Below are positions 1 to 64,000 of a stretch of DNA of 64,000 nucleotides, one piece after another; the stretch's first letter is position 1, and each line of letters begins with the position of its first letter. Source of the stretch: Myxococcales bacterium (GTDB lineage Bacteria > Myxococcota_A > UBA9042). The notes under the pieces were generated by a model. That model had not been told where the DNA came from, searched no databases, and worked only from the letters and a program-made list of their open reading frames with translations. Location of the stretch: contig JAGSHB010000003.1 of assembly GCA_023954815.1 (NCBI GenBank), forward strand, positions 8,998 through 72,997. Reading direction: 5' to 3'. A program made the position numbers and the translations under genes.

Positions 1-1193
1 TCCGGGACCGCGATGTCGTCTGTCACCTCGCTCATCTTGCGGGGCGGCTCCATCAGGTGCGCCTTGAGGATGTCGAACGTGCTCTTTTCTTGGCCGAAGA
101 CCTGCTGACCCGTGAGCATGCGGAAAGCGAGCGCGCCCACGGCATAGATGTCGGACCGGCCGTCGATGTCACCTGCCCGAATCTGCTCTGGGCTCATGTA
201 GAAGGGCGTACCAAAGATGTCCTTCTGGGAGTGGATTGTGTACGGGTCGTCGACGTCCTCCACCTTGGCGAGGCCGAAATCGAGGATCTTCACAAAATCC
301 GGATGCGGACCGTCGGCCTGCAGCATGATGTTCTCAGGCTTCAGGTCTCGGTGAACGATGCCTGCGGAGTGCGCTTCCGATAGGGAGTCGCACATCTGTA
401 GCAAGATCGCGGTGGTCCGACGCGGCGGCATGGGCCCTTCGCGGACAAGCGCCTCGTCGAGGGCCTCGCCTTGGAGCAGCTCCATGACGAGGTAAAACAC
501 CTCACCCCAACGGCCAAAATCGTAGACCATCACCGTGTGCTGGCTCGATAGGCGGCTGATCGCGCGGGCCTCTCTAGTAAATCGGCTGACGAGCTGCTTT
601 TTCGAGATGAGATTTTCGTGCAGCAGCTTGATCGCCATCTCTTTGCGGAGATGGATCTGCTCAACACGGTAGACCGCACCCATGCCGCCCCGGCCCACCA
701 GCGACTTCACTAAGTAACGGTCGTCGATGAGCTTGCCGATGTAGGCGCTGCGCTCGGTGCCGTCAGGTTCGCCCGTGTCCTCAACTGATGACACGCGGGT
801 CTCTGCGTTATGGTCCACGTCCCCTTTCGGCGCTTCCCCGGGCACCATCTTGTGACGATCGGTGCTGCGACCTGGATTCGGCGCGGCATCGGGCAGAGAA
901 GCCAGATCGGGGGCGGCTGGACCTTCCGGGCGCTCCGGCGGCGCATCGATGGAGTACATCAGCGTATTGTCACGCTTTCGCGGCTTTTCTGCCGCTTTCT
1001 CAGCAGTGTTCTGTTCGTTTGCGCTCGCGCTAGGGGCTGCGTGCGCACCCGACTTCGGTTTCTTTCCGGCCGGCAGCGGCGGCGGCTTGGGCGCCTTCGC
1101 ACCATGGCGCCCACCGCCCAAAGGCGTCCCGTCAGCAGGGCAGAACTGCTTGTCGTCAGGGTACTCAGTGCTGCATTTGGGACAGACCTTCAT
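1..1193 (-). CDS. Serine/threonine protein kinase with an N-terminal zinc-ribbon; C-terminal part runs off the window edge (partial)
   Basis: Manual translation of the minus strand; this ORF is absent from the supplied track because it has no in-window stop. Start MKVCPKCSTEYPDDKQFCPADG (ATG complement at 1191-1193). Kinase motifs GRGGMGAVY, AIK, HRDLKPENI, DFGLAK, GTPFYMSPE. Confidence 0.8.
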   Translation of the reverse strand, partial: MKVCPKCSTEYPDDKQFCPADGTPLGGGRHGAKAPKPPPLPAGKKPKSGAHAAPSASANEQNTAEKAAEKPRKRDNTLMYSIDAPPERPEGPAAPDLASLPDAAPNPGRSTDRHKMVPGEAPKGDVDHNAETRVSSVEDTGEPDGTERSAYIGKLIDDRYLVKSLVGRGGMGAVYRVEQIHLRKEMAIKLLHENLISKKQLVSRFTREARAISRLSSQHTVMVYDFGRWGEVFYLVMELLQGEALDEALVREGPMPPRRTTAILLQMCDSLSEAHSAGIVHRDLKPENIMLQADGPHPDFVKILDFGLAKVEDVDDPYTIHSQKDIFGTPFYMSPEQIRAGDIDGRSDIYAVGALAFRMLTGQQVFGQEKSTFDILKAHLMEPPRKMSEVTDDIAVP

Positions 1194-1251
1194 CTAGTTC
1201 GGTGTCTCAAGGCGTGGGTGAATGACATGGGCAAATGATGCAGACGAGTGG

Positions 1252-2871
1252 CTAGGGGCGGAAGGGGGTGGGCAGGACGCCCGGTTTCTTGCGCCAGACG
1301 GGCGTGTAGTAGCGACCGGGCGGGAGTGCAAGTGCCTGACGCGCGGCGCCGTCGTGGCTGGCGATCCACAGGCGTGCGCCTCGGCCGTCTTCGTTGGAGA
1401 CGTAGACGACGCGGCGACCACAGCTGGCCCATGAAGGCTCTAGTGAACGCTTGCCGCGGCCCGGCGTGAGTCGCTGCATTTGTTTGGCCATGTCGACGGT
1501 CAAAATGTCCACGGCGCTGCCACGCAGACCAGAATAGACGATCTTATTGTCGGCGCCCCAGTCCGGTCCGGTGTTGTAGGGACCCGCGAAGGTCATCCGC
1601 TGCACATTCGAGCCGTCGGCGTTCATCGTATAGATCTGCGGCCGACCTGTGCGATTGCTGACGAAGGCGAGACGCGTGCCGTCGGGGGACCAGGAGGGAT
1701 CCAGATCGTCGGACTCGTGATTGGTCAGGTTGCGAATCGGCTTGCCGTTGGCTCCGAGCAGCCACAAGTCGGCCTGATCGCCATCATTGATCGTCGCCAC
1801 GACCTGACCGTAGCGGTTCATGGCCGCTGTTCTAAACTGCAGGTTTGCGCCGGTCGCCCAAGGCTTTGCTGGCGCGCCGGGCATTTTGCCGGTGACTTTG
1901 GCCGCACGTTTGCCTTTCTTTGCACGACGTCTCTTCAGGCCGCGCCGCCGCTTCTTCCGCCGCTTCTTCCGGCGCGTCTTTGGCTGTTTGGCTCCCAGAA
2001 TCACCGGCGTGGTGCCGTTGGGTGAGGCCGCCCAAGCGCGTTGGGTCGATGGGCCGTCGAGTCGAAAGAGGGAGGGCAAGTCTGGCGCAAAACTCACGAA
2101 GTTCACGCCGAGATCGAGCGTCGGGCGGGGGAGCATGTGAATGCCTTTGCTACCGACGATGATGCGCGCGTTGTAGCCGTCCGCGTCCGCCATCCAAATG
2201 CAGCGGTGGCAGCCTGGTCCGGGGCTGCTGTAAAAGAGCTGATCGTCAAAGCTGCCTTCGACACCGGTCATCGCGCCGAAAATGGCGTTCGCCGCGCGGT
2301 GTGCGAGACGGCGGATGCTCTTGGCTGGCCCACGCTGCATCGCCCGACGACCGAGCGCCAGACGTTTGCCGGTGCGCACATTGATGACACCGACATGCAA
2401 TTCGACTTGGCCTTTCTGGCCCCGCGCTTTTCGGGCCCAACTCGCGACGGCATAGACGACATTGGCTTTGCGAGCTGCGGCCAAGTTGACCTCAAAGGCA
2501 GGAAGGTTGTAGCGCTTGATCGCGCCAACGGTGCCTTTTTTCAGCTCCAAAGCGCGCACCACGCCACTGAGGCGCATGTCATTGTGCAGCACGGACTGCA
2601 CCTCGTTGCACCAAGCCTTGTAGGGGCCGCAGGCGGTCGGCAGCACGAGCACACCGTCCATCGGGCGCTGCGTGGCCTCGACGATGACGTAGAGTCCCTC
2701 GTCATCTGCAGCGGGCTCAGCAGCGCTCCCCGGCTTGCCAGCATCCGGTTTAACGGCAGCTGGGCGCGGGACCTGTGCGAATGCTAGGGCCGTACAACTC
2801 AACATCCAGGCAGCGACCCACAGCCGCAACGCGCCGGGCGTGGGACGGAAGGGATGACGGGATTTGGGCAT
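1252..2871 (-). CDS. tolB: TolB homolog: TolB N-terminal domain plus PD40/WD40-like beta-propeller, with a ~30-aa polybasic insertion
   Basis: Signal peptide MPKSRH...CTALAFA. TolB N-domain motif RRLAHRAANAIFGAMTGVEGSFDDQLFY...ADADGYN. PD40 repeats (DPSWSPDGTRLAFVS, QIYTMNADGSN). RBS GGAG 7 nt upstream of the ATG at 2869-2871. Confidence 0.7.
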   Translation of the reverse strand: MPKSRHPFRPTPGALRLWVAAWMLSCTALAFAQVPRPAAVKPDAGKPGSAAEPAADDEGLYVIVEATQRPMDGVLVLPTACGPYKAWCNEVQSVLHNDMRLSGVVRALELKKGTVGAIKRYNLPAFEVNLAAARKANVVYAVASWARKARGQKGQVELHVGVINVRTGKRLALGRRAMQRGPAKSIRRLAHRAANAIFGAMTGVEGSFDDQLFYSSPGPGCHRCIWMADADGYNARIIVGSKGIHMLPRPTLDLGVNFVSFAPDLPSLFRLDGPSTQRAWAASPNGTTPVILGAKQPKTRRKKRRKKRRRGLKRRRAKKGKRAAKVTGKMPGAPAKPWATGANLQFRTAAMNRYGQVVATINDGDQADLWLLGANGKPIRNLTNHESDDLDPSWSPDGTRLAFVSNRTGRPQIYTMNADGSNVQRMTFAGPYNTGPDWGADNKIVYSGLRGSAVDILTVDMAKQMQRLTPGRGKRSLEPSWASCGRRVVYVSNEDGRGARLWIASHDGAARQALALPPGRYYTPVWRKKPGVLPTPFRP

Positions 2872-2967
2872 TTTCGATCTCCAGAGCGAACACGAACCAT
2901 CGCCCGTGTCGCGCACCCGGTCAATGTGGCAGCGCAGATGGCTGAGATGATGGGCGGGCTGTTTGAG

Positions 2968-4287
2968 CTATTGCGCGGTCAGCGTCAACTGTGGATTGTC
3001 GCGCAAGTCAGAAATCCAGGGGGTGACGACGGCCACATCTTCGGCGTGCACGTAGGTGCGCTCCATGAACGTCGTGTCTTCGTAGCGTGCGAAGAGTTTG
3101 GTCGCCTCGCCGAGCGGTCTGAAGCGTGGCTGGCCGATGCGGGGCTGAATTCGCACGAAGATCTGGCGCTCTGGATCGGCCTTGCCACGGTATTTCGACA
3201 CCGCGCTTTTGCTCGTCACATGCACATAATCGAGGCCCGCGTCGTCGAGCCTCGCCTCGAGCTCAGTCAGATCATCCCAGCGCTCATGCCACCCACGCTC
3301 CGCCACGCAACTGAGGGGGCGGCCCTGCAAAATACCGCGGGCCCACCGCGATCGCGCCGCGCCTTTTTGCAGCTGTCTGAACACTGCGGGGTCGTCAAAC
3401 TCAAGGAAATCGCCGGGACTGGGCGGCACCGTAAAGTCCGGCGTCTGCTCGTAGAACCGCTTAAGCATCTGGTCGAAGCATTCAACTTTATAGTGAAAGT
3501 AGACCATCAAGAACATGTGGTATCGCGACAGCAGAAAGTCATCGAACGTGTAGAGCGCGCTGTCTTCGAGGGCCAGGTAAACGCGGCCGTTATCCGCCTC
3601 GTAGTAGGTCAGGTGACCGATGAGCCAGTCGTGATCGAATTTTCCGTAGGACACGCCGCTGAAGTAGCTATCCCGCAGGAGATAGTCCATCCGGTCGACA
3701 TCGAGTTCACTGGAGCAAATGGCGCTCAGCACACCCCTCAGATTGCGCCCACTGACCGCGAAGGCGTCGTCCGCGTCTGTGATGCCAGAGTAGAGCAGGG
3801 CTGCGATGTGATGCGGCGCGATGCCCATGGGGCCAAAGGCCTGCTCCACTACAGGCGTGAGTTCGGAGTCCATGAGCAGCTTGAAGGTGTAGTGCTCATG
3901 GCGGGCTTGCTTGGTCGAGTCAGCGGCGTCCATGTGGGGGATCGCCAGGGCCGCGATCGTCGGAAAGAGCGCTTCCGAGGTGTGCGATAGCGGGGCGTGA
4001 CCGGTGTCGTGACAGAGCGCAGCGAGGCGCAGGGTCTGGCGAAGACGGGCCCTGTCGTCGGCGCCGAACCACGTCGCGTCACGAAAGACCGCGTCGAAGG
4101 CCTGGCCTGCCAAGTGCATGACGCCGATAGAGTGCAGAAAGCGGGTGTGGACGGCGCCCGGGAAGACCATGTCGGCGAAACCGAGCTGCTTGATCCGTCT
4201 TAGACGTCGAAAAAATGGGCTCTCGATAATCGCTTGTTCGCCATCACTGACGCTGATGTTGCCGTGGATGGGGTCGCGGATCTCCAT
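2968..4287 (-). CDS. HD-domain phosphohydrolase, dGTPase/SAMHD1-like dNTP triphosphohydrolase family
   Basis: Internal start MEIRDPIHGNI..., then SPFFRRLRRIKQLG, HTRFLHSIGV and LAALCHDTGHAPLSHTSE (HD motif). The upstream 120 codons of the ORF look non-coding. Confidence 0.7.
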   Translation of the reverse strand: MEIRDPIHGNISVSDGEQAIIESPFFRRLRRIKQLGFADMVFPGAVHTRFLHSIGVMHLAGQAFDAVFRDATWFGADDRARLRQTLRLAALCHDTGHAPLSHTSEALFPTIAALAIPHMDAADSTKQARHEHYTFKLLMDSELTPVVEQAFGPMGIAPHHIAALLYSGITDADDAFAVSGRNLRGVLSAICSSELDVDRMDYLLRDSYFSGVSYGKFDHDWLIGHLTYYEADNGRVYLALEDSALYTFDDFLLSRYHMFLMVYFHYKVECFDQMLKRFYEQTPDFTVPPSPGDFLEFDDPAVFRQLQKGAARSRWARGILQGRPLSCVAERGWHERWDDLTELEARLDDAGLDYVHVTSKSAVSKYRGKADPERQIFVRIQPRIGQPRFRPLGEATKLFARYEDTTFMERTYVHAEDVAVVTPWISDLRDNPQLTLTAQ

Positions 4288-4375
4288 GGGTGTGCTCCTG
4301 GCGGCCGATGCGCGCCTCGCTGGCGTGTACCACATGGGGCCGTTGGGTACCGAATCGCGGCGGTTTTGCCGGGGG

Positions 4376-6280
4376 CTATTGCAGCGGCGTGCCCGGCCAA
4401 CGCTTGCAGGCGATCTGCAGCTTTGAGCCCGGTTTTGCGCGCTGGCACATGCGCAATGCGCCTTCGATTGGCGCCCGCATGGTCGGCCGCGCTTCCGATA
4501 GCACGCGCAGACGACGCAGCGCGCCAGCCGGTCTCCGTGCCTGTTGCTCGGCGAACACTGCGGCGGCCACCCACGATGGGTTCGTGTCCGGAGATTTGGT
4601 GAACCGCGCGGCCCAAGACTTCGCCGCGGGATCTGCCGCCGCCACACCGGCGACGTAGACTTTGCGCCCCCACGTCAAATCAACACGCTTGAGCTGCTGG
4701 CCTGTGACGAAGGCCCGCCCATAACGGCGGCACATTACATCCGCGTCGATCGCAGCCTTGCGGGTCGGGTCGTCTTGGCGGCGCAGGGTGCCCGCCTTTT
4801 GGATCAGGGGATCGAGCACGTCGCAGTGGCCCAGTCGCGTCTCGGCTTGGACGAGCAATGTCCACGGCGCCGGCGCCTGTGGATCGATGGTGTGCGCCGC
4901 AGTGAGATGCGTCGCCGCGCCCTGATTGTCCTTCGCACCAAGTCGCAAGCGGCCGAGGTTGTAGCGCATCCGCAGGTTGTTCGGCCGAACTGCGGCGCCG
5001 TGGGCGAAGAGCTGCGCCTCCGACTGCCAGTGCTCGCCTTCAGCAGCTGATGCACTCGCCCAGGGCACCAGCAATCCGAGCGCTAGGCCCAGCGCCGCAC
5101 GCTGCGCGATACCGCCTGCGCACCAAGCTCGCCCAAGCAGGGCGGCGATCATCCCCACCATCGCGATAGACGGCAGAAAGAGCAGCCGGTCGGCAAAAAC
5201 AACGGTGGATGCGAACAGCAGGTTGGACACGGGGAGCCAAGCGCCACCGAACCAAGCGATGGTGGCCGCTGGTGTGCCCGTACTGTGCGCAGACCGCACC
5301 CGCAGCAAATCGCGTACCGCCAGCGCCACGAGGCTGAGCACAATCACGCCGCCTGTCAGTACGAGCCAACCGGCTGGGTGCAGCACTGGCAGCGAATCAA
5401 AGGTCTCATCCGGTGCGAGATCGTAGGGCCACAGCAGCTTTTTCGCAGCGTAGGCGACGAGCCACAGGGCACCCAGCAGGCGCTCGCCCACGCCGACATG
5501 GGCCAGCGGATTGTCGTGAGCGGCGATGAATGGCGTGCCGAGCCAGGTCGCGCGCCACGCCAGCCACAGCAAGCAAACCACTGCCGTCGCTGCGAGCCAT
5601 GTTGCAGCGGTGCGCCGATCGCCATCCCGTTGGCTCCACAGCCACACCGTCCACGGCGCCAAGACGGTCAACGCGGACTCCTTGCTCCACAGGGCCACGA
5701 GCATCAGCATGAGGGAGGCGGGGCCAGCCCACTTCTGGCCGCGCGCACAGGCGATGAACGCCAGCGTCGCCGCCAGCGCCAGCGCAGCAGCCTGCAACTC
5801 CGGGCGATAGGCCACGCACAGCACCGACGAGGCATGCAGTGGATGAGCGGCGAAAAGCAGGGTCGCCAAAGTCGCGCTCACCCGAATGAGCTGCGGTGGC
5901 TGACCGCGCAGAAGTGAAGCCACCAGGAGCCCAACCAGCCCGCAAATCAAGGCATAAAGCAGCAAATTGACGGCATGCCTACCGGGGCTACCGAGGTCCA
6001 GACCCGCTTCCACCGCATAGCCCAGGGTGACCAGCGGGCGACTGAGACCCTGGGTGGCAAACCCGCGGGCCGGGCCAAACCAGGGCGTGGTGAAGATCTG
6101 AGCGATATTCGGCGGCCAGCGCACATTGGCGTTGTCGATCACGGCCGGATGATCATCGTGCACGTAGCTGGCAGTGAGGGCAGGAGGGCCAAATAGCAGC
6201 CCCGTGAGGACGAGCCCGAGCCCCATGAGCGCCAGGGGCAACTGGCGACCACCACGGGGCGGACCGGCGGTTTGGCTCAT
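4376..6280 (-). CDS. Polytopic membrane protein with C-terminal TPR repeats (TMTC/PMT_2-like, GT39/DUF1736-type putative glycosyltransferase)
   Basis: About 11 predicted TM segments in the N-terminal 400 aa, then a TPR-like region. The start ATG overlaps the rodA stop (ATGA). Confidence 0.6.
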   Translation of the reverse strand: MSQTAGPPRGGRQLPLALMGLGLVLTGLLFGPPALTASYVHDDHPAVIDNANVRWPPNIAQIFTTPWFGPARGFATQGLSRPLVTLGYAVEAGLDLGSPGRHAVNLLLYALICGLVGLLVASLLRGQPPQLIRVSATLATLLFAAHPLHASSVLCVAYRPELQAAALALAATLAFIACARGQKWAGPASLMLMLVALWSKESALTVLAPWTVWLWSQRDGDRRTAATWLAATAVVCLLWLAWRATWLGTPFIAAHDNPLAHVGVGERLLGALWLVAYAAKKLLWPYDLAPDETFDSLPVLHPAGWLVLTGGVIVLSLVALAVRDLLRVRSAHSTGTPAATIAWFGGAWLPVSNLLFASTVVFADRLLFLPSIAMVGMIAALLGRAWCAGGIAQRAALGLALGLLVPWASASAAEGEHWQSEAQLFAHGAAVRPNNLRMRYNLGRLRLGAKDNQGAATHLTAAHTIDPQAPAPWTLLVQAETRLGHCDVLDPLIQKAGTLRRQDDPTRKAAIDADVMCRRYGRAFVTGQQLKRVDLTWGRKVYVAGVAAADPAAKSWAARFTKSPDTNPSWVAAAVFAEQQARRPAGALRRLRVLSEARPTMRAPIEGALRMCQRAKPGSKLQIACKRWPGTPLQ

Positions 6281-7392
6281 GTTCTGGCTCTACGACGCAG
6301 GGCGATGTTGACCAAAAATCCGATGCCGATGAGGACGGTCAGCACACTGGAGCCGCCATAACTCATCAGGGGCAGGGTCATACCGACCACGGGCAGCATG
6401 CCGATGACCATCCCTGCGTTGATGAAGAACTGCCAAAATATGAGGGCCGCCACCCCCACCGCCACAAGGGCATCGTATCGCTCCCTGGCATGGTTCGCTA
6501 AATACAGCGCCCACCATAAAACCCCCATATACAAGCCGAAAAGCGCGACTGTACCCACCAAACCAAAGAGCTCCGCCCACGCCGCCAGGGCAAAATCTGT
6601 GTAGAGAAAGGGCAAATGTCGGAGCACCGACCGCCGCGCGTCATCCGAATCTCGGCCGAGCATGCGCCCAGAGCCAACGGCCCACAGCGCCTGTTCCGAC
6701 TGCGAGGCCCGTGCCGTGCGTCGCTGGGTGACCGCGTTTTCATCCAGGGCCATCCACGCCTGCACGCGGCCTTTTTGGTAGTCGCGCACCGCACCCATTC
6801 GCCAAGCGATTGGCACGCCGATGAGCAGCAGCAGGGCTCCTGCGATCAGCGTCTGTTTGCGCACACCTTCGTACAAAATGATCGAGCCGCCGATCATCGA
6901 TACACACAGCGAGGTACCCAGGTCGGGCTCCAAGTTGATGAGAATCACCGGCGCACCCACCAGCAGCAGGGGCATTACCAAATGGCGCAGTGGCCATTCG
7001 ATGGTCCGTCGTCTGGCGTCAAACCAATCCGCCAGCATCAGCACAACGGCGAGCTTCATGAACTCGGACGGCTGCATATTCATCGGCCCGAGCTCGATCC
7101 AGCGCCGGCTGTGGTTGATCTCGCGACCGAAGATCAGCACGGCGACCAGCAGCACGCAAAGCGCCAGGTAGATGGAAAAGCCCATGCGTCGGATGAAGGC
7201 CATGTCTAGACCAGCCGCGACGCCACCGCCCACCAGGCCGACTACCAGCCAAATGGTCTGGCTGCGGTGGAAGTTGGTGTCGTGCAGCGAGTCGATAAAC
7301 CACAGATTGTAGATGGAGGAGGCGCAGATCAGCATCAGGCATCCGAGGCCGATAATCAGCGATCCTTGTCGCATCCGGGCGGCGAGATTCAT
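6277..7392 (-). CDS. rodA: Rod shape-determining protein RodA (SEDS family peptidoglycan glycosyltransferase)
   Basis: SEDS motifs PSEFMKL, EPDLGT and SYGGSS. Sits directly downstream of PBP2 with a 4-nt overlap. Confidence 0.9.
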   Translation of the reverse strand: MNLAARMRQGSLIIGLGCLMLICASSIYNLWFIDSLHDTNFHRSQTIWLVVGLVGGGVAAGLDMAFIRRMGFSIYLALCVLLVAVLIFGREINHSRRWIELGPMNMQPSEFMKLAVVLMLADWFDARRRTIEWPLRHLVMPLLLVGAPVILINLEPDLGTSLCVSMIGGSIILYEGVRKQTLIAGALLLLIGVPIAWRMGAVRDYQKGRVQAWMALDENAVTQRRTARASQSEQALWAVGSGRMLGRDSDDARRSVLRHLPFLYTDFALAAWAELFGLVGTVALFGLYMGVLWWALYLANHARERYDALVAVGVAALIFWQFFINAGMVIGMLPVVGMTLPLMSYGGSSVLTVLIGIGFLVNIALRRRART

Positions 7393-9629
7393 CGCGTGCC
7401 TCCCACGGGTTCAAAGTCACGTGCGATGTCAGGTCCATAGGGAGCGGGCGGCGGTGCAGCGGGCGTGGGAGCCGGGGCTGAGCCGACGGGGAACTTGCCG
7501 AAGTAGCGGGTCATGATGCGCTTGGCGATGGGGCCGGCGACGTGACCACCGTGACCGCCGTGCTCGACAAAGACCGCAACCACGATGCGCGGACTTTCGA
7601 TGGGCGCGAACCCGACAAACCACGCGTGATCGTCCTTGAGCCAGCGAACCACATCGGGCGGCATACCTGGGCGAGCGCGCTGGGCGGCCTCCGCGGTACC
7701 TGTCTTGCCGGCCATGGTCACATCTTCCAGGCGAACCTTTCGCGCGGTGCCGTTCTTGCCCTCGACCACCCGGCGCAATCCCACGCGAATCGCAGCCAAC
7801 GTCGACGATTTTATCCCCATCTTCCGCGGCTTGCGGCGCGCCATGGGTGGGATGCGCTTGTTCTTGCTCTCGAACGCTTCGACGACGCTGACATTGGGCA
7901 AAGTGCCATTGCGGGCGATACCGGCGTAGACCCGCGCGACCTGCAACGGGGAGGCGGTGGCATCTTTCTGGCCAACGGCCGTCGACAGCGCAAAACCGGG
8001 GTAATAGCGGCCCATGCGCTTGGTGTACCAGGCCTTGGTCGGCACGTGCCCCGTCCGCTCGCGTACCTCCACGCCGGTGGCTTCGCCGAATCCCATCTTG
8101 CGCGCGTATTTGGCCAAACGGTCGATGCCGAGCTGCTCGCCGAGCTTGTAATAATAGACGTCACACGACTGAGCGAGCGCCTTCGACAAGTCGACTTCGC
8201 CGTGACCGCTCTTCTTGTGACAACGAAAACGGCGGCCACCAAACTCGTAATAACCAGGACACCAAAAGGTCGTCTTGGGGGTGATGAGCCCCTCTTCCAG
8301 CCCCGCCGCAGAGGCCACCACTTTGTAGGTAGACGCCGGCGGGAAGGGGTGCACCGCCTTGTTCATCAGGGGGGCGTACGGAGAGGCGTCGGTTCGCGCC
8401 TTGATCTCCGCCGTCAGCCGACCGGACCACGCGTTGGGGTCAAAACTCGGCTTGGAGTACATCGCCAGCACCTTACCGGTACGCACATCCAGCGCCACAG
8501 CTGCGCCAGAGTGCACGTGAGCCATGGCGACCTTGGCCGTGCGCTGCAAGTCGAGATCGAGCGTCAATCGCACGTTGAGCCCAGGAACTGTGGGTTTTGG
8601 CTGCATGGCCGCCAGCAGTTCGTCGAGCCCCTTGGCACGCTCGTCCCGGCCCCGTCTGCGCACCAGCACCTGCTCGCCATCCACCCCGCGGAGCAGCGCG
8701 TCAATGCCCCGCTCGAGCCCAACACGACCGACCGTATCGTTCAGTGAATAGCGCGATGGGCCACCCTCGTCGAAGGGCCGCATATCCCGCCGATTGACCC
8801 GGCTCACGTACCCCAGCAGGTGACTGGCCAGATAGCGGTAGGGATACTCTCGTTGGATCGCCGTTCGGATGCGCGTCTCGGGCAAGTCGTGGAGATGGCT
8901 GCGCAAGATCGCCACCTCATCGTTGTACGTCCGGCCGCACATCGCACACCGGAGCGCATGATGACCCTTGTGCACCGGCGTATCGTCATAGGGGCAGGTG
9001 TCCCGGTTGAGGAACTCCCGCGCACAGACGGGGCAGTGCAGGCCGTCGCCGTTGCCGCTCGCGACCAATTTTCGGCGATGAACGGGGCAGGTATGACGCC
9101 GCGGCACCCGCTCGTAGGTCCGGCCACAGGTCGTGCAAAATGCGTAGGGTTGATCGCCCACCAAATCGAGGCGATGGGAGTCGTAGGGGCAGTGAGACGA
9201 GACCAAACCGCGCCGCACAACCACCGGCTTTCGTCGTCTCGGGTCGGTCGGTTTGGACAGCTCGGCGACGAGCCCTTTGACCTCAGAGTCGGTTAGATCG
9301 AGCAAGTGACGCAGGGTTTGTGCGATCGGCGTGACCCGCTTGGCCTTGACCCGATGGCGCAGCACCTCCAGTCGATGGCTTTCGATATTGCGGGCCATGA
9401 CGTCGCCCTTTGAGCCGATAATCAGGCCGCGCGGCGCCGTCGACCGAACCTTGGACACCCGCTCGATGGTAGCGAACTTCTCGTAGCGCTCGCCGCGCAC
9501 CGCCTGCACCAGCAGCAGCCGTGCACTCAGCAGCATCATCCCAGCGGCGACCACCGCGAACGCCACGCTATTGCGGGCTTCGAAGCTGCGTGCGTCGTGG
9601 GACGGACCGAGTTGAAAGCGGGAGTTCAT
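7389..9629 (-). CDS. mrdA: Penicillin-binding protein 2 (MrdA) transpeptidase with a Cys-rich zinc-ribbon-like insertion
   Basis: N-terminal TM segment. Transpeptidase motifs (STYK-like ASTYKVV, SCD, KTGTA). Lies next to mreD and rodA. Insertion at aa 147-231 carries 4 CxxC-type pairs. Confidence 0.9.
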   Translation of the reverse strand: MNSRFQLGPSHDARSFEARNSVAFAVVAAGMMLLSARLLLVQAVRGERYEKFATIERVSKVRSTAPRGLIIGSKGDVMARNIESHRLEVLRHRVKAKRVTPIAQTLRHLLDLTDSEVKGLVAELSKPTDPRRRKPVVVRRGLVSSHCPYDSHRLDLVGDQPYAFCTTCGRTYERVPRRHTCPVHRRKLVASGNGDGLHCPVCAREFLNRDTCPYDDTPVHKGHHALRCAMCGRTYNDEVAILRSHLHDLPETRIRTAIQREYPYRYLASHLLGYVSRVNRRDMRPFDEGGPSRYSLNDTVGRVGLERGIDALLRGVDGEQVLVRRRGRDERAKGLDELLAAMQPKPTVPGLNVRLTLDLDLQRTAKVAMAHVHSGAAVALDVRTGKVLAMYSKPSFDPNAWSGRLTAEIKARTDASPYAPLMNKAVHPFPPASTYKVVASAAGLEEGLITPKTTFWCPGYYEFGGRRFRCHKKSGHGEVDLSKALAQSCDVYYYKLGEQLGIDRLAKYARKMGFGEATGVEVRERTGHVPTKAWYTKRMGRYYPGFALSTAVGQKDATASPLQVARVYAGIARNGTLPNVSVVEAFESKNKRIPPMARRKPRKMGIKSSTLAAIRVGLRRVVEGKNGTARKVRLEDVTMAGKTGTAEAAQRARPGMPPDVVRWLKDDHAWFVGFAPIESPRIVVAVFVEHGGHGGHVAGPIAKRIMTRYFGKFPVGSAPAPTPAAPPPAPYGPDIARDFEPVGGTR

Positions 9630-9734
9630 CTGAGGGACCGGAGTAGGGGGAAGATACTGGCTACCAGGGCGATCGCAGCCCCGATGGTGAGAAATACGAC
9701 CAGCGTGTCGCGATCGTACTGAAACGACACGCTG

Positions 9735-10250
9735 CTAACGGAACATCGAGCCGGCGGAGCTGCGACGTTCGAAGAGTCTGCCCGCTCTGTCGAGCAGGGC
9801 AAATTGCAGCGGCGCGGCGAGCATGGTGATGAGCGACAGGGGCAGCGCCATCCGCAAGGCTTGGGCATGGCTGCCGAATTCGCGGTGGAAAATCGTCTCG
9901 AACATCATGAACAGCCCAGTCGCAACGAGCGTCGCAATCGCTGCGGTCGCCATGAGGCTCACCGGCGAACGCAAATCGGTGTGTCGTGACGCCAACCGCA
10001 TGCCCAGAAAGACCAGTACGCCCACCTCAGCAAACACCCCGACCGGGGCCGCCAAACAGAAGCCGTCTTTCAGCAAACCGATGATAAATACGGTCAGAAT
10101 GCCGGGAAGTAGCCCACCGCGATGCGCTGCGAACATCGCCGTGATCACCAGTACGTCGGGCGCGAAGAGTTGGCTACTGAACGAACCCAGCAGCGGCGAT
10201 TCAAGGCCCAAGAGCAGCCAGGTGACGAGCAGCCATGCGACGTAATTCAT
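9735..10250 (-). CDS. mreD: Rod shape-determining protein MreD
   Basis: About 170-aa polytopic membrane protein sitting between mreC and mrdA. Confidence 0.75.
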   Translation of the reverse strand: MNYVAWLLVTWLLLGLESPLLGSFSSQLFAPDVLVITAMFAAHRGGLLPGILTVFIIGLLKDGFCLAAPVGVFAEVGVLVFLGMRLASRHTDLRSPVSLMATAAIATLVATGLFMMFETIFHREFGSHAQALRMALPLSLITMLAAPLQFALLDRAGRLFERRSSAGSMFR

Positions 10251-10334
10251 GTGCGTTCCTGGTTCCTGCGCGGGCAGGTGCTGTGGAGCCCCGTGTGAGA
10301 GGCGGTCACAGCGGGCTCAAGTGAGTCATGGGGG

Positions 10335-11195
10335 CTATAACGCCACACCGATCCCGAAGTTAATATTGAACTGATCAAGGGCCATATTCGACACATTTTC
10401 CGGCCTTTCAGTCTCCGTGAAGCCGTCGCTGGTGGTCAGTGAATTCCACGTGGTCTGCAGGTATTTCACCTCGACATGGAGCCACCACGCCCGCCCAACT
10501 CGAGAGGGAAAGAGCCGCACCCCGGCCACGTAGCCGAAGGCCCATCCACCGTAGTTGACGTGGGGTAGGTCGACCGTCTCCTCGAAGCAGTCGCCAAACT
10601 CGTCGCACACGTCCTGGGACTCCGACTCCGACGTTCCCATGGACACCAGCAGCCAATCGATGCCGACGTAAGGATCGAAGCGAGCGCCAGGCCGCGGATG
10701 CCAGAGCAGGCTTGGGCCGATGGTGAGCAGGGTGCTGACGTCGAGACCCTGACCGAGTTCATTTTCCCAGGCGCGCGTGTTGAGTGGCCCGAAACCAAAC
10801 GATAGACGCAGGCCGATGTCGAACATGCCGCCGGGGGTATGACCGCCCAAGAAGAAGTCGAGTCCGGTGCTGTCTTCAAATTCGAGCTCGTTGGCGAGCT
10901 GGGCGTTCAATCCGAATGAGCGGTCACCAAAAGCAGTGTAGTGGGCCAGCGCCATCGAAAATGACCCGCCCCAACGCTGGGGAATGCGAGCTCCGCTACG
11001 ACGGCGAGGCGGTTGACTACGGGGGCCACGCTGCTGCATGGCCGGTGGCGTCATTGGCTGGGCAGGCTGTGCCTGGGGCGCCGGTTGTCGCCGGGCCGGC
11101 GGTGCGCCAGCAGCCGGCGGGTGGGCGCTAGCGGCGCTCGACCACAACAGCCCAATCACGGCAATGAGGCAGATCCAATGGCGGTGCGTGTTCAT
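10335..11195 (-). CDS. Secreted beta-rich protein, putative outer-membrane beta-barrel, inserted between mreC and mreD
   Basis: Signal peptide MNTHRHWICLIAVIGLLWSSAASA. Pro/Gln-rich linker, then alternating-hydrophobic beta strands. RBS AAAGGAG 7 nt before the ATG at 11193-11195. The ORF track's longer N-terminus is likely non-coding. Confidence 0.6.
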   Translation of the reverse strand: MNTHRHWICLIAVIGLLWSSAASAHPPAAGAPPARRQPAPQAQPAQPMTPPAMQQRGPRSQPPRRRSGARIPQRWGGSFSMALAHYTAFGDRSFGLNAQLANELEFEDSTGLDFFLGGHTPGGMFDIGLRLSFGFGPLNTRAWENELGQGLDVSTLLTIGPSLLWHPRPGARFDPYVGIDWLLVSMGTSESESQDVCDEFGDCFEETVDLPHVNYGGWAFGYVAGVRLFPSRVGRAWWLHVEVKYLQTTWNSLTTSDGFTETERPENVSNMALDQFNINFGIGVAL

Positions 11196-11226
11196 CCACA
11201 GACTCCTTTGACCGGACATCACGACC

Positions 11227-12165
11227 CTACCCATCCGGCGTATTGGCTGGGTCCACACGCACACGTTTGCGGCGCGCGGCTTCGGGGGCCGGCAGGCTGT
11301 CGCTGTCTTTCACCACAGCCCGATAGCCCGTGACGATCAGCACCTCTTCCAAGGTGGCGAACGCGACCGCAGGCGTCAGCGTATATTCGTGGTACGGGCC
11401 GCGCTGGGTCGATTTTCCCGACGCGACATGGCCGATCTCCAACCCCGGCGGAAACACCCGATCGTGACCGGTTGTGACCACGGCGTCCCCGGGGGCGATG
11501 GGCGTCCGCCTGACCGCGCGGTCGAGGTGAACAAATTCCACGCCGAACTGTTTGCGCCTGCCCTTGCCCTTGACCGTACCGACCACACCCTTGCCGCTGA
11601 TCGACGCGTGGGCCTGACTCCGACTATCGGTCACCAGCATCACATCAGCCCAATCACCAGAGACCTTCTCGATACGCCCCACAACCCCGCCGTGGGTGAT
11701 GACCGCCAGCCCTGGCCGCAAATTCTCGATGCCATCCACGTCGATGCGAACCCGCAACACCCGGAAAAACTGGCTCACCTCTCGGCCGATGACCTTGGCC
11801 GGCACCGTGTCGAGCTCCTTGCGACCCTGTTTGAAATCACACAGCTTTTTCAGGCGCCGCAGCTCTTCCTGCAAGGCCCGACTCTTAAGCGCTTCGCCCA
11901 AAAGTAGCCGATTGTCTCGCTTGAGCTCCTCGTTATTGCGCTTGGTTTTTGTGAGCAGCACGTAGTCGTCGACCACGCCGCCCACCGAGCCGAGACTCGC
12001 ACGTGTGACCGCCTGCATCGGCGCGGTCAGGGCCATGAGCACCTTTTCGATGGGGCTGGTGTTGCGGTTGGGCTTGCCGTGCCAATACATCAGCGCCAGC
12101 GGCAAGATCAGCACGAGGCCGAGCAGGAGCGTGCCCTGATACCGTTGCAGCAGATCGCGAAACAT
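11227..12165 (-). CDS. mreC: Rod shape-determining protein MreC
   Basis: N-terminal TM segment, coiled-coil region and beta-rich C-domain typical of MreC. Upstream of mreD. Confidence 0.85.
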   Translation of the reverse strand: MFRDLLQRYQGTLLLGLVLILPLALMYWHGKPNRNTSPIEKVLMALTAPMQAVTRASLGSVGGVVDDYVLLTKTKRNNEELKRDNRLLLGEALKSRALQEELRRLKKLCDFKQGRKELDTVPAKVIGREVSQFFRVLRVRIDVDGIENLRPGLAVITHGGVVGRIEKVSGDWADVMLVTDSRSQAHASISGKGVVGTVKGKGRRKQFGVEFVHLDRAVRRTPIAPGDAVVTTGHDRVFPPGLEIGHVASGKSTQRGPYHEYTLTPAVAFATLEEVLIVTGYRAVVKDSDSLPAPEAARRKRVRVDPANTPDG

Positions 12166-12174
12166 CGCTAGCTC

Positions 12175-12645
12175 CTACAATCCGGCTTCGCGACGCGCGC
12201 GAGGCATGGCGATGAACAAGTGAGTAAACAACAGGGCGACCGTTGCTAGACCAAGGCTGACTGGTAGCCAAAACAGGGGCTGGGCACCCAGGTCGACGGC
12301 CACATCGTCGACCACTGTCCACCCGACTTGGGTCTTTTCAAAGAGCAGCGCTGTCCAAGCCAAGATGACGACTGTGCTGAACAACAGCGAGCTGGTCCGG
12401 CGCACCCAAGTGCGTCTCAGTCCAAGCCTCGCGTAATTGGCGACCACAATGGCGGTACAGAGGTTCATCAAAGCGTAGAGATACCAGTCTTCGAAGCGCA
12501 GTTTCCAGGTGATGACAGTCGTGCAGACGGCGCTTGCGAGATAGAGCCAGACCGCGAAATTGGCCAAAGCCCGCGCCCGTACACGCCAAATTCGGGGCGT
12601 GTCATCGGCGCTCACGGTCGGGGTGGATTCAGCCATCGGTCCCAT
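12175..12645 (-). CDS. Small 4-TM membrane protein of unknown function (start uncertain)
   Basis: Hydrophobic segments in a 185-aa ORF that begins at a TTG; the internal ATGs at 12643-12645 and 12634-12636 are plausible starts. Lies 10 nt upstream of mreC. Confidence 0.45.
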   Translation of the reverse strand: MGPMAESTPTVSADDTPRIWRVRARALANFAVWLYLASAVCTTVITWKLRFEDWYLYALMNLCTAIVVANYARLGLRRTWVRRTSSLLFSTVVILAWTALLFEKTQVGWTVVDDVAVDLGAQPLFWLPVSLGLATVALLFTHLFIAMPRARREAGL

Positions 12646-12737
12646 GGTGCGGGTAGCGCCAAAACGACGCCAGGGGACCAGGCGTTTGGCCGACGTGCGA
12701 CCACCTGATCCCCATGTCGTTGGCGACACCAAGAGCG

Positions 12738-13091
12738 CTAGGGCGCGTAGTCGTATTTCGCGAAGTTGGTCTCGATCTCGTCCTGCGACGGCGAGTGGCC
12801 CTTCGTGACTTCGGCGATTTCGAAGTCGTCCTCAAAATCGACCATCTTGTAGTTGAGGGCGATGTCCTCGTTGAAGACGTCTGGCGTCTCGTCCTCTTCA
12901 AAAACAGCCTTCCAGGGGCACGCGGGCTCGCAGTTGGTGCAGTCGATGCACTCGTCTGGGTTCACGTACAGCTGATCGGGGAAGGTTGCCTTATCGTCGC
13001 CGGTGTACTCGTAGATGCACTCAACGGGGCAGACATCGGCGCACGCGGTGTCCTTACAGTCTACGCAGAGTCGGGTGATGATGTAGGCCAT
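12738..13091 (-). CDS. 7Fe/8Fe-type ferredoxin (2x[4Fe-4S] binding)
   Basis: Motifs CVDCKDTACADVCP and CIDCTNCEPACP. RBS GGGAG 6 nt before the ATG. Confidence 0.9.
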   Translation of the reverse strand: MAYIITRLCVDCKDTACADVCPVECIYEYTGDDKATFPDQLYVNPDECIDCTNCEPACPWKAVFEEDETPDVFNEDIALNYKMVDFEDDFEIAEVTKGHSPSQDEIETNFAKYDYAP

Positions 13092-13140
13092 GGGGCGCTC
13101 CCTTTTTGGGTAAAAACGGTGAATCTGGTTCGGTGGCTGC

Positions 13141-14166
13141 CTAGCTCATTGCGGCGATAATGGCGTCGGCCATCTCTCTTGTCGAGGCTGAGCCGCCATG
13201 CATTGGCACAACCGCTTGACCACGGGCAAGTACTGCGGACACAGCCGTACGGATCGCATCGACTGCGCTGGTCTCACCGAGGTGGGTCAGCAGGTCCACC
13301 GCTGGCATCAGCAGAGCTAGCGGGCTGGCACACAGCTCACCGGCATCATTGGTACTGCCGCCGACGTGTTGCGTCGCTTCGAACACCCGCACGCCCTCAC
13401 CGGTATTGGCGCTGGTGACAATGAGACTGGAGCCCACGAGGCCGGCACCGATGTCGCCGAGGATGTCCCCAAACAGGTTGCCGGCGACCAGCACGTCGAA
13501 CTGCTCTGGCCGGGCGACCATCTGCATGGCGGCGTTGTCGGCGATGATGTCTTTGTGGGTGATCTGCGGGAATTCTGCCGCGATTTCCTTACCGATCTGG
13601 CGGAAAAGCCCATCGCTCATCTTCATGATGTTGGCTTTGTGCACCACCGTGACCTGCTTGCGACCCAAGCGCACGGCTTCCGAAAACGCGAAACGGATCA
13701 CTTGTTCAGCTTTGTGACGGGTCAGCACTTTGATCGTCTCAACCACGCCGGGCACGATGGTGTGTTCGATACCGGCGTAGGTGCCTTCCGTTAGCTCGCG
13801 TACCAAGATGATGTCCACGTCTTCGTAGCGACTCGGCATCCCTGCAAGACTGCGCAGCGATCGCACACCGGCGAAAACCCCGAGCCCTTGGCGCAGGGTC
13901 ACGTTCGGCGAGGTGTACCCTCCACCGACTGGCGTGCGCAGCAGGGGCTTGATGCACAACCCGATGTCCTTGATTCGTTCGATGGTGCTCTGGGGCATCG
14001 GATCGCCGCAGGCATCGACCGAGCGGACGCCGACGGGAAGCGGATGCCAGTCGATGGCCACGCCAGCGGCTTGTACGATGCGCTTCACGGCGTCGCTAAG
14101 CGCGTCGCTTGTGGGGCCGCCCTGAAGCAGGGCAACGGCGGGAACGGCGGAAATGGGCTCGCTCAT
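13141..14166 (-). CDS. Isocitrate/isopropylmalate dehydrogenase family protein; divergent paralog lacking the N-terminal GDGIGPE motif
   Basis: Motifs SPNVTLRQ, ILVRELTEGTYAG, NLFGDILGDIGAGLVG and HKANIMK. RBS AAAGGAG. Confidence 0.75.
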   Translation of the reverse strand: MSEPISAVPAVALLQGGPTSDALSDAVKRIVQAAGVAIDWHPLPVGVRSVDACGDPMPQSTIERIKDIGLCIKPLLRTPVGGGYTSPNVTLRQGLGVFAGVRSLRSLAGMPSRYEDVDIILVRELTEGTYAGIEHTIVPGVVETIKVLTRHKAEQVIRFAFSEAVRLGRKQVTVVHKANIMKMSDGLFRQIGKEIAAEFPQITHKDIIADNAAMQMVARPEQFDVLVAGNLFGDILGDIGAGLVGSSLIVTSANTGEGVRVFEATQHVGGSTNDAGELCASPLALLMPAVDLLTHLGETSAVDAIRTAVSAVLARGQAVVPMHGGSASTREMADAIIAAMS

Positions 14167-14211
14167 GGGCGGTGCTCCTTTGAATTGAACATCGAAGGCC
14201 AGGACAGTGGC

Positions 14212-15222
14212 TTAACCGTGGGTACCGAGCGCAGCCATAATCGCGTTGGTGAACTGCTCGGTATTGGCGCTGCCACCGAGGTCACCCGTGCGCACCTCTC
14301 CGCGCTCTAACACTGAAAACAAGGCCTTCTCGACGTTGTTAGCCGCTTTGCGCTCGCCGATGTGCCGGAGCAAGAGGACCCCGGACTGCACCAACGCTGT
14401 GGGGTTCGCGATCCCCCTGCCGGCGATGTCTGGTGCAGAACCGTGGACTGCCTCAAATACGGCGTATCGATCTCCGATGTTGGCGCCTGGCACCACACCC
14501 AGACCACCAACGAGACCGGCACACAGATCACTCAGTACGTCGCCATACAGGTTTTCCATGACCATGCAGTCGTACTGATTTGGGTCGATGACCAAGCCGC
14601 GAACGACGTCGTCGATCAAGCGTGCCTCGTGGGTCACAAAGGGGTAGCCATCGGCCACCTGATTGAAGGAGTCGAGAAAAAGGCCATCGCTCAGCTTCAT
14701 AATCGAAGCCTTGTGGACCAGGGTCAGCTTGTCGCGGCCCTCGTTGCGCACATACTCGTTCGCCCAGCGCGTAATCCGCTTGCAGGCCCGCTCAGAGATG
14801 ACGCGCAGGGTCTCGACGACCCCTTCCACCGGAGAGTGCTCACGACCCGAGTACAGCCCTTCGGTATTTTCTCGAAAGACGACCAAATCCACGTTTTCGT
14901 GACGCGTCGGCACACCAGGAATCGACTTCACCGGTCGCAGACTGACGTACAGGTCGAGCGCTTGCCGGATAGCGACATTGACTGAGGTGAAGCCGTGACC
15001 GACGGGCGTGGTGATCGGCCCCTTCAGGGCGACCCGGGTCTGCTCGACACTGCGTAGGGTCACGTCGGGCAGCGGCGTGCCGTGGCTTTGTACCGCAGCG
15101 GCCCCCGTGGGAACTTTCGTCCAGTGAATATCCACGCCAGCTGCGGCCAAGATGCGAATCGTCGCGGCGGTGACCTCTGGGCCGATGCCGTCGCCTTCGA
15201 TGAGGGTGAACTCGTACGTCAT
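14212..15222 (-). CDS. NAD(P)-dependent isocitrate dehydrogenase, IDH3/homoisocitrate-dehydrogenase-like
   Basis: Internal start MTYEFTLIEGDGIGPEV, then SVNVAIRQ, VVFRENTEGLYSG, NLYGDVLSDLCAGLVGG and HKASIMK. Confidence 0.8.
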   Translation of the reverse strand: MTYEFTLIEGDGIGPEVTAATIRILAAAGVDIHWTKVPTGAAAVQSHGTPLPDVTLRSVEQTRVALKGPITTPVGHGFTSVNVAIRQALDLYVSLRPVKSIPGVPTRHENVDLVVFRENTEGLYSGREHSPVEGVVETLRVISERACKRITRWANEYVRNEGRDKLTLVHKASIMKLSDGLFLDSFNQVADGYPFVTHEARLIDDVVRGLVIDPNQYDCMVMENLYGDVLSDLCAGLVGGLGVVPGANIGDRYAVFEAVHGSAPDIAGRGIANPTALVQSGVLLLRHIGERKAANNVEKALFSVLERGEVRTGDLGGSANTEQFTNAIMAALGTHG

Positions 15223-15446
15223 GGTGCCTGAGCCTCCAGCGCGGCGATCGCGCGGCCGGACCTTAGCGATCAGGACCCGTCTGGGCAACCGGCCGCGCTG
15301 TATCCCGTCAACAATGGAGCAAGAATGGAGTTCGTGATGGCGCGGCCTCTGCGCGGACACAACGACGCGCGAGCTCGCCGCTGCCAGACACCGACCGGTG
15401 AGGTGTATACGGGAAGGTGCGTTCGGCTTGGAGTATCACCTGAAAA

Positions 15447-17633
15447 TCAGGGCGCTTTGACGACCGCCAGCTCGCCGGCCTTGACCGTGCCGACCTTGGT
15501 CTTCTTGCCGCCGGGCCAGGTCACCACGACCTGCGAGACTTCTGTCGCCTTGCCGAGCCCGAACCGCGCTTGTCGCTGACCGCTGGTGCCAATGCCGACG
15601 TTCCCGATGATCCAGCGACGCTCAGATTTCCCTGCGACAACCCCGTCCACGATGGCGCCAAGGGCGTCGCGATTGCCAGCCTTGCCGATGACTCGCACGA
15701 CCGCCACGTTGCCGACCTTGAGGTCGTTCATCAGTACGTAGAGGTGCAACGCACCCGAGCAGCTGGGCCGGAGCTGGACTAGATCGAGGTCGCCGTCGAG
15801 GTCGAGGTCAGCCACACCGTGCGACAGCGTTCCCCAGTTGCCGCAGCCGTAAGTGGGTCCGCGCAGCGACTTGAACACCCCGACTTTGCCCGTACCGAAC
15901 AACCATAGGTCGGTCGCCGTCATTACCTTGGGCGGAAAACCACAGAACTTCAGCGAAGAGATCGGCTGCGAGCCCCAGTCCATGGCCACGCCCAGCAAGA
16001 TGTCGAGGTGACCGTCTTGATCGAAATCCTCCAGGAGGGGATTCCAACTGCTCGAACTCCAGCTCAGCCCTGTCGCCGGGTGGCCCGCGGGCTGTAGCGC
16101 AAAGGCCGGCGAGCCATCCGCGCTGGTCCCCGCGCGCAACAGGATGCGAGCCGGACCCGCGTCGGCCATCACCAAGTCGAGCCAGCCATCGCCATTGAGG
16201 TCGCCGATCCCCCAGCCCATGGTGTGGCCGTGATCCGCAAATCCAGCGGATTTCCAGGGCACCAGCTTCTTGCCCGTGTTGCGTAACGCCCGTTGACTCC
16301 CAAAATCATCCCCGATCACCACGTCTGCTAGCCCATCCCCATCCAGGTCTGGCGTACTCAGCGAGGTCAGCATCTCGCCGCCGGGCGCGATGTTCCAAGT
16401 CGAGGTCGCATCGACGAATTTTCCAGGCTGGTATTGGATATAGAGCCGGTCCGGCATCGGCTTTTTGGGCGTCTTTCCGGGCTTCATCGAGCACATGAAG
16501 TCCGCGTTGCTGATGGTGCACTGCATCGCATCGCAAGGGGCGCTGGGCAGACCAGAGCCGACGTAGAGATCGAGATCGCCATCGCCGTCGAAGTCCGCTG
16601 GCGCCAAACTCCAGCCGAAGAAGTTGGGCGCACCCGGGAAGGCTTGCGGTGATGGGTAAAATCCGCCCGATCCGTTGTTCAGGTAGAGGAACACGCCGGA
16701 TTGGCCGCCGACGACTAGGTCATCGTCCTTGTCGCCGTCCACATCAAACACTGCGCAACTACCATCGGGAACATGCAGCGTCTCGGCTGCCTTGGTCACG
16801 ACGGTCGTTGGCCCGCCCTTCCGCGACAGCATGCTCACGATCAGCCGCGGCTTGGCCCAGTCCTCCGCGCCGACGACGACGATGTCCAGGTGGTCGTCGC
16901 CATCCAAATAGCCGGACGCTGCGCACATCATGCCTTCTTTGATGTTGAGGAGCCCTTTGGGCAGCTTGGTCAGGGTTGTAAAGCTGACCTGCGGTAGCTT
17001 TGCGATGGGCATCGGTGTGACGGTCGTTGGCCACGACGTGCCGGCCCATGGGTCGGGGAGCCCAACGGCCACTCCGTCCGCTGTCGCGTCGCCTGGCAGC
17101 GGCACGTCCCCGCCCGTCGCGTCGCCCTGGGTCGCATCGCTGCCGTCGCTGTCCATCGCCGCAGCGTCTGCTTGCAGGCCGTCGGACAGCTCCAGGGCGT
17201 CTTCAGCCCCGTCGCTCATGGCCTCGGCGTCGAATTGCCCATCAGTAGCGCCACCATCTGGGTTGCCCGCATCCCCCGATTTGGCGTCTGTGATCCCTAC
17301 GACCACGTCTGAGAGTTCGGCGTCATCCGGCGAAGCGTCCCCGGCATCGGCCGCCCCAGCATCCGTGTCCATTGGCATGACGTCTGGCGTGGTGACCAGC
17401 ACATCGGTTGGCGCTGCATCCGTTGCCGCATCCGTGGTGTCGGCTTCGGCCGCGATGAAGGTGTCGTCGGCCGCGGCGTCGGCGCCTGAGTGGCCGCCAT
17501 CAGCGATGGTTGCACCGGCGTCGCTGGCACCGGCCCCTGCATCTTTGGCGCCGGTTGGACCGGTCGCATCCTGACCGCACGCGCCGATGGCTAGCAGCGC
17601 CGCAGTCACGACAAAAAAGTGGAGCGCCCGCAT
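15447..17633 (-). CDS. FG-GAP/VCBS repeat lipoprotein with C-terminal ASPIC/UnbV domain (CRTAC1-like)
   Basis: Lipoprotein signal MRALHFFVVTAALLAIGACG. Low-complexity D/A/G-rich linker. Repeated DGDGxxD motifs. C-terminal UnbV/ASPIC-like segment LGAIVDGVVAGKSERRWIIGNVGIGTSGQ. Confidence 0.75.
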   Translation of the reverse strand: MRALHFFVVTAALLAIGACGQDATGPTGAKDAGAGASDAGATIADGGHSGADAAADDTFIAAEADTTDAATDAAPTDVLVTTPDVMPMDTDAGAADAGDASPDDAELSDVVVGITDAKSGDAGNPDGGATDGQFDAEAMSDGAEDALELSDGLQADAAAMDSDGSDATQGDATGGDVPLPGDATADGVAVGLPDPWAGTSWPTTVTPMPIAKLPQVSFTTLTKLPKGLLNIKEGMMCAASGYLDGDDHLDIVVVGAEDWAKPRLIVSMLSRKGGPTTVVTKAAETLHVPDGSCAVFDVDGDKDDDLVVGGQSGVFLYLNNGSGGFYPSPQAFPGAPNFFGWSLAPADFDGDGDLDLYVGSGLPSAPCDAMQCTISNADFMCSMKPGKTPKKPMPDRLYIQYQPGKFVDATSTWNIAPGGEMLTSLSTPDLDGDGLADVVIGDDFGSQRALRNTGKKLVPWKSAGFADHGHTMGWGIGDLNGDGWLDLVMADAGPARILLRAGTSADGSPAFALQPAGHPATGLSWSSSSWNPLLEDFDQDGHLDILLGVAMDWGSQPISSLKFCGFPPKVMTATDLWLFGTGKVGVFKSLRGPTYGCGNWGTLSHGVADLDLDGDLDLVQLRPSCSGALHLYVLMNDLKVGNVAVVRVIGKAGNRDALGAIVDGVVAGKSERRWIIGNVGIGTSGQRQARFGLGKATEVSQVVVTWPGGKKTKVGTVKAGELAVVKAP

Positions 17634-17786
17634 TGGATTGTGGGATCGGTAAAAGCGTGTCGGCGCGTCGCTCAAGCTGCTCCTGCCTCTGGCGCCCAAC
17701 TGCAGGCTACGGCAGCGCTTAGTCTGCCATCGCCAGCGCAACCCAGGCAAACCAGGGTCCAACAGTCACGGCTCGTTGGAGGCTGA

Positions 17787-18995
17787 CTATGCGCGTTCAA
17801 ACGGAAAGGCGAGCACCTGCTCAATGTCATCATAACCGCCGATCACCATCAACAATCTGTCGACGCCGAGCGCCACCCCAGCGGCGGGTGGGCAGCCTTC
17901 GGCAAGCGCCCCCAAGAAGCGTTCGTCGACTGGATAGATGGGCAGATCCGCCTCTCGCCGGGCTGCGACGTCCGCCTCAAATCGCTGCCGCTGCTCGGCG
18001 GCATCCACGAGCTCTGTGAAGCCGTTTGCCAGCTCAATGCCCCGAATATAGACCTCAAAGCGCTCAGCCAGCCCTGGATGCTCAGGGTCGCGCCTGGCCA
18101 AAGAGGCCAGGCATTGCGGCCACCGGTCGATCACCACCACGCGGTCTTTCGGTAGGTTGGGCTCGACCCGCTCGACCATCGCCTGCAGCAGGAGATCGGC
18201 CTCATCATCTCCGTCTCGCGCCCCCAAACCAGCTGCGACGGCCCGTGCATGCAACGTCGGAAGATCAGCATCCCGGATGTCGAATCCCGCCCATCGCCCC
18301 AGGGCTTCCGCGAACGTGAGGCGCAACGTCGGTTCGCTCGCAAACGGCGCGCATGGGGATTGGCCACGGCTGGTGCGCACGGCATCGACCGCCTGAGTAC
18401 ACAGCGGCAACAAGGCCAAGATGTCTTCGACGATAGCCGGGTAGCGCTCGTCGGTCCGGTACCACTCCAACATGGCGAATTCGGGGTTGTGCCAGACTCC
18501 GCGCTCACCGGACCGGAAGGCTTTGCCGAGCGAAAAGATCCGGTCGAATCCAGCCGCGATCAGCCGCTTCATGTGAAATTCAGGGCTTGTCGAGAGCCAA
18601 CGCTCCGTCATCTTCCCGCCCATCCCTTCACGGACACTGGCGGAGACGGCATCGAGATGAAGCTCGAGCCCCGGACACGTCGCCATGACGGGCGCGTCGA
18701 TCTCCGTGAAGCCCTGGTTGTGAAAGTAGTCCCGAATCGCGCGCAGCAGCGCCGCACGTTCGAGCACGGCTCGGTAGCGCAGCCCCTGATCAGCCGACAG
18801 GCGCGCCAAGTCCCCACCCGCGCTCGGCGGTCGTTGCGGACGAACCACCAGCGTCAACCCGTCAGGCGACAGGCGAATGATATCGCCGGCCTGCAAGTCG
18901 TCGGAGCTCGGATGATCGAAGACACGGCCGGCGATCCACAGCCGTGCGAGCCCTTGGCCAACCGCAAGTACGCGGGCGAGGGTGCCGTCGGTCAA
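17787..18995 (-). CDS. epmA: EF-P lysine aminoacylase EpmA (GenX/PoxA)-like class II lysyl-tRNA synthetase paralog with a ~70-aa N-terminal extension
   Basis: Class II aaRS catalytic core without an anticodon-binding domain. Colinear with E. coli EpmA (SPEFHMKRL, HNPEFAMLEWY, ERFEVYIRGIELANGF, GVALGVDRLLM). Confidence 0.7.
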   Translation of the reverse strand: MTDGTLARVLAVGQGLARLWIAGRVFDHPSSDDLQAGDIIRLSPDGLTLVVRPQRPPSAGGDLARLSADQGLRYRAVLERAALLRAIRDYFHNQGFTEIDAPVMATCPGLELHLDAVSASVREGMGGKMTERWLSTSPEFHMKRLIAAGFDRIFSLGKAFRSGERGVWHNPEFAMLEWYRTDERYPAIVEDILALLPLCTQAVDAVRTSRGQSPCAPFASEPTLRLTFAEALGRWAGFDIRDADLPTLHARAVAAGLGARDGDDEADLLLQAMVERVEPNLPKDRVVVIDRWPQCLASLARRDPEHPGLAERFEVYIRGIELANGFTELVDAAEQRQRFEADVAARREADLPIYPVDERFLGALAEGCPPAAGVALGVDRLLMVIGGYDDIEQVLAFPFERA

Positions 18996-19001
18996 GACAG
19001 C

Positions 19002-19625
19002 CTACTGCACGAGCAGGGTGCTGCTGCGATCGATGGGTTTGCGATCGATCGCGGCGCGGACCAGCTCCCAAACGGCGGGGCGCTTGGCCACAAAGGTACC
19101 GTCAGCACGCTCGGAGCCTTGCAAGACGATGAGGCGCGACACGTCCGACTCTCCACCAGTCGCGGGTGCGGTCCCCACGGGTTTGCCCACCACGCGAATC
19201 ACATTCGAGCCACGGTGCAACGCACCGGTCAGGTCCACCGTAAAGGGGCCGGTGCTGAGCGCGATTTCCCGAAACTTCTTGTTGTTCACAAAGATCGTGA
19301 ACGTGAAGGAGACCTTCGGGTTGGGGCGGTACAGCAACACGTACCTCGACGTCGGCTTGGCCGCCTTGGCTTTCACGTTGCCGAAATCAGACGATCCGGT
19401 CACGCGAATCGGCTTGCCCGCCTTGTCCGTGATGACACGGTAGCCGGGGGAGATCACGTGCAGGTTGCCCAGCGCATCAAATTTGACGGAGCAATTTTGC
19501 AGGTTGACCCCTTTCAATCCGGTCGCTTTGACACCGTTGACGTAGACGTCGATGGCGTGGGCGTGGGATGTGGTCAGTGATGCTGCGGCGAGCGCGGCTG
19601 TGAACAATAGGCTTGAGAGTCGCAT
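19002..19625 (-). CDS. Secreted hypothetical protein
   Basis: Signal peptide MRLSSLLFTAALAAASLTTSHAHA. RBS GGAGG 7 nt upstream. Lies 6 nt downstream of the epmA-like stop. Confidence 0.55.
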   Translation of the reverse strand: MRLSSLLFTAALAAASLTTSHAHAIDVYVNGVKATGLKGVNLQNCSVKFDALGNLHVISPGYRVITDKAGKPIRVTGSSDFGNVKAKAAKPTSRYVLLYRPNPKVSFTFTIFVNNKKFREIALSTGPFTVDLTGALHRGSNVIRVVGKPVGTAPATGGESDVSRLIVLQGSERADGTFVAKRPAVWELVRAAIDRKPIDRSSTLLVQ

Positions 19626-19828
19626 GGGTCTGCCTCCAACTGCGATGCGCGACTTTGACGCACGGCTACTGGGCTGCAACGCACACCGGTGCCGTTACAT
19701 TCGCATGAGCGTGCCATGTCGTCGCCAGTGGGCCAGAAATCAGCCCAAAAACAGCCTGCACACTGATTCTCTGGGCGATCTAGCTTTGAAATGACGTCTG
19801 CTCGGAGTGGAGAACTGCGGCTGAGGGC

Positions 19829-20590
19829 TCAGGGCGCGTGGGGATCGCCGATGGGCGCACATTGCTCCTCGTGGATGGTGCACACCTTGGGCGTGCCCTG
19901 GGCGCTGTTGAACGCCTTGATGTAGCACTTCTTCTTGTCTTCGATCTCGTCGTTGACCACCCCCGACGGCGTCATTTCTTGAAAGCAACGCCAGCGGCAG
20001 CAGTCGAGCTTCTCTTTGCTTGTCTGCCAGAGTTGGCAGGTCTTAAGGAAGTTGCAGTACGCCTTACAGACCTGCTTGGCATTGGTGTACTTCGGGTCGG
20101 TGACCTTGCTCTCCCAATCACAGATGACCGGATCGATGACGACTTGGCCGTGGCTGTCCGGCGATTGGCACACTTTGGTCGGCAGGGCGGGATACAGATC
20201 CGTGTTCTTCCACGCTGGCTTGGTGCATTTTTGCCACTGTGACCAGTTGCTCTTGCAGGTGTCCGTGTTGTTGCAGATAGGCGCGCAGAAGGTCTTCAGC
20301 TCGCCTTTGAAGTCACTGGGTACCGTGACGCACAAGCCAGCGGTGGCGCCGAGATCAGCAGTGTCACAGTAGTCACCCGGGTTCGTACAGGCCTTGGTGC
20401 ACCAAGGCCGCGGCGCCCAATCGCCATCGGCACAAGCGAGTCCAGCAGCGCACTCCCCCTCTTCACAAGCCTGCCCAAAGCCGGGGAGTACCGGCGCTCG
20501 CGCACCTGCGTTTGCATCTCCCCCACCTTCACTGCCGCACGCGCTCAACAGGAGCGCTCCGACCAACAAGACTCGCGTTGGGTAGCTCAA
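19829..20590 (-). CDS. Cys-rich secreted lipoprotein (probable TTG start)
   Basis: Frame carries GGAGG, 5 nt, then TTG, followed by the lipobox LLVGALLLSAC. Mature region contains about 30 cysteines. The ORF track's upstream extension is antisense to the USP gene region. Confidence 0.5.
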   Translation of the reverse strand: MSYPTRVLLVGALLLSACGSEGGGDANAGARAPVLPGFGQACEEGECAAGLACADGDWAPRPWCTKACTNPGDYCDTADLGATAGLCVTVPSDFKGELKTFCAPICNNTDTCKSNWSQWQKCTKPAWKNTDLYPALPTKVCQSPDSHGQVVIDPVICDWESKVTDPKYTNAKQVCKAYCNFLKTCQLWQTSKEKLDCCRWRCFQEMTPSGVVNDEIEDKKKCYIKAFNSAQGTPKVCTIHEEQCAPIGDPHAP

Positions 20591-20815
20591 TATGACCTCC
20601 TGGCAGGTACGTGCACCCTCGTGGCGCGTCCGCCTCACCAGAGCCTGCCCGCTTCGCAGCTCCGCGTCGACCCGCATTGGCGGAGCCGGATGAGTGCGGA
20701 TCGGGCGATTTTTAGGGCCGAAAGCGCTCGTTTGACGGATCGCCCCTCGCCCGGTGGCAACGCCCCACAGCACCGTGCTAGCTTTCTGGCGCGCCACGTT
20801 TCCTCGGAGCTCCCC

Positions 20816-21727
20816 ATGTTTGATCGCATCCTCCTGCTCACCGACCTCGACGACAATCCAGAACTGACCGCTGGTCCGGTCGCGGCGCTGTCCGAAGTGT
20901 TCTCGTGCAAGGTCATTATTTTCCACGCACTGCGGGGTTCAAGCGACCTGTTCTACCTACAGGGAGACGCCGATCAGGTGCGCAAGTTGCTCGACAAGAA
21001 GGCCGAGGATGAGGCCCGACCCGCCCTGGAAAAGTTGGCAGACGAACTCGAAAGTCGCGGCGTCAACACCGGTATTGTGACGCAGGTTGGGTCGGCTTTT
21101 GATCTCGCCTTGCGCGCCGTAAAGGATCTCGACATCGATCTGGTGGTGATTCCGCAAGAGGGTTTCGCTGACTTCACCGACCGGGTCAGTGGCTCGACGA
21201 CTGCAAGGCTGATTCGCGAAAGCGCCGTACCTGTGCTGACGATCAACCACGCGTTCTTGGATCGCTCCGACAAATGGAAGGGGTTTCACCGCATTCTCTA
21301 CCCGACCTCGCTATCAGGCGGGAAGAGTCGTCGTCTGAGTGATGCGGAGGATTTCGCAGCGGAGATCGGCGGCACGTTGGAGCTCGTCCACGTCATCGAT
21401 CCCATTCATGAGCAGGTCCTCGAGACGCCCGAGGGCGAGGTCATTCTGCCCAAGGACATCAACTATCGCGTTCGGAGTCGCCTTGAGGAGCGCCTGAGCG
21501 CCTTGGCGCACTCGGTGACTCAGGTGCCATGCATGTGGCGCCTGCTCGAAGATACCAAGCCCGGCTCAGGAGTGATGGCCTATGCCGATCGCAGCAACGC
21601 CGACCTGATCGTGGTGCCGCCGCTTGCGACCGGTGACACGCGCCACACCCTCCTCGGGAGCGTCGCCGAGCACGTGATCAAGCACGCCCGTGTGCCGGTC
21701 ATGTCCCTGAAGCCCGAGAAGTCGTGA
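20816..21727 (+). CDS. Tandem universal stress protein (UspA) domain protein
   Basis: Two USP domains (MFDRILLLTD...VIPQEG...; ILYPTS...VVPPLATGDTRHTLLGSVAEHVIKHARVPVM). Confidence 0.8.
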   Translation: MFDRILLLTDLDDNPELTAGPVAALSEVFSCKVIIFHALRGSSDLFYLQGDADQVRKLLDKKAEDEARPALEKLADELESRGVNTGIVTQVGSAFDLALRAVKDLDIDLVVIPQEGFADFTDRVSGSTTARLIRESAVPVLTINHAFLDRSDKWKGFHRILYPTSLSGGKSRRLSDAEDFAAEIGGTLELVHVIDPIHEQVLETPEGEVILPKDINYRVRSRLEERLSALAHSVTQVPCMWRLLEDTKPGSGVMAYADRSNADLIVVPPLATGDTRHTLLGSVAEHVIKHARVPVMSLKPEKS

Positions 21728-23058
21728 CGTCCGAATCTTTCGCGCCGGAGCTCTTTGCGGCGACGGACGCCCCCCTCGCTGAGCGCATGCGTCCGCGCAC
21801 ATTGGACGAGGTCCTCGGTCAGTCGGCGTTGGCCGCTCCCGGAGGATTCCTAAATCGCGCGTTGGCCAGCGACCGGCTGCCGTCCATCATTTTGTGGGGA
21901 CCACCAGGCACAGGCAAGACCACCCTGGCGCGGCTACTTGCCCGCGGAAGAGCCCGTTTTGTGGGCTTATCGGCCGTTCTCAGCGGCGTCGCGCAAGTGC
22001 GCACGGTCGTGCAGGAAGCCCAGGCTGCCCGGCAGCGCGGTCACAAAACAGTGCTGTTTGTCGACGAGATCCACCGCTTCAATAAGGGCCAACAAGACGC
22101 GTTCTTGCCCCACGTGGAAGCAGGGACCATCACCCTTGTCGGCGCCACCACCGAGAATCCAGCCTTCAGCCTCAACAGCGCCCTCCTGAGCCGGTGTGCC
22201 GTTTTGGTTTTAGAGCCGCTCAGTGATGACCACCTCGTCGAACTCTTGAGCCGGGCGCTATCGGATCGTCGCGGATATGGCGGCACCGGCTTGCTCGCTG
22301 ATGATGATGCGCTGGGGCGCATCGCCCGCGAGGCCGATGGCGACGCCCGCCGCGCGCTGACACAGCTGGCCGCCATCGCCGATCCCCTTCTCGACGATGC
22401 GAACCAAGATCCGACCCTGACCCCGACCATCACGCTGGCACATCTCGATCACGTAGCGAGTCACGGCGGGCCTCGCTACGACCGCGGTGGCGACACCTAC
22501 TTTCAGTTGATGAGCGCGCTGATCAAATCCATGCGCGGCTCCGATCCTGATGCGGCTCTGTATTGGCTCGCTCGCATGCTCGATGCCGGCGAGGATGGTC
22601 GGGTGATCTCTCGGCGGTTGGTGGTCTTTGCCGCCGAGGATGTGGGCAACGCCGATCCGCGTGCGCTGCCCCTGAGCGTGGCCGCTGCGCAAGCCCATGA
22701 GCTTGTCGGTCTACCCGAGAGTCGCATCTCGATCGCCCAAGCCGTGACCTTTCTTGCGACGGCTCCAAAGAGCAACGCGAGCTACAAGGCCCTAGGGCAG
22801 GCCATTGAAGCCGTCAGGGCCCATGGGTCCCTCCCGGTGCCGCTACGGCTGCGAAACGCCAGCACAGCGCTCGCGCGGCAGTTGGGCCACGGAAAAGGCT
22901 ACCGCTATCCCCACAACGAGGGCGGGTTCATAGCTGAGAGCTACCTGCCGGATGCCCTCGAGGGGGCCCAGTTCTACAAGCCGACTCAAAATGGCTACGA
23001 GGCCCGCATCGCTGAGCGTTTGCGCACGTGGCGAGAGCTGCGAGAGACCGACGGGTAG
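21724..23058 (+). CDS. rarA: Replication-associated recombination protein A (RarA/MgsA AAA+ ATPase)
   Basis: Walker A GPPGTGKTT. Motifs LFVDEIHRFNK and TTENP. GTG start overlaps the USP stop (GTGA). Confidence 0.85.
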   Translation: MTSESFAPELFAATDAPLAERMRPRTLDEVLGQSALAAPGGFLNRALASDRLPSIILWGPPGTGKTTLARLLARGRARFVGLSAVLSGVAQVRTVVQEAQAARQRGHKTVLFVDEIHRFNKGQQDAFLPHVEAGTITLVGATTENPAFSLNSALLSRCAVLVLEPLSDDHLVELLSRALSDRRGYGGTGLLADDDALGRIAREADGDARRALTQLAAIADPLLDDANQDPTLTPTITLAHLDHVASHGGPRYDRGGDTYFQLMSALIKSMRGSDPDAALYWLARMLDAGEDGRVISRRLVVFAAEDVGNADPRALPLSVAAAQAHELVGLPESRISIAQAVTFLATAPKSNASYKALGQAIEAVRAHGSLPVPLRLRNASTALARQLGHGKGYRYPHNEGGFIAESYLPDALEGAQFYKPTQNGYEARIAERLRTWRELRETDG

Positions 23059-23234
23059 CAGCGGCTCACCTGCGGACACCGCGCGTCACAGTCTCACGCG
23101 TCGTGGTCAATCGCTGCACTCGCGTTGGTGGTTGGAATAAGGTCGCGGCGTCGCGCGCTTTGGGAAGTGCTTATTGTAAGGGCTTGTCTTGTCCTGGTTT
23201 TTCGGTCAATGGTGCGTCCCCTTGACCCCCTAGT

Positions 23235-23260
23235 GGGGCGCTCCTACGCTACGGCGCCCC
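23235..23260 (+). promoter_or_regulatory. GC-rich hairpin in the rarA/dsbA-fusion intergenic region (possible terminator or regulatory stem-loop)
   Basis: 7-bp stem ggggcgc / gcgcccc with a 12-nt loop. No immediate U-tract; a TTTTT run lies ~25 nt downstream. Confidence 0.3.
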
Positions 23261-23296
23261 ACGCGCTACAGCGTATGCAATTTTTGGAGTTCGTTC

Positions 23297-25333
23297 ATGG
23301 ATAGCTCGTTTTGCCGCCGGAATACTCGCGCGGCCATCGCCATCGCCTGCGCTGTCGCCATGCTGACGGTCGGCTGTGGTCCGAAAGAGACCGAGACCAC
23401 CGGCAAAGGCAAGGCCACCAAGGGCGCCAAGAGCGCGGGGTTGGACCGGGCCCAGCTCGGCGCAGAGAAGCCATCGGTCGATATCATCGCATTTGTTGGT
23501 TTCCAGTGTGCGCACTGCAAAAAGAGCGCGGATGCGCTGTTGCAGCTCGCCACGACCCACTCGAAGGACGTGCGCCTGCGCATCGTGAACCTGCCGCTCG
23601 ACGTGCACGCCGATAGCGTCGCCCTGGCCAAAGGGTTCGTGGCAGCCCGTATGCAGGGTAAGTGGCAGGCGTACTACAAGCACATCTTTAGCCTCCCGAA
23701 GGCCACGGCGGACGACGTCGTGAAATGGGCCGCTGGCGCCGGAATCGATGCAGCGAAGTTCAAGAAGGACTTGGCGAGCAAAGCCGTCGCGGACGAGGTC
23801 GGCGTCGACGCGGGCATCGCTGGTGCGCTGGGTGTCGCTGGCACGCCGAGCTACTTGGTCAACGGTGCACTGCTGCAGGGGGCACGCGCCGCCGAAGAGT
23901 GGAAGAGCATCATCGACGGTCAGAAGGCGCTCGCCGCCAAGAAGACCAAGGATGGCGTCAAAGCGGCTGACCTCATGCGGACGCTCGCCAAGGCCAACAG
24001 CCCCAAGCGCGCCCCGCACTACGCGCGCATCGTCCTGAAGGGCGAGCTACCGGCAGCGGCAACGGTTCCGGTGAAGACGAAGAAGCGCAAAAGTGGCGTG
24101 GTTGCGGCTAAATTGCTGCCAGCTGGCGGCAGCGGCGGCGGTACAGTTCAACTCGGCGGAGCTGCCGCGAAGGACACCGGCATCGATCGCAACACCGTAT
24201 GGCGCGTGATCGTTCGCCCGGACGATCCCGTTCGCGGCGCCAAGGATGCCCCCCTGACCGTCGTCGTGTTCAGCGACTACGAGTGCAAGTTCAGCAAGCA
24301 GCTCCAGCCTACGTTGAAGGCCCTTGAGGGCGAGTTTGGTAAGGATTTGCGCATCGTTCACAAGCACAACCCGCTGCCCTTCCATCAGCGCGCCATGGCC
24401 GCGGCTGAAGCGGCAGAGGCTGCTCGCGCACAGGGGCAGTTCTGGAAGATGCACGACGCGCTGTTCGCGGCCGCACCCGCGCTGCAGGACACGGACCTGA
24501 GCAAGCTCGCCGCCGACATCAAGTTGGACAAAGCTGGCTACGACAATGCGATGAGCGCGCACGGCGCCCAGCGTCGAGTTCGGTCTGACGTTGAGCAGGC
24601 CGCTGCCGTTGGTGCGCGGGGTACGCCTAACTTGTTCATCAACGGTATGAAGGTGGTGGGCGCCAAGACCAAGGCTGACTTGATGCCGCTCATGCGGAGC
24701 CAGCTTGCGGCCGCAAAGAAGATGATCGCTGGCGGCACCCCCGCCGCGACGGTCTACGACAAGATCGTGGGGCAGGGCCGCCTACTCAGCAGCCTATCGG
24801 CCAAGGCGGCGACCATCGCGACCCTCGGCGCCGCGACCCGTGGCCCCAAGGGCGCCGCGATTCACATCGTCGCGTTTGAGGATTTTCAGTGCCCCTTCTG
24901 TGCGCGCCTGGATCAGCACATCGCGGCTATGGAGCGCGAGTTTGACGGCCGTGTGAAGGTCACCTGGATGGACTTCCCGCTGAGCAAGATTCATCCGCAA
25001 GCGCAGATGGCGGCTGAGGCCGGCAAAGAGGCCTTGGCCCAGGGCAAGTTCTGGCAGTTCCACGCCGCAGTCATGGCTGATCAGCACGACCTGACGGAGC
25101 CCGGGTTGCTGATTCTCGCGAAGAAGGCCGGTGTCGACACCAAGAAGTTGCGCGCCGCATTGAAGAGCCACAAGTGGGCGGCGGACGTCGCCAAGGAGCG
25201 CGCGGAGGGGCAGAAGCTGGCACTGAAGGGCACGCCAAGCGTGTTCATCAATGGCTACGCGTTCACGCCGCAGCTCGGCTTCTCGGCCAATACGTTCCGT
25301 TCGGCGATTGTGCGCCTGCTCGGTGCGCGCTAG
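23297..25333 (+). CDS. Lipoprotein with three tandem DsbA-like thioredoxin domains
   Basis: Lipobox AIACAVAMLTVGCG. Motifs CAHC, CKFS (degenerate) and CPFC, each followed by a DsbA-like helical insert. Confidence 0.8.
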   Translation: MDSSFCRRNTRAAIAIACAVAMLTVGCGPKETETTGKGKATKGAKSAGLDRAQLGAEKPSVDIIAFVGFQCAHCKKSADALLQLATTHSKDVRLRIVNLPLDVHADSVALAKGFVAARMQGKWQAYYKHIFSLPKATADDVVKWAAGAGIDAAKFKKDLASKAVADEVGVDAGIAGALGVAGTPSYLVNGALLQGARAAEEWKSIIDGQKALAAKKTKDGVKAADLMRTLAKANSPKRAPHYARIVLKGELPAAATVPVKTKKRKSGVVAAKLLPAGGSGGGTVQLGGAAAKDTGIDRNTVWRVIVRPDDPVRGAKDAPLTVVVFSDYECKFSKQLQPTLKALEGEFGKDLRIVHKHNPLPFHQRAMAAAEAAEAARAQGQFWKMHDALFAAAPALQDTDLSKLAADIKLDKAGYDNAMSAHGAQRRVRSDVEQAAAVGARGTPNLFINGMKVVGAKTKADLMPLMRSQLAAAKKMIAGGTPAATVYDKIVGQGRLLSSLSAKAATIATLGAATRGPKGAAIHIVAFEDFQCPFCARLDQHIAAMEREFDGRVKVTWMDFPLSKIHPQAQMAAEAGKEALAQGKFWQFHAAVMADQHDLTEPGLLILAKKAGVDTKKLRAALKSHKWAADVAKERAEGQKLALKGTPSVFINGYAFTPQLGFSANTFRSAIVRLLGAR

Positions 25334-27161
25334 TACCGCGATTGTCTGGGCGGCGCTGGTCGCTCTGTCGGCGCCTGCGCATGCGGCGTCCGGTGGGCGC
25401 GTGCCCACGGTTCGCCTGTTCGTCGATCTGCAAGACGCCACCTCCCGCACAGCTTGGCTGCGGTATCGCGCAGCCGTGAAGGCTGCCGGCACGCCCGTTC
25501 GCATGGTCGCGCATCCTATGCCGCTCGGTCGCAACCCCCGTGCTCGATCCGCTGCTGCTGCGGCGTTGGCAGCTCGTCAGATGGGCCACGGCAACGCATT
25601 TGTCGACGCACTTTTGCAGCGAGATTCACTCACAGACGCCGATTTTCGGGCCGCTGCGCGCGGTAGTGGCTTGGCAGTTGCCGATTTTGACAAGCGCCGC
25701 TCCGCCCCAGCGACCGTCTCATCTGTGGAGCGAGAGCGTAGCGCAGCGATTGCGCTGGGGGTCCGGGCGACTCCTAGCGCGCTTCTCATGGGGCGTGGGG
25801 TCTCTGGTCTGCCGCCAACCGTGACACTACGCGCAGCTCTGGCCCATGCCTTGCGGCGCTGGCGCACCTGTAACAAAGCCGCCAACTCCGATTGCGAGGG
25901 CGCCAAGGTTGGCGCGGCGGGGTCTGCGTCCCGCGCGGCATTCGATGTGCTGCGCGGCCGTGTCTCCAAAAACAACAAAACTGCCGCCTCAACTGCCGGT
26001 TCGACGATCGCCCGTGTTGTGCCGGGGCGCTTGGGCGAGCGGTGGCGTGTTGCGCTACCGAAATCACCCTTGTCGCTGGGCGACAATGCCAACGTGACAG
26101 TGGTGTGGTACGTCGATCCGAGTCAGCCGCGCTGCTGCAGCGGCGGTCGGAGTCTGCTCGCCCGGGCTCAGGCAGATGAAGTTCGCCTCGTCGTCATTCC
26201 TGTCGCAAACGGTCCGGACTTCGCCCCGGCTTCGGCATTGCACGGGATGAAGACGACCGAAGAGCAGCGGGCTCATGTCGTACGTCAGCTGCTCAAGCAC
26301 GGCGGGGGCCCCCTCACAGCGTTGGCGAAGCTCCTTGGGCTCCGGGGACTCGCTAGGGCTGCGGCGGCCCCTCAGGCGGCTGTTGAACTCGCCGCTGCCG
26401 CGGCGCTCGCTGCCAAGGTCGCGGCTGCGCCTGGTTCGCTCTTTATCAACGGTCGCCGCTGGCTGGGGCCGGTCGGCGGACCGTCCTTTGCCGCCGCCAT
26501 CTCAGCCGCCCGCTCTGAGGCCCGCTCGCTCGCCGGTGTTTCGACAACGGCCCGCTACGCCCACCTTATCGCCCACGGGCGCGTGCGGAGCGCCGTCGAG
26601 GCTGACCTCGAACCGGCCGAAGAGCTGTCGGGGCTCGATGCGCTAGCGGACCTAGGCTCGACTGGCGCCGCGACTCCAAAGGCGGTCGATGCTTGGTTGT
26701 TCGTCGACTTTCGCCGCATGGGGTCACGCGCCGCGTTCTTCGCGCTGAAGTTTCTGCAGTCTCATGGTGCCCCACCGGTTCGCCTCCACCTCGCCAGTCT
26801 GACATCGACTCGGGAGCCTGGCGTCTCGCCGGCGGGGGCGGCCCTGCTCATCGCCGCCCGCCACGGCAAGGCCTTGGCTTGCGCCACGCGGCTCTTCGGC
26901 GCATCGGACCCAGACGATTGGCGTCAATTACGCCGTATTTTCAAGAAGATTGGGCTAAAACCGCGGCTCCTCGCCAAGCAGTCGCGCAGTCCGGGCGTGC
27001 GCGCGGCCATGGCGAAGATTGCGCGCCTCAAGCGCGAGCACGACATGCTGCAAGCGCCGGTGCTGTATCTCGGATCCAGACGATACGTCGGCCCAATCGA
27101 CGAAAATCGCATCGCCGCCGCAGTGAAGTTCATTGCGCGTCACAAGGAGGCGCCCCAGTGA
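25323..27161 (+). CDS. Secreted DsbA/thioredoxin-fold-like protein; active-site CxxC not evident
   Basis: GTG start at 25323, 11 nt before the upstream stop. Signal peptide RASTAIVWAALVALSAPAHA. Ala/Arg-rich with DsbA-like spacing. Confidence 0.55.
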   Translation: MRASTAIVWAALVALSAPAHAASGGRVPTVRLFVDLQDATSRTAWLRYRAAVKAAGTPVRMVAHPMPLGRNPRARSAAAAALAARQMGHGNAFVDALLQRDSLTDADFRAAARGSGLAVADFDKRRSAPATVSSVERERSAAIALGVRATPSALLMGRGVSGLPPTVTLRAALAHALRRWRTCNKAANSDCEGAKVGAAGSASRAAFDVLRGRVSKNNKTAASTAGSTIARVVPGRLGERWRVALPKSPLSLGDNANVTVVWYVDPSQPRCCSGGRSLLARAQADEVRLVVIPVANGPDFAPASALHGMKTTEEQRAHVVRQLLKHGGGPLTALAKLLGLRGLARAAAAPQAAVELAAAAALAAKVAAAPGSLFINGRRWLGPVGGPSFAAAISAARSEARSLAGVSTTARYAHLIAHGRVRSAVEADLEPAEELSGLDALADLGSTGAATPKAVDAWLFVDFRRMGSRAAFFALKFLQSHGAPPVRLHLASLTSTREPGVSPAGAALLIAARHGKALACATRLFGASDPDDWRQLRRIFKKIGLKPRLLAKQSRSPGVRAAMAKIARLKREHDMLQAPVLYLGSRRYVGPIDENRIAAAVKFIARHKEAPQ

Positions 27162-27571
27162 AACGGCAGCTCTCCTGGACCCTGCGCGGGACGTGGTTGC
27201 CCTATGGTACGCCAGATGTGGTGCGGCCCGCCGAGCTGGCGGTTCACGCGCACAAGGGTGACGACGGACTCGACCTCCGCGGGCATTTGACGCTCACCGG
27301 GTGGCTGGACAGAGCACCTGTCGTGGGTACGCTCTCCTGGATAGCGGGCCTACGTCCATCGGTCCGCTATCGCCTCACCGTTGCTGTGGACCCAGAGCTG
27401 ACCCTAGATTTCACGCTGAGGCCGCGCCTGTCTCAGCCGATCGATAGCGTCACACGTTTGTGGACCGAAGTGATCAGCGCACGGGGCACCGAGGGGCTGC
27501 TCCATCTGCGCTTCGATATCAGACGTGACCTGGCCCCTCACCTTCTCTCCCTCTTACGCCCATCGTTGTGA
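27158..27571 (+). CDS. Small hypothetical protein (~137 aa), translationally coupled
   Basis: Strong RBS AAGGAGG 7 nt before a GTG that overlaps the upstream TGA (GTGA). No recognizable domain. Confidence 0.5.
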   Translation: MKRQLSWTLRGTWLPYGTPDVVRPAELAVHAHKGDDGLDLRGHLTLTGWLDRAPVVGTLSWIAGLRPSVRYRLTVAVDPELTLDFTLRPRLSQPIDSVTRLWTEVISARGTEGLLHLRFDIRRDLAPHLLSLLRPSL

Positions 27572-27591
27572 GTGATCGACCGGAGCCCTTG

Positions 27592-28827
27592 ATGACGCCG
27601 CACCTTTCTCGCCGTGCTTTGGATGCCCCAGCCTCCCCCATTCGTCGCCTCATGCCGTTCGCCGATGGGGCGCGCGACCGGGGGCTGCATGTGCACCACC
27701 TCAACATTGGCCAGCCCGATATTGCGACCTCGAGCACCATGCGTGCCGCCTACCAGGCCTTTTCGGATGAGGTCGTTGCTTACAGTCCGTCGCAGGGCAC
27801 CCTCAGCCTGCGCAACGCCCTGGCTGACTACTGCCGGAGCAATCAGCTGCATGGCGCGCAGAAACCGGTGGACCCCGACCAGATTCTCGTGACGGTCGGC
27901 GGCAGCGAGGCGCTGCTCTTTACCATTGCTGCAGCTTGCGATTTCGGCGATAGCATCGTCGTAGCCGAGCCGTACTACACGAACTACAAAGGCTTTGCGC
28001 ATCTATTGGGCTGTGATGTCGTGCCGCTGACGACTGGCCCAGAAGATGGTTTTGATGTCGATCCAGCCCGGCTGTCAGCCCGGCTCGCGGCCCACCCTCG
28101 GGCACGGGCGTTCATTGTTCCATCACCCGGCAACCCCACCGGCGCCGTCTTGACCACAGAACGCTTGTCCCAAATCGCCGCGGTTTGCCGCGAGCATGGC
28201 GTCTTTTTCGTCGTCGATGAGGTCTATCGCGAGTTCGTCTATGACGACGAGTTGGCTGGGGGAGTCGCCCCTTCAGCCCTGGCCCTGCCGGACATGGGCG
28301 AGCACGTTGTCGTCATCGATTCCGTCTCGAAACGCTACTCTGCGTGCGGTTCCCGGGTGGGGTGGCTCATCACGCGCAACGCGTCGCTGTATGCTGCCTG
28401 CCTGAAGTTTGCCCAAACTCGACTGTCACCGCCCACAGTGGATCAATTTGCCGCAGAGGCGGCGGTGCGGACCCCCATGGGCGAGATGCGCGCCAACATC
28501 GCCGCCTACCAAGCGAGGCGTGATGTTGTGGTCAGTGGACTCAACGCCATTGAGGGTGTCTCTTGCCCAAACCCAGCCGGCGCTTTCTATCTCGTTGCCG
28601 ACCTGCCGATCACCGATTCCAACGCTTTTTGTCGCTTCTTGTTGGAAGAATTCGAGCTGGACGGTGAGACGGTGATGCTCGCTCCAGCCGGCGGTTTTTA
28701 TGCCACGCCAGGCGCCGGAATGAACCAGGTGAGATTGGCCTATGTGCTTGATATTCCGGCTTTGAAGCGCAGTTTGCGCATCATATCCGAAGGCTTGTTG
28801 GCCTTTCAGCGGCGCGGAAACATATAG
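27592..28827 (+). CDS. PLP-dependent aminotransferase, class I/II (AspC family)
   Basis: Motif SVSKRYSACGSRVGW (PLP-binding Lys). GGAG 6 nt upstream of the ATG. An alternative GTG start at 27568 overlaps the upstream stop. Confidence 0.8.
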   Translation: MTPHLSRRALDAPASPIRRLMPFADGARDRGLHVHHLNIGQPDIATSSTMRAAYQAFSDEVVAYSPSQGTLSLRNALADYCRSNQLHGAQKPVDPDQILVTVGGSEALLFTIAAACDFGDSIVVAEPYYTNYKGFAHLLGCDVVPLTTGPEDGFDVDPARLSARLAAHPRARAFIVPSPGNPTGAVLTTERLSQIAAVCREHGVFFVVDEVYREFVYDDELAGGVAPSALALPDMGEHVVVIDSVSKRYSACGSRVGWLITRNASLYAACLKFAQTRLSPPTVDQFAAEAAVRTPMGEMRANIAAYQARRDVVVSGLNAIEGVSCPNPAGAFYLVADLPITDSNAFCRFLLEEFELDGETVMLAPAGGFYATPGAGMNQVRLAYVLDIPALKRSLRIISEGLLAFQRRGNI

Positions 28828-28845
28828 GGGCCGGGGCCTGTGCGG

Positions 28846-29511
28846 CTACGCTGGATCGCTCGCGTCGTCACCTTTGCGACGGCCTTCCAGCCAGTGCTTG
28901 AGCAGGAAGACGCCGCCAGCGACCAGGATGAGCAGCAGGATGCCGTGCTCTGCCTGCCTGGCCTTGTCGATCACCATGTCGAATTGCGCGCCCCAATACC
29001 ACGCGGCGCCCACCAGCGCCGGAACGCTGATCAGCATCGCCAATCCGTCGTAGCGTAGAAAACGGCCGAAGGAGATGCCCAACGTGCCGCTGGTGAAGAA
29101 TACGACCGAGCGTAGTCCGGGCATGAAGCGCGCACTGAACAACACCTTGGGGCCGTTGCGTTGCAGAAACCCCCGCGCCTTCTCCAATCTGCCGCCGCCA
29201 AACATCGAGCGAAACGGCCAAACCCCAATGAGTTTGTCGCCAAATTTTCGCCCCAGTATGAACATGAACGAATCGCCGATCATCACGCCCAGGATGCCCA
29301 CAATGATGGCGGTACCGATCCAGGCATGTGGCCGCGGAGAGCCGTCCGGCATGACGTGGTACGTCATGTAGCCCATCAGCAGCAAAGTGATGTCTTCGGG
29401 CACCGGCAAGCCCAATCCACAGAGCAACAAGACGGTGAACCCGATCGCATAGATCGTCGCACCGTCGAGGCTCATGAGGTAGGTGATGACGTCGCCGATC
29501 CAGGCGTCCAT
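28846..29511 (-). CDS. DedA/SNARE-associated family membrane protein
   Basis: DedA signature region (GLPVPEDITLL..., GRKFGDKL). Start MDAWIGDV. Confidence 0.75.
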   Translation of the reverse strand: MDAWIGDVITYLMSLDGATIYAIGFTVLLLCGLGLPVPEDITLLLMGYMTYHVMPDGSPRPHAWIGTAIIVGILGVMIGDSFMFILGRKFGDKLIGVWPFRSMFGGGRLEKARGFLQRNGPKVLFSARFMPGLRSVVFFTSGTLGISFGRFLRYDGLAMLISVPALVGAAWYWGAQFDMVIDKARQAEHGILLLILVAGGVFLLKHWLEGRRKGDDASDPA

Positions 29512-29537
29512 GTCGGGCTCCGATAGGGGGGGGCTCT

Positions 29538-30278
29538 CTAACCGCGGTGTCGTTCTTTGATGCGCTTGCTGGCATCGCGCGCCCAACGCCGTACCTGTGG
29601 CGGCTGCGACAAGTTAGTCCACCCGCCGACCTTGGCCAGGAACTTAGCGTCATCCACGCCGCCGATCTCGCCGATGAGGTCTAGCGCGGAGTCGAGCATA
29701 TGCGCGGTCGGATGATCGAATAGGTGGCGCAGGCGCGGCAGAATCGCGGCCTTGTCATGGTGGAGCAGCGCGTCTCCCGCGGCGCAGCGAACATTGCTAT
29801 CCGGGTCGAGCAGCGCGCCGAACAGGGCGTCTTCCGCCTCCTCCTCCCGGAACTGACCCAAGGCTCTAGCCGCACGCCAGCGCACGTTCCACTCACCGTC
29901 ATCGGCGGATGCGATGAGAATATCGAGGGCCTCTTCACTGTCAGGCCAACTCTCCAACCCACCCACTGCGGATGCCCGCACTTCAACAATGGGGTCGCCA
30001 GCGCGCTTGAGCAACTTGACCAGCGCCGCATCACCCAACCACACCGCCAGCCCATCTACCGCCAACTCCCGCGTGGTTGGGTCTTCGCTGTCGGCATGTT
30101 TGAGCAGCATCTGCTCGGCGTCATCCGCGGCCAACTCGTCGCGTAACTCCTGCCAATTGTCCCGCCGTTTGTTGTCCTCGGCGTTGGCGCCCATCAGACG
30201 AGCCAACCGGCGAAGCGCCCGAACGATGACGGCTGGATTGTCCGAGCGGAGACCGCGAGCGATAGAACGGGTGGACAT
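29538..30278 (-). CDS. HEAT/PBS-lyase-like repeat protein
   Basis: Repeated motifs of the form VRxxAxxALG / ARALGQF. Confidence 0.55.
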   Translation of the reverse strand: MSTRSIARGLRSDNPAVIVRALRRLARLMGANAEDNKRRDNWQELRDELAADDAEQMLLKHADSEDPTTRELAVDGLAVWLGDAALVKLLKRAGDPIVEVRASAVGGLESWPDSEEALDILIASADDGEWNVRWRAARALGQFREEEAEDALFGALLDPDSNVRCAAGDALLHHDKAAILPRLRHLFDHPTAHMLDSALDLIGEIGGVDDAKFLAKVGGWTNLSQPPQVRRWARDASKRIKERHRG

Positions 30279-30322
30279 AAACTCTCCCAATTCGGAGTGG
30301 GTGACGAGATGTGGCTCGGAGT

Positions 30323-30802
30323 CTAGACGTCGGTGTCGAGTCCATGGGGCGACTTGTGCACGTGAACCACCCGCCAAGCCTCATCGTGCTGCTCAAGCAC
30401 TACAGACTCGTCAGAGTGCGCCTGCACAACCATGCCGTGCTCCAGCGCCTGCACACGCAAAGTGTAGCTGGCGACCGCGACGCGGTCGTACAGCCGCAGC
30501 AAGAGGTCCTCAAGTGTCCACGAGACGTCCGCAGGCGGACTCTGCTCCCGAATCCAGTCTTCGTGCAGATTGCGACCCTCGATGCGGCCATCCTGCGTGT
30601 ACCACTCGTAAGTCGTCATCGTCATTGATGTTGTCGCGAGAAACACCTCAAGGTCGTGATTGAGGTTCGCCGCCACCCAGGCTTCCAGGGTGGCGAGGAC
30701 CGCAGTACTCTCGTCGTCGTCGAGTGAACTCGCTAAGATCGCCGGGTCGACGGTAGGGATTGGAAAGTCGGTCAAGGGGACAACTCCATCGCCGGCATTC
30801 AC
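30323..30802 (-). CDS. NTF2/SnoaL-like fold protein (DUF4440-like)
   Basis: GTG start. Motif VLATLEAWVAANLNHDLEVFLA typical of SnoaL-like N-termini. Confidence 0.45.
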   Translation of the reverse strand: MNAGDGVVPLTDFPIPTVDPAILASSLDDDESTAVLATLEAWVAANLNHDLEVFLATTSMTMTTYEWYTQDGRIEGRNLHEDWIREQSPPADVSWTLEDLLLRLYDRVAVASYTLRVQALEHGMVVQAHSDESVVLEQHDEAWRVVHVHKSPHGLDTDV

Positions 30803-30832
30803 CCGGTGGACACCGAGTGTGGGGATCGCCGA

Positions 30833-32623
30833 TCAAGGGATCGCGGGCCGTGTCGATCGAGCGCAACACTCGCGAAAGTCACAAAGGACTCGTTTCTTGA
30901 GGAGTTTCGTAGGATCTTCAGGCACTTGAAATCTGACGTCCTTGAACTCCGGGCACTCGTCGCACACGGAGGTCGGCAGACAGCGCATGGTATAGCTGCG
31001 ACCGGTCTCAAGCGGTAGTCGTTTTACGCCGTTCTTTGTGATCAGTTTGCCATCGAGGTACAGGGTCGCGCTTGGCGGCAGGCTCGCGAGCGTAAAGACA
31101 ACCAACCCCTTGGGTTCCGGCGTGGCTACCTGCTTCGAGCCGCCAACGCTGGTTGGTGCCGGGCGCCGGTTGGGTCGCGGGTGTCGTCGCGCACCACGGA
31201 CTTTCTTCTTAACGACTGGCAGCGCAGCCCGAGAATCCGGGGTTTTAGCGGCTACATCGACCGGTTCAGCTCGCTTGATCGGGTCGGGAGCCGTCGGCGC
31301 GGCAGCAGCTGTACCAGCGGTTCGCGTAGGGGTGGGCGAAGCGGCTGCGACCTTTTTCGGTGCGGCCTTTGCCTTGGGGATCATCGCCAACTCGTCAGGC
31401 GCGCTGGGCAAGGTCGCAGCCTTGATCGCATCTGTGGGCAGTGGCGCAGTGGCTTCCGTTCGAGGTGGAGGCGGTGTTGATCCGACGCCGAGCCAGACAC
31501 CGGCGACAACAGCTGCCACGCTGCTCAATATCGCCACATGTTTGAGGCGTTTGTGACGGCGGGAGCGCGAGGTCAAATCGCTCAGCCCACGCCGCGGGTC
31601 GAGTGCGTCTGGGTCGATCGCCAGCGCACGGTTGTACGCACTGATCGCCAGCGCCAACGAGCCTTCGCGGGCCTGCCGACGCCCTTCAGCGCACAGAGAC
31701 CTCACAAGCAACGGACGCCATTCCAGCTGAAACTGCTCGGGGGCTGTCAGCAACCGCGGAACCAGGGTCGCTACGTCGTTCATGTCGAACTGGTGGAGGT
31801 ACGTCTCCAATGTGTCCTGCACCGCCGCCATCGAAGAAAAGCGATCCTTCGGCTCGCGGGCCATACACGTATCGATAATCTCTTCGAAGCGCCGGCCGAT
31901 AGCTCCGCTGTAGCGACTTGGCGGCTCGTACTCGCACTCCAAGATCAGGCGAAATAGGGCGTGCGGGTTACTGGCCATAAACGGCAATTCACCAGTGACC
32001 AATTTGTATAGCAGTGTGCCAAAGGCGAAGATATCGACCCGGAAATCAGCCCCGCGGCCCTCGATCTGTTCTGGCGCCATGTGCGCCGGCGACCCCAAAA
32101 TCGTGCCTGTCGCTGTCATCTGCTCCAGATCCACTGCCGTCGCGATGCCAAAATCCATCAGCTTGATGGTGCCGTCTCGGGAGATCATCAGGTTGTCGGG
32201 CTTGATGTCGCGATGAACCAGCCCGTGGCTGTGGGCGTGCTTCAAGGCGCCGGCAATCGCGTGGGCAATCAGCGCCGCCGCTTGCGGCAGAAATGGGCCG
32301 TGAGCGTCACAAAATTCGGTCAGTGTGATGCCGTTGACGAACTCGGTGACCAGGTATGCGTCTGCGTCGTTGCCGCCCGAGTACGTATAGACGTCGACGA
32401 TGTTCGGGTGGTGAAGTCGGGCGATTGACTTCGCCTCACGACTAAATCGGGCCCGGGCGTCGGCGCGGCTGGCCAAGTGCGGATGCAGCACTTTGATCGC
32501 AACGTCACGATCGAGCTCCGTGTCGCGACCCAAGTAGACTGTGGCCATACCGCCACTACCCACCTGTTCCACGACCAGGAACTTATCTCCGAAGACCCGG
32601 CTGTCGACGCCCTGATCGTTCAC
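30833..32623 (-). CDS. Serine/threonine protein kinase with TM segment and C-terminal extracytoplasmic region
   Basis: Motifs GSGGMATVY, AIK, HRDIKPDNL, DFGIA and GSPAHMAPE. TM segment at about aa 375-395. Confidence 0.9.
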   Translation of the reverse strand: MNDQGVDSRVFGDKFLVVEQVGSGGMATVYLGRDTELDRDVAIKVLHPHLASRADARARFSREAKSIARLHHPNIVDVYTYSGGNDADAYLVTEFVNGITLTEFCDAHGPFLPQAAALIAHAIAGALKHAHSHGLVHRDIKPDNLMISRDGTIKLMDFGIATAVDLEQMTATGTILGSPAHMAPEQIEGRGADFRVDIFAFGTLLYKLVTGELPFMASNPHALFRLILECEYEPPSRYSGAIGRRFEEIIDTCMAREPKDRFSSMAAVQDTLETYLHQFDMNDVATLVPRLLTAPEQFQLEWRPLLVRSLCAEGRRQAREGSLALAISAYNRALAIDPDALDPRRGLSDLTSRSRRHKRLKHVAILSSVAAVVAGVWLGVGSTPPPPRTEATAPLPTDAIKAATLPSAPDELAMIPKAKAAPKKVAAASPTPTRTAGTAAAAPTAPDPIKRAEPVDVAAKTPDSRAALPVVKKKVRGARRHPRPNRRPAPTSVGGSKQVATPEPKGLVVFTLASLPPSATLYLDGKLITKNGVKRLPLETGRSYTMRCLPTSVCDECPEFKDVRFQVPEDPTKLLKKRVLCDFRECCARSTRPAIP

Positions 32624-32883
32624 CCGTCCGCCTCACCTCGCCGGATGCACAGGCACCTGAGACCATTCTCGGACGCCGCGCACACGTATCCATGGGTGGA
32701 TTCACCCAGCTCCATTGAAGACCATGACAGCGCTTCACGCAATCATCCGGTTGGGGGAGCGTCATTGCATCGGGACATAGATGCCGCACCGTGGCCCGAT
32801 CATCGCCGGCTTTGGAGCGGCACAATCGCCTCCATTGACGCCAGACGACCTCCCAGGACAGAGTGCGCCCTCCGGAGGTGAGC

Positions 32884-34566
32884 GTGAGCGAGAAAATTCA
32901 AGATAAAACCGGCGTCCTAGCGGGAATCGCCCGAGACTTTCGCGCGCTCATGGGCTGCTCCAAGGATCTGTGGATCGTCTACGCGGTGAAGTTCATCGAG
33001 AGCGTCGCCTACTTTGCCGTGCTCGGCGTGCTCATCCTGTATTTGCACGACGATCTGCACTTCTCCGACGAGACTTCCGGCGGGATCTTCGGCACCTGGG
33101 GGACCCTGGTCAGCCTGATGACCTTCATCTCAGGGTTCGTGGCCGACGCCATGGGGCTCAGAAAGGCACTGCTGGTTGCGGCGGGCACCCTCGTGGTCGG
33201 GCGCGGATTGCTGCTCACCAGCGAGGTGCCTGCGCTGCCATTGCTGGGCCTCGTCATCTCGGTGTGGGGCGTGGCCTCCATGAAGCCGGTGATGACGGCC
33301 GCGGTGAAGGTGTACGCCCCGGCTGAACTCCGTGCGTTCGCTTACAACATCTTTTACGTCGTGATGAATCTAGGCGCCTTTGTCGCCGGCCACGTCGTGA
33401 GTTTCCTGCGTCGCTCCCTGCTGGGTCGTGTGATTCGCCCGAGTGAGATGCTCAGTGGCGTGATGCCCGCCGACAGCGCCGCACAAGAAGGTCTGACCCA
33501 GTCGTTGGTGCAGAAGTTTCCCGCCCCCGAGGGCGCCAAGTCTGTCACGGACGGTGCCATCGCTTTCGGCAAGCGCGTGACCGGTGGCCGCGATCAGGCT
33601 TTTTGGACGGACGCTGATTTAACCAGCATTCGCGAGGCTGCAGCGCAGTGGGCGCCGGGCTCTGCCATGCCCGACGTGCCCTTTGGCATCAGCGGCTACG
33701 AGCTCATCTTCTTGGTATCGGCGGTCCTATCGGTTGTCAGTTTGCTCCTGCTGACCCGTATGACGGCGGACAACAAGCGCGTGATCGAATCGTCTTCTAC
33801 CGGGCTCAGCGCCCAGCTGGCAGGGTTTCGTCACCTGATGGGGGAGGCTGGCAAGATCGGCAAGGGGCTGCTCGGCGAGCCGACGTTTCGGGCCTACATG
33901 CTGTTCATCTCGGTGCTGGTTCTGGTGCGGGCCATCTTTGTGCACGCCCACTCCACTTGGCCGACCTACATGATCCGCGAGTTTGGTGCCGATGTACCCC
34001 AAGCGGCGCTGTGGTCGCTCAACCCATTGCTCATCATCTTCCTGACGCCGGTCATCGGCTCGCTGACCAGTCGGTTCTCGTCCTGGTCTGTGATCATGTG
34101 GGGATCGTTCATCACGGCGGGGTCCGTCTTGTTCATGGTCGTCGCCGAGCCATCGGCTGCGATCGCGCAGGCCACCCTCTCGCCCGTATTCGGTACGTTT
34201 CTCGACTATCGTCTCGCGGGGCCCGTCGCGTTTGTCTTCGTGCTTTCGATCGGCGAGGCCCTGTGGTCGCCGCGATTATATGACTACGTGGCCACCATGG
34301 CACCAGAGGGGCGTGAGGCCAGCTACATGGGCCTGACGCAACTGCCGATGTTCGCCGCGAAGCCCGTCGTTGGTTTGATGAGTGGTTGGCTCCTGGCAAA
34401 CTACTGCCCAGAGACTGGCGCGCGCACCACCGAGATCATGTGGACCATCGTCTTCGCCACTACGCTCATCGGCCCACTCATCGCGCTTGGGTTCGCCAGC
34501 TACATTCGTGCGGCTGAGTTTGCTAAGGCCGCGGAAGATGAGGCGGCCTCGCTGGAAGCGGCATAG
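32884..34566 (+). CDS. MFS transporter, POT/PTR2-like (start within 32863-32884)
   Basis: Twelve or more TM segments. GGAGG 5 nt before the GTG at 32884; alternative GTG starts exist at 32863 and 32878. Confidence 0.65.
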   Translation: MSEKIQDKTGVLAGIARDFRALMGCSKDLWIVYAVKFIESVAYFAVLGVLILYLHDDLHFSDETSGGIFGTWGTLVSLMTFISGFVADAMGLRKALLVAAGTLVVGRGLLLTSEVPALPLLGLVISVWGVASMKPVMTAAVKVYAPAELRAFAYNIFYVVMNLGAFVAGHVVSFLRRSLLGRVIRPSEMLSGVMPADSAAQEGLTQSLVQKFPAPEGAKSVTDGAIAFGKRVTGGRDQAFWTDADLTSIREAAAQWAPGSAMPDVPFGISGYELIFLVSAVLSVVSLLLLTRMTADNKRVIESSSTGLSAQLAGFRHLMGEAGKIGKGLLGEPTFRAYMLFISVLVLVRAIFVHAHSTWPTYMIREFGADVPQAALWSLNPLLIIFLTPVIGSLTSRFSSWSVIMWGSFITAGSVLFMVVAEPSAAIAQATLSPVFGTFLDYRLAGPVAFVFVLSIGEALWSPRLYDYVATMAPEGREASYMGLTQLPMFAAKPVVGLMSGWLLANYCPETGARTTEIMWTIVFATTLIGPLIALGFASYIRAAEFAKAAEDEAASLEAA

Positions 34567-35087
34567 CGCAATCCAGTGTCGTTGGCCGGCGGCTGGCCTC
34601 GGAGCGGCCGCGTGCGGTGTTCGCCCCACGAACCAGCGCCAAAGCTGTGGCTTGTGGCGCGAAAAGATTCGGCCAATCAAAGGTTCTAGCGCTGGTTCGA
34701 CTCCAAGTAGGAGCCACCTGAGTGCGCACGAGTATCCCTCAACGTCCAGCGTTTATCAGTTGCGACGAGCCGTTCCGTCGGTTAGTCGGAGCATCGGCCA
34801 CGTCCCCGTCCGGTTGGCAGTGCAGGGCGCTGCCAGTCTCTGCCAATCAGTGCTTCAGCAGGCACCGGGCGGCCTGCACAGGTGAGTCGGAATCAGCTGA
34901 CAGGCAAAGGAGGGCCGTTGGGCTCCCGTCGGTTGGCGCGCATCGGTCATGGTACCCGAGGCGGCGCCACTTGGTCGGTACACTCCCGGTTTGTCGTTGG
35001 CTCTCGATACGTCACCCATAGCTGGCGGCACGCCACTCATGGCTGGCGCACACCACGACACATCGCCCAGCTAGCCGTGATCCCGCC

Positions 35088-35132
35088 CCCAAAACGAGCT
35101 GCGGCCCGGACACACAAGGGTGACCGGGCCGC
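35088..35132 (-). terminator. Putative intrinsic terminator after the LTD gene
   Basis: 9-bp GC stem gcggcccgg / ccgggccgc with a 14-nt loop, followed on the minus strand by AGCUCGUUUUGGGGG. Confidence 0.45.
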
Positions 35133-35156
35133 AGGCGCTTGTTCAGCGAAGACTGA

Positions 35157-36869
35157 CTAGGGAGCCTTGCAGACGTCGTTGGCAGTCGAAGGCGTACCCT
35201 TCATCGTGCTGGTGCCGTAACCCTTCGTCGAGGCGCACCAGTTCTTGCCGTCAGCCGCGCCCGCTGCGGTGAGCTTGTCGCTCGACAGCTGCCAGGCCAC
35301 ACCCAACTTCACCCACGACTTTTCGTACTTCACCGTCGCGACCTTCACAGCGCCTGCCATGATGGCGAGGTCACCGCCGGAGTTCGACATGTAGATTTTA
35401 GTCTGCAGGGCGTCGAACGTCGCGCCATGGTTCTTCGTCTTGTCGTTGGTGCGACCGATGGAGAAGTAGGCGCCAGCAGCCAGCTTGATGCCTTTGCCGT
35501 CGTTGTCGAGCTTGGCGTTGTTCTTGCCCTTGTACACCAACGATACGCCTTCAATGTTCAGCTCTTTGCCCGACGCGTTGTAGATCTCGACCCACTCGCC
35601 GTTGTCAGTACCACCCTGAGTGCGCGGCATGATCTCAGTGAAGATCAGGTCGCCCTCTTTCAGTTTTGGGGCTTCCTTTTTGCAGTCTTTCGAGCAGCCG
35701 TCGTCGCTGTCCTTGTTGCCGTCGTCGCACTCTTCGTCGCCGGTCTTCTTGCCGTCGCCGCAGACAGGCGGCGGGCAGGCGTCGCCGATGCCGTCGTTGT
35801 TACCGTCCTTCTGATCGGCGTTAGGCACTTTGGGGCAGTTGTCGCAGGCATTGCCCACGCCGTCCTTGTCCTCGTCGTACTGGGTGCTGTTGGCGTCCTT
35901 GGTGCAGTTGTCAGACATGTCCACCGTGCCGTCCTTGTCCATGTCAGGCTGGCACTTGGGGTTGGCCTTGCCGGGCGAGCCAGCGTTGCTCTTGCCGTAC
36001 AAGTCCTGCGCGACACACCAGTTGTTGCCGTTGTCGTTGATCTCCGTGCTGGTGGCGGCGCTACCGAGCTGGGCGGCCTTGCCACTGACGATGTAGGGCC
36101 AGCCCTTGTCACCACCGGAAGCGTAGTTCACCTCGTCGATGACCGTGTTGGTGTCGGCGCGGAGGACGATTTTGCCCGAGCTGTTGCCCAAGGCGATCTT
36201 CGAACCATAGGCGTAGGTGACGCTGAGTCCGTCGTTCTTGGTCTTGTCGTCTTTCTTGGCGAAAACCGCGTATTCCCCGGCTTTCAGCACCGTTGGGCCG
36301 GAGCCGACGACGGTGTGCGAGTTCTTGTACTGGTCCTCGATGATCAGACCGTTGAGGTTGATGTCCATGGTCGTGGTGTTGACCACTTCGAACCACTCGG
36401 CGTCCGAGTCGCTGACCACGGCTGGGTTCGCCATGAGCTCAGTGATGAGCAGTTCGCCCTTCTTGAGCGCAGTGGCCGGGGTCAGGTTGTCGCCACCCGC
36501 GTCGGTCGCACCTGCATCGGATGAGCTTGCGTCGGTCGCGGCAGCATCTCCACCGGTCGCAGCGTCCCCACCGGTCGCGGCATCGCCGGTCGTGCCCGCG
36601 TCAGTCGCCGTTCCACCGTCGGACTCTGTGCCTGCGTCGGTCACGGTGCCCGCGTCGGACGCCGTTCCTGCGTCGGACTCCGTTCCTGCGTCGGTCTCCG
36701 TGCCGGCGTCCGTACCGCCGCTATCTGCCGTCGTGCCGTCAGCAGCTGTGCCGTCTTCGGTCGTCGAGCCGCTGTCCGTAGCAGGGGTCTTGTTGTCGTC
36801 ATCACTGCCGCACGCAACCGCGAACGAAGCGAGGCCGATAAGGGCCATGCGAATCCAGATGTTGTTCAT
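35157..36869 (-). CDS. Secreted lipoprotein with two lamin-tail domains (LTD), thrombospondin type-3 Ca-binding repeats and a CGDG...EECDDGN Cys repeat
   Basis: Lipobox LASFAVACG. LTD-like blocks LLITELMANP...EWFEVVN and LIFTEIMPRTQGG...EWVEIYN. TSP3-like DKDGVGNACDNCP and DQKDGNNDGIGDAC. Repeat CGDGKKTGDEECDDGN. Confidence 0.7.
   Translation of the reverse strand: MNNIWIRMALIGLASFAVACGSDDDNKTPATDSGSTTEDGTAADGTTADSGGTDAGTETDAGTESDAGTASDAGTVTDAGTESDGGTATDAGTTGDAATGGDAATGGDAAATDASSSDAGATDAGGDNLTPATALKKGELLITELMANPAVVSDSDAEWFEVVNTTTMDINLNGLIIEDQYKNSHTVVGSGPTVLKAGEYAVFAKKDDKTKNDGLSVTYAYGSKIALGNSSGKIVLRADTNTVIDEVNYASGGDKGWPYIVSGKAAQLGSAATSTEINDNGNNWCVAQDLYGKSNAGSPGKANPKCQPDMDKDGTVDMSDNCTKDANSTQYDEDKDGVGNACDNCPKVPNADQKDGNNDGIGDACPPPVCGDGKKTGDEECDDGNKDSDDGCSKDCKKEAPKLKEGDLIFTEIMPRTQGGTDNGEWVEIYNASGKELNIEGVSLVYKGKNNAKLDNDGKGIKLAAGAYFSIGRTNDKTKNHGATFDALQTKIYMSNSGGDLAIMAGAVKVATVKYEKSWVKLGVAWQLSSDKLTAAGAADGKNWCASTKGYGTSTMKGTPSTANDVCKAP
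36509..36740 (-). repeat. Degenerate ~18-bp in-frame tandem repeat encoding (T/S)DAGT(E/A/V) units in the LTD protein linker
   Basis: Translates to TDAGTETDAGTESDAGTASDAGTVTDAGTESDGGTATDAGTTGDAATGGDAATGG. Confidence 0.6.
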
Positions 36870-37081
36870 CCTCAGTCTCCTGTCCCCGCGAACAACGTGT
36901 TCCCGGATCTCTGCGATTGCTGCGCAGTCTCTATTGCTCGCACCCGATTGGCGCGCTAGCAGCCTACCTATCTCCGCCCCAAACTAGCGATAGGGGTTGG
37001 GTTTGCCACCAGATTGTTTCCGACTCGGCCTATTTGCGCTTCTGGCCGGCAACAGTCAAGCGGATCGTTGCCTTTGGGCGT

Positions 37082-39970
<2,889 letters not shown>

Positions 39971-40288
39971 TCTGAAATCTCAACTGCTTGAGGCGCCCGG
40001 GGCGGCGGAAATCGACGCGCGGGGAGACAAGCGGGTGCGGAAATGTAGGAGGCATCCGGGGGGCTGTCCACCTGCGGATTGCCGGTTCGGTGAATCAGTC
40101 GGGTGAGATAGCTGTGACGCAGCAGGTGGCGCCGGTTCCGAAGACAACGCAGCGCCCGTCCTGGGTCGGCGCCACTGCGCAATTGATCGGCCGTCGAGGC
40201 AGCTCACCTGCCGGCTCGCCGTGACGACAGCGACCAACCTGCGTAGGGTGGCGCGCGTGCGCCACGATTGGCCGATCCGGAGTACCCC

Positions 40289-41035
40289 ATGACCGATGGA
40301 ATTCGCCTCAACAAACGCATGGCTCAGCTGGGGCTGTGCTCTCGTCGTGAGGCCGATCGCTACATCTCCGCCGGGCAGGTGCGCGTCGACGGTGAGGTGG
40401 TGACGGAGCTCGGCACTCGGGTCGGCCCGGATGCGCTCGTCAGCCTCGGCGAAGCTGCGGCGGCCGCTCAAGCGTTGAAGGCGACGGTGCTTTTACATAA
40501 GCCGCCGGGCTTTGTCAGCGGTCAGCCAGAGGATGGCTATACCGCAGCGGTGGAGCTGGTTCGCCCGGAAAATCAAGACAATCGCGCGCCGTGGCGGCCG
40601 TGGGGTAGGGAGCGCCCACCCATGGGATGGCGGCGGGAACTCGCCCCGGCAGGTCGGCTCGACATCGACTCCAGTGGCCTGTTAGTGCTCACCGCAGACG
40701 GCGTGGTGGCGCGCACGCTCATCGGCCCGGAGCGCGGCGTCGACAAGGAGTACGTTGTTGGCATCGTGGGTCGCGTGGACGATCGCGTGTTGGAGCTGTT
40801 GCGCCATGGTCTGGAGCTCGACGGCGAGGCGCTACTCCCCGCTCAGATCGAGCATATTGCGCCGACCAAGCTGAAATTCGTGTTGCGGCAGGGCAAGAAA
40901 CGCCAGATCCGGCGGATGTGTGAGCTCGTTGGGCTGCGTGTACACAGCCTGCTGCGTGTTCGTATCGGCAACATCCGCCTGAGCGACCTGCCGCGTGGCC
41001 AGTTTCGATTTCTACGCCCGGACGAGCGGTTCTAG
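40289..41035 (+). CDS. Pseudouridine synthase (RluB/RsuA family) with S4 domain
   Basis: S4 region RLNKRMAQLGLCSRREADRYISAG. Catalytic GRLDIDSSGLLVL. Confidence 0.8.
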   Translation: MTDGIRLNKRMAQLGLCSRREADRYISAGQVRVDGEVVTELGTRVGPDALVSLGEAAAAAQALKATVLLHKPPGFVSGQPEDGYTAAVELVRPENQDNRAPWRPWGRERPPMGWRRELAPAGRLDIDSSGLLVLTADGVVARTLIGPERGVDKEYVVGIVGRVDDRVLELLRHGLELDGEALLPAQIEHIAPTKLKFVLRQGKKRQIRRMCELVGLRVHSLLRVRIGNIRLSDLPRGQFRFLRPDERF

Positions 41036-41148
41036 CGATGCTGGCACGTACCCCTGCGATTCTGCCACCCTGACAGGACCCGGCACGCTGCGCTATCCTG
41101 CAGCGGTTCGCCCCGTTGCAGACGTCCTGCCCCCAAGGAGCTCCGCCC

Positions 41149-44100
41149 ATGTGGATTCGTCCCCATCTCTCTCCGGACCGCCCCGCCGTTTGGCATGCCC
41201 TGCTGCTGACCTGTCTGATGGCCAGCCTGAGCGCATGCGGCGTCGATGGTCCGGGTGAGCCTGACACCAAGGTCGCCCCTGCAGACACCGGGAGTGAATC
41301 CGACGGGGGCGAGGACGCATCGACAGACGATGCCACTGAGGACGCGACGGAAGACGCGGGAGCAGACACAGGAGCAGCAGACGCGGGCAGCGATACGAGC
41401 GCGCCCGACACAACGGACGCCGGGGGCTCCATCTGCGCCCCGAATGGACACCACTGTGATGGCAAGAAGATCTTGGAGTGCAAGGCAGATGGCACCCCAG
41501 GCGAGCTGTACAAAACCTGCGGCGACAAAGAGGTCTGTGCGCCTCTGACATCCGACAAGGACCTGCGCAATTGTTTCGCCAAGGCGTGCGACCTGGGCCA
41601 GTCCGTGTGCAGCGGAAAGACGGTGAAAGCGTGCAATAAGTGGGGAACCAACTTCATCGTCGAGGACTGCAAAGGGTTCCTGTGCGAGGCAGGCAAGTGC
41701 TCCGATAGCCTCAAGTGCAAGGCCAATGCCCAGCGCTGCGAGGGCGACAAGCTCTACGTCTGCAACGCCGATGGGACAGAGGACAAGTTCGACAAGTCCT
41801 GCCCAGAGGCCAGCGCGTGTGTGCAGGACAGCAAGGCTGCCACGGCAAGCTGCGTCGAGAAGATCTGCGTCCCCAGCCAACCCACCTGCAAGGGCGAGGT
41901 CCTCACCAGCTGCAGCGGCGACGGCACGCAGCTCATCGACGGCGGGACCGATTGCACCAAGGCCAGCAAGTCCTGCTTGGTGGTCGATGGCATCGCAAAG
42001 TGCACAGAGCCCACCTGCGGCGACGGCAAGGTCAATGCGTCCGGTGGCGGCAAGACGGGCCAGCCCACCGAGCAGTGCGATCTCGGAAAAAACAACGGAA
42101 AACCAGGCTTTTTGTGCAGCAAGAGCTGTCAGAAACTGGACGATAGCTGCTTGACTGTAGCCGACTGCAAGGCCCTCAGTCTGCCGCCTTGTTCGTTGGG
42201 GTGGGGCTGCGTCGCGGGAAAATGCGCCGCTACGCCTTCGATCGCCGAGGTGTGTGATGACGACAACGCGTGCACCACGGAAGACAAGTGCGTCGATGGT
42301 AGTTGCGTCGGTCTGCCGGTCCAGTGCGATGACAACAACCCGTGTACGGCTGACAAGTGCGATCCCACGCTGAAGAAGCTCTGCGTCACGACCCTGCTGA
42401 CCAACGTACCCTGCGACGACAACAACCCCTGCACCGTCGGGGACAAGTGCCTCATCGGCAACTGCACGTCAGGCGGCACGACCTGTGAATGCAAGAAAGA
42501 TGCGGACTGCGCGGCGTTCGACGACGGCAACCCGTGCACCGGCACCCTGGCATGCGACAGCGGTAGTTGTGTCGTGCCGGAGATTACCATTCCAAGCTGC
42601 GGCCCCGGTATCTGCGTGGCAAAGGCCGCGAACGACAAGGCGTGCACCGAGGCGAAGGGCGTGTGGCATAAGGACAAGACGCAGTGCCTGATCCCGGCCA
42701 AGAGCGCTGCGAGTGCCACCAAAGTCGCGTGCGAATCTGCCGGCCACAACTGGCACTCCGCGGATGGTTGCCGAATCGCGGCTTGTGACTCGGCGCTGGG
42801 GCAATGCCTGCTGAAGAGTGTCTTCGATGGTACCGCTTGCGGTGACGGGGATGCCTGCACCGAAAACGACGTGTGTGCCGGCGGTAAATGCACCGGTGCC
42901 GCTGTGAATTGCGACGACGACAACGCCTGCACCGACGACAGCTGCAAGGAAAAAACGGGCTGCCAACACACCGCCAACACCTCGCCCTGCTCAGACGGAA
43001 ATAGCTGCACCGGCGGCGACGCCTGCAAAGACGGCGGATGCGTGGGCAAGAACATCTGCGCCTGCACGAAAAACAGCGATTGCGACAAGTACAATGGCAA
43101 GATCGGCGGCACTGGAGCAGACGCGGACAAGCCGAATAAGTGCACCGGAACGTGGATCTGCGATGGCACCAGCAAGACGTGCGAACTCGACCCCAAGACG
43201 GTGGTGCAATGCGATCCAAGCAAGGGCACGGCCTGCAAGCCGAACCAATGCGACCCAACCGACGGGGCCTGCAAAGTCGTCGATCTGCCGGACGGCGCGA
43301 CCTGTACCGATGGCAATGGTTGCACCCCCGATGAGGCCTGCGAAAAGGGCGCCTGCAAGGGCACGGTCAAGAGTTGCGATGACGGTAACCCGTGCACAGA
43401 CGACGTCTGCGATCCAAAACTTGGCTGTTTGTCTGCCAACAACAAGGCGCCCTGCGACGACGGCGACCCGTGCTCGAAAGACGACGCTTGTGGCGATGGC
43501 GCTTGTCAGCCTGGCAAGGACAACTGTGGCTGCAACTCGGACAAAGACTGCGCAACCATCGATGGCGCGAGCAAATGCCTCGGCGGGTACACCTGCGTGA
43601 CGGCGTCGGGCAAGTGCATGTGGGATCCGTCCAAGTCGACCTTGTGCGGCAAGGGGCTCTGCAGCAAACCCAGCGCAACGACCCAAGCCGACTGCACGAA
43701 ATTGAGCGGCACATGGACGGGCGACAGCGCCTGCGCACTGACGACCTGCGACGAAGCGACGGGCCAATGCAAACAAAAGATCAGCCCAGATGGGCTCGCA
43801 TGCTCTGATAATTCAGCCTGTACGCTCGGAGATACCTGCCAAAAAGGGGCCTGCACCGGCAAGCTCAATAGCTGCGATGACAAGGATGCGTGCACCGCCG
43901 ACAGCTGCGATCCGAAGGTGGCGGGCGGCTGTGTCGCCACGTCTTTGGGGGCGGGCGCCTGCGACGACGGCGACCTCTGCACGACCAAGAGCGTCTGCAA
44001 GGTAGGCAAGTGCGTCGGCACCGAGGACCTGGCCTGCAAAGATGACAACCCATGCACCAAGGACGCCTGCCAACCGGGCAAGGGCTGCGTATTTCCAGCG

Positions 44101-46806
44101 AGCCAGGACAAGTGCGACGACGGCGACAGCTGCACCATCGGCGATAAATGCGACGGCACGTTGGGCAAGTGCTCACCCGGCGCCCCAAAGAACTGCAAGG
44201 ACGCCAACGCCTGCACCATCGACAAGTGCGACGGTAAGACCGAAGAGGGCTGCGTCTACCTCTCCTCCAAGGCCACGTGTGATGACTCGGACCCATGCAC
44301 CGTCGGCGAGGCGTGCGACGTAGGGCTCTGCAAGTCCACCAAGGAAAAAGACTGCGACGACAAGGAGAGCTGCACGGTCGACTCCTGCGACGCCAAGGTG
44401 AAGGACGGCTGCGTCAACGCGGGCAAAGAAGACAAGTGCGATGACGGCAACGTCTGCACCGAAAAGGACAGCTGCATCGCGGCGAAGGGGGTGTGTTTTG
44501 GCCTCAACATCGACTGCGACGACGACAACCTCTGCACCGCTGACAGCTGCGACCCCCAAAAGGGCTGCCAGTACAAGCCGACCCAGGGAACGTGCGGCGA
44601 GTTTGCCAAGTGCGTCGATCCGGGGACGGGTGTCCCGGCATGCCAAATCACCGGCGTGAAGAAGGTGCTGTTTTCCGAGATCTACGTGGGCGATCCGTGC
44701 GATCCGTCGGACGATTTCGTCGAGCTGCACAATACCGCCGACAAGCCCATCGATCTGTTCGGGTTTGTGCTGCAGACACGCCCGGCAGGCAGCACCGATT
44801 TTAAAGATTGGGTGACCCACATCAGCTTCAAGAAGGGCCAATCCATCGGCGTTGGGCGGTACCTGCTGGTCGCGCGCTCCAAGGCGGTGCTCACCGGCAA
44901 TGCAGTGCCCGACGTCACCGGCGCCACGTTTGCGCTGGACCCGGACGGTCTGCAAATCAGGCTGTACGACAAGCCGCACACGCTCGCCCACGACGCTGTG
45001 GCATGGGGGGATGGCGCCAAGGGTGGCGAGGGCAAGCCGCTGTCTCCGTGGCCAGCGGCTCACAGCATGGAGCGGCGCGCCGCGACGACCGCGACCGCCA
45101 AGACCATGGCGCCGTGGGCTAAGGACTGGCTCGTGGGCAACAACGCTGATTCGGGTGACAACAGCGCTGATTTCGTCGAGCGAATCGTCCCAGAGCCGCA
45201 GACATCCGCGGTCTATGAACCGGCCTGCTCCGGCACATGCACCGGCGGCAAGTTCTGTGATTACAAGGGCAAGGGCGCCGACAGTTGCGTAGCGGACAAG
45301 ACCTGCAAGATCGGCTGTGGTCCCGGCCAAGCCTGTTCGCAGATCATCTCAGCCTGCGCGATCGACCTGCAAAACCGGCTGGTGCTGTCCGAGGTGCTGG
45401 TTCACAGCAAGGGGGCGCCCAAGGCGCAGTACCTCGAAATCTACAACGCCGGTGGCAAAGACGTTGATATTTCGGGCTTACAGCTGTTCGTGAAGGATAG
45501 CAAGGCGACTATCGGGAGTTCCTGGGGAGCCCCGGTGGCGCAGGTTCCGGCCCGCACGGTGATGCCGGCAAAACACTACTGGATCGTGGCGACGCCGAGC
45601 TGGGCCAAGAAGAACGGCAAGGTCGATCTGGTGGTGCCGACGCTCAATCTCGACAAGTTCGGCGGCACGGTGAAGCTGCTCGATCCGCGCACGGACGTGG
45701 AACTGGATCGCTTCGGCTGGGGCAAGTCGAGCAATCCGAGCGGTTCTCCTCTCTCGGTCTCCCAGGTGCCAGCTGACTTCCCGTTGGTGCGCAAGGCGAC
45801 GGCCAACTCCAACAGCCTCACCATGGCCAAGGGCGGCTCCGAAGAGCTCGGCGGCAACGGCTACGATTCGAATCAGGACAGCAGCGATTGGCTCATCTTG
45901 CTCAACCACACCGCTCACTCTCTCGGCAGCGGCGAATACGCTCCGGCGTGCGGCGGAAAGTGCGCGAGCGGCACCATCTGCAACTGGGTCAAGGGCGCGG
46001 AGAAGTGCGTCGATCCAACCTGCAACGGCGCGTGCAAAGCCGGTGCGGTGTGCAACATCAAGACGGGCAAGTGCGACTTGAAGGTGCTCATCAGCCAGGT
46101 CGCCGCGGTCGGCCCCAAGGTCAAGGACGTCATCAACTTCGAGACCAACAACGAGTTCGTCGAGCTGTATAACCCTGGCCACGTACCTGTGGATATCGGT
46201 GGATTGGTGCTGCGCTACCTCCCCTTGGGCGATGGGCCGCGCAACATCTCGCCCATCTTCCCGACCGGCAAGTGCCTCAATCCATCCAATCAGCCGTGTA
46301 AATCGTCGGATAAGGACTGCACATGCCAGGGCGAAGGGCTCAAGGGGTGCAAGGTCGACATTACGTGCAATACCCAGACCATCCCTGCGAAGGGGTACTT
46401 GCTGTTGGTGCCGCTGACCCACGATCCAAACCTGCCGAAGGAAGATCTGCTGCACACGACCCTGTGGCAGATGAATCCCAAGGCTGGCGCAGTGCAGCTC
46501 ATTCGTACGGATGGTTCGAAGTTCCCGGACAACACATCGATTGCGGACCAGATGTGCTGGGGCATCATGAATCAGTTTGGCTGCAAGATTACCCCAGATC
46601 AGCCAACGTTCGACGTGGCCAAGCCCAACTGTTCAGTCATGCGGCGGCCCAAGAAGTGCACCACGGCCAAGAAGATGAGCGATGCGAGCCATGCCCATCA
46701 CTACAGCGGCCATGGCTATACAACTGGCCTCTACCAAGGCGCGGATTGGGTCACGTACTGCCCCCGGACAGCCCGTAACTCGTCTTCGCCGATGCGCCAA
46801 CCGTAG
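41149..46806 (+). CDS. Giant (~1885 aa) secreted lipoprotein: ~40 Dictyostelium-type (CTDC-like) Cys-rich repeats followed by three lamin-tail domains
   Basis: RBS AAGGAG. Lipobox LLTCLMASLSACG. Repeats of the form CDDxNxCTxDxCDpxxGC. C-terminal LTD-like blocks VLFSEIYVGDP...FVELHN, VLSEVLVHSKG...YLEIYN and LISQVAAVGPK...FVELYN. Confidence 0.75.
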   Translation: MWIRPHLSPDRPAVWHALLLTCLMASLSACGVDGPGEPDTKVAPADTGSESDGGEDASTDDATEDATEDAGADTGAADAGSDTSAPDTTDAGGSICAPNGHHCDGKKILECKADGTPGELYKTCGDKEVCAPLTSDKDLRNCFAKACDLGQSVCSGKTVKACNKWGTNFIVEDCKGFLCEAGKCSDSLKCKANAQRCEGDKLYVCNADGTEDKFDKSCPEASACVQDSKAATASCVEKICVPSQPTCKGEVLTSCSGDGTQLIDGGTDCTKASKSCLVVDGIAKCTEPTCGDGKVNASGGGKTGQPTEQCDLGKNNGKPGFLCSKSCQKLDDSCLTVADCKALSLPPCSLGWGCVAGKCAATPSIAEVCDDDNACTTEDKCVDGSCVGLPVQCDDNNPCTADKCDPTLKKLCVTTLLTNVPCDDNNPCTVGDKCLIGNCTSGGTTCECKKDADCAAFDDGNPCTGTLACDSGSCVVPEITIPSCGPGICVAKAANDKACTEAKGVWHKDKTQCLIPAKSAASATKVACESAGHNWHSADGCRIAACDSALGQCLLKSVFDGTACGDGDACTENDVCAGGKCTGAAVNCDDDNACTDDSCKEKTGCQHTANTSPCSDGNSCTGGDACKDGGCVGKNICACTKNSDCDKYNGKIGGTGADADKPNKCTGTWICDGTSKTCELDPKTVVQCDPSKGTACKPNQCDPTDGACKVVDLPDGATCTDGNGCTPDEACEKGACKGTVKSCDDGNPCTDDVCDPKLGCLSANNKAPCDDGDPCSKDDACGDGACQPGKDNCGCNSDKDCATIDGASKCLGGYTCVTASGKCMWDPSKSTLCGKGLCSKPSATTQADCTKLSGTWTGDSACALTTCDEATGQCKQKISPDGLACSDNSACTLGDTCQKGACTGKLNSCDDKDACTADSCDPKVAGGCVATSLGAGACDDGDLCTTKSVCKVGKCVGTEDLACKDDNPCTKDACQPGKGCVFPASQDKCDDGDSCTIGDKCDGTLGKCSPGAPKNCKDANACTIDKCDGKTEEGCVYLSSKATCDDSDPCTVGEACDVGLCKSTKEKDCDDKESCTVDSCDAKVKDGCVNAGKEDKCDDGNVCTEKDSCIAAKGVCFGLNIDCDDDNLCTADSCDPQKGCQYKPTQGTCGEFAKCVDPGTGVPACQITGVKKVLFSEIYVGDPCDPSDDFVELHNTADKPIDLFGFVLQTRPAGSTDFKDWVTHISFKKGQSIGVGRYLLVARSKAVLTGNAVPDVTGATFALDPDGLQIRLYDKPHTLAHDAVAWGDGAKGGEGKPLSPWPAAHSMERRAATTATAKTMAPWAKDWLVGNNADSGDNSADFVERIVPEPQTSAVYEPACSGTCTGGKFCDYKGKGADSCVADKTCKIGCGPGQACSQIISACAIDLQNRLVLSEVLVHSKGAPKAQYLEIYNAGGKDVDISGLQLFVKDSKATIGSSWGAPVAQVPARTVMPAKHYWIVATPSWAKKNGKVDLVVPTLNLDKFGGTVKLLDPRTDVELDRFGWGKSSNPSGSPLSVSQVPADFPLVRKATANSNSLTMAKGGSEELGGNGYDSNQDSSDWLILLNHTAHSLGSGEYAPACGGKCASGTICNWVKGAEKCVDPTCNGACKAGAVCNIKTGKCDLKVLISQVAAVGPKVKDVINFETNNEFVELYNPGHVPVDIGGLVLRYLPLGDGPRNISPIFPTGKCLNPSNQPCKSSDKDCTCQGEGLKGCKVDITCNTQTIPAKGYLLLVPLTHDPNLPKEDLLHTTLWQMNPKAGAVQLIRTDGSKFPDNTSIADQMCWGIMNQFGCKITPDQPTFDVAKPNCSVMRRPKKCTTAKKMSDASHAHHYSGHGYTTGLYQGADWVTYCPRTARNSSSPMRQP

Positions 46807-46917
46807 CCCTTCGTAGCGCTCGATTGACGCTAATCCCCCGCACAATCGGGTTCATTGCGCTGTTTGGACGTTGACGCGGCGCGCGTAGGCGTGTAGCCCG
46901 GCGCTTGGAGGTCAGCG

Positions 46918-48987
46918 GTGATTCACGTTCAGAATATCGAGAAGCGGTTCGGTCCTCAGGCGCTGTTTAGTGGTCTGAGCTGGCACATCAAACGTGGCCT
47001 CCGCTACGGTTTTGTCGGGCCCAATGGCGCAGGCAAGTCGACGCTCCTCAAGATCTTGATCGGTGAAATCTCTGCAGACGGCGGTGCCGTGGTGAAGGCC
47101 AAAGGGCTGACAGTCGGCTACCTCGCTCAGGAAGTAGATCCCTTTACGTTGGGTACGGTGCAGCAGAGTGTGCTCGAAGGCGTGCCCGGGTATGGCCGTG
47201 CGCGCGATCGCGTGACGGCTGTGCAAGAGCGCATGGCTGCGGATGATGCGTACGCACAAAGTGACGCCGGATTGCGCGACTTGGGCCGGGCCATCGATCA
47301 TTTTGAAGCGTTGGGCGGAGAGGGCCTGCTTGACCGTGCCCGGGAAGCCCTGGGAGGCCTCGGATTTACCCGCGACCAGATGCTGGAGCCGGCCAGCACG
47401 CTGTCCGGTGGCTGGCTGATGCGTGCGGCCCTGGCGCGCCTGCTGGTGATGCGCCCCGACGTGCTGCTGCTCGATGAGCCGACCAACCATCTCGATCTAG
47501 AGGCGTTGTCGTGGTTTGAGAACTTCCTCGAAGGCTATCCGGGCAGCGTGGTGGCCGTCAGCCACGATCGCTTCTTCCTCGACCGCATGCCCAACCGGAT
47601 CGCCGAGTTGACGCGCACGGGGGTTCACATCCACGTCGGCGGCTACGAAGACTACCTCGCCGGCCGCGAGCAGCGTATCGCGTTGCAGGTGGCAGAAAAG
47701 GCGCGCGTCGACCGAAAACGCGCCCATCTCGAGAGCTTCGTACGGCGTTTTCGCGCCAAAGCCACCAAGGCCAAACAAGCGCAGGCGCGGGTCAAGCAGC
47801 TGGCCAAGCTCGAGGATGTGCACGTTGACTCGGACACCAAGGGCATCGGGTTTTCGTTCCCGGCTGCCGGGCGAACGGGCAAAGAGGTCTTCAGCGTCAC
47901 CAACGTCAAGAAGGTCTACGACACGGACTACGGGGAGCTGGAGGTCTACAGCGATCTCAGCCTGACCATCTCCCGCGGCAGTAAAGTGGCGCTGGTCGGT
48001 CCCAACGGCGCGGGTAAGTCGACGCTGCTGAAGATCTTGGCAGGCACCACCTCGACCCAGGCCGGCACCGTTCGGCGGGGCACGAATGTACGGCTGGAGT
48101 ACTTCGCCCAGCACCAACTCGAAGCCCTCGATCGCCGTCTGAGCGTCTACCAGGAAGCGGCTCGCGCAGCCGGTAATGACACGGTGACGATGATCCGAAA
48201 CGTGCTCGGATCGCTACTATTTCAGGGTAAGAGCGTCGACAAGAAAGTGGCGGTTTTATCAGGCGGTGAGCGTGCGCGTCTGGCCTTGGCGAAGATGGTC
48301 CTGCGCGGGCCGAGCTGCATGCTGCTCGATGAGCCAACCAACCACCTCGATTTGCTCAGCCGTGAGGTGCTCGAAGATGCCATCGCGAGATTCGATGGCA
48401 CCGTCGTCCTGGTGAGCCACGATCGCTACTTCATCAACGCGGTAGCGACCCATGTGCTCGAGGTGATGCCAGGCGGCAAGACCACGCTCTTCGAGGGCGA
48501 CTACGATGCGTACCTCTATCGAAAGTCGGGCGGTGATCCGAAGCTGATCGAGGCGCTGCTTCGCGGAGAGGCGGTCGATCTGACGGCGCCACCTGGCCCG
48601 GCCACCGCACCGCAACCCAACGCCGCAGCTGCCTTTGTCGGTGGCGGTGAGGCGCCGGCCGCCGGAGAGAGTCGCGCCGACGTCAAGGCGCGAAAACGAG
48701 CGGAAGCCCAGCGTCGCAACGAGCTGTCTCGGCGTACAAAACCCCTGAAAAAGAGGCTTTCAGCGCTGGAGAAGGATATCGGAACAGCCGAGACGCGGCT
48801 CGGAGAGATCTCTGCCGCTCAGCTCGATCCGGCGCTGTACGAAGATGCCGTGAAGGTGCGCGCGTTGACGGAAGAGCACGGTCGGCTCACCGCTCAGGTC
48901 GAAGAGGCGATGACCAAGTGGGAGGAGCTCGCCATGCGCATCGAGGTGATTGAAGAGGAAGTCACAGCTGAGTTTGACGGGGAGTAG
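46918..48987 (+). CDS. ABC-F family ATPase (Uup/EttA-like; two ABC domains plus C-terminal coiled coil)
   Basis: Two Walker A sites (GPNGAGKST twice). Two LSGGxxxR signatures. No TM domain. GGAGG 6 nt before the GTG. Confidence 0.85.
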   Translation: MIHVQNIEKRFGPQALFSGLSWHIKRGLRYGFVGPNGAGKSTLLKILIGEISADGGAVVKAKGLTVGYLAQEVDPFTLGTVQQSVLEGVPGYGRARDRVTAVQERMAADDAYAQSDAGLRDLGRAIDHFEALGGEGLLDRAREALGGLGFTRDQMLEPASTLSGGWLMRAALARLLVMRPDVLLLDEPTNHLDLEALSWFENFLEGYPGSVVAVSHDRFFLDRMPNRIAELTRTGVHIHVGGYEDYLAGREQRIALQVAEKARVDRKRAHLESFVRRFRAKATKAKQAQARVKQLAKLEDVHVDSDTKGIGFSFPAAGRTGKEVFSVTNVKKVYDTDYGELEVYSDLSLTISRGSKVALVGPNGAGKSTLLKILAGTTSTQAGTVRRGTNVRLEYFAQHQLEALDRRLSVYQEAARAAGNDTVTMIRNVLGSLLFQGKSVDKKVAVLSGGERARLALAKMVLRGPSCMLLDEPTNHLDLLSREVLEDAIARFDGTVVLVSHDRYFINAVATHVLEVMPGGKTTLFEGDYDAYLYRKSGGDPKLIEALLRGEAVDLTAPPGPATAPQPNAAAAFVGGGEAPAAGESRADVKARKRAEAQRRNELSRRTKPLKKRLSALEKDIGTAETRLGEISAAQLDPALYEDAVKVRALTEEHGRLTAQVEEAMTKWEELAMRIEVIEEEVTAEFDGE

Positions 48988-50584
48988 TGACCCGGCGCAG
49001 CACCGCAACCAGCGCTGTGATGAGCAGCAACAGGAGCATCCCTCCGCCCTGGTGCGGACTCGGCGCCGCACTGCACCCTGAGTCCTTCACACCGGTCGGC
49101 GCGCAGTCGACTTCGAGCGCATCTGCCAGCGTATCGGACGCGCCACCCAGTTCAGCCACCAACCCCTGCTTACCGAACGCCAGCCCGGACGGCACGACCG
49201 CCGTCAGTTTCGTCGGGCTGAGCACTTCAATACCAACCAGCTTCTTCCCGCCGGCTTGCAGGGTGATGCCCTCAGCGAAGCCGCCCCCAAAGATGGTGAC
49301 CTCTGTCGTGGCTTTGCTGCTCACGCACCTGGGGTCCACCAGATCGAGCGCCAATTGTCCCCGGTTGACGGTGCCGGCGTCGATGCCGGCGTCGATGGCA
49401 ACGTCCGCCGTCGGCGCCGCTTTGACCTCGACTGCTTTGTCTTTGAACCCAACCTGACCGTTGGGGTTTTCGACGACGACGGCATACTCTCCCGGCGTGA
49501 GTCCAGGCAGAACCATGGTCGTAATTTTCAGCGGCGTGACCTTGGTGACTGAGGTCTTCGACGCGCCTACTTTGACCACCGCACCGGTCTGAAAGTTCTC
49601 TCCGATGACCTCGATCTCCGTGGGCTTGTCAGCCGAAACCACGGCGGGAGTCACCAAGGAAATAACCGGCTTCGGCGGCGGTCCCGTATCGGCTGGCCCC
49701 GTATCAGCTGGCCCTGTGTCGGCGGGTCCCGTATCCGCCACACCTGTGTCCGCTGTACCGCCTGCGTCCGTGCCACCGGCGTCGGTACTGCCCGCATCAG
49801 CGGTGGTGCCACCTCCGGTACCTTTGACGCCCATACGCAGGCGGAAATCGCCCTTCATCTGAAAAATCCCGTTGTTGAGGTCTTCGACGAACCGCCACTG
49901 CTTGCCGCCGGAGCACGTACCCAGGGGCCAAACGATGTGCATCAACTGCGTCTTGGGCGTCGTCTGGGTATCCGCCAACATCGCCAGCTCTTGGCAGCCA
50001 CAGCCGATATCGATACCAGCGATGGACACCATGGCGCAGTCCGTCTTGCCCCAGTACGTGCTGAGGTCTTGGGACTTGCTCAAAATGCGCACTATGATGC
50101 GAATGTTGCCCTTGGTGATCGCCGGCGGCTTGTCTCCCGGCTTGGTGCCGGTAAATTCGTAGACCATGACCGTGTTGCCTTGAATCGGCGTGCCAGGTTT
50201 ACCAGTCAATGGATTGAAGAAGTCCTGGGTCGTGACACTCCACAGGGGCTTGGTGCTCGTGGGGGCGGATGCGTCGCTGGCGTCATTCCAAATCTCAATG
50301 GCGGCGTTGATCTTGACGTCCATCGGCGACTTTGCGGCGGCAGACGCGGCCATGATCAGCTCAACGCTGGAAATCTCGATCGGGTAGTCGCTGGGTTTCG
50401 GCCGAAACAGGACACCGAAGGCCTCCCCGGCGACAAACCCGGGATGACCGAACTGCGGGTGCATCTTTGTGCCAGCGAGGCTGCCGAGATCGTCTGGCCC
50501 GTCATCGTATTTCCAGATGACCTTCGCGTTGGCGGTACTCGCCAAGCAAAGCAAAGCCAAAACGATACAGGTGGTCCGACGCAT
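48962..50584 (-). CDS. Secreted surface protein with IPT/TIG-like domains and a C-terminal MYXO-CTERM-type sorting signal
   Basis: Signal peptide MRRTTCIVLALLCLASTANA. C-terminus DSGCSAAPSPHQGGGMLLLLLITALVAVLRRV fits GCS + hydrophobic + RR. The last 26 nt overlap the ABC-F gene convergently. Confidence 0.7.
   Translation of the reverse strand: MRRTTCIVLALLCLASTANAKVIWKYDDGPDDLGSLAGTKMHPQFGHPGFVAGEAFGVLFRPKPSDYPIEISSVELIMAASAAAKSPMDVKINAAIEIWNDASDASAPTSTKPLWSVTTQDFFNPLTGKPGTPIQGNTVMVYEFTGTKPGDKPPAITKGNIRIIVRILSKSQDLSTYWGKTDCAMVSIAGIDIGCGCQELAMLADTQTTPKTQLMHIVWPLGTCSGGKQWRFVEDLNNGIFQMKGDFRLRMGVKGTGGGTTADAGSTDAGGTDAGGTADTGVADTGPADTGPADTGPADTGPPPKPVISLVTPAVVSADKPTEIEVIGENFQTGAVVKVGASKTSVTKVTPLKITTMVLPGLTPGEYAVVVENPNGQVGFKDKAVEVKAAPTADVAIDAGIDAGTVNRGQLALDLVDPRCVSSKATTEVTIFGGGFAEGITLQAGGKKLVGIEVLSPTKLTAVVPSGLAFGKQGLVAELGGASDTLADALEVDCAPTGVKDSGCSAAPSPHQGGGMLLLLLITALVAVLRRVTTPRQTQL
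49679..49753 (-). repeat. 15-bp tandem repeat (x5) encoding (P/V)ADTG pentapeptide repeats
   Basis: Units ggtcccgtatcggct, ggccccgtatcagct, ggccctgtgtcggcg, ggtcccgtatccgcc and acacctgtgtccgct. Confidence 0.8.
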
Positions 50585-50772
50585 AGCGGGTCTCCCTCGC
50601 CGCACTGGGGGACATGCGGTCAAATGGCTAGCAACTGCGGCGACAGATGTGGGGGAGACCGCGCGCTGGGCCCATCATACGGGGAGCCACGGCCCGTAAA
50701 CAAGCGCGCCGCAGGTTGTCGCAGCCACGCCAGGGCTTGACCTGCATCCCCCTCGTCGTTGAGCCTCGGCTC

Positions 50773-51945
50773 ATGAGCTATGCGACGTGGTCAGATGTAC
50801 GGGGACACAGCGCGCAAATCGGCGTGCTCCAGCGAATTTGTGCCAGCGCGCAACCGGCCCACGCCTACCTTTTTGAAGGCCCCGACGGCGTGGGCAAGCA
50901 GATGGTGGCCTGGGCACTAGCTGCCCGTATCGCGTGTGAAGCGCCGACAGCGGACCAAGCAGCCTGCGGCGAATGTCGGTCGTGCCATTCACTGCAGCGC
51001 GGGGAGCATCCCGACCTCAAAGTGCTCAAGAAAGATGGCGCCTCGATTCGTATCGGTCAGGTCCGTGATGCGCTCAAGCCCCTGCGGTTCGAGCCGGTGT
51101 TGGGGCGCGCCAAAGTCCTGATCGTCGATGACGCCCACCTGCTGCGAGAAGAGGCCGCCAACGCGTTGCTGAAGACCCTGGAGGAGCCGCCATCGCGCAC
51201 GCACTTCATCTTGGTCACGTCACGGGCGCAGCTGCTGCTGAGCACGATTCGGTCCCGCAGCCAAGTGGTGCGTTTTGCCGAGTTGGATACCCAGGACGTG
51301 GCAGCGGTGTTGCTCGCCGAGGACCAGCCCGCAGATCTAGTGGCCATGGCAGCGCCGCTCGCCGAGGGGAGCGTCGTGCGAGGGCGGACGCTGTGCGATC
51401 CCGACTGGCTCGCTGCGATCGACAGGCTGGTGCGTTTCGTTTTGGGTCTCGGCGCCGGCAACCCGCTTCGTATCGGTGACGCGGTCGCGGGGCTAGGCGG
51501 CACGCTTGACGGTCTCAGTCTGCAGATCTCGCCCGAGCAACAGCCCATGGTCGCTGCGCCTACAGCTTCCATTTCAGAGGCGAAAGCGCTTGCACAAGCC
51601 GAGAAGAAGGGCCGGTCAGCGCCAAAGAAGCTCGCCAGCAAACCCGAATCGGGTACCCGACTCAAGGGGCTCGATCGTGTCGGGTTGAGCTGGGCGCTCG
51701 ATGTGACGACGACCGTGCTGCGCGACGCCATGTTGGTTGCGACCGGGATGGATCCGGATGAGGTGCCGCTCTCACGTCATGCGGAAGGGCTGCTCAATAT
51801 GCGCGACCGTACCCACGCTGCGGCGATCGCTAAGGCCATCGATGCCTGTCTCGCGACGGAGGCGAGCTTGGTGCTCAACCCGAATCCACGGCTGGCTCTA
51901 GAAGCGACTTGGCTGGAGGTCGACCGGGCGATTCGCCACGCCTGA
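50773..51945 (+). CDS. holB: DNA polymerase III subunit delta' (HolB) with extended C-terminal region
   Basis: Motifs HAYLFEGPDGVGK, CGECRSC and VLIVDDAHLL (sensor). About 390 aa, against roughly 330 for typical HolB. Confidence 0.8.
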   Translation: MSYATWSDVRGHSAQIGVLQRICASAQPAHAYLFEGPDGVGKQMVAWALAARIACEAPTADQAACGECRSCHSLQRGEHPDLKVLKKDGASIRIGQVRDALKPLRFEPVLGRAKVLIVDDAHLLREEAANALLKTLEEPPSRTHFILVTSRAQLLLSTIRSRSQVVRFAELDTQDVAAVLLAEDQPADLVAMAAPLAEGSVVRGRTLCDPDWLAAIDRLVRFVLGLGAGNPLRIGDAVAGLGGTLDGLSLQISPEQQPMVAAPTASISEAKALAQAEKKGRSAPKKLASKPESGTRLKGLDRVGLSWALDVTTTVLRDAMLVATGMDPDEVPLSRHAEGLLNMRDRTHAAAIAKAIDACLATEASLVLNPNPRLALEATWLEVDRAIRHA

Positions 51946-51958
51946 GCTGACAAATTCG

Positions 51959-54184
51959 TCAGGCGTCGTCGGCTTCGGGCATCAGGTGACCAAATAGGGC
52001 CTCGTGAAGCTCCATCTTGACCTGACCACAGTTGTCCGGGCGGTGCTCGGGCTGCTTTTCAAGGCAGTGCATAATCACCTTGATCACATCAGGTGAAATA
52101 TCGGGGTTGTACTGCAGCGGATCGGGGACCGGCTCTAGCGCGTGGGCCACAAAGATGTTGCCCTCAGAAAACGGCAGGCGCCCGGTGAACATCCGGTACA
52201 AGATCACACCCAACGCGTAGATGTCCGCCTTGTGATTGACCGACGAGCCATCGATCTGCTCGGGCGCCATGTAGTACGGCGTGCCCGCGAGCACACTCTG
52301 CTCGCCAAATCCGTCATCGAACGCGCGCGCCAAGCCAAAGTCGAGCAGCTTCGCTGTACCATCCACAGCGATGAGAATGTTGTCGGGTTTGATGTCCCGG
52401 TGGAGCATGCCGCGGCTATGGGCGTGGTCGAGCGCGGCGGATATCTGCTCGATCACGCTCATCAAGAAGATGCGGTCGGTCACCGGTTGATTCGCTGGCA
52501 GGTGCGCCGTGAGCGGCAACCCCTCCACGTACTCCATCGAGTACCACGGCACGCCCTCTTCGTTGCCCATGTCGTAGATGTGCACGATGTTGGTGTGGCT
52601 CAGGCTGGCCGCCATCTTGATCTCACGCTCGAAGTAGCGCTTGGCGACGTCGGAGGGCATCGCCCCGTCGAGCATGAACTTCAACACAACGACACGGCTG
52701 AGCATGGTGTCGGTGGCACGAAAAACGACGCCGTTGCCGCCCTGGCCAAGTCGCTCCAAACCGGAGTAGCGACGCGAGAGACTCGGCGGCACACCCTCGG
52801 GCCAACCGTCGGGGCCCACTTCGATACCGACCTGCTTTTGCGGTCCCTCAACGACCTTGCCTTCGACGTACGCGACCGTGCCTTCGGAGAAGTTCTGCGT
52901 CGCCTCCGCCTCGATAGCGCTGGTGACCAATGGGCGCCGGCCACCGGTGTCGGGGGTCAGGAAGGGCAGCTCGTTGTCTTCGCCCTCCGGCATCTCGAAA
53001 AACTGTTGCCGCAGCCCCTCGTACCAAACGGTCTCAGTTGAGTTGGTGTCGATGAGGTCAACGATCTGCTGCAAAAGCACACGGCCGAGGCGAGGCTGCA
53101 CCAGATCGACACACAATTCGGCGGCGCGTCGGGTGGTGTGAATCCGTTGTTCCGGCGCCTGGTGGGCCTTCAGCAGGCGATAGAGATTGTGCAGCGCCCC
53201 CTTAGCATCGCCCTGCTGCTCGCGTAGGTCAGCGGCGAGCTGCATCGCTTCGGCAAACTGCTCGTCGGTCGTCGGCACACTCTCGGCGACCCGCAGGGCC
53301 TCTTCCATCTCACCGCGCGCGGCACGCAGCTTGACCACGGCGACGCGATCGCCGGCCTTGCTGAGGCAGCCGATGGCATTTTCAACCTGTCCGGCCTTTG
53401 ACCACATCCGCGCGGCATCACGAAATTGTCCCTGCTGTTCGAGCAACTGCGCGGCTTCTGCTCGCTGGCCGCCCTTGCCGAGTCGTTGCGCAGCCTCTTT
53501 GTGCCGACCGAGTCGCTGGAGCACCTTCGCGACGAGCACGACATCGCCGCCCTCTTCGAACGCCGTGAGGGCGCGCTCCCAGTTCTCCAACTTCGCCCAC
53601 GTCTTGCCCGCCGCGTCCCATTCACCTTTTGATTCACGCACTTCTGCGCTGAGTTCTAGGGCTTTTTGCGGCTCACCGGCTTTGCGGTACATCTCGACGG
53701 CATCTGCCTTTCGACCGGCTTTCACCAGCAGCATCGCCGCCTTGAGGTAGTTGTTGTGGCGCACTGCCAGCTTCGCGGCTTCCACGAATTGGCCGGACTT
53801 CTCAAGCGCTTCCAGCAGACCGCGATCATCGTCGCAATGGCGTAGGCAGAATGCAGCGCTGTCCCAATCCTTAGCATCGGCGAAGCAGTCCGCAGCCTTT
53901 TGCCACTTTTCGGCTTTGCGCCACGCCCGGCCGGCGTCAAGCTTTCTACCCTGGGACTCGAATAGTTCGGCGGCGCGCTTGTACAGCTTGTGGTCCATCG
54001 CGAGGCGCGCTGCCTTGAGCTTGTCGCCCTTGTCGATGGCCTTTTGGACCGCTCGCTCGCCTTTCGTATCTTCCTGTCGAGACAGGCGCTTTACCCACCA
54101 CTGAATGGCAAATCCGCCGCCAATGAGCACGATGCCGGCGACGATGAAGCTGATGGTGCGGGGAGTGAGGACAGATGGGTCCAT
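51959..54184 (-). CDS. Membrane-anchored TPR-like repeat protein with a C-terminal Ser/Thr kinase domain
   Basis: Start MDPSVL... with a TM segment (ISFIVAGIVLIGGGFAI). Helical repeat region. Kinase motifs GQGGNGVVF, VLK, HRDIKPDNI, DFGLA and GTPYYMAPE in the last ~280 aa. Confidence 0.85.
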   Translation of the reverse strand: MDPSVLTPRTISFIVAGIVLIGGGFAIQWWVKRLSRQEDTKGERAVQKAIDKGDKLKAARLAMDHKLYKRAAELFESQGRKLDAGRAWRKAEKWQKAADCFADAKDWDSAAFCLRHCDDDRGLLEALEKSGQFVEAAKLAVRHNNYLKAAMLLVKAGRKADAVEMYRKAGEPQKALELSAEVRESKGEWDAAGKTWAKLENWERALTAFEEGGDVVLVAKVLQRLGRHKEAAQRLGKGGQRAEAAQLLEQQGQFRDAARMWSKAGQVENAIGCLSKAGDRVAVVKLRAARGEMEEALRVAESVPTTDEQFAEAMQLAADLREQQGDAKGALHNLYRLLKAHQAPEQRIHTTRRAAELCVDLVQPRLGRVLLQQIVDLIDTNSTETVWYEGLRQQFFEMPEGEDNELPFLTPDTGGRRPLVTSAIEAEATQNFSEGTVAYVEGKVVEGPQKQVGIEVGPDGWPEGVPPSLSRRYSGLERLGQGGNGVVFRATDTMLSRVVVLKFMLDGAMPSDVAKRYFEREIKMAASLSHTNIVHIYDMGNEEGVPWYSMEYVEGLPLTAHLPANQPVTDRIFLMSVIEQISAALDHAHSRGMLHRDIKPDNILIAVDGTAKLLDFGLARAFDDGFGEQSVLAGTPYYMAPEQIDGSSVNHKADIYALGVILYRMFTGRLPFSEGNIFVAHALEPVPDPLQYNPDISPDVIKVIMHCLEKQPEHRPDNCGQVKMELHEALFGHLMPEADDA

Positions 54185-54492
54185 GGGTGCTGAGTGGCTC
54201 CGAGGGGGGGGGCAACGCCTGCCCACACTATACCACTGTTCGGATAATGACGAGTTTGAGCGGCTGAACTTTGAACCGCCCCGTCACGCTGTAACCGTGG
54301 CGGTCAGTCTATCGGCTCGATCGTTCGTGCTGGAACGATCTCCGTTGGCGGCGCCATTAGCGCGTCGGGGCGATCACCTGAGCGAGCGAAGGCGCCCACG
54401 GCAATTGGAGGTGTGAAGATCAGCAAGCTCGCAGCAGGGACCGGAACGTCAACGGCGCTGGAGCCGGCGTTCAAGTTGGCTAGCGAGATGGG

Positions 54493-54963
54493 CTAGCGAT
54501 TGACGACGAGCGTGCGCTGACCATCTGCAAAGACAACCGTGGCCTTGGTGCCCATCACCTCGTGGATGACGCCGGGGCCGAAGACCTTGTGGCCGATGAC
54601 CAACCCCGTCACCGCTTCGATTTTGGCATTGTAGGGGGTGCCGGTCGCAGGATCGCGATCGGCAAGCAGGCGCTCGTAGCGCTCGCGGGCGAGGGTCTCT
54701 TCGTCCTTACGCGGGAGGGCGCGGCGGCTGCCCACAGTCTTCTTCTTCGTCGCGGTTCCACCGGCCTTCTTGGTGGCTGCTGCCTTTGACAGGCGGTACT
54801 TGCGCTCTGAGCCACACGTATTGCACTTCACGCGGGCGGGCACGTCGCCAACCATCGCCAAGATGGTGTGAGCGAGTTCCGCTTTGCACTTGGTGCAGCG
54901 GGTATCGATGTCGCGGCCAACGGCGGGCACGGTGTCACTTTTGCGCAGGCGATGAAGGCTCAT
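54493..54963 (-). CDS. MJ0042-type zinc-ribbon domain protein
   Basis: RBS AGGAG 6 nt before the ATG. Motif CTKCKAELAH...VKCNTCGSERKY. The longer ORF-track N-terminus is probably non-coding. Confidence 0.55.
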   Translation of the reverse strand: MSLHRLRKSDTVPAVGRDIDTRCTKCKAELAHTILAMVGDVPARVKCNTCGSERKYRLSKAAATKKAGGTATKKKTVGSRRALPRKDEETLARERYERLLADRDPATGTPYNAKIEAVTGLVIGHKVFGPGVIHEVMGTKATVVFADGQRTLVVNR

Positions 54964-55295
54964 GGAAGGCTCCTGAGACGATGATGTGAAGAGTTGGGGG
55001 CGAACTGGGGCCGGGCAAAACGCGAGCCGACCGGAGGGGCCGCGAACCATAGCCGTGGTCGCCGCGCACAGCAAGCATCTTTGGGCGTAGGGCGGCACAT
55101 TCGCTGGACTCAAGGGCTGGGGTTTTCGGTTGGGTGCGCTCACAATACGCGGAATTGTTGGCCGAGTCAGCGACTTTAACTGTCGTGCCCAAGTTCGCGC
55201 CGCGATGTCCCTTGTCGGCCTGCGTTGGCCGGCGCTACCATCGCCGCGGCATCGCATCTTCGCCGCCCCGCGTCTTTCCTCTAAGGAGGTTGTTC

Positions 55296-55823
55296 ATGTT
55301 GTCCCAGTCTACCGTTCGGCGATCCATCGTCCGGCGCTCGTTTGTCCAGCGAGTGGCGCTGATTTTGGTCCTCAGCTTTGGTCTCGCCGGTTGCGATGCA
55401 CTCAAAATGACGGTCGACAAGGTGCGGATGAAGCTCATCGGTATCACGGTCACCGATCCGGAGCGCGAGTCAGCCGAGTGGGTGTTGATGCAGGCGATTG
55501 AAGCCGCTGCCGACAAGAACGCCGAGCGCGGTTGGGAGAAGTTTCAGAAGGTCCTGCACACCTCCGAGCGGTCTCCCAACGCCTTGCGCAGCTGGTACAC
55601 CGGCGCGTGGCCTCGCATGCGGCGCCAGGTGTCGGACTACGACATCAACGGCGACGGCAGCTTTAAGATCGTCAACGTCAAGGAGATGGTGAAATCCTCG
55701 GGCGGCACCGCTGGCCTGGAGTTCTATATCGTCAGTCGAAAAAAGGAGATGCCGACGCCCTGCGCTGTGTATCTCGATGAAAACCATGACGACAAGTGGC
55801 GAATTCGTCGCTGCAGCCTGTGA
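55296..55823 (+). CDS. Hypothetical lipoprotein
   Basis: Strong RBS TAAGGAGGT 5 nt before the ATG. Signal and lipobox LILVLSFGLAGC. Confidence 0.65.
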   Translation: MLSQSTVRRSIVRRSFVQRVALILVLSFGLAGCDALKMTVDKVRMKLIGITVTDPERESAEWVLMQAIEAAADKNAERGWEKFQKVLHTSERSPNALRSWYTGAWPRMRRQVSDYDINGDGSFKIVNVKEMVKSSGGTAGLEFYIVSRKKEMPTPCAVYLDENHDDKWRIRRCSL

Positions 55824-55829
55824 GGAATC

Positions 55830-56261
55830 GTGCTGCGAGTCGCCCTTGAACGCGGATTATCCGCCCTTGTTGCCCGGTGGATGCTGGAGGGTCGCGCCGA
55901 TGCGGTCCTCGATCGGGTGATGCAGTCTGGCGCACTGTCGGCCGTAGAAGTCGAGAAATTGCGCAAACAGACCCTCGCACGGCTGCATCAAGTCAGCGAA
56001 GACGGCGCGCCTTATGCCGATATGGTGGGTGCGGCGCTGAGCGGTATGCGGACGGCCTTGCCGGATGTCGCCCAAGTCTTGCGCTCCACCGATGCTGGCA
56101 GCGCACGCGTGATCGCAGCTGCCGTTGCTGACGAACTCGCCCGGCGTGCAGCCGAGGCGGCCCGTTCAGCAGCCGAACAATGGCAGGCACCTGCCGAATC
56201 GACGGACGCTAAGGTCGAAAAACCAGCGGAAGATGAGTCGAAGGACGCGGAGATGTCATGA
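55830..56261 (+). CDS. Hypothetical Ala-rich protein
   Basis: ORF whose stop overlaps the ubiB-like start (ATGA). No recognizable domain. Confidence 0.4.
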   Translation: MLRVALERGLSALVARWMLEGRADAVLDRVMQSGALSAVEVEKLRKQTLARLHQVSEDGAPYADMVGAALSGMRTALPDVAQVLRSTDAGSARVIAAAVADELARRAAEAARSAAEQWQAPAESTDAKVEKPAEDESKDAEMS

Positions 56262-57952
56262 GCGCGATCGCGAAGATTCTGAGCCTCCCGCAATACGCCC
56301 GAAACGTGGGTCGGCTGAGGTTTTTGATCGCCGTCGTGATCCGCCATGGTTTTGGTCATGTGCTCGAACGGGCTGGCCTGCTGCAGTTGTTGCGGATGGC
56401 GCCGGGGCTTCGCGCGGACGAATCGGTCGCCAACAAGCGGTGGGAAGTTCGAGTTCGCCTCGCGCTTGAGAGTTTAGGCCCGACCTTCGTCAAGCTCGGA
56501 CAGATGCTCGCGACCCGGCCCGATATCATCCCGATGAGTCTGATTCACGAGCTGCGGAAGCTGCAGGACGATGTGCCCGCGGTCCCCTTTGCCGACGCCG
56601 AGCGCCTGGTTCGGAGCGAGTTGGGTGTGCCGCTGGAGACGGCTTTCGCTCATATCGATCCGACGCCACTAGCCGCTGCCTCCATCGCCCAGGTCCATCG
56701 GGCGCGCCTGCAGACGGGCGAAGAGGTGGTGCTCAAGATTCAGCGCCCGAACCTCGATGAGACGATCCGCACGGACCTGGAGCTCCTGCGCTTTGTGGCC
56801 AATCAGCTCGAAGAGCGGGTTCCCGAGGTGCGCCAATTCCGCCCGCTCGCCGCTGTGGAGGAGTTCGCTCGCAACCTCAAACGCGAGACCAACTTCGACA
56901 ATGAGCTGAACAATATCGAGCGTTTCACGCGCCAGTTTGCCGATAACGACAAGGTCCATGTGCCGGTGACCTGGCCCGAGTTCTCCAGTCGCCGCGTGTT
57001 GGTGATGGAGTTCATCGACGGCTGCAAAGTCACCGATCTCGAACAGCTCGAAAAATGGCAGCTTTCGGGCGCAGAGGCCGCCAACGTGGGCACCGAGCTC
57101 GTCATGAGCTCGATTTTTGAGCACGGTTTTTTCCACGGCGACCCCCATCCGGGGAACTTCTTCGTGCTGCGGGATGGCCGGCTGGCGGTGATCGACTTTG
57201 GCATGATGGGTTCGCTCGATCGCGACCGGATCGAAGACTTGCTCGGGTTTATGGCGTCGATCCTGATGAACGACCCCGAGATGTTGGTCACCCAGCTGCT
57301 GGACATGGGGATCATCGATGACGCCGTCGATCTGCGGGCGCTGCGGGCTGAGGTCAGCGAGCTCATGGGCCGCTACTACGGACTCGATCTCGCCAAGGTC
57401 GACATCGGCGTCTTCATCACAGAGACCTTTGAGACGATCGTGCGGTTCGGTGTCTTCTTGCCGGCGGATCTGCTCCTGATCGCCAAGTCGATCTCGACCA
57501 TGGAGGGCATCGCCCGCGAGATCCATCCGGATTTCAACCCGATGGAGGATTTGCGGCCGTACTTCATTCGGCTTTACGTGCAGCGCGCCCTCGACCCACA
57601 GACCTACTCACGGCGCGCGTTTCGGGTGCTGCATGACTACTGGTCCCTGATCCAACGGACGCCAAACGATGTACGCGGCACGCTCCGGCGGCTGCACGCT
57701 GGCGAGCTGAGTTTTGACGTGCGCGATCCCGGGGCAGATCTGCTGCACCAGCGGACGGAGCGGCGGACCAATCGCGCCATTGTCGCCGCATCCTGTTTGG
57801 CGACGTGGGGGCTCTTCGCCTGGCTCCTGCCCACAGCGGAGCAGCGCGGCTGGATGAGCGTGGTGACGTGGTGGACCGCATTGGTGGGAATCACCGGCCT
57901 TTGGACCGGCACGCTGCTGGGATTCAGCCTGCTGCGTTCCCGTGAGTTGTAA
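56258..57952 (+). CDS. UbiB/ABC1 (AarF) family atypical protein kinase
   Basis: Motifs PTFVKLGQMLATRPD, AAASIAQVH, HGDPHPGN and IDFG. C-terminal TM helices. Confidence 0.85.
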   Translation: MSAIAKILSLPQYARNVGRLRFLIAVVIRHGFGHVLERAGLLQLLRMAPGLRADESVANKRWEVRVRLALESLGPTFVKLGQMLATRPDIIPMSLIHELRKLQDDVPAVPFADAERLVRSELGVPLETAFAHIDPTPLAAASIAQVHRARLQTGEEVVLKIQRPNLDETIRTDLELLRFVANQLEERVPEVRQFRPLAAVEEFARNLKRETNFDNELNNIERFTRQFADNDKVHVPVTWPEFSSRRVLVMEFIDGCKVTDLEQLEKWQLSGAEAANVGTELVMSSIFEHGFFHGDPHPGNFFVLRDGRLAVIDFGMMGSLDRDRIEDLLGFMASILMNDPEMLVTQLLDMGIIDDAVDLRALRAEVSELMGRYYGLDLAKVDIGVFITETFETIVRFGVFLPADLLLIAKSISTMEGIAREIHPDFNPMEDLRPYFIRLYVQRALDPQTYSRRAFRVLHDYWSLIQRTPNDVRGTLRRLHAGELSFDVRDPGADLLHQRTERRTNRAIVAASCLATWGLFAWLLPTAEQRGWMSVVTWWTALVGITGLWTGTLLGFSLLRSREL

Positions 57953-58082
57953 AACGATCCCGTAAACTCGACGCAGGCCCAATTCGACGTACAAACGACC
58001 CTGTGCGGCAGCGATCCGACGATGGGTCGACGATCAGCTGGTCGCCAGCCGCGAGACCTCGTGGCTCATCGTGGAGTGCGCC

Positions 58083-59030
58083 ATGGCCATCACCCCCAAG
58101 TTGTCCACCAAAGCCAGCCGGGTTGGTCCCGCCCGGTACACTCGGATGGTCTCGCTTGGCCTGTTGCTCGCGATGACGGCCACATTGCCGGGTTGCATCG
58201 CGATTTCCAAAGACGCCTACGACCGCGACATGGCCGCGATGCGCAAACAGCACGACTGGCTGGAAGGCCAAAAGCGCGAGCTGCAAGGTCAGCTGATGGC
58301 GTGCCAGAAAAAGAGCGCCGGTCAAAATGAGGCGATCGCCCGTTGTCGGAAGAATGGTGACGACCTGAAGCAGCAGCTGCAGGAGTGTCACGGCAAGCTC
58401 AAGCGCATCGCCGAGAGCTGCGGCAAGAGCGGCATCTTGCTCAGTCAGTGTGAGCAGCAGCTGGCCCAGGAGCGCGCGAAGATCGCGGCGCTCAAGGACC
58501 AGAACTCGCAGCTCCAGGGTCGCATCGCCGCCATCGAGGCGCGCCTGCAGGCCATGCGCGACAGCTTCGCTAGGCTACAAAAACAGCTGGCGGCCCTGGT
58601 GGCGAGCGGCAAGCTGCGCATCGTGGTCAAGGACGGCATGTTGGTCATCCAAATGCAGTCGGATGTGCTCTTCGATGCCGGTAAATACGCGCTGAAAGAC
58701 GAAGCCAAGCCAGTGCTGCGGGATCTAGCCAAGGTGCTGAAAGGGTTCACCGGGCGGCGCTTTCAGGTCGCGGGGCACACCGATCCCAGCGGCGGCGGTG
58801 ACATCAACTGGCCGCTGTCGGCCAAGCGGGCGCTCAGCGTGGTGCAGTTTCTGATCAAGGACACGGCCATGCCGCCGAAGATGCTCTCGGCTGGCGGTTT
58901 TGCTTCGTACCTACCGACCACCGCCAATGACACCAAAGAAAACCGCGCTCGAAATCGGCGTGTTGAGTTTGTGCTGATGCCCGACTTGAGCAAGCTGTTG
59001 GAGCTCGCGGGAATCAAGCAGCCCAAGTAA
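58083..59030 (+). CDS. Lipoprotein with coiled-coil region and C-terminal OmpA/MotB peptidoglycan-binding domain
   Basis: Lipobox LLLAMTATLPGC. Long coiled coil. OmpA domain (GHTDPSG..., NRRVEFVL). The start could alternatively be the ATG at 58146. Confidence 0.75.
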   Translation: MAITPKLSTKASRVGPARYTRMVSLGLLLAMTATLPGCIAISKDAYDRDMAAMRKQHDWLEGQKRELQGQLMACQKKSAGQNEAIARCRKNGDDLKQQLQECHGKLKRIAESCGKSGILLSQCEQQLAQERAKIAALKDQNSQLQGRIAAIEARLQAMRDSFARLQKQLAALVASGKLRIVVKDGMLVIQMQSDVLFDAGKYALKDEAKPVLRDLAKVLKGFTGRRFQVAGHTDPSGGGDINWPLSAKRALSVVQFLIKDTAMPPKMLSAGGFASYLPTTANDTKENRARNRRVEFVLMPDLSKLLELAGIKQPK

Positions 59031-59196
59031 CGCGAATCGACAGTAGGCGGCCGTTTGAGAGCGAATTTCTGCCCACAACTTGCGCCTGTGTTCAGGTCGT
59101 GTTAACTCGCCGCCTCGCTTGTTCGGTTCCCCTGGACAAGCACCCGAACGTCACTGTTGTGGTCTCTCTACCGAGAGTCCGATGGCGGCATTCAAA

Positions 59197-59273
59197 CGGG
59201 GCGTAGCGCAGTCTGGTAGCGCACTTGACTGGGGGTCAAGTGGTCGCAGGTTCAAATCCTGTCGCCCCGACCA
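59197..59273 (+). tRNA. tRNA-Pro (anticodon GGG)
   Basis: Manually folded cloverleaf: C1:G72, A73 discriminator, D-stem GCGC/GCGC, anticodon stem CUUGA/UCAAG, loop CUGGGGG (U33, G37), T-loop TTCAAAT, encoded CCA. Confidence 0.9.
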
Positions 59274-59296
59274 GGACCCGACATCGGGCACTGATG

Positions 59297-59332
59297 AGCT
59301 TGCGCCGCCTTTGTGCGGCGCAAGCTGTTTTT
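59297..59332 (+). terminator. Rho-independent terminator downstream of tRNA-Pro
   Basis: 12-bp stem agcttgcgccgc / gcggcgcaagct, loop ctttgt, followed by GTTTTT. Confidence 0.75.
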
Positions 59333-59407
59333 GCTCCCGGCGCAACTGTTGTGCGTCAGCAAACCCCTCGGGTTACCCACGCGGCCGCGCGCCGCACAGG
59401 AGACGCC

Positions 59408-61093
59408 ATGCTTGAGCGCAACGACCTCATGGAGCAGCGCCTCGCCAAGATCACGGCTGTCACAGCCGCTGGCGACGTCGCCTACCCCAACGATTTTGTG
59501 CCCAACAAGACTGGCGCTGAGCTCGTCTCCGAACTCGCCGCCGAGCTTGGTCCACATTCGCCCGACCGCGCAGCGCCAGCCGTTCGCATGGCGGGTCGTC
59601 TCATCGGCCTCAACCGGAAGGGCAAGGTGGGCTTCTTGCGCATTCGCGATCGCAGCGCTTCGGCCGTGCGCACCGCCCGCACGGCTGCCGACGCCGCTCG
59701 TGCTGCGGCCGACATGCCCACCCGTGACAGTGACGCGACCACCTACCAGGTCTTCTTCCGTCGCAACGAGGATGAGGCGCTATTTGACGCGCTGTTCAAG
59801 GGCCCCCAATCCCTCGACGTCGGGGATATCATCGGCTGCGTGGGTCGGCCCTTCCGTACGCGGACCGGCGAGCCGAGCCTCTGGGCGACGACGCTGACCG
59901 CAGAAGGCGAGCCCCTGGACGGCGCTGTAGCAGGCGAGCCCTGCGTGCGCGTGTTGACCAAGTCGGTGCGGCCCCTGCCCGAGAAGTTCCACGGTCTCAA
60001 GGACAAGGAGACGCGTTACCGGCAGCGCTACGTCGATCTCATCGTCAACGACGACGTGCGCGCTACTTTCGAGCAAAGAGCCCGGATTATCAGCGGTATC
60101 CGCGCGTTTTTCGCTGGTCGTGACTACCTTGAAGTCGAGACGCCCATGATGCACAGCATCGTCGGTGGCGCGACAGCGCGGCCCTTTGAGACGCACCACA
60201 ACGCGCTGAACATTCCGCTCTTTCTGCGCATCGCGCCGGAGCTGTACCTCAAGCGTCTGGTGGTCGGTGGCTTCGAGCGGGTCTTCGAGATCAACCGCAA
60301 CTTCAGAAATGAGGGCATCAGCCAGCAGCACAACCCCGAATTCACCATGCTGGAGTTCTACCAGGCGTTCGCGACCTACACGGACCTCATGGCGCTGCTT
60401 GAGCAGCTGTTTTCGACCTTGGCCGAGCAGGTCCACGGCACAACGGACTTGGTGTGGGGCGCCGATACGGACAACGCCCAGCAGATCAGCATGGCCGCCC
60501 CTTTTGCGCGCATCAGTGTCTACGAGGGGATCGAGCGCTGGGGTGGACTCACCGGTGAGCAGCTTCACGATGAAGCCCTGCTGCGTGAAAAGCTGGAGGC
60601 CCACGGCATCGACATGAAGGCTGGCACGCCCGTCGGCAAGCTGCAGATGGAGCTCTTCGAGACCGTCGCTGAGCCGCACCTGATTCAGCCGACGTTTGTG
60701 ACGGACTTTCCGGTCGAGGTTTCGCCGCTTTCGCGCAAGAAAGACAGCGATCCGCGCCTGACAGACCGTTTTGAGATGTACATGGCGGGCTTTGAGGTCG
60801 CCAACGCGTTCTCCGAGCTCAATGACCCGGTCGACCAGTACGAGCGCTTCTTGGCGCAGGTGCAGGCCAAGGACGGCGGCGATGACGAGGCCATGGACAT
60901 GGACCTCGACTACATTCGTGCGCTGGAATACGGCCTGCCACCGACCGCGGGCTGCGGCATCGGTATCGACAGGCTGGTGATGGTGCTGACCAACACGCAG
61001 AGCATTCGCGAAGTCATCCTCTTTCCGCTGCTGCGCCCTGAGCGTCGGAAGACAGAGGAGGCCACAGACGCCCCCTCAGACGCCGAGGCCTAG
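59408..61093 (+). CDS. lysS: Lysine--tRNA ligase (class II LysRS)
   Basis: RBS AGGAG 5 nt before the ATG. Class II motifs ([15 protein letters not shown], GxGIDRLVM). N-terminal OB anticodon-binding domain with inserted low-complexity segments. Confidence 0.9.
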
Positions 61094-61096
61094 ACC

Positions 61097-63634
61097 TTGT
61101 ATCACCGCCGGCTGGTCTGGCTTGTCTCTTTGGCCGCACTCGCCGTGCTGCCCGAGAGTCTGGTCCGTCACGCCGATCCGCGGATTGGGTTCCAGGCGTG
61201 GATGGTTGTTCAGCTGCTCGGCGTCATCGCCGCAGCCATCGGCATCGCCGCGATGTTCTCCACGATTGGGCTTGCGCTGGTTCGCCTGTTCACTGCGCCC
61301 GTTCGGGACAACCCCAGTGTCTTTGTCGCTTGGTCGTTCCTCAAAGCTGCACGGCCGGGTGATCCACTGCCAATTCGACTAGTTCGCGCCCTCGGCCGCG
61401 AGGTCGATGGGCTACCGCGTGATGGCAATGGTCCGTCGCTGAAGCGTCGCGCTGGTGTCGGCTTGCTCTGCGTGGCCATCGCTGGTGGCCTGCTGACCTT
61501 GCTGCTGCTCGGATGGTTGACCAGCGATTTGCCCGTGCGCTTCGCTCGCAATGAGGCCATCGCGCTGGCGTTGCACGGCGCGCTGCTGCTGTCCGCCGCC
61601 TTGCCCTGGCGCAAGGCCCGCTTCGCTCCGGCTGCCATTGCGGCCCTGCTTGCACTGGTCGCGACTGGCGTGGTCGGCTTGATCCCCGTCCTGCGCCCCT
61701 GGGTCCACGGCATCGGCCTCCCGGCGGCGCTGGTCGCCTGCGCGGGACTGCTTGGCTGGGTGCTCACGCGGCCGATCTATACAAGAATCGCCCGTATTTC
61801 CGGGCTGATTGCGCTGATTGTGGGGGCCTGTGGCATCGCCGCTGGCGCGCTGGCGATTGGGCCGTTGGGCTGGACGCCGGGGGTGGTCTGCGTCGGTGTC
61901 GGCGCCTATTTGACCCTGTCGAGCCAGCCGAAAGTGACCCTCCCCGTGTTCGTGAGCATCGTCGGCGTCGCAGCCGGAACCTGGGCGTTGATCGTCGTTC
62001 TGAGCGTCATGGGCGGATTCGCGGGCGACCTGCGCGAGAAGATGCTGGTCGCTAATGCCCACGCCCTTGTGGAGCGTCCCGGGCGCGCCCACCCCCTGGC
62101 CGATGCTGCCGCGCTGAGCGCCCAGCTTCGGCAGGTGAGCGGTGTCGTTTCGGTGAGTCCGCAGGTACGCGGCGACGCGATCGTCAGCTCACCGTTCAAC
62201 GTCAACAACTTCGTCGCCATCCGCGGTGTCGATCCCACCTTGGCGGAAGTGAAGAAACAGGTCGGTGGCACCATCGTCACCGGTTCGCTCGCCCTGTTAT
62301 CAGCCCCCGAGAAGATGGGGCGGCCGACGTGGCGGGTCCGGCGGCCAGAAGGCGGCCCGACCGACTTGCCGGCGGTGCCGTCGGCCAAACCCACCACCGC
62401 AACCATCGATGATGGCCGTGACCTCGACGACGCCGACATGGACGCGCTGATGCAGTTGGCCCCCGGCCCAGCGTCGCCGAAGCCTCCGAAAGCGCCGCCG
62501 GTGGTGCACGAGCCCTTGATGCTCGACAGCCACGGCAAGGCGATGGCTGGCCCAGGTGATCCGGAAGCGCATCTGCCGGGTCAGGAGCACGACAGCCATC
62601 GGCAGCCGGGCTCCGTCGTCGAAAACGGGCCAGCGCCAGCCGGTGAAGCCCCAGACGGAAAAGCGCCGGGTGACAGCGAAGCGCCTGGTGATAGTGAAGC
62701 GCTGGGAGATACGGAGCTCGCCGTCCCCGGCAGCGTCAAAATGCTCCCCGCCATCGGTGGCGCTGGCGGACTCGATCCGGCCTTGGCGCTGCCCCTGCTG
62801 CTCGACGAAGAAGAGGACATCGACGTGCCCGTGGCCCCCGGCATCGTCTTGGGTGTGGAGCTGGCTCGTGCGCTGCAAGTGGAGCTCGGCGATCGCGTCG
62901 AGGTGATCACGCCCGACGCTGATATCGGCCCGACGGGGCTCCGTCCGCGTGTGCGGACGTTCCGGGTTGCTGGCACCTTCGAGACCGGCCTGTACGAAGC
63001 CGATAGCAAGGTCGCCTACATCGATCTGGTCGAAGCGAGTCGTTACTTCAATCTGGAGGGCTCAGCCAATGTCATCGAGCTGCGTCTGAAGGAGCCCAAA
63101 GAGCCGGATGCGGTCCTAGGTGCCCTGAAATCCGCCCTCAAAGTCGCAGGTGCGCCAGCGGACACCGAGCTGATCGACTGGCGTGCACTCAACCGCTCAC
63201 TCTTTTCGGCGTTGGCGTTCGAACGGCTGGTCATCTTCTTGGTGCTGGCGTTGATCATCTTGGTGGCGTCCTTTTCCATCGTCTCGGCGTTGACCATGGT
63301 GATCATGCAAAAAAAGAGCGGCATCGCCATGCTGCGCGCCATGGGTTCGGACGCCGGGATGATTCGTTCGGCCTTTGTACAAATGGGCGGTGTCATCGGA
63401 ATGATCGGCACCACCGCCGGGTTGATTCTGGGTCTCGCAACGTGTCTGCTCATCGACACCCTGGGCATTGCGCTTCCGGAGGCGTACTACGTGCGCACGC
63501 TGCCCGTCGCGATCTCCCCGGTGGAGGTTTCGGCGGTCGTGGTCGCTTCTCTAGCTATCTCCCTTGTTGCGACTGTATTTCCTGCTAAAAGTGCTGCCCG
63601 TCTCCGCCCGCTTGAAGGCCTAACTCATGAGTGA
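61097..63634 (+). CDS. LolC/LolE-family (FtsX-like) ABC transporter permease, unusually long (N-terminal polytopic extension plus ~180-aa acidic/Pro-rich periplasmic insertion); start uncertain
   Basis: LolC/E core starts near LPVFVSIVGVAAGTWALIVVLSVMGGF and ends with the FtsX C-terminal 4-TM bundle. Roughly 250 aa of TM-rich sequence precede the core in the same open frame, beginning at a TTG. Confidence 0.65.
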   Translation: MYHRRLVWLVSLAALAVLPESLVRHADPRIGFQAWMVVQLLGVIAAAIGIAAMFSTIGLALVRLFTAPVRDNPSVFVAWSFLKAARPGDPLPIRLVRALGREVDGLPRDGNGPSLKRRAGVGLLCVAIAGGLLTLLLLGWLTSDLPVRFARNEAIALALHGALLLSAALPWRKARFAPAAIAALLALVATGVVGLIPVLRPWVHGIGLPAALVACAGLLGWVLTRPIYTRIARISGLIALIVGACGIAAGALAIGPLGWTPGVVCVGVGAYLTLSSQPKVTLPVFVSIVGVAAGTWALIVVLSVMGGFAGDLREKMLVANAHALVERPGRAHPLADAAALSAQLRQVSGVVSVSPQVRGDAIVSSPFNVNNFVAIRGVDPTLAEVKKQVGGTIVTGSLALLSAPEKMGRPTWRVRRPEGGPTDLPAVPSAKPTTATIDDGRDLDDADMDALMQLAPGPASPKPPKAPPVVHEPLMLDSHGKAMAGPGDPEAHLPGQEHDSHRQPGSVVENGPAPAGEAPDGKAPGDSEAPGDSEALGDTELAVPGSVKMLPAIGGAGGLDPALALPLLLDEEEDIDVPVAPGIVLGVELARALQVELGDRVEVITPDADIGPTGLRPRVRTFRVAGTFETGLYEADSKVAYIDLVEASRYFNLEGSANVIELRLKEPKEPDAVLGALKSALKVAGAPADTELIDWRALNRSLFSALAFERLVIFLVLALIILVASFSIVSALTMVIMQKKSGIAMLRAMGSDAGMIRSAFVQMGGVIGMIGTTAGLILGLATCLLIDTLGIALPEAYYVRTLPVAISPVEVSAVVVASLAISLVATVFPAKSAARLRPLEGLTHE

Positions 63635-64000
63635 ACCCAGCAATCCAGCAGCGCTTCAGCCCGCAGGCGCGCCCGATGCGTCAGGCGAGCGTCCGGTGTT
63701 GCTTGATGCGCGCGGGGTGTGCAAGTGGTTTGAGGTGGGTGGTCGGCGCATCGATGTGCTCAAGGGCGTCGATTTGCAGGTTCGCCAGGGGGACATGATC
63801 GCCGTGATCGGTCGCTCTGGATCGGGAAAATCTACGTTACTTCATCTTCTGGGCGCCCTAGACACTCCCTCTGCGGGCTCAATCGCGTACCATGCGCGGC
63901 CTCTGGCGGATCGGAGCGACGACGAGGTCGCTGCCTTTCGCAATCAGACCATCGGATTTGTGTTTCAGTTTCACCACTTACTGCCGGAACTAACGGCCTT
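63627..64000 (+). CDS. lolD: Lipoprotein-releasing system ATP-binding protein LolD-like ABC ATPase (partial, runs off the window)
   Basis: ATG overlaps the permease stop. Walker A GRSGSGKST. Confidence 0.8.
   Translation, partial: MSEPSNPAALQPAGAPDASGERPVLLDARGVCKWFEVGGRRIDVLKGVDLQVRQGDMIAVIGRSGSGKSTLLHLLGALDTPSAGSIAYHARPLADRSDDEVAAFRNQTIGFVFQFHHLLPELTA

Follow-up and report, generated by a model that had tools for sequence, protein, structure and literature searches.

A predicted outer-membrane beta-barrel protein encoded between mreC and mreD in Myxococcota

The interval between mreC and mreD in a Myxococcales bacterium holds a gene, here called X, whose product is predicted to be a secreted, eight-stranded outer-membrane beta-barrel with a proline-rich periplasmic tail. 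It lies in a stretch of 64,000 nucleotides (the window), where mreC, mreD, the class B PBP2 and the SEDS protein RodA are encoded together. We lean towards viewing X as a small outer-membrane protein specific to this lineage and residing in a variable mreC-mreD gap, with a general role in the envelope and not that of a dedicated Rod-complex subunit. The variability of the interval, the faster evolution of X than of the Rod genes and the location of its distant homologs elsewhere all argue that X is a passenger rather than a subunit.

Organization of the gene cluster

The gene order on the minus strand is ferredoxin, 4-TM protein, mreC, X, mreD, PBP2 (mrdA), rodA and a 634-aa membrane/TPR protein (Table 1). 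ORF calls and matches to Pfam and NCBIfam bear out every ORF named in the original prediction, although the support for mreD is weak. The best PDB match of the mreD product is MreD 9dvb_D (E 0.004, also weak), and both its size and its position fit mreD.

As in the canonical mreBCD-mrdAB cluster, mreC, mreD, PBP2 and rodA are co-oriented. Several features set this cluster apart, the first being the predicted outer-membrane protein gene between mreC and mreD. In addition, some 95-120 aa rich in Cys are inserted into PBP2 at residues ~122-243, a segment that is left unaligned against E. coli-type PBP2 and gives weak zinc-ribbon-like matches at most. The start of rodA and the stop of PBP2 share 4 nt, as do the start of the large membrane/TPR gene that closes the operon and the stop of rodA; this closing gene holds the same place in the related genomes L007 and L012.

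There is also no mreB upstream, where a ferredoxin and a conserved 4-TM protein stand instead, as had been predicted. A tblastn search of the 64-kb window with an approximate E. coli MreB query did not find mreB (best E 0.2), and the same mreB-less arrangement of ferredoxin and 4-TM protein occurs in L007 and L012. The 4-TM protein, which is kept at the same place in both genomes, had no match in Pfam and NCBIfam searches. In E. coli, mreBCD and mrdAB form separate operons, and the premise that mreC, mreD, mrdA and rodA are contiguous in most bacteria was therefore overstated.

Table 1. Coordinates in the window of the genes, spacers and segments of protein X discussed in the text
Feature	Coordinates	Strand	Evidence or remark
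117-aa 2x[4Fe-4S] ferredoxin	12738..13091	-	Pfam Fer4_7, Fer4_10; occupies the frequent mreB position
156-aa 4-TM protein	12175..12645	-	9 nt upstream of mreC
mreC, 312 aa	11227..12165	-	Pfam MreC, E 2.3e-29
mreC-X spacer, 31 nt	11196..11226	-	holds the ribosome-binding site of X
X, 286-aa secreted outer-membrane beta-barrel protein (predicted)	10335..11195	-	
X residues 1-23, Sec signal peptide MNTHRHWICLIAVIGLLWSSAAS	11127..11195	-	read from the sequence
X residues 24-75, disordered periplasmic tail (predicted)	10971..11126	-	pLDDT 47-64
X residues 76-286, eight-stranded beta-barrel (predicted)	10338..10970	-	DSSP of the model, fold matches
X-mreD spacer, 84 nt	10251..10334	-	X stop to mreD ATG
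mreD, 171 aa	9735..10250	-	TIGR03426, E 3.8e-4 over the full profile (weak)
PBP2/mrdA, 746 aa	7389..9629	-	TIGR03423, 545.6 bits vs cutoff 455
rodA, 371 aa	6277..7392	-	Pfam FTSW_RODA_SPOVE, E 3e-78; NF037961, 159 bits vs cutoff 150
634-aa polytopic membrane protein with C-terminal TPR-like part	4376..6280	-	weak TMTC_DUF1736 match

Gene X and its transcription

An ORF identical to the 286-aa X is deposited at NCBI as the hypothetical protein MCO4760041.1 of a Myxococcales MAG, and a search of database annotation gave no name for it in any database. The position of X between mreC and mreD stands as predicted, but its length is one residue below the 287 originally given, and the gaps, put at 32 and 85 nt, are each one nucleotide shorter. 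A good ribosome-binding site had also been proposed, and AAGGAG is indeed present 7 nt upstream of the ATG. The ORF, the ribosome-binding site and the signal peptide are kept in six orthologs, among which length changes only in-frame.

Because the gaps are short, the genes share a strand and a scan of the minus strand from mreC through rodA revealed no intrinsic-terminator-like sites, co-transcription of X with the cluster is plausible in the window, where it probably occurs. In L012, opposite-strand genes stand between X and each of mreC and mreD, so that X cannot share a transcript with either.

The description of X as a foreign inserted gene is not borne out. Its GC3 of 0.72 falls among those of its neighbours (0.70-0.83), as does its synonymous-codon log-likelihood of -1.08 (neighbour range -0.72 to -1.20), and orthologs occupy the same interval in other genomes.

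A variable mreC-mreD interval

At least four other lineages have an ortholog of X, 48-58% identical to it, within this interval. In the window, L007, L002/L003 and L006/L005 the next gene downstream of X is mreD. On its other side the arrangement varies: L007 has an additional 72-aa membrane ORF between mreC and X, and in L006 and L002 the gene immediately upstream of X is not mreC. L012 (GCA_030425545.1) also carries X inside the interval, in the order mreC, DUF2817 (opposite strand), X, Ser/Thr kinase, lectin (opposite strand), TPR lipoprotein, mreD. The interval accordingly differs in gene count: the window has one gene there, L007 has two, and L012 has five, of which two are on the opposite strand. 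X is the only constant gene of this otherwise variable interval across five lineages, for which reasons other than chance are conceivable.

The MreC ortholog of L007 is 90% identical to that of the window, and MreD is 81-82% identical in L002, L006 and L007. Since the orthologs of X share the interval in lineages whose MreC proteins are ~90% identical, X has long resided in this gap, which is prone to gene gain, in one uncultured Myxococcota clade, and has been passed on vertically. Its sequence has changed much more than those of the Rod genes, being 55% identical between the window and L007, where MreC, MreD, PBP2 and RodA are 82-93% identical.

The family is rare, with sequence searches returning 18 representatives among 1.84 billion and 4 matches among 5.8 billion. 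Five members of at most 36% identity whose gene contexts were read all retain the Pro-rich tail, and none is near mre genes. The placement between mreC and mreD is found in related genomes but is broken up in L012 and absent from these five distant members, and given these contexts X is not a constant co-transcribed member of the cluster. As a precedent, mreD can be transcribed from a promoter of its own (PMC5580265).

Structure predicted for X

A signal peptide, a Pro/Gln-rich linker and a beta-rich domain, all three part of the original prediction, are present in X and conserved in its full-length orthologs. The signal peptide has no lipobox and ends in ASA followed by His, and cleavage presumably occurs after ASA. 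Every full-length ortholog begins with a hydrophobic N-terminus ending in A-x-A or AQ, and residues 4-22 of X form a lone helix in the AF2 model.

Modelling by AF2 agrees with the beta-barrel anticipated for the C-terminal part. Five models have a mean pLDDT of 83.5-85.0, with values above 90 in the barrel, which is closed by eight antiparallel strands (residues 76-90, 109-119, 125-135, 154-165, 173-188, 212-228, 237-256 and 273-285 by DSSP), joined by short turns at one end and by long loops at the other. The long loops are L1 (91-108), L2 (136-153), L3 (189-211) and L4 (257-272); L2 contains a helix, and L3 is a hairpin bearing the conserved pair C197/C203. Conservation in L1 and L2 equals that of the strands; on the modelled topology they should face outward, and such conservation would be unusual for a generic surface protein.

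The sequence search against solved structures detected no relative of X, whose identity to solved barrels is 8-17%. Against Pfam OMP_b-brl (PF13505) X scores 24.8 bits, below the gathering threshold of 28.7; the orthologs of L012 and L007 score 31.7 (above the threshold) and 25.9 bits, and weak matches run through the family, with 11 of its 21 members reaching E<=0.01. Judging from the model, X belongs to the wider small-barrel fold class while falling outside strict Pfam OMP_b-brl membership.

Like NspA, OmpX/Ail, OmpW and the transmembrane domains of OmpA/OprF, X has a signal peptide and eight antiparallel strands joined by short turns in the periplasm and long loops outside. It differs from these small barrels in its ~52-residue N-terminal Pro/Gln-rich periplasmic tail, its conserved L1 and L2, the Cys pair in L3, its terminal Leu in place of Phe, and the position of its gene between mreC and mreD. 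The last strand shows alternating hydrophobic residues (I-N-F-G-I-G-V-A-L); the C-terminal residue is Leu in X, Arg in L012, and F, W or Y in 6 of 17 distant members. Unlike the OmpA family, X ends with the barrel, and Pfam reveals no OmpA_C, LysM or other peptidoglycan-binding domain.

The topology of the barrel places the tail in the periplasm. The tail has an HPPxAG tip, followed by a Pro/Gln-rich spacer whose length varies and, adjoining the barrel, by a basic PPRRR...R..QRW segment; its composition is 27% Pro and 16% Gln, with 9 Arg/Lys and no Asp/Glu. Among orthologs it is 51-65 residues long. P26, P27, A29 and G30 of the tip are invariant in 6 orthologs, whereas spacer identity averages 41%; the mature N-terminus would read AHPPAAG in X and (Q/S)(P/H)HPPxAG in orthologs. 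At the level of sequence, an invariant HPPxAG tip on a variable, poorly conserved tail is the signature of a putative tethered short binding motif. The Pro-rich tail is a family-wide feature, found also in members far from mre genes.

Possible functions of X

If X is a general envelope protein, as we favour, it would be exported by Sec and lose its signal peptide after ASA. Residues 76-286 would enter the outer membrane as an eight-stranded barrel of the NspA/OmpX/OmpW/OmpA-TM type bearing four long, ordered surface loops, and the Pro/Gln/Arg-rich tail would remain periplasmic, extended and disordered. In the window X would most likely be transcribed by read-through from upstream genes along with mreD, PBP2 and rodA, and the protein would most likely act as a general envelope or surface, structural outer-membrane protein whose basic proline-rich tail may lean on peptidoglycan. 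A role as a dedicated Rod-complex subunit is improbable, and the physical or regulatory coupling to the elongasome that was originally suggested stays hypothetical and is weakened by the gene arrangements of the relatives and by the contexts of the distant homologs. Several points count against the favoured reading: X is constant in an otherwise variable interval, its tip is invariant, L1 and L2 are more conserved than would be usual for a generic surface protein, and, as regards the barrel, X scores below the Pfam threshold and ends in Leu where an aromatic residue would be expected.

An unlikely alternative is that X tethers the outer membrane to peptidoglycan in place of Braun's lipoprotein, its tail being bound covalently or otherwise to the sacculus; its place beside side-wall synthesis genes would then merely time its expression with wall growth. 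Barrels provide a precedent: L,D-transpeptidases cross-link beta-barrel outer-membrane proteins to peptidoglycan in several Lpp-less bacteria, including Brucella, Agrobacterium and Coxiella (PMC11527210, citing Godessart 2021 and Sandoz 2021), and the X lineage is not known to use Lpp. As in the barrels of those bacteria (Omp25/Omp2b, AopA/AopB and BbpA), the N-terminal part of X could contact peptidoglycan, being a basic periplasmic extension with a conserved mature terminus on a tail found throughout the family, and the HPPxAG tip keeps the hypothesis alive at low probability. Brucella-type barrels are said to carry a conserved Ala-Asp motif at the mature N-terminus that is used by L,D-transpeptidases. 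The corresponding end of X lacks Ala-Asp, and its tail is far longer and proline-rich. X also has no recognisable domain of the OmpA_C or LysM kind for binding the wall, and no L,D-transpeptidase gene was seen adjoining it.

That X serves as an outer-membrane-anchored partner of the Rod complex is, in our estimate, quite improbable. Its tail would cross the periplasm and the peptidoglycan so that HPPxAG docks on PBP2, MreC or MreD, perhaps at the clade-specific Cys-rich PBP2 insertion, which is present in all genomes with X at the mre locus (a comparison among X carriers). The retention of X in the mreC-mreD interval in five lineages, the tight gaps and lack of a detected terminator in the window, and the invariant tip on a spacer of variable length all favour such a role, and the predicted disorder of the tail would give an estimated reach of 10-15 nm at ~0.3 nm per extended residue. 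However, in L012 three genes lie between X and mreD and an opposite-strand gene lies between X and mreC, the Pro-rich tail exists even far from mre genes, and the supposed partners diverge far more slowly than X does. If true, a partnership of this kind would tie side-wall synthesis to the position or integrity of the outer membrane, and X would be a counterpart of LpoA/LpoB that is anchored by a barrel and acts on a class B PBP-SEDS pair.

LpoA and LpoB of E. coli are outer-membrane lipoprotein activators of class A PBPs. X resembles them in its predicted outer-membrane anchorage, in a long disordered linker that could reach a synthase, and in having its gene beside synthase genes. The differences are that its anchor would be a beta-barrel and not a lipid (there is no lipobox Cys), that it has a short conserved tip in place of a globular docking domain, and that the synthase encoded next to it is of class B, the PBP2-RodA pair.

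It is very unlikely that X is an outer-membrane enzyme of the PagL/PagP type, modifying lipid A or some other lipid of the outer leaflet. Such an activity would account for the conserved, outward-facing L1 and L2, and Pfam PagL is matched marginally (E 0.0087) by one member of the family. Yet the residues invariant across the family are E105, G136 and W250, with H212 conserved within the clade only, so no invariant His/Ser/Glu set exists, and PagL ranks below five non-enzymatic barrels in fold matching. Finally, a recent horizontal acquisition, a strain-specific insertion or a spurious ORF, as the rarity of the family and its missing name might suggest, is scarcely credible and is contradicted by the neighbour-like codon usage and GC3, the interval shared across five lineages, the confident fold and the conserved motifs.

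The spacer between X and mreD has an unexceptional RNA fold (z -1.8) and carries a CTTGAGCC...CACAC element common to three orthologous spacers.

Layout of the mre cluster

The gene between mreC and mreD, here called X, lies in a run of genes on the minus strand that the original prediction described correctly, apart from a one-codon difference and one nucleotide in each gap. That account also had mreB missing upstream, with a ferredoxin gene and a 4-TM gene in its stead, and this agrees with a tblastn search of the window with an E. coli MreB query, which gave no match. The locus departs from the textbook cluster in having mreC without an upstream mreB and a 4-TM gene joined to mreC; further departures are a Cys-rich PBP2 insertion and a large membrane/TPR gene joined to rodA. 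MreD matches TIGR03426 weakly across the whole profile (E 3.8e-4) and PDB MreD 9dvb_D weakly (E 0.004), and because these matches combine with size and position the assignment is adequate.

Coordinates of the mre cluster, of the modelled loops of X and of the compared X-mreD spacers
Feature	Location	Strand	Remark
Iso_dh paralog	14212..15237	-	head of co-oriented gene run
Iso_dh paralog	13141..14166	-	second of tandem pair
ferredoxin, 117 aa	12738..13091	-	2x[4Fe-4S]
4-TM protein, 156 aa	12175..12645	-	9 nt upstream of mreC; without family match
mreC	11227..12165	-	Pfam MreC E 2e-29
X	10335..11195	-	
mreD	9735..10250	-	weak family matches, size and position
PBP2	7389..9629	-	TIGR03423 545.6 bits (cutoff 455)
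rodA	6277..7392	-	
membrane/TPR protein, 634 aa	4376..6280	-	start overlaps rodA stop by 4 nt
X loop L1	residues 91-108		AF2 model
X loop L2	residues 136-153		AF2 model; with helix
X loop L3	residues 189-211		AF2 model; hairpin with conserved pair C197/C203
X loop L4	residues 257-272		AF2 model
X-mreD spacer, window	10251..10334	-	
X-mreD spacer, contig L007	10649..10761		
X-mreD spacer, contig L002	1214..1326		
X-mreD spacer, contig L006	3579..3739		

X is an authentic gene of the locus

NCBI annotates X as a 286-aa 'hypothetical protein' (MCO4760041.1, MAG Myxococcales bacterium). Gene calls in two metagenome assemblies shortened the family protein to 206-218 aa; the NCBI call, the ribosome-binding site and conservation of the signal peptide all speak for the long form. 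An alternative GTG start at 11264, which would extend the ORF into mreC, is rejected in favour of the ATG at 11195, on the strength of the orthologs, NCBI and the ribosome-binding site. No second copy of X was found in the window.

X had been taken for a foreign insertion, a view that does not hold: its GC3 (0.72) and its synonymous-codon usage are indistinguishable from those of its neighbours, and its orthologs are syntenic. A recent horizontal acquisition is rejected on the same two grounds, codon usage and synteny.

Predicted architecture of the protein

X and its relatives have a common layout, which starts with a hydrophobic signal peptide ending A-x-A or AQ. Directly after the predicted cleavage site stands an invariant HPPxAG, followed by a Pro/Gln-rich spacer of variable length and by a basic PP(R/S)R...R segment that leads into the barrel domain, the whole tail comprising 51-65 residues (25-33% Pro, 16-27% Gln). 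The conserved C-terminal domain of about 210 residues ends in GIGVAL.

A four-sequence AF2 model of middling quality (pLDDT 67.7) is superseded by one built from 21 family sequences, with a mean pLDDT of 85, values above 90 in the barrel and five concordant models. This model has eight long strands; residues 120-124, 166-172 and 229-236 form short turns, and L1 to L4 are long loops. Against Pfam OMP_b-brl the window protein reaches 24.8 bits, short of the gathering score of 28.7, and one ortholog 31.7 bits; of 21 family members, 11 match at E<=0.01. No solved structures detectable from the X sequence were found. The earlier guess of a beta-barrel is thus borne out by the eight-stranded model and by matches across the family, and the 'hypothetical protein' is, as modelled, a small outer-membrane barrel. 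The tail is disordered in the model (pLDDT 47-64) and would be periplasmic, because the barrel topology places both termini there.

A rare family with a conserved position

The family is rare and very small, with 4 matches in 5.8 billion clustered proteins and 18 representatives in 1.84 billion, and is probably restricted to Myxococcota. A word-indexed search with full-length alignment gave at least one further family protein among the 8000 candidates scored, a set probably filled by the Pro/Gln-rich linker, and barrel-only sequences gave two further family proteins. Scans of genomes and of metagenomes both led to a single pair of contigs from one assembly, so the synteny sample is small.

Within this small sample, X orthologs are kept at the mre locus in related genomes, and all close orthologs (48-58% identity) sit in the mre region. 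Contig L007 has the whole gene order of the window, with a further membrane ORF of 72 aa separating mreC from X; identities between the two are 55% for X, 90% for MreC, 82% for MreD, 84% for PBP2 and 93% for RodA. The order X-mreD-PBP2 recurs in L002/L003 and L006/L005, where, in place of mreC, the genes immediately upstream of X encode an unrelated 237-aa protein and a Peptidase_C92 protein. In L012 (GCA_030425545.1) mreC is followed by DUF2817 (minus strand), by X, by genes for a Ser/Thr kinase, for a C-type lectin protein (minus strand) and for a TPR lipoprotein, and finally by mreD-PBP2-rodA. Across the compared lineages no gene of the mreC-mreD interval other than X is constant, and this interval is not under strong architectural constraint. 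Contexts were readable for five distant homologs of at most 36% identity (P0006, P0007, P0009, P0015 and P0017); none of the five has mre genes nearby, and in most of them a Pro- or Ser-rich stretch precedes the barrel. X belongs to a familiar kind of protein, encoded at a position that is unusual and yet conserved in the clade.

Several minor features of these contigs were also recorded. The L007 ORF (9313..9531, plus strand) is unannotated, starts MKFDAGTLLLGFVFSTFGFGLYRWGKK, has a GAGGAA ribosome-binding site and lies in a 454-nt mreC-X gap; its product appears to be a small membrane protein, and the window lacks the ORF. With an hhalign probability of 2.6%, the 237-aa product of the gene preceding X in L006/L002 is rejected as an X paralog, and no homologs of the L006 genes upstream of X were found in the window. 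L006 and L007 come from one assembly (ERZ889078) and one CONCOCT bin, with nearly equal coverage (8.1 and 8.4), and each carries an X-mreD-PBP2 block with different upstream genes and X proteins 79% identical; they represent either two co-binned populations or a block duplicated in one genome. L006 stops inside PBP2, where the reading frame diverges. The L012 kinase (11035..12945, plus strand; 636 aa) begins 95 nt after X; its N-terminal part has a CxxC...C..H motif and its C-terminal part a membrane segment, and the X-kinase pair is seen again on a second contig, L013.

Transcription of X

X follows mreC by 31 nt, with AAGGAG 7 nt ahead of its ATG, and 84 nt separate it from mreD. Promoter and terminator scans, with counts at or below shuffled expectation, detected neither a promoter nor a terminator-like site within the cluster on the minus strand. 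Given the shared strand, the short gaps and the absence of a terminator, X in the window is probably transcribed together with the cluster. In L012, X is unable to share a transcript with mreC or mreD, and co-transcription is therefore not a conserved property. It has been reported that mreD can possess its own promoter (PMC5580265). RNA structure in the X-mreD spacer is not exceptional (z -1.8). Four X-mreD spacers, otherwise diverged, have in common a CTTGAGCC...CACAC element that could be a putative internal promoter of mreD-PBP2-rodA; because the element rests on four sequences, we do not claim a promoter.

Passenger or partner of the elongasome

We consider it most likely, with moderate confidence, that X is a small outer-membrane protein of general type residing in an interval of plastic gene content. 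On the simplest reading, an ancestor of the clade would have acquired or relocated the family gene into the mreC-mreD gap, which would later have gained and lost other genes while X remained. Such a passenger would yield a tidy annotation of a 'hypothetical protein' as a rare-family small outer-membrane barrel, and would show that the mreC-mreD junction tolerates gene gain in this clade.

Coupling to the elongasome, as originally suggested, is unproven and is weakened by the comparative data. Two alternatives of low probability would draw on the constancy of X within the interval, on the invariant HPPxAG tip carried by a loosely conserved, length-variable spacer (the pattern of a tethered short motif), and on the presence of the PBP2 insertion in all genomes with X at the mre locus. 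X might tether the outer membrane to peptidoglycan, in the manner of the beta-barrel proteins that stand in for Lpp in Alphaproteobacteria and Coxiella (PMC11527210). Unlike Brucella-type peptidoglycan-linked barrels, X has no Ala-Asp N-terminus and is not a member of that family, even if its working were similar. Alternatively, the tail might reach the Rod complex. Class A PBPs have the outer-membrane regulators LpoA and LpoB, which X would resemble functionally; it has no Lpo lipobox and does not belong to their family, even if it worked similarly. To our knowledge, the RodA-PBP2 synthase has no known outer-membrane regulator; should the tail touch nascent peptidoglycan or the Rod complex, X would be the first barrel-type partner of this synthase in the outer membrane. 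A PagL-like enzyme, suggested by fold rank and one marginal Pfam match, is rejected because there is no conserved catalytic set. Overall, X as a small resident outer-membrane protein is not a strong discovery claim and merits modest follow-up.

Other features of the cluster

The PBP2 insertion occupies residues ~122-243 (about 8901..9266, minus strand), a Cys/His-rich stretch of roughly 95-120 residues in the non-catalytic N-terminal part, with three CPYD/CPVH...CxxC units resembling zinc ribbons. It is conserved in L006, L007 and L012, is skipped in the alignment to solved E. coli-type PBP2 and gives weak zinc-ribbon matches. The insertion would be periplasmic, and the periplasm is an unusual compartment for zinc ribbons.

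The 4-TM gene, in a position where mreB is often found, is conserved at this site in L007 (70% identity) and in L012 (gap 3-9 nt), and its product may be an unrecognised MreC partner. The 634-aa protein is a polytopic membrane protein with a TPR-like C-terminus, and counterparts of it follow rodA in L007 (61% identity, 679 aa) and in L012 (664 aa). A weak TMTC_DUF1736 match, the sole clue to its family, suggests a possible GT-C/PMT-like glycosyltransferase. The tandem Iso_dh paralogs (together 13141..15237, minus strand) are 39% identical to each other. Together with the ferredoxin gene they stand ahead of the co-oriented mre genes, an order kept in L001, L007 and L012, and form an unusual metabolic neighbourhood for mreC.

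Follow-up and report, generated by a model that had tools for sequence, protein, structure and literature searches.

A predicted TMTC-type GT-C glycosyltransferase is encoded directly behind rodA in an uncultured lineage of Myxococcota

The GT-C fold class contains PMT, ArnT, and STT3. Animal TMTC1 to TMTC4, which we take to make up CAZy family GT105, combine a GT-C domain of 11 transmembrane (TM) helices with a lumenal TPR region, and animals use TMTCs to mannosylate cadherins. We know of no bacterial TMTC homologue that has been characterized. That such homologues exist has been noted (PMC7801869), and the GT-C enzyme Pmt of Streptomyces coelicolor O-mannosylates penicillin-binding proteins (PBPs), an L,D-transpeptidase, and LCP proteins, with pmt mutants being hypersensitive to wall-targeting antibiotics (PMC6593405). 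Actinobacterial Pmt is a GT39 enzyme that uses polyprenyl-P-mannose on secreted or periplasmic proteins and has no TPR domain. We are not aware of pmt being encoded in a rodA/pbp operon. The known partners of RodA-PBP2 (MreC, MreD, and RodZ) include no glycosyltransferase and no protein with a GT-C fold, and in Escherichia coli rodA is followed by the gene for RlpA.

Here, we describe a predicted TMTC-type gene that directly follows rodA. The window (the whole stretch of DNA analyzed, 64,000 nucleotides of a Myxococcales contig) holds the gene string mreC-mreD-pbp2-rodA-TMTCL-HD-TolB-like-kinase, in which TMTCL denotes the open reading frame (ORF) behind rodA (Table 1). Its product is identical to the NCBI metagenome-assembled genome (MAG) protein KC502_00920, annotated as “hypothetical protein [Myxococcales bacterium].” TMTCL lies in the mre/mrd string on one strand, with its start overlapping the rodA stop, and this gene layout predicts co-transcription. 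A promoter and terminator scan of positions 1 to 13200 gave counts at the chance level, from which operon boundaries could not be set. Relatives also carry the mreD-like gene between mreC and pbp2. Downstream, tblastn alignments to all relatives start at residue 1 and so support 4287 as the HD start, and the HD gene directly follows TMTCL in every TMTCL-bearing locus, with a spacing that ranges from a 14-nt overlap to a 94-nt gap. The TolB-like gene is conserved in the related loci L001 to L003, L006, and L083; conservation of the string ends with the kinase, whose position is filled in the same loci.

Table 1. Positions in the window of the genes around TMTCL and of the predicted features of TMTCL
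Feature	Positions	Strand	Description
mreC	11227..12165	minus	312 aa; first recognizable gene of the string; Pfam MreC 2.3e-29
mreD-like	9735..10250	minus	171 aa; TIGR03426 3.8e-4 full-length, below cut-off
pbp2/mrdA	7389..9629	minus	746 aa; Cys-rich insertion; TIGR03423 1.4e-163, above cut-off; Pfam Transpeptidase, PBP_dimer
rodA	6277..7392	minus	SEDS peptidoglycan polymerase, 371 aa; Pfam PF01098 FTSW_RODA_SPOVE 3e-78, TIGR02210 4.4e-90, NF037961 above cut-off
ATGA overlap	6277..6280	minus	rodA stop TGA and TMTCL start ATG; plus strand reads tcat
TMTCL ORF	4376..6280	minus	634 aa; ATG start at 6280..6278
N-terminal membrane domain	5030..6280	minus	aa 1-417; 11 TM helices; GT-C fold, predicted active site periplasmic
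DD motif (M1), D42-D43	6152..6157	minus	First periplasmic loop, directly after TM1; invariant in alignments A1 and A2
DUF1736-type periplasmic loop	5372..5539	minus	TM7-TM8, aa 248-303; invariant D256-N257-P258, R267, P290-D291
C-terminal all-helical domain	4376..5029	minus	aa 418-634 and stop codon; predicted periplasmic; TPR-like
HD-domain dGTPase-like protein	2968..4287	minus	~439 aa; Pfam HD and HD_assoc_2
TolB-like PD40 beta-propeller	1252..2916	minus	Periplasmic; TIGR02800 3e-56, below cut-off; Pfam PD40
Ser/Thr protein kinase	3..1193	minus	N-terminal part, runs off the window; Pfam Pkinase 6e-45

The resemblance to TMTCs proposed in the sequence-only reading is clear. A phmmer search with TMTCL against 5.8 billion sequences matched vertebrate (fish) TMTC4 (E values of 6e-15 to 1e-14), and BLASTP against fish TMTC4 gave 26% identity over 482 aa (E = 3e-21; aa 25 to 456), so that the protein can be aligned with TMTCs over the whole membrane domain. 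An AlphaFold2 (AF2) model of TMTCL (pLDDT, 91; pTM, 0.88) places 11 long hydrophobic helices in the span of aa 13 to 416, in agreement with the roughly 11 TM helices expected earlier, followed by an all-helical domain. TMTCL thus has a GT-C membrane fold and shares with animal TMTC1 to TMTC4 the order of an 11-TM GT-C domain and a lumenal or periplasmic TPR region; it differs in being a bacterial, inner membrane protein. The architecture had also been described as GT39/DUF1736-like, and here the two halves of the label part ways. The DUF1736-type loop is present: Pfam TMTC_DUF1736 scores 20.6 bits at aa 250 to 300, below the cut-off of 27 (E = 4.5e-4), it matches 11 of the 22 subfamily members at E < 0.1 (best E, 3e-5), and the alignment with the TMTC4 DUF1736 loop, which shares the invariant DNP, R, and D, confirms it. 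Membership in GT39/PMT was rejected because none of the 22 subfamily members has a Pfam match to PMT, PMT_2, or MIR at E < 0.1, which sets TMTCL apart from Pmt as a member of another family; PF13231 is carried only by some distant TMTC-like relatives. ArnT, unlike TMTCL, has 13 TM helices, a non-TPR periplasmic domain, and lipid A as its acceptor, and TMTCL gave no sequence match to it at the phmmer level. Sequence and profile searches of the PDB returned TPR matches only, with no GT-C match and no solved TMTC structure, and no NCBIfam model matched TMTCL. At E ≤ 1e-30, the TMTCL profile gathers >7,000 clusters (50% identity), a count that includes eukaryotic TMTCs; the TMTCL subfamily accounts for ~26 clusters at 50% identity and is distinguished by its C-terminal extension. 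From its sequence, the 634-aa ORF is predicted to encode a TMTC-family GT-C glycosyltransferase.

To describe the putative active site, we used the motif definitions M1 to M7 of PMC7801869 (Table 4 therein), where modeling of TMTCs assigns the motif residues to catalysis, metal binding, and polyprenyl-phosphate binding. TMTCL has the core residues of all seven motifs, two of them partially. The conserved acidic pair sought in the first periplasmic loop is the DD of M1, in which D42 is kept in 18/18 rodA-linked copies and D43 in 17, the remaining copy having E at position 43. M2 (SHKSYRP) is cut down to S80-R81-P82, M3 (RxD) is R159-P-E161, M4 (KE(T/Q)xxT) is K200-E201-S-x-x-T205, M5 (DW) has D291 with E, Y, or W after it, M6 (PxxP) retains P350 alone, and M7 (ERxxY) is D364-R365-x-x-F368. 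Compared with the animal proteins, TMTCL therefore has DD, (Y/S)RP, R-x-(D/E), KE, DNP, (F/P)D, and (E/D)R-x-x-(Y/F) at the same positions but has neither the H-K of M2 nor the first P of M6, and E or Y stands in place of the M5 W. Mean pairwise identity among the 18 distinct rodA-linked copies is 0.40 in the TM domain and 0.36 in the C-terminal domain, compared with 0.65 for RodA. Against this background of about 35 to 40% identity, D42-D43, R81-P82, R159-x-E161, K200-E201, D256-N257-P258, P290-D291, and D364-R365 are kept in 17 to 18 of the 18 copies, and these predicted catalytic and ligand-binding residues are under strong purifying selection. Invariant motif residues amid low overall identity are the signature of a working active site, which argues against the idea that transferase activity has been lost and that TMTCL is a membrane-anchored TPR adaptor in the elongasome. 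A TPR-like periplasmic domain would suit protein-protein contacts, and the Pfam DUF1736 score is under its cut-off, but we consider such a noncatalytic scaffold highly improbable.

The C-terminal TPR repeats noted earlier hold up in part: the domain is helical and TPR-like, with two to three recognizable TPRs confined to aa ~418 to 510 and a subfamily-specific helical extension beyond them, a composition that also separates TMTCL from animal TMTCs. A single-sequence Pfam TPR search with TMTCL gave no match reaching E < 0.01; the subfamily profile matches TPR structures strongly. C486 and C517 are conserved across the 18 rodA-linked copies, and this Cys pair, together with homology, places the domain on the periplasmic side by prediction. 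No RodA-TMTCL fusion protein, which would have served as “Rosetta stone” evidence, was found among the best 150 representatives.

In a rival reading, the enzyme would transfer its sugar to a nonprotein acceptor made at the same site, as ArnT does on lipid A or GT-C enzymes do on teichoic acids or arabinan. The candidates would be lipid II, the nascent peptidoglycan strand as it emerges from RodA, or a different undecaprenyl-linked intermediate, and the TPR-like domain would serve to dock TMTCL on the elongasome and not to bind substrate. In fold, TMTCL resembles ArnT, AftA/AftB, and ALG enzymes as closely as it does protein transferases, and coupling to a polymerase that uses lipid II would place the enzyme where nascent glycan originates. 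On the other side, TMTCL is specifically homologous in sequence to TMTCs, a family of protein O-mannosyltransferases, TPR domains in general bind proteins or peptides, and we are aware of no Gram-negative bacterium in which a GT-C enzyme modifies peptidoglycan. M2, the motif assigned to mannose contacts in TMTCs (PMC7801869), is degenerate in TMTCL, in favor of a glycan or lipid modifier; its reduction to S-R-P also means that the transferred sugar may not be mannose. Taken together, we regard modification of a glycan or lipid as quite unlikely.

The 4-nt overlap between the rodA stop and the start of the 634-aa ORF, claimed in the sequence-only reading, was confirmed directly on the sequence. 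Such ATGA overlaps are common in operons, and the pbp2/rodA pair overlaps likewise at positions 7389 to 7392, so the overlap by itself is unremarkable. However, the rodA-TMTCL junction is ATGA or GTGA in 11/14 distinct related loci examined, and in the remaining 3 the TMTCL start codon lies 0 to 3 nt past the rodA stop codon, a persistence across 14 loci that is beyond chance. The stoichiometric co-expression proposed earlier goes further than the junction allows: a 4-nt overlap supports coupled translation, not a 1:1 ratio.

The adjacency to rodA is conserved in related genomes, in relatives down to 27 to 30% identity. Neither of the two outcomes that would have refuted the earlier reading, a lack of GT-C similarity and a lack of conserved rodA adjacency, was thus obtained. 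The string mreC-mreD-pbp2-rodA-TMTCL-HD was found in MAGs of uncultured Myxococcota and in metagenomes, at 19 distinct loci, all genomes behind the linkage being MAGs or metagenome contigs. All seven close homologues examined adjoin rodA on its downstream side, as does P0073, and the first match outside the subfamily (P0080) is not rodA linked. In a genome scan, RodA was immediately upstream of the subfamily members that had upstream sequence, with the exception of L019 and 36 outgroup loci; within 6 kb of these 36 other bacterial TMTC-like loci (from Gemmatimonadota, Acidobacteriota, Elusimicrobiota, Planctomycetota, Myxococcus, and others), neither RodA nor PBP2 was found. The gene is fixed behind rodA in this subfamily, a further difference from animal TMTCs, and our literature search turned up no description of rodA linkage for a bacterial TMTC-like gene. 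The linkage is nevertheless confined to one uncultured Myxococcota lineage and is not obligatory even there. In L065, rodA (71% identity) is followed directly by HD after a 63-nt gap, in L064 rodA is the last gene, and in L081/L082 TMTCL-HD occurs without an upstream rodA. TMTCL is thus not present throughout the lineage, being missing after rodA in L064 and L065 and detached in L081, and it is absent from rodA neighborhoods at 34 to 41% RodA identity. The HD gene is kept beside TMTCL at least as faithfully as rodA is.

Because the linkage is confined to one lineage, shared ancestry accounts for part of it, and TMTCL may be a passenger of the operon: a working GT-C enzyme with a general envelope role (e.g., broad periplasmic protein O-glycosylation or the modification of pilins, adhesins, or exopolysaccharide) and no specific relationship to RodA/PBP2, which one ancestor acquired behind rodA and which has stayed there since compact operons break up slowly. 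Several observations fit such a history. The string includes two genes without an evident part in wall synthesis, those for an HD phosphohydrolase and a kinase, the link is broken in three loci, with the TMTCL of L081 staying with HD and not with rodA, TMTCL evolves much faster than its neighbors (with about twice their divergence), and thousands of other bacterial TMTC-like proteins occur in unrelated contexts. Yet the junction remains overlapped across a RodA divergence down to 55% identity, it is intact where inserted TauE or ADH genes separate pbp2 from rodA, and the conserved C-terminal domain of the subfamily is found only in the rodA context, which suggests a dedicated client. We therefore hold the passenger explanation to be possible but somewhat unlikely. 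RodA and TMTCL pairwise identities correlate with an r of about 0.9 in a mirror-tree comparison, which we treated as shared phylogeny and rejected as evidence of interaction.

Our preferred reading, to which we give a probability of about 0.5, is that TMTCL is a polyprenyl-P-sugar-dependent glycosyltransferase of the periplasm that is expressed along with the elongasome and probably modifies proteins, for which the Pmt of S. coelicolor offers a precedent. Ribosomes that end rodA would reinitiate on TMTCL, at a ratio that is not fixed, and TMTCL would therefore be made whenever RodA is made. The enzyme would take a sugar from a polyprenyl (undecaprenyl) monophosphate-sugar at the periplasmic face, the donor thus being a bacterial polyprenyl-P-sugar in distinction to animal TMTCs, and pass it to a hydroxyl, most likely that of a Ser or Thr in a protein of the periplasm that the TPR-like domain holds. 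The likeliest client would be part of the elongation machinery or beside it, such as PBP2, MreC, the RodA loops, or another wall enzyme. No acceptor candidate stood out, and two parts of PBP2 were considered and rejected. The Pro/Ala/Thr-rich tail at the C terminus varies and, in the TMTCL-bearing L003, is short, showing no correlation with TMTCL, and the Cys-rich insertion is also present in L064, which has no adjacent TMTCL. A scan of roughly 30 ORFs of the window revealed no gene for a polyprenyl-P-sugar synthase, which counts against our reading.

Like MreC, MreD, and RodZ, TMTCL would be a product of the elongation genes, being encoded in the mre/mrd string and presumably co-expressed with RodA, but it is lineage restricted and not universal. 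From gene order, we infer that it may be an accessory component of the Rod system, as suggested earlier. A stronger version of the proposal, in which TMTCL is a dedicated elongasome subunit that docks on RodA-PBP2 through its subfamily-specific domain and glycosylates an elongasome protein, nascent glycan, or lipid II, seems to us rather doubtful. If true, a SEDS-bPBP machine would for the first time have a glycosyltransferase as an accessory factor, and a bacterial TMTC homologue would for the first time have a function assigned to it.

The practical weight of these results is limited, as the lineage is uncultured and the link is one of gene order. From gene order alone, they hint at a glycosylation step that is tied to cell elongation. 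A conserved GT-C enzyme that is encoded behind rodA and translationally coupled to it would give the SEDS-bPBP machinery a new kind of accessory activity, and it would extend the support of wall enzymes by GT-C O-glycosylation from Actinobacteria to a Gram-negative lineage. For bacterial TMTC-type enzymes, the context of this subfamily points to lateral cell wall synthesis and provides a starting hypothesis.

The gene for the 634-aa protein TMTCL, directly after rodA, belongs to a minus-strand gene string (see the table of window features). Positions 6277-6280 are tcat on the plus strand, i.e., ATGA on the coding strand, and the TMTCL start and the rodA stop share these 4 nt, as the sequence-only reading had stated. 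Gene overlaps of 4 nt are ordinary, and pbp2 and rodA likewise share 4 nt (7389-7392). The beta-barrel-like ORF sits between mreC and mreD; among related loci, L001 and L002 have a gene for ∼300 aa at this place, and L003 and L006 do not. The kinase, which carries an N-terminal zinc ribbon, is the last member of the conserved string (mreC...rodA-TMTCL-HD-TolB-like-kinase) and brings to mind the kinase genes located close to rodA/pbpA in Actinobacteria.

Features of the window
Feature	Position	Strand	Details
mreC	11227..12165	-	
ORF resembling outer-membrane beta-barrel	10335..11264	-	309 aa; OMP_b-brl 3.7e-5, sub-threshold
mreD-like	9735..10250	-	
pbp2	7389..9629	-	
Cys-rich insertion in PBP2	8922-9197	-	about 95 aa; PBP2 aa about 145-236
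rodA	6277..7392	-	371 aa; Pfam FTSW_RODA_SPOVE 3e-78; TIGR02210 4e-90
TMTCL gene	4376..6280	-	634 aa; start ATG at 6280
HD-domain protein (HD), dGTPase-like	2968..4287	-	
TolB-like propeller	1252..2916	-	
Ser/Thr kinase	3..1193	-	truncated by window edge
Tandem DsbA/thioredoxin-like protein	23297-25333	+	678 aa; three domains

Pfam and NCBIfam were indecisive on the identity of TMTCL, which was settled as TMTC type by homology searching. Queried alone, the protein scored 20.6 bits for TMTC_DUF1736 (cutoff, 27) and had no TPR match in Pfam at an E value of <0.01, and NCBIfam gave no match. The homology search returned an identical "hypothetical protein" from a Myxococcales MAG, some 25 close relatives (each ∼640 aa), and, beyond these, bacterial DUF1736/TPR proteins and vertebrate TMTC4 (E of about 1e-15). 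The proposed resemblance to eukaryotic TMTCs was borne out by BLASTP against fish TMTC4 (aa 25-456; 26% identity; E = 3e-21). The AF2 model is confident (22 sequences; pLDDT, 91; pTM, 0.88) and has 11 membrane helices, in agreement with the predicted ∼11 and with the architecture expected by homology; from residue ∼418 onward, the chain forms an all-helical domain. In sequence and structure, TMTCL agrees with the TMTC family of GT-C glycosyltransferases, the Pfam gathering score apart. It is not a GT39 protein: PMT, PMT_2, and MIR matches were found in 0 of 22 subfamily members, and a GT39 PMT identity was rejected. Of the suggested GT39/DUF1736-like architecture, the DUF1736 half stands; the loop retains D256-N257-P258 and R267.

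We compared TMTCL with the seven TMTC motifs defined by Eisenhaber et al. (PMC7801869) (see the motif table). The motif columns, together with D256-N257-P258 and R267, are invariant in an alignment of the subfamily with other bacterial TMTC-like proteins and fish TMTC4.

TMTC motifs and their counterparts in TMTCL
Motif	Consensus	TMTCL
M1	DD	D42-D43
M2	SHKSYRP	S80-R81-P82
M3	RxD	R159-P-E161
M4	KE(T/Q)xxT	K200-E201-S-x-x-T205
M5	DW	D291, then E, Y or W
M6	PxxP	P350 only
M7	ERxxY	D364-R365-x-x-F368

Across 18 distinct copies linked to rodA, RodA averaged a pairwise identity of 0.65, compared with 0.40 for the membrane domain of TMTCL and 0.36 for its C-terminal domain, and the motif residues were retained in 17 to 18 copies. 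Low overall identity combined with retained motifs argues that the catalytic site is active and that the role is not purely structural; with such conservation speaking against it, a noncatalytic scaffold is very improbable. The C-terminal TPR repeats anticipated from the sequence were upheld in part: the family profile detects TPRs at positions of about 418-510 only. The final 130 to 150 residues are peculiar to the subfamily: out of 1.84 billion representatives scanned, no more than about 26 proteins matched the profile to its end, and the next-best matches span only positions 7 to about 490. C486 and C517 are kept in all 18 rodA-linked copies, a pattern that fits a possible periplasmic disulfide.

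The PBP2 insertion has eight cysteines, three pairs as CxxC (HCPYD..FCTTCGR..TCPVH..HCPVCARE..TCPYD..RCAMCGR), and looks like zinc-ribbon repeats within the periplasmic pedestal domain. Such an insertion is unusual in a class B PBP; it recurs in the PBP2 of L064, and relatives give faint Rad50_zn_hook matches. The tandem DsbA/thioredoxin-like gene of the window is followed by one for a second DsbA-like protein; periplasmic disulfide machinery is thus notably well represented, which is of note in view of this insertion.

The adjacency to rodA, for which the sequence-only reading had called for comparison with related genomes, was found in most of the relatives examined. All seven close homologues with retrieved contigs (29 to 61% identity) sit between rodA and HD, immediately behind rodA, an order shared by P0073, a further subfamily member. 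The junction is ATGA or GTGA in 11 of 14 distinct loci, and in the other 3 the start codon lies 0 to 3 nt past the stop. Scanning a single genome for each species gave 50 TMTC-like loci; the subfamily loci with upstream sequence have RodA immediately upstream, and 0 of 36 more distant loci (from Gemmatimonadota, Acidobacteriota, Elusimicrobiota/Endomicrobia, Planctomycetota, Myxococcus species, and others) have RodA or PBP2 within 6 kb. The first match outside the subfamily, P0080, is preceded by Sod, Crp, and Dus genes, not rodA. One sub-lineage has TauE, ADH, and other genes between pbp2 and rodA, with rodA-TMTCL-HD unaffected. These insertions, a TauE-family permease in L004 (4109-4867) and, in L008 (1566-4852), such a permease together with a zinc alcohol dehydrogenase and a protein of 431 aa, break the usual pbp2-rodA overlap and spare rodA-TMTCL. 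Three MAGs titled "uncultured Enterobacteriaceae bacterium" (L012, L019, and L024) carry the Myxococcota-type string with proteins 59 to 70% identical; the labels look wrong.

Searching from RodA, TMTCL was present in four distinct relatives and absent from two. In L065 (RodA 71% identical), rodA is followed by HD after a 63-nt gap, with no TMTC-like gene or remnant between them (693-806); in L064 (RodA 55% identical), rodA is the last gene of the operon. The most divergent subfamily member, P0076 (L081/L082), keeps HD downstream and has no rodA upstream. The 2.1 kb preceding it (L081 1-2168; L082 1-2251; 66% GC) contains no called gene or convincing ORF, lacks an Rfam match, and resembles neither the window nor the other loci. 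L081 and L064 come from the same metagenome and may represent one organism with a split gene string. The rodA-TMTCL link is therefore strongly conserved and subfamily specific yet confined to one lineage and dispensable. HD follows TMTCL in every TMTCL-bearing locus, L081 included (14-nt overlap to 94-nt gap), and TMTCL is tied to HD at least as tightly as to rodA. A possible, if less favored, explanation is that TMTCL rides in the operon as a passenger and has a role in the envelope generally.

Under the preferred reading of TMTCL as a periplasmic glycosyltransferase coexpressed with the elongasome, ribosomes ending on rodA would reinitiate at the overlapping ATG or GTG, and TMTCL would be made along with RodA; a strong Shine-Dalgarno sequence is not evident upstream in most junctions. 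Of the stoichiometric coexpression first proposed, the overlap supports the coexpression; it does not support a constant ratio of 1:1. In its predicted membrane orientation, TMTCL would draw on a polyprenyl-monophosphate-sugar at the periplasmic face, as do TMTC, PMT, and ArnT enzymes. By analogy with TMTC models (PMC7801869), D42/D43 would be catalytic, and metal and phosphate would be bound by K200/E201, D291, and D364/R365. As the mannose-contacting motif M2 is degenerate, the sugar may not be mannose. The acceptor is most likely protein Ser/Thr, because the nearest sequence relatives glycosylate proteins and a TPR-like domain is present; modification of lipid II or nascent glycan seems unlikely. 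The gene neighborhood suggests that the client belongs to the elongasome or is associated with the wall. A precedent for a GT-C enzyme modifying wall proteins is Streptomyces coelicolor Pmt, which mannosylates PBPs, an L,D-transpeptidase, and LCP proteins and whose loss causes sensitivity to wall-targeting antibiotics (PMC6593405).

TMTCL differs from animal TMTCs in that its TPR region is short and precedes a unique C-terminal extension, its M2 and M6 motifs are partial, it resides in a bacterial inner membrane, and its gene is fixed behind rodA. A literature search turned up no publication linking a TMTC-like gene of bacteria to rodA; the motif paper merely remarks on uncharacterized full-length prokaryotic homologues (PMC7801869). 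Gene order in uncultured organisms suggests the tie to the elongasome, and TMTCL offers a clear, testable lead into both a very large, uncharacterized bacterial enzyme family and elongasome biology.

Follow-up and report, generated by a model that had tools for sequence, protein, structure and literature searches.

A triple-DsbA lipoprotein and its CxxC-less triple DsbA-fold partner form a candidate disulfide-folding pair in an uncultured myxobacterial lineage

Two adjacent genes in a 64,000-nucleotide stretch of DNA from a Myxococcales bacterium (hereafter the window) encode exported proteins, ORF1 and ORF2, that are each built of three tandem DsbA-fold domains. We believe, with a confidence a little better than even, that they form a clade-specific pair for disulfide folding in the envelope, in which ORF1 would be a PDI-like oxidase/isomerase and ORF2 its non-catalytic substrate-binding partner; the most reasonable assignment for both proteins is to oxidative folding or isomerisation. 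ORF3 and an aminotransferase gene follow on the same (+) strand, and all four open reading frames were recovered where the original prediction had placed them. ORF2 starts at the GTG at 25323 and overlaps ORF1 by 11 nt; in lineages L002, L003 and L005, too, its start touches or overlaps the stop codon of ORF1. The GTG start of ORF3 at 27158 overlaps the ORF2 stop (GTGA) and lies 7 nt downstream of an AAGGAGG Shine-Dalgarno sequence (27144-27150, + strand), and the aminotransferase comes next, all as originally described. Each ORF has homologs, and the cluster is syntenic in at least eight diverged lineages, which bears out its expected conservation and shows that the ORFs are real genes and not chance reading frames.

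ORF1 (23297-25333, + strand) is a 678-aa lipoprotein with three DsbA/Thioredoxin_4 domains, extending over about residues 50-235, 295-490 and 500-678. Three stretches of the protein matched PF13462 (E=5e-53, 180 bits) and PF01323 (E=2e-44, 152 bits), and its PDB relatives were the actinobacterial DsbA 4pwo, 3gyk, the ScsC structures 4gxz, 6nen and 4xvw, and BdbD. In the same Pfam search the PDI-type thioredoxin family PF00085 reached 22.3 bits, under its cutoff of 23.5, and PF13848, also of PDI type, gave no match; the score against NCBIfam NF041057 (Rcas_1661 thioredoxin-like (seleno)lipoprotein) was 135.5 bits, below the cutoff of 190. A Myxococcales MAG encodes a protein that is 100 % identical to ORF1 and is listed at NCBI as a thioredoxin domain-containing protein. 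The three domains are mutually 27-33 % identical and are genuine DsbA-type thioredoxin folds. Domain 1 carries the active site CAHC (aa 71-74, 23507-23518, + strand) and the cis-Pro loop VAGTPS, domain 2 the site CKFS (aa 330-333, 24284-24295, + strand) and the loop ARGTPN, and domain 3 the site CPFC (aa 532-535, 24890-24901, + strand) and the loop KGTPSV. A CxxC is thus present in the first and third domains and absent from the second. These Pfam matches and motifs confirm the triple-domain lipoprotein that had been predicted.

The N-terminal signal peptide of ORF1 (23297-23377, + strand) ends in a lipobox-like LTVG-C27. By inspection, a cysteine ends the N-terminal hydrophobic segment in essentially all of the 37 orthologs and is followed by G, S or N and then by a Lys-rich stretch; a strict lipobox regular expression matched 24 of the 37. 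The conserved signal peptide and lipobox-like Cys27 point to export of ORF1 to the oxidising compartment.

The CKFS site had been called degenerate. Comparison of the 37 ORF1 orthologs, which together hold 111 domains, rules out a dead site: all 111 have the GTP cis-Pro loop, and 110 retain the nucleophilic cysteine. By contrast, Ser or Thr has taken the place of the resolving cysteine at least 14 times (at least six times in domain 1, twice in domain 2 and six times in domain 3). Every combination of CxxC and CxxS/T occurs among these orthologs, and the position of CKFS in domain 2 is occupied by CPHC, CPFC or CPYC in others. From these alignments, CKFS is best described as a monothiol site, one of the states between which these orthologs toggle repeatedly (CxxC or CxxS/T). 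Retention of the nucleophilic cysteine while the resolving cysteine toggles is the pattern expected if selection preserves mixed-disulfide chemistry.

ORF2 (25323-27161, + strand) is a 612-aa secreted protein whose signal peptide, also present in homologs, ends ...APAHA|AS. The prediction of a secreted, CxxC-less relative of ORF1 was correct, but its label of a DsbA-like protein understated the architecture, as the protein is built of three DsbA-fold domains in tandem, spanning about residues 22-200, 235-410 and 440-612. Aligned by hhalign with the ORF1 domains, they gave 99.3, 98.0 and 96.2 % for domains 1 to 3, respectively. Domain 1 also matched PF01323 at 35 bits (cutoff 25.6), and the family profile matched DsbA-like 3gyk at 3.6e-14. 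The secondary structure (b-a-b, helical insert, b-b-a) is repeated three times, and the top 50 PDB matches obtained by Foldseek, for a model of low confidence (pLDDT 51), were all DsbA-fold proteins, mostly oxidoreductases of the DsbA, ScsC and BdbD type. The protein contains five cysteines and no CxxC. Its active-site positions read D-A-T-S in domain 1 and R-M-G-S in domain 3, with no motif in domain 2; in all seven homologs the redox cysteines are likewise absent from these positions (DxxS/T, none and RxxS in domains 1, 2 and 3). A proline at each cis-Pro position (P151, P370 and P579) is invariant in the seven homologs. The homolog alignment further reveals a cysteine pair, C183...C191, after domain 1 (25869-25895, + strand): C191 is invariant, and its partner, the first cysteine, is found in all seven homologs, shifted in one. 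This pair probably forms a structural disulfide. Taken at the level of sequence, ORF2 is a full triple DsbA-fold pseudo-enzyme and not an oxidoreductase.

The most serious alternative, which we nevertheless hold to be unlikely, is that ORF1 works as a general DsbA oxidase, with VKOR or DsbB re-oxidising it and its redundant extra domains decaying neutrally, and that ORF2 is a dying duplicate devoid of function. Members of the DsbA family are primarily oxidases, and 36 of the 37 ORF1 orthologs still have a CxxC in one or more domains; the remaining ortholog, P0006, has CxxS in all three domains and no CxxC at all, which is at odds with this explanation. Neutral decay also predicts that the nucleophilic cysteine and cis-Pro loop be lost as often as the resolving cysteine, whereas one loss was observed against at least 14. 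As for the duplicate, ORF2 does diverge faster than ORF1 (51 % against 72 % identity), and this faster evolution, which also fits a weakly constrained duplicate, counts against the pair model. However, ORF2 has remained full-length, with signal peptide and invariant cis-position prolines, across lineages at 32-51 % identity, and is under purifying selection (dN/dS 0.29 against its closest ortholog).

ORF3 (137 aa, 27158-27571, + strand) has a dN/dS of 0.29 against its closest ortholog, so the coding constraint expected of this small ORF is present. The predicted fold is an up-and-down beta-barrel of eight strands that ends in a C-terminal helix; no specific structural or sequence match was obtained to described avidin/calycin-like 8-stranded beta-barrel families, and the protein belongs to an undescribed family. 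Its sequence has no signal peptide and marks it as a cytoplasmic protein. The gene is missing in L003/L011, L009, L013 and L014/L017, approximately half of the lineages lack it, and its presence in the gene string is facultative. The fourth gene (27592-28827, + strand) encodes a PLP-dependent class I/II aminotransferase (PF00155, 2e-53; PRK07568, 477.3 bits, above the curated cutoff of 389), whose sequence shows no sign of export and which in relatives always lies directly 3' of ORF2 or ORF3. The longest reading frame begins at the GTGA-coupled GTG at 27568, but the ATG at 27592 (MTPHLSRR, against MTPQLSRR in an ortholog) is the more probable start. Both genes are co-directional and tightly packed with ORF1 and ORF2; the missing export signals and the absence of ORF3 from several lineages speak against the four-gene functional operon first envisaged. 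The pair model does not explain why ORF2 is tightly coupled to cytoplasmic genes, and this counts against the model.

No lineage examined separates ORF1 from ORF2, even at an ORF1 identity as low as 46 %, and the invariant core is ORF1-ORF2-aminotransferase within a housekeeping syntenic block (RodA, PBP2, MreC, isocitrate dehydrogenases, a tRNA synthetase, RarA and SecA). Genes for DsbB, VKOR or DsbD were not found in the 64-kb window, an observation that weighs against the pair model. In the original prediction the four genes were a module devoted to the oxidative folding of Cys-rich exported proteins from the same neighbourhood, a reading that we regard as rather improbable. The window does encode such proteins: LTD proteins, a 179-Cys CTDC giant and a Cys-rich lipoprotein (19829-20590, - strand), a candidate substrate only, whose mature part of 236 aa has 23 cysteines and not the 30 initially counted. 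Orthologs of this lipoprotein with 23-26 cysteines travel with the cluster in L001, L003, L005 and L007, a point in favour of the proposal, but none was found in the regions flanking the cluster in L009, L013 and L014/L017. Similarly, L001, L013, L014/L017 and the P0029 contig have an LTD or CTDC gene at a distance of no more than about 7 kb from the cluster, whereas L005/L006/L010, L007 and the P0033 contig have none, the kinase gene being followed immediately by SecA. LTD genes accompany the cluster in some lineages only, and the CTDC giant was seen in the window and one other lineage. Because a conserved housekeeping block takes up the entire region, adjacency to Cys-rich genes carries little information here. 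There is no support for a dedication of ORF1 and ORF2 to the LTD/CTDC proteins next to them, and the lack of export signals in ORF3 and the aminotransferase argues further against a four-gene module.

Multi-domain DsbA fusions, which had been thought uncommon, are in fact common in Myxococcota: at least 371 matches with three or four domains were obtained, an architecture already noted in 2009 (PMC2757866). Other myxobacterial members (about 870 aa with four domains, about 660 aa with three) share the repeated Thioredoxin_4/DSBA architecture and 30-35 % identity with ORF1 but, unlike ORF1, have CxxC in all domains. In the two contexts examined (L015 and L016), no Cys-less partner gene adjoins such a fusion; the partner is seen in this clade only. 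With BdbD, the actinobacterial DsbA/TsdA and Silicibacter 3gyk (phmmer, 6e-17 to 3e-8), the ORF1 domains share the DsbA fold with helical insert, the active site at the start of helix 1, the cis-Pro loop and export, but characterised DsbA-like Thioredoxin_4 members are single-domain, whereas ORF1 combines three domains, one with a natural CxxS, in one lipoprotein chain. DsbA-like domains gain isomerase activity by trimerising (PMC8900818). ScsC (Proteus, Caulobacter), BcfH and Wolbachia alpha-DsbA2 hold together three DsbA-like catalytic domains homologous to those of ORF1; they trimerise via an N-terminal helix, while the ORF1 domains are covalently fused, diverged and lipid-anchored. ORF1 was also considered as an ScsC-type trimeric isomerase and rejected: domain 1 starts at about residue 50, right after the lipobox and a Lys/Gly-rich linker, leaving no N-terminal trimerisation helix, and neither an scsABCD operon nor other scs genes lie nearby.

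It is quite unlikely that ORF2 uses its DsbA scaffold as an adaptor or regulator, in the way that YjbH serves Spx, or is a structural protein of the envelope with no link to ORF1 catalysis. Non-redox roles of the DsbA fold are known, the Foldseek matches of ORF2 include YjbH and HCCA isomerase, and its lack of redox cysteines fits such a role; but its strict adjacency to ORF1 in all lineages, often with overlapping start and stop, and its export to the same compartment argue against this reading. It is very unlikely that the pair serves in defence against copper or other metals and redox stress, and not in protein folding at large, through ScsC-like Cu(I) binding at CxxC (ScsC proteins bind Cu(I), PMC8900818), for although ORF1 domains match ScsC structures (4gxz at 1.5e-10, 6nen, 6mhh and 4xvw) and a Cu2_monooxygenase-like gene lies directly upstream in L007, the matches to actinobacterial DsbA and 3gyk are stronger, scsA, scsB, scsD and copper-resistance genes were not found in the window or the syntenic loci, and CxxS/T sites would bind Cu(I) poorly.

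In the disulfide-folding pair that we favour, ORF1 would be a membrane-anchored lipoprotein facing the periplasm with three DsbA-type catalytic domains per chain. The dithiol sites CAHC and CPFC could carry and donate a disulfide, while the monothiol CKFS would be limited to attacking disulfides of the substrate and to forming mixed disulfides, the chemistry of shuffling or isomerisation. The covalent fusion would give ORF1 the multivalency that ScsC, BcfH and alpha-DsbA2 owe to oligomerisation and PDI to its a and a' domains. A monothiol shufflase in the periplasm needs a reduced thiolate or a partner, a requirement that weighs against the model. ORF2, with the same three-domain build, the redox cysteines lost and a proline kept at the cis-Pro position of each domain, would most likely be a non-catalytic substrate-binding or holdase partner, by analogy with the b/b' domains of PDI or the TRXL domains of UGGT. 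ORF3 and the aminotransferase would sit in the gene string but outside the redox function. UGGT TRXL1-4 are four tandem DsbA-like domains without redox cysteines, with a structural or misfolded-protein recognition role (PMC7687155), and ORF2 resembles them in this respect; UGGT differs in being eukaryotic, fused to a glucosyltransferase and rearranged in domain topology, and no sequence relationship between the two was detected. Natural CxxS sites, as in Eug1, cannot oxidise but suit shuffling (PMC2195995). The eukaryotic PDI family, with the CxxS sites of Eug1 and ERp44 and its b/b' domains, likewise mixes catalytic and non-catalytic thioredoxin-fold modules, but the domains of ORF1 and ORF2 are DsbA-type and not PDI-type, and the two kinds of module reside on two polypeptides. 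The resemblance is one of functional analogy and not of family-level homology. At this level, the pair of this uncultured myxobacterial lineage looks like a bacterial counterpart of the eukaryotic protein disulfide isomerase.

The gene at 23297-25333 of the forward strand (ORF1), carried by a contig with a GC content of 62-65 %, encodes a protein of 678 amino acids in which Pfam recognises three Thioredoxin_4/DSBA stretches (E=5e-53 and 2e-44), with 27-33 % pairwise identity among the three domains. The active-site motifs are CAHC71, CKFS330 and CPFC532 in domains 1, 2 and 3, respectively, and a lipobox-like LTVG-C27 closes the N-terminus. A strict lipobox pattern was matched by 24 of 37 orthologs; by inspection, essentially all of them present a Cys at the end of the N-terminal hydrophobic segment followed by a Lys-rich stretch. 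The Pfam matches and the motifs confirm the original prediction of three DsbA-type domains on a single lipoprotein.

The active sites were compared in an alignment of the 37 orthologs, i.e. 111 domains. The nucleophilic N-terminal Cys is kept in 110 domains and the GTP cis-Pro loop in all 111, so that the CKFS motif, formerly described as degenerate, should not be regarded as a dead site. The resolving Cys, however, is found in only 69 domains and is replaced by Ser or Thr in the remainder. Noting CxxC as C and CxxS/T as S, the three domains display the states C-C-C in nine orthologs, C-S-C (the state of the window protein) in eight, S-C-S in eight, C-C-S in six, S-S-C and C-S-S in two each, and S-S-S in one, while one ortholog has lost the site of domain 1 (none-C-C). 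By parsimony on a neighbour-joining tree, the resolving residue changed at least six times in domain 1, at least twice in domain 2 and at least six times in domain 3, against a single change for the three nucleophilic positions jointly. CxxC is present throughout in the four-domain and the other three-domain DsbA families. A plain redundant oxidase (ORF1) accompanied by a decaying duplicate (ORF2) was considered as a rival reading; were redundant domains decaying neutrally, one would not expect the nucleophile to be retained while the resolving Cys toggles. The mixed-disulfide chemistry seems to be what selection maintains, the oxidase-competent dithiol being dispensable domain by domain. This recurrent and domain-independent toggling between CxxC and CxxS/T, with a strictly retained nucleophile, is new. 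Natural CxxS sites of the yeast Eug1 type are unable to carry oxidising equivalents, yet suited to shuffling (PMC2195995).

ORF2 starts at a GTG at position 25323, 11 nt ahead of the ORF1 stop, and encodes 612 amino acids with a cleavable-looking signal peptide. As anticipated, it is a CxxC-less secreted relative of DsbA overlapping ORF1 by 11 nt, since none of its five Cys lies within a CxxC. Profile-profile alignment of its residues ~22-200, 235-410 and 440-612 with the three ORF1 domain profiles gave probabilities of 99.3 %, 98.0 % and 96.2 %. The family profile comprised seven members (the word-index homolog search returned only three relatives each of ORF2 and ORF3, and the others were drawn from syntenic loci), and it matched the DsbA-like structure 3gyk at 3.6e-14. 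The AlphaFold2 model, obtained from a four-sequence alignment, is poor (pLDDT 51) and served only for the secondary-structure pattern and the fold class; it repeats three times the DsbA order of beta-alpha-beta, helical insert and beta-beta-alpha, and its best 50 Foldseek matches are all DsbA-fold proteins, mostly DsbA/ScsC/BdbD oxidoreductases. At the positions equivalent to CxxC, the seven homologs have D-x-x-S/T in domain 1, nothing recognisable in domain 2 and R-x-x-S in domain 3, and every domain has an invariant Pro (P151, P370 and P579) at its cis-Pro position. A Cys pair behind domain 1 (C183...C191), probably structural, occurs in all seven, its first Cys being shifted in one. The profile matches, the DsbA folds and the lack of redox Cys together identify ORF2 as a secreted triple DsbA-fold pseudo-enzyme. 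An origin by duplication of the whole ORF1 gene was not borne out, the domain order not being mirrored and all ORF2 domains matching best domain 2 or 1 of ORF1. The NCBI call for ORF2 (P0121, 586 aa) begins 26 codons later and drops the signal peptide (25323-25400); comparison with the homologs supports the longer, putatively exported form. The ORF2 ortholog of the related locus L003 (12008-13987) contains additional Cys clusters, with PCCHGG close to the N-terminus and CPVCDC in the linker that follows domain 1; the other homologs do not have them.

At least 371 relatives of ORF1 were found. They comprise the orthologous group of ~670 aa (46-73 % identity), three-domain forms outside that group, and a large set of four-domain proteins of ~870 aa from Polyangia and Bradymonadia MAGs. 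With such a number, the multi-DsbA architecture is common in Myxococcota, and it was recorded already in 2009 (PMC2757866); the initial view that these fusions are uncommon must be abandoned for this phylum. Our literature search returned no paper on a fused triple DsbA from myxobacteria, and none on DsbA-fold partners that lack Cys. The genomic context of the orthologous group, studied in at least eight distinct lineages, shows a fixed order in which ORF1, ORF2 and an aminotransferase gene converge on VTT/DedA, HEAT-repeat and Ser/Thr kinase genes, and the cluster is therefore conserved. In the window and in loci L002, L003 and L005, ORF1 and ORF2 abut or overlap. The Cys-less partner is absent beside one four-domain (L015) and one other three-domain (L016) protein; within the sampled set, the pairing is specific to the ORF1 clade. 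With 51, 41 and 40 % identity to orthologs versus 72, 66 and 55 % for ORF1, ORF2 is the faster-diverging of the two, and it is full length throughout. The conserved pairing of a triple-DsbA enzyme with a triple-DsbA protein fully Cys-less at its active sites is new. The VTT/DedA, HEAT-repeat and kinase block (28846-32623, reverse strand) faces the cluster in every related locus, and in some loci a small CaMKII_AD/SnoaL-like protein is encoded between the HEAT gene and the kinase. In L007, the place of RarA immediately upstream of the triple-DsbA gene is taken by a 547-aa protein (8241-9884) whose Pfam matches to Cu2_monooxygenase (PHM/DBH-like) are weak. Two contigs with the Myxococcota-type cluster (L009 and L010) belong to MAGs labelled 'uncultured Enterobacteriaceae bacterium', probably a taxonomic mislabel.

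The small ORF3 (GTG 27158 to 27571) was correctly predicted to be coupled to ORF2 through a GTGA overlap, with an AAGGAGG 7 nt upstream. Its reading frame stays open in diverged lineages, with conserved W-T-L-R-G-T-W at the N-terminus and L-R-F-D-x-R-R-D-L-A at the C-terminus. Coding constraint is supported by a dN/dS of 0.29 versus L001, and ORF2 likewise gave 0.29 versus its closest ortholog, values that are informative for the closest pair only, dS being saturated (~1-1.7) elsewhere. An exhaustive profile search gathered 53 representatives, almost all of 135-190 aa, and no Pfam or NCBIfam model fits ORF3 or 20 remote relatives. In the AlphaFold2 prediction (pLDDT 81, pTM 0.77), eight strands form an up-and-down beta-barrel followed by a C-terminal helix; Foldseek gave no significant match for this model. 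An outer-membrane eight-stranded barrel was rejected because the N-terminal signal peptide is missing in ORF3 and in all listed family members but one. ORF3 is missing from L003/L011, where a 170-bp non-coding gap is found, and from L009, L013 and L014/L017; in L014/L017, ORF2 directly overlaps the aminotransferase start. Its cytoplasmic location and facultative presence make it unlikely that ORF3 takes part in a periplasmic redox function. In a protein of 2221 aa (P0129), 32 separate stretches match positions 7-52 of the ORF3 profile, suggesting a repeat protein of similar beta-hairpin units or a compositional artefact. The aminotransferase (ORF4) follows as predicted and is of the PRK07568 type (477 bits, cutoff 389); ATG 27592 (MTPHLSRR..., compared with MTPQLSRR... 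in an ortholog) is a more probable start for it than the GTGA-coupled GTG 27568. No RNA family was detected by Rfam at 19000-31000, and promoter and terminator counts were at shuffle level, the sole candidate being a weak terminator-like hairpin in the RarA-ORF1 spacer.

Several Cys-rich exported proteins are encoded in the window: a lipoprotein at 19829-20590 (reverse strand; mature form of 236 aa, 23 Cys, no Pfam match), an LTD/TSP3 protein at 35157-36869 (reverse strand), and a putative LTD/CTDC lipoprotein at 41116-46806 (forward strand; 1896 aa, LSACG lipobox, 179 Cys or 9.4 %, Dicty_CTDC repeats and two LTD domains). The 23-Cys lipoprotein probably starts at TTG 20590 behind CCAGGAGG. 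Synteny of its orthologs (23-26 Cys) with the cluster holds for L001, L003, L005 and L007, and the flanks of L009, L013 and L014/L017 yielded no ortholog. The cluster has an LTD or CTDC gene close by in L001, L013, L014/L017 and the P0029 contig, where a comparable CTDC/LTD protein comes after the HEAT gene. These proteins are plausible substrates. The proposal of a module dedicated to them is nevertheless weak: SecA directly follows the kinase in L005/L010, L007 and the P0033 contig, and the region is a housekeeping block (RodA, PBP2, MreC, two isocitrate/isopropylmalate dehydrogenases, a class II tRNA synthetase, Usp, RarA, SecA and the pol III delta' subunit), so that adjacency tells little. 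The observations of the original prediction stand, and its interpretation is supported in part. Genes for DsbB, VKOR or DsbD were not found within the 64-kb window.

ORF1 would most likely act as a lipid-anchored periplasmic oxidase/isomerase, in which covalent fusion of the three domains may provide the multivalency that confers isomerase activity on trimeric ScsC, BcfH and alpha-DsbA2 (PMC8900818). In the window protein, two sites could carry a disulfide and CKFS could only shuffle. The same compartment reached by export, the fold and the Pro kept at each cis-Pro position suggest that ORF2 most likely binds substrates as a non-catalytic partner, with a role analogous to that of the four DsbA-like TRXL domains of UGGT (PMC7687155) and of the b/b' domains of PDI. 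An adaptor role for ORF2 and a ScsC-like copper role were also considered. We put forward, tentatively and as a rather doubtful proposal, that the pair forms a two-polypeptide bacterial PDI analogue made wholly of DsbA-fold modules: a lipid-anchored catalytic trimer-in-one-chain, whose sites can alternate between a dithiol (oxidase) and a monothiol (pure shufflase) state, and a Cys-less substrate-binding partner. The toggle would then adaptively adjust the balance of oxidation against isomerisation to suit a secretome very rich in Cys, in part without recycling by DsbB/VKOR.

To our knowledge, the known bacterial disulfide isomerases achieve multivalency via dimers or trimers of single-domain proteins, and no non-catalytic DsbA-fold partner was found in the literature searched. 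If the pair were only a redundant oxidase and a decaying duplicate, the finding would be ordinary. With a fused triple-DsbA enzyme and a Cys-less triple-DsbA protein conserved as a pair, bacteria would possess a natural equivalent of the way in which PDI combines its a and b domains, and the two proteins may have practical value as oxidative-folding helpers for making Cys-rich proteins. The 37 orthologs, with the resolving Cys toggled in every combination, constitute a ready-made evolutionary experiment, which could reveal what each chemistry adds to folding when a protein contains tens to hundreds of cysteines.

Follow-up and report, generated by a model that had tools for sequence, protein, structure and literature searches.

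We found that a 64,000-nt stretch of Myxococcales DNA (the window) carries an ORF on its forward strand, from 61097..63634, which very probably encodes a housekeeping LolF-type permease of a LolD2F2 lipoprotein-release ABC transporter. Translation from the TTG at 61097 would give a single chain of 845 aa, with two conserved additions: a membrane module of ~280 aa ahead of the canonical first transmembrane helix (TM1), and a 180-aa insertion in the periplasmic domain. LolCDE and LolDF are essential transporters and targets of current antibiotic work; structurally, they provide the paradigm for the type VII ABC class, with four TMs in each protomer. The initial annotation of this DNA had noted a LolC/E-like permease of twice the normal length, and this description stands, since the protein has 845 aa versus about 410, an NCBIfam lolCE match of 1.1e-79, and both FtsX and MacB_PCD domains. 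We predict 12 TMs, compared with the usual four per protomer in proteins of about 400-415 aa. All features described below are on the forward strand.

The permease core

The core is of the LolF/LolC/LolE type, within the MacB/FtsX superfamily of type VII ABC permeases. Pfam scans located an FtsX domain (PF02687) at aa 715-836 (8.5e-12, above the cut-off) and, in two stretches beginning at aa 285, a MacB_PCD domain (PF12704; 2.3e-9; score 38.3 bits, cut-off 27); the 180-aa insertion divides this periplasmic MacB-like domain, which lies between TM1 and TM2, in two. By sequence, the best relative of solved structure was LolF (1.5e-47), followed by LolC and LolE (4e-35 and 4e-29), and residues 280-401 and 582-845 aligned with LolF residues 23-140 and 146-411, respectively. 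A Foldseek search with the AlphaFold (AF2) model returned LolE, LolC and MacB as top matches, with E values of 1e-12 to 1e-9 for LolC/LolE.

Canonical TM1, VFVSIVGVAAGTWALIVVLSVMGGF (61940..62053, aa 282-319), aligns with LolF from residue 23 onward and shows 87% mean identity in the family. It is followed by the N-terminal half of the periplasmic MacB-like core (62054..62299, aa 320-401), which is covered by PF12704 and by the LolF alignment to residue 140. The C-terminal half of this domain (62840..63178, aa 582-694) aligns with the hook region of LolF. The hook is a beta-hairpin that recruits LolA, and has been defined as P170-P181 in LolF and P167-P179 in LolC (PMC13575116). By this definition the hook of the 845-aa protein is PDADIGPTGLRP (62912-62947, aa 606-617), which aligns with LolF PEATPSPAGVVP. 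Residues P606, D607, D609, G611, P612, G614 and P617 were invariant among 41 sequences, in the pattern P-x5-P-x-G-x2-P; the match is one of sequence, AF2 confidence being low at the hook. The TM2-TM4 bundle (63179..63610, aa 695-838), which accounts for the FtsX match, aligns with LolF 253-411 and holds the coupling-helix region, the TM3-TM4 door-bar loop, and an invariant tryptophan, W695, that aligns with the TM2 neck tryptophan W253 of LolF.

The closest system for comparison is LolF of the homodimeric LolDF transporter of Acinetobacter (PDB 9w37, 9w35, 9w2w; PMC13575116). The two permeases have in common TM1, the Porter/Sabre domain, the P...P.G..P hook, the TM2 neck Trp, the TM3-TM4 door-bar loop, the C-terminal helix, and a lone permease gene beside lolD in the order lolF-lolD. 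The protein described here differs in having 845 aa rather than about 410 and 12 predicted TMs rather than 4, in the 180-aa loop, predicted to be disordered, that separates the equivalents of LolF residues 140 and 146, in an elbow motif that is either displaced to ~190 aa upstream of TM1 or degenerate, in a door-bar loop that is about 8 residues shorter, and in having Ala748 at the position of coupling-helix Thr306. E. coli LolC and LolE (LolCDE; PDB 7ARH, 7MDX and others) have the same fold and the same type VII mechanotransmission architecture, but they form a heterodimer specified by two specialised genes flanking lolD, whereas here one gene bears two large additions. More than four TMs per chain are also seen in the MacB/FtsX-type YbbP, BceB and ADOP families; those proteins, however, have a second FtsX domain, and the present protein has one PF02687 stretch only. 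The ADOP model TIGR03434 matched just the C-terminal part (23 bits versus a cut-off of 622), and the structural match to YbbAP was weak (Foldseek E 0.03).

The N-terminal module

The initial annotation had described an N-terminal polytopic extension of ~250 aa containing about seven extra hydrophobic helices. The extension is indeed polytopic and extra helices are predicted, but its size is slightly greater, about 280 aa, and AlphaFold gave eight long hydrophobic helices and two short amphipathic ones. In this high-confidence prediction the module ahead of canonical TM1 consists of eight TM helices and a basic cytoplasmic segment, with pLDDT values of 83-97 across aa 1-300 of the full-length model and of 84.7 for the module modelled alone. 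For the helices from aa 73-139, pLDDT was higher when the whole protein was modelled than when the module was modelled alone, which hints at packing.

The first two helices, TM-A (aa 3-23) and TM-B (aa 28-65), are predicted to form a helical hairpin (61103..61291; pLDDT 83-94). TM-B is almost invariant (V37, Q39, L40, L41, G42, V43, I44, A46, A47, A51, A52, S55 and G58) and displays a small-residue packing pattern. TM-A is probably not a cleavable signal peptide; by eye we saw no convincing A-x-A site, and a Pro at or adjoining the candidate positions. Two amphipathic helices of the cytoplasmic segment follow (aa 73-82 and 91-102; 61313..61402), recognised from invariant columns and from the AF2 model; they include an elbow-like motif, FVAWSFLKAAR, with F76, W79 and F81 invariant. 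Helices TM-C to TM-H (aa 115-139, 144-168, 172-193, 207-223, 228-253 and 256-275; 61439..61921; pLDDT mostly 90-97) are variable in sequence, at about 25% identity, and contain R151, N152, R175 and R230, which are invariant or nearly so. Family-wide K+R values (41 sequences) were 1.7, 8.9, 2.4, 3.1 and 1.1 for the proposed cytoplasmic segments and 1.0, 0.3, 1.2 and 0.5 for the proposed periplasmic segments, a positive-inside pattern.

The amphipathic motif in the basic 56-aa cytoplasmic segment is a candidate for a displaced elbow helix. The link between the motif, at aa 75-86, and the canonical elbow is only transitive, by way of other Myxococcota classes. A search of the family for the canonical elbow with a narrow HMM gave nothing above shuffled controls, and iteration did not recruit the family. 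Profile-profile alignment offered an alternative position directly before TM1 (aa 263-281), in which RYL falls on Y271-L272 with the canonical 30-residue spacing to VLSVM, at low per-column confidence; this segment is itself predicted to be a TM helix. Part of the N-terminal "extension" may have been inserted after the elbow helix and before TM1, the direct comparison being ambiguous.

The module alone (aa 1-282) matched no Pfam or NCBIfam family and no solved fold. Its profile, compared with 1.84 billion protein representatives, gave 8 matches, all of them members or fragments of its own family, and no distant or standalone relative. The "fused" origin worded in the initial annotation is putative; no standalone relative appeared among the 1.84 billion proteins. 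We also considered the module as a degenerate copy of TM1 or of TM2-4, and rejected both (hhalign P 0.29 and 0.72, respectively).

The periplasmic insertion

An acidic and Pro-rich periplasmic insertion of ~180 aa, reported in the initial annotation, lies exactly where it had been placed. The LolF alignment and the AF2 model delimit it to aa 402-581 (62300..62839; 180 aa), just before the LolA-binding hook. It contains 16.7% Pro and 32 Asp+Glu versus 13 Lys+Arg (net -19), and is predicted to be disordered (pLDDT <50). The insertion is present family-wide, varies from 87 to 180 aa, is always acidic, and has conserved islands. A short motif within it, DMDALMQLAPGPASPKPPKAPP (62426..62494, aa 444-466; family consensus LDALLQLAPGPxxPxPPQ), contains invariant P456, G457 and P464, and AF2 predicts a short helix at aa 444-452. 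An 18-nt tandem repeat of 2.8 copies (62661..62711) encodes APGDSE repeats of the insertion. When scanned by itself, the insertion matched no Pfam or NCBIfam family.

TonB has a periplasmic spacer, (EP)n/(KP)n, that is Pro-rich, charged and of low complexity. The same description, which does not denote homology, applies to the loop studied here, including its PKPPKAPP stretch. Unlike the TonB spacer, the loop has both its ends fixed in a folded domain, is net acidic, and has a conserved motif of its own.

Proposed mode of action

The canonical machinery is intact with respect to TM1, the periplasmic Porter/Sabre domain and hook, the neck Trp, TM2-4, and coupling to LolD, and we therefore expect that the transporter would work in a LolDF-like manner. 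ATP binding by LolD would collapse the TM1/TM2 cavity and push acylated lipoproteins toward LolA, which would dock on the hook. In our model the N-terminus would be inside, residues 63-118 would be cytoplasmic and the loops at 24-31, 140-147, 194-206 and 254-257 periplasmic, and the eight extra TM helices, giving 12 TMs per protomer, would be arranged around the basic cytoplasmic segment with its elbow-like motif. The module may pack against TM1 and the elbow region, and could act as an integral accessory, stabilising or tuning the transmission of force from LolD to TM1 and lateral access to the cavity. The acidic loop, at 87-180 aa, may modulate or recruit a partner in the periplasm, close to where LolA docks.

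A more elaborate scheme, which we regard as unlikely, would make LolF a more self-contained sorting machine and assign the module, flanking TM1 and a displaced elbow, a direct role in substrate handling, as a dedicated intramembrane entry or docking site that takes lipoproteins directly from the maturation enzymes or selects them in the unusual myxobacterial membrane. The conserved LAPGP motif of the acidic loop would then capture a periplasmic or outer-membrane partner, for example LolA or a component of the co-encoded BamA machinery, to give a channelled hand-off that is absent from LolCDE and LolDF. The serial gain of TMs (4, 5, 7-8, 12 or more per protomer) across Myxococcota would on this scheme represent stepwise evolution of a new functional domain on a type VII ABC transporter.

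Conservation and selection

The two additions are genuine protein sequence that is conserved and subject to purifying selection. Some 50 homologues (780-870 aa, 50-69% identity) aligned from residue 1 and covered 96-100% of the protein, whereas a look-up of the exact protein sequence gave no record. Residues V37, Q39-I44, F76, W79, F81, R151 and R175 of the upstream part are invariant in the family, and conservation extends over residues 1-35, R4/R5 and L6 among them. For the N-terminal module, dN/dS was 0.50 in one of eight pairs and 0.10-0.25 in the other seven; it was 0.10-0.38 for the loop and 0.00-0.19 for the core. The family is confined to an uncultured Myxococcota group, and we found no cultured members of the clade.

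These data bear on the proposal that the protein is a genuine LolF whose additions are tolerated passengers, the products of neutral helix accretion and repeat-driven loop growth. TM-C to TM-H and the loop are in fact the least conserved portions, the loop varies in length and carries the tandem repeat, and the N-terminal additions of other Myxococcota are different and non-homologous, which suggests a permissive site. However, dN/dS values of 0.1-0.25 are not neutral, the polar or charged residues Q39, R151, N152, R175 and R230 are invariant in the module, TM-B is nearly so throughout, the loop retains its motifs and a constant acidic charge, and the module is well packed in the AF2 model. 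We consider passenger status improbable, and favor a housekeeping LolF in which both additions are kept by selection.

Genomic context and substrate class

The gene upstream of the permease is lysS (59408..61093; Pfam tRNA-synt_2, 5e-93), for a class II lysyl-tRNA synthetase. Its start is probably the ATG at 59408 (MLERND...); the mechanically called lysS ORF is listed from 59225 and overlaps tRNA-Pro (59197-59273). As the initial annotation had it, the permease TTG comes right after the lysS stop, lying in-frame one codon later, 3 nt after the TAG at 61091-61093. The 8-nt overlap that it reported between the permease and lolD was likewise found: lolD begins with an ATG at 63627, and the permease ends with a TGA at 63632-63634. 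The lolD gene (63627..64000), for the ABC ATPase, is cut by the window end, and its 124-aa fragment had LolD (TIGR02211, 6.5e-35) as top match.

The arrangement is widely kept. In nearly all of 80 related loci lysS is upstream of the permease, the permease-lolD pairing is retained to a similar extent, and bamA follows lolD in 59 of the 80; in the closest relative bamA is directly 3' of lolD. In Nitrospirota and Thermodesulfobacteriota, a canonical LolF of 407-416 aa occupies the equivalent lysS-lolF-lolD slot. Because the gene sits in the lysS-lolF-lolD(-bamA) cluster that elsewhere houses the canonical ~410-aa LolF, the 845-aa permease is most likely the housekeeping LolF orthologue. Within the 64-kb window there is a single permease gene, in the order lolF-lolD, with no second lolC/E flanking lolD and no second FtsX-type permease gene or paralogue. 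The protein is LolF-type (one permease gene plus lolD), rather than LolC or LolE specifically.

Could the protein instead be a MacB/FtsX-type permease for a non-lipoprotein substrate, such as a specialised exporter, with additions that mark a shift away from Lol? The NCBIfam lolCE model TIGR02212 was the best-scoring family by far, but its score of 268.3 bits is below the NCBI equivalog cut-off of 362.45, a shortfall that coincides with the split periplasmic domain and the absent canonical N-terminus. In addition, the architecture is very atypical, with its 12 predicted TMs, and several LolC/E-like paralogues of differing architecture occur in Myxococcota. Yet the best sequence and structure matches are all LolF, LolC or LolE, neither the hook nor the neck Trp varies, LolD is the top match for the partner ATPase, and the gene has the lysS-lolF-lolD-bamA position of canonical LolF in other phyla. 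A non-Lol substrate is, on balance, quite improbable, and a lipoprotein-releasing LolF is the reading that we retain.

The translational start

The initial annotation had left two possibilities, one a genuine, elaborated permease for lipoprotein sorting, coupled to lolD, and the other an initiation site inside the frame, near 61850, which would make the upstream part a separate gene or an open-frame artefact. It had proposed comparisons of orthologues and of codon usage. The ~50 orthologous proteins do not start internally and their upstream codons are conserved as protein. GC3 was 0.763, versus 0.776 in neighbouring genes, and the codon-usage score was best in the annotated frame. A start near TM1 (about 61850-61950), with the preceding 250-280 codons belonging to a separate gene or to a high-GC artefact, can draw on GTG/TTG codons at aa 257, 263, 272, 280, 284 and 286, on the long spurious ORFs that do arise in high-GC DNA (many overlap the upstream region in other frames), and on one database entry (P0001) called from an internal ATG at aa 36, but we reject it as extremely improbable because homologues from independent assemblies cover both additions in a continuous frame, the upstream dN/dS is well below 1, and codon usage fits. 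Also against it, the upstream fold is predicted with confidence by AF2, the module never stands alone among the 1.84 billion proteins, and a protein begun at aa 280 would have no elbow segment ahead of TM1. The full-length homologues, dN/dS and codon usage thus support the real, elaborated permease; a minor short isoform may arise by internal initiation.

Longer LolF forms in Myxococcota

A conserved 12-TM LolF indicates that the type VII scaffold tolerates, and under selection keeps, large additions, membrane-embedded ones around the elbow and TM1 and disordered periplasmic ones in the Sabre subdomain just before the hook. At least one recent survey of LolC/E/F left out sequences >500 aa (PMC13575116); from this exclusion, together with the sub-cut-off NCBI equivalog score, it follows that long LolF forms are systematically under-annotated. 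A literature search brought up no work that connects LolF, LolC or LolE architecture with Myxococcota. The additions may bear on adaptation of lipoprotein sorting in a phylum with unusual envelope biology.

Other Myxococcota classes share this core and its lysS-lolF-lolD-bamA setting, and form a graded series of N-terminal additions, with the TM1 motif at residue 41-43, 93-113, 190-270, 300-325 or 385-621. This series represents a natural experiment in the gain of TM helices by an essential transporter without breaking its topology. A unit made up of TM-B and FVxWxFL(R/K)xxR is common to the family described here and to three other classes, namely a +1-TM class (500-570 aa, Anaeromyxobacteraceae), a 670-725-aa class and a 910-970-aa class. 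A class of ~650 aa differs in that its ~235-aa non-homologous extension precedes a canonical elbow, which runs directly into TM1; we tested this extension for homology with the N-terminal module and rejected it (hhalign P 0.06, probability 1%). Periplasmic insertions at the same site as the acidic loop were present in several of the Myxococcota LolF-like classes.

Gene limits and identity of the permease

The 845-codon permease ORF (61097..63634, + strand) begins with TTG and ends with the TGA at 63632-63634. As the initial annotation had it, the gene follows directly on lysS, whose TAG stop occupies 61091-61093; the TTG lies in the same frame one codon (ACC) further on, and is therefore the first possible start. 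Readthrough of the lysS stop in TAG ACC TTG (61091-61099) would yield a LysS-permease fusion. Probably, the junction represents only tight translational coupling. At the other end, the ATG at 63627 produces the proposed 8-nt overlap with lolD, and the best family for the downstream ABC ATPase fragment (124 aa up to the window end) is LolD TIGR02211 (6.5e-35).

Pfam places MacB_PCD from aa 285 and FtsX at aa 715-836 of the query. The solved structure that it matches best is homodimeric Acinetobacter LolF (1.5e-47); E. coli LolC and LolE come next. Query aa 280-401 align with LolF residues 23-140 and aa 582-845 with residues 146-411, so that aa 402-581 form a 180-aa insertion, at the periplasmic spot where one had been described, and about 280 residues, rather than the estimated 250, precede canonical TM1. 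The other descriptive details of the initial annotation were borne out as well. Domain scans and an N-module profile comparison led us to reject a duplicated FtsX permease. Judged by sequence, and leaving aside the elbow helix, the defining features of the LolF engine are all present and invariant in the query family, in a gene coupled to lolD; the protein is a member of the LolF superfamily and is expected to have a LolF-like mode of action. It departs from the formal LolF family in 2 respects: its match to the NCBIfam lolCE model TIGR02212 (1.1e-79) scores 268 bits, below the equivalog cut-off of 362 bits, and its architecture is not the four-TM, ~410-aa one.

The additional segments are protein-coding

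The initial annotation had also offered an internal start near 61850, with the upstream frame being a separate gene or an open-frame artefact. Put to the test that the initial annotation itself had set, this alternative is refuted. Among 5.8 billion proteins searched, there were ~50 homologues of 780-870 aa, with 50-69% identity at 96-100% query coverage, so the upstream codons are conserved as protein. In a 41-sequence alignment, the first conserved positions are residues 4-6 (R, R, L), in support of TTG as the start codon, and the N-module contains invariant residues at V37, Q39, L40, L41, G42, V43, I44, A46, A47, A51, A52, S55, G58, P68, F76, W79, F81, P90, R151 and R175. Mean identity to the query was 0.72 in aa 36-60 and 0.51 in aa 61-100, fell to ~0.25 in aa 101-275, and reached 0.87 in TM1 and 0.67-0.77 in the core, with 0.22 in the insertion. 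Nei-Gojobori dN/dS for the N-terminal region was 0.10-0.25 in 7 of 8 family pairs and 0.50 in the other; for the same pairs it was 0.10-0.38 in the insertion and 0.00-0.19 in the core. The composition checks that had been proposed agreed: GC3 was 0.763 in the N-terminal region and 0.776 in six neighbouring genes, and by codon-usage log-odds the annotated frame was the best of six in all four segments. By these sequence measures, both the N-terminal region and the insertion are real protein.

Topology of the N-terminal module

AlphaFold2 modelling on the family alignment gave pLDDT 83-97 over aa 1-300 of the full-length protein, and mean pLDDT 84.7 (pTM 0.72) for the first 322 residues alone. 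Helices were predicted at aa 3-23, 28-65, 73-82, 91-102, 115-139, 144-168, 172-193, 207-223, 228-253 and 256-275, followed by TM1 at 282-319. Mean K+R content (41 sequences) was 1.7 at the N-terminus, 8.9 in aa 63-118, 2.4 in 169-176, 3.1 in 224-233 and 1.1 in 276-282; for aa 24-31, 140-147, 194-206 and 254-257 it was 1.0, 0.3, 1.2 and 0.5, respectively. The helices and the charge pattern together fit a predicted topology in which the N-terminus is inside and eight TM helices (TM-A to TM-H) are added, making 12 TMs per protomer. The basic 56-aa cytoplasmic segment is predicted to have two extra TMs before it and six after, an arrangement that would leave TM1 in its canonical in-to-out orientation. 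TM-B is nearly invariant, and the spacing of its small residues (G42, A46/A47, A51/A52, S55, G58) appears typical of tight helix packing. A profile search of 1.84 billion proteins for the N-module outside the family found none, returning only 8 cluster representatives, all family members or fragments (E <= 2e-42).

Candidate locations of the elbow helix

Canonical LolC/E/F proteins start with an amphipathic elbow helix, WFIALRYLxAKRRQ, with TM1 directly after it, and the LolDF elbow touches the LolD Q-loop (PMC13575116). We favour, with some reserve, aa 75-86 (FVAWSFLKAAR, with F76, W79 and F81 invariant), in the cytoplasmic segment, as the counterpart of this helix. A canonical-elbow HMM did not match this segment directly; it did match WFVAWRYLMAPR, at aa 72-83 of the 994-aa homologue P0063 (22.6 bits), 395 residues upstream of TM1. 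The family profile of TM-B plus FVAWSFLKAAR matched three other classes: one with a single extra TM (8e-6), one of 910-970 aa (hhalign P 1.3e-5) and one of 670-725 aa (hhalign P 5.4e-6, and 4e-7 in a targeted set of 167 sequences). In the class with a single extra TM, the counterpart motif ALRFLVGF aligns with RYL of the canonical elbow across an insert of only 8 residues, inside an alignment of P 2e-21. The less favoured candidate is aa 263-281, where a profile-profile alignment of canonical N-termini with the family reaches Y271-L272 (= RYL), 30 residues from VLSVM, the canonical spacing, at low per-column confidence. That segment is hydrophobic, and the topology prediction makes it the last of the added TMs. 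If the elbow is at aa 75-86, then TM-C to TM-H would be inserted between elbow and TM1, and only TM-A and TM-B would be a true N-terminal extension.

The periplasmic insertion and a possible mechanism

The query insertion is rich in Pro (16.7%) and acidic (D+E 32 versus K+R 13), with pLDDT <50. Family-wide, it measures 87-180 aa (median 147), with 19.5% Pro and a net charge of -2 to -25, and its clearest conserved island is (D/E)(L/M)DALLQLAPGPxxPxPPQ (aa 447-466; P456, G457 and P464 invariant). An 18-nt tandem repeat (62661-62711, + strand; 2.8 copies, 81% matches) codes for APGDSE repeats in the loop and points to replication slippage as one source of the length variation. The periplasmic region spans 297-409 aa in the family, as against 207-210 aa in 6 of 7 canonical proteins (345 aa in the other); shorter insertions are present in other Myxococcota classes. 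The insertion lies directly upstream of the strand entering the hook (PDADIGPTGLRP, aa 606-617), which aligns to the LolA-binding hook of LolF, PEATPSPAGVVP (PMC13575116).

By analogy with LolCDE and LolDF (PMC13575116, PMC11784454), a LolD2F2 complex would draw lipoproteins, in acylated form, into its TM1/TM2 cavity, from which ATP binding would expel them to hook-bound LolA. Conceivably, the eight added helices pack against the elbow and TM1; a hint of this is that aa 73-139 have higher pLDDT when the whole protein is modelled than when the module is modelled by itself. Packed in this way, the helices might adjust either the coupling with LolD or lateral entry into the cavity. Equally tentatively, the acidic, motif-bearing loop might modulate or recruit a partner close to where LolA docks.

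Distribution and gene neighbourhood

A tblastn scan that covered one genome for each of 185,579 species turned up 231 relatives. Matches over the full length, from query residues 1-23 to 844-845, came without exception from uncultured MAGs, most titled Myxococcales or Myxococcota, of lake and groundwater origin. Several carry other titles, such as Enterobacteriaceae, Klebsiella pneumoniae, Pseudomonadota or 'bacterium', though the cluster is clearly myxobacterial; we take these titles for probable mislabels in the deposited assemblies. Nearly all of 80 loci have lysS upstream and lolD downstream of the permease, and 59 have a BamA match downstream. In the closest locus, L022 (68% identity by tblastn, 70.5% over the full-length pairwise alignment), bamA, with five POTRA repeats and an Omp85 domain, follows lolD with a 4-nt overlap (L022 8537-11736). 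On gene order, lysS-lolF-lolD-bamA is an outer-membrane biogenesis cluster conserved from Thermodesulfobacteriota to Myxococcota; the window stops before bamA. Nitrospirota and Thermodesulfobacteriota have a canonical 407-416-aa LolF in the same slot, which makes the 845-aa protein the positional orthologue of the housekeeping LolF.

Within Myxococcota, the TM1 motif occurs at ORF residue 41-43, 93-113, 190-270, 300-325 or 385-621, positions that form, by sequence comparison, a graded series of N-terminal growth. A separate class of ~650 aa (P0065-P0113) carries a ~235-aa polytopic extension before a canonical, TM1-contiguous elbow, and hhalign detected no homology between this extension and the query N-module. 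Together with the far-upstream elbow of P0063, this class makes N-terminal elaboration of LolF look recurrent in Myxococcota. We found no description of an elongated LolF from Myxococcota in the literature; a recent phylogenomic survey of LolC/E/F dropped sequences >500 aa or <300 aa before HMM building (PMC13575116), and forms like the 845-aa permease would escape it through the >500-aa filter. The 845-aa LolF is a real, conserved variant, of moderate interest that lies in its architecture and evolution.

Upstream neighbours

The mechanically listed 622-aa lysS ORF (59225-61093) begins inside a tRNA-Pro (GGG) gene (59197-59273, + strand), which makes the ATG at 59408 (MLERND...) the probable true start. 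Compared by eye with a typical LysS, the protein seems to have an Ala/Arg-rich low-complexity insert in the N-terminal OB-fold region (window about 59780-59900) and a second short insert (about 60000-60060). With the anticodon-binding domain giving only a partial Pfam match, these inserts suggest that this neighbouring essential gene may also be 'decorated'. Further upstream are genes for a TIG/IPT-domain protein (48962-50623, - strand), a DNA polymerase III delta-prime-like AAA protein (50647-51945, + strand), a TPR plus Ser/Thr protein kinase (51959-54226, - strand) and an ABC1/UbiB-type atypical kinase (56258-57952, + strand); ORFs 54493-55257 (- strand) and 55134-55823 (+ strand) had no match in a Pfam scan. 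Just upstream of the cluster, a 319-aa protein (58071-59030, + strand) has an OmpA-family C-terminal domain, a long coiled coil and a lipobox-like LPGC near its N-terminus; from these features it is likely a lipoprotein and a potential Lol substrate.
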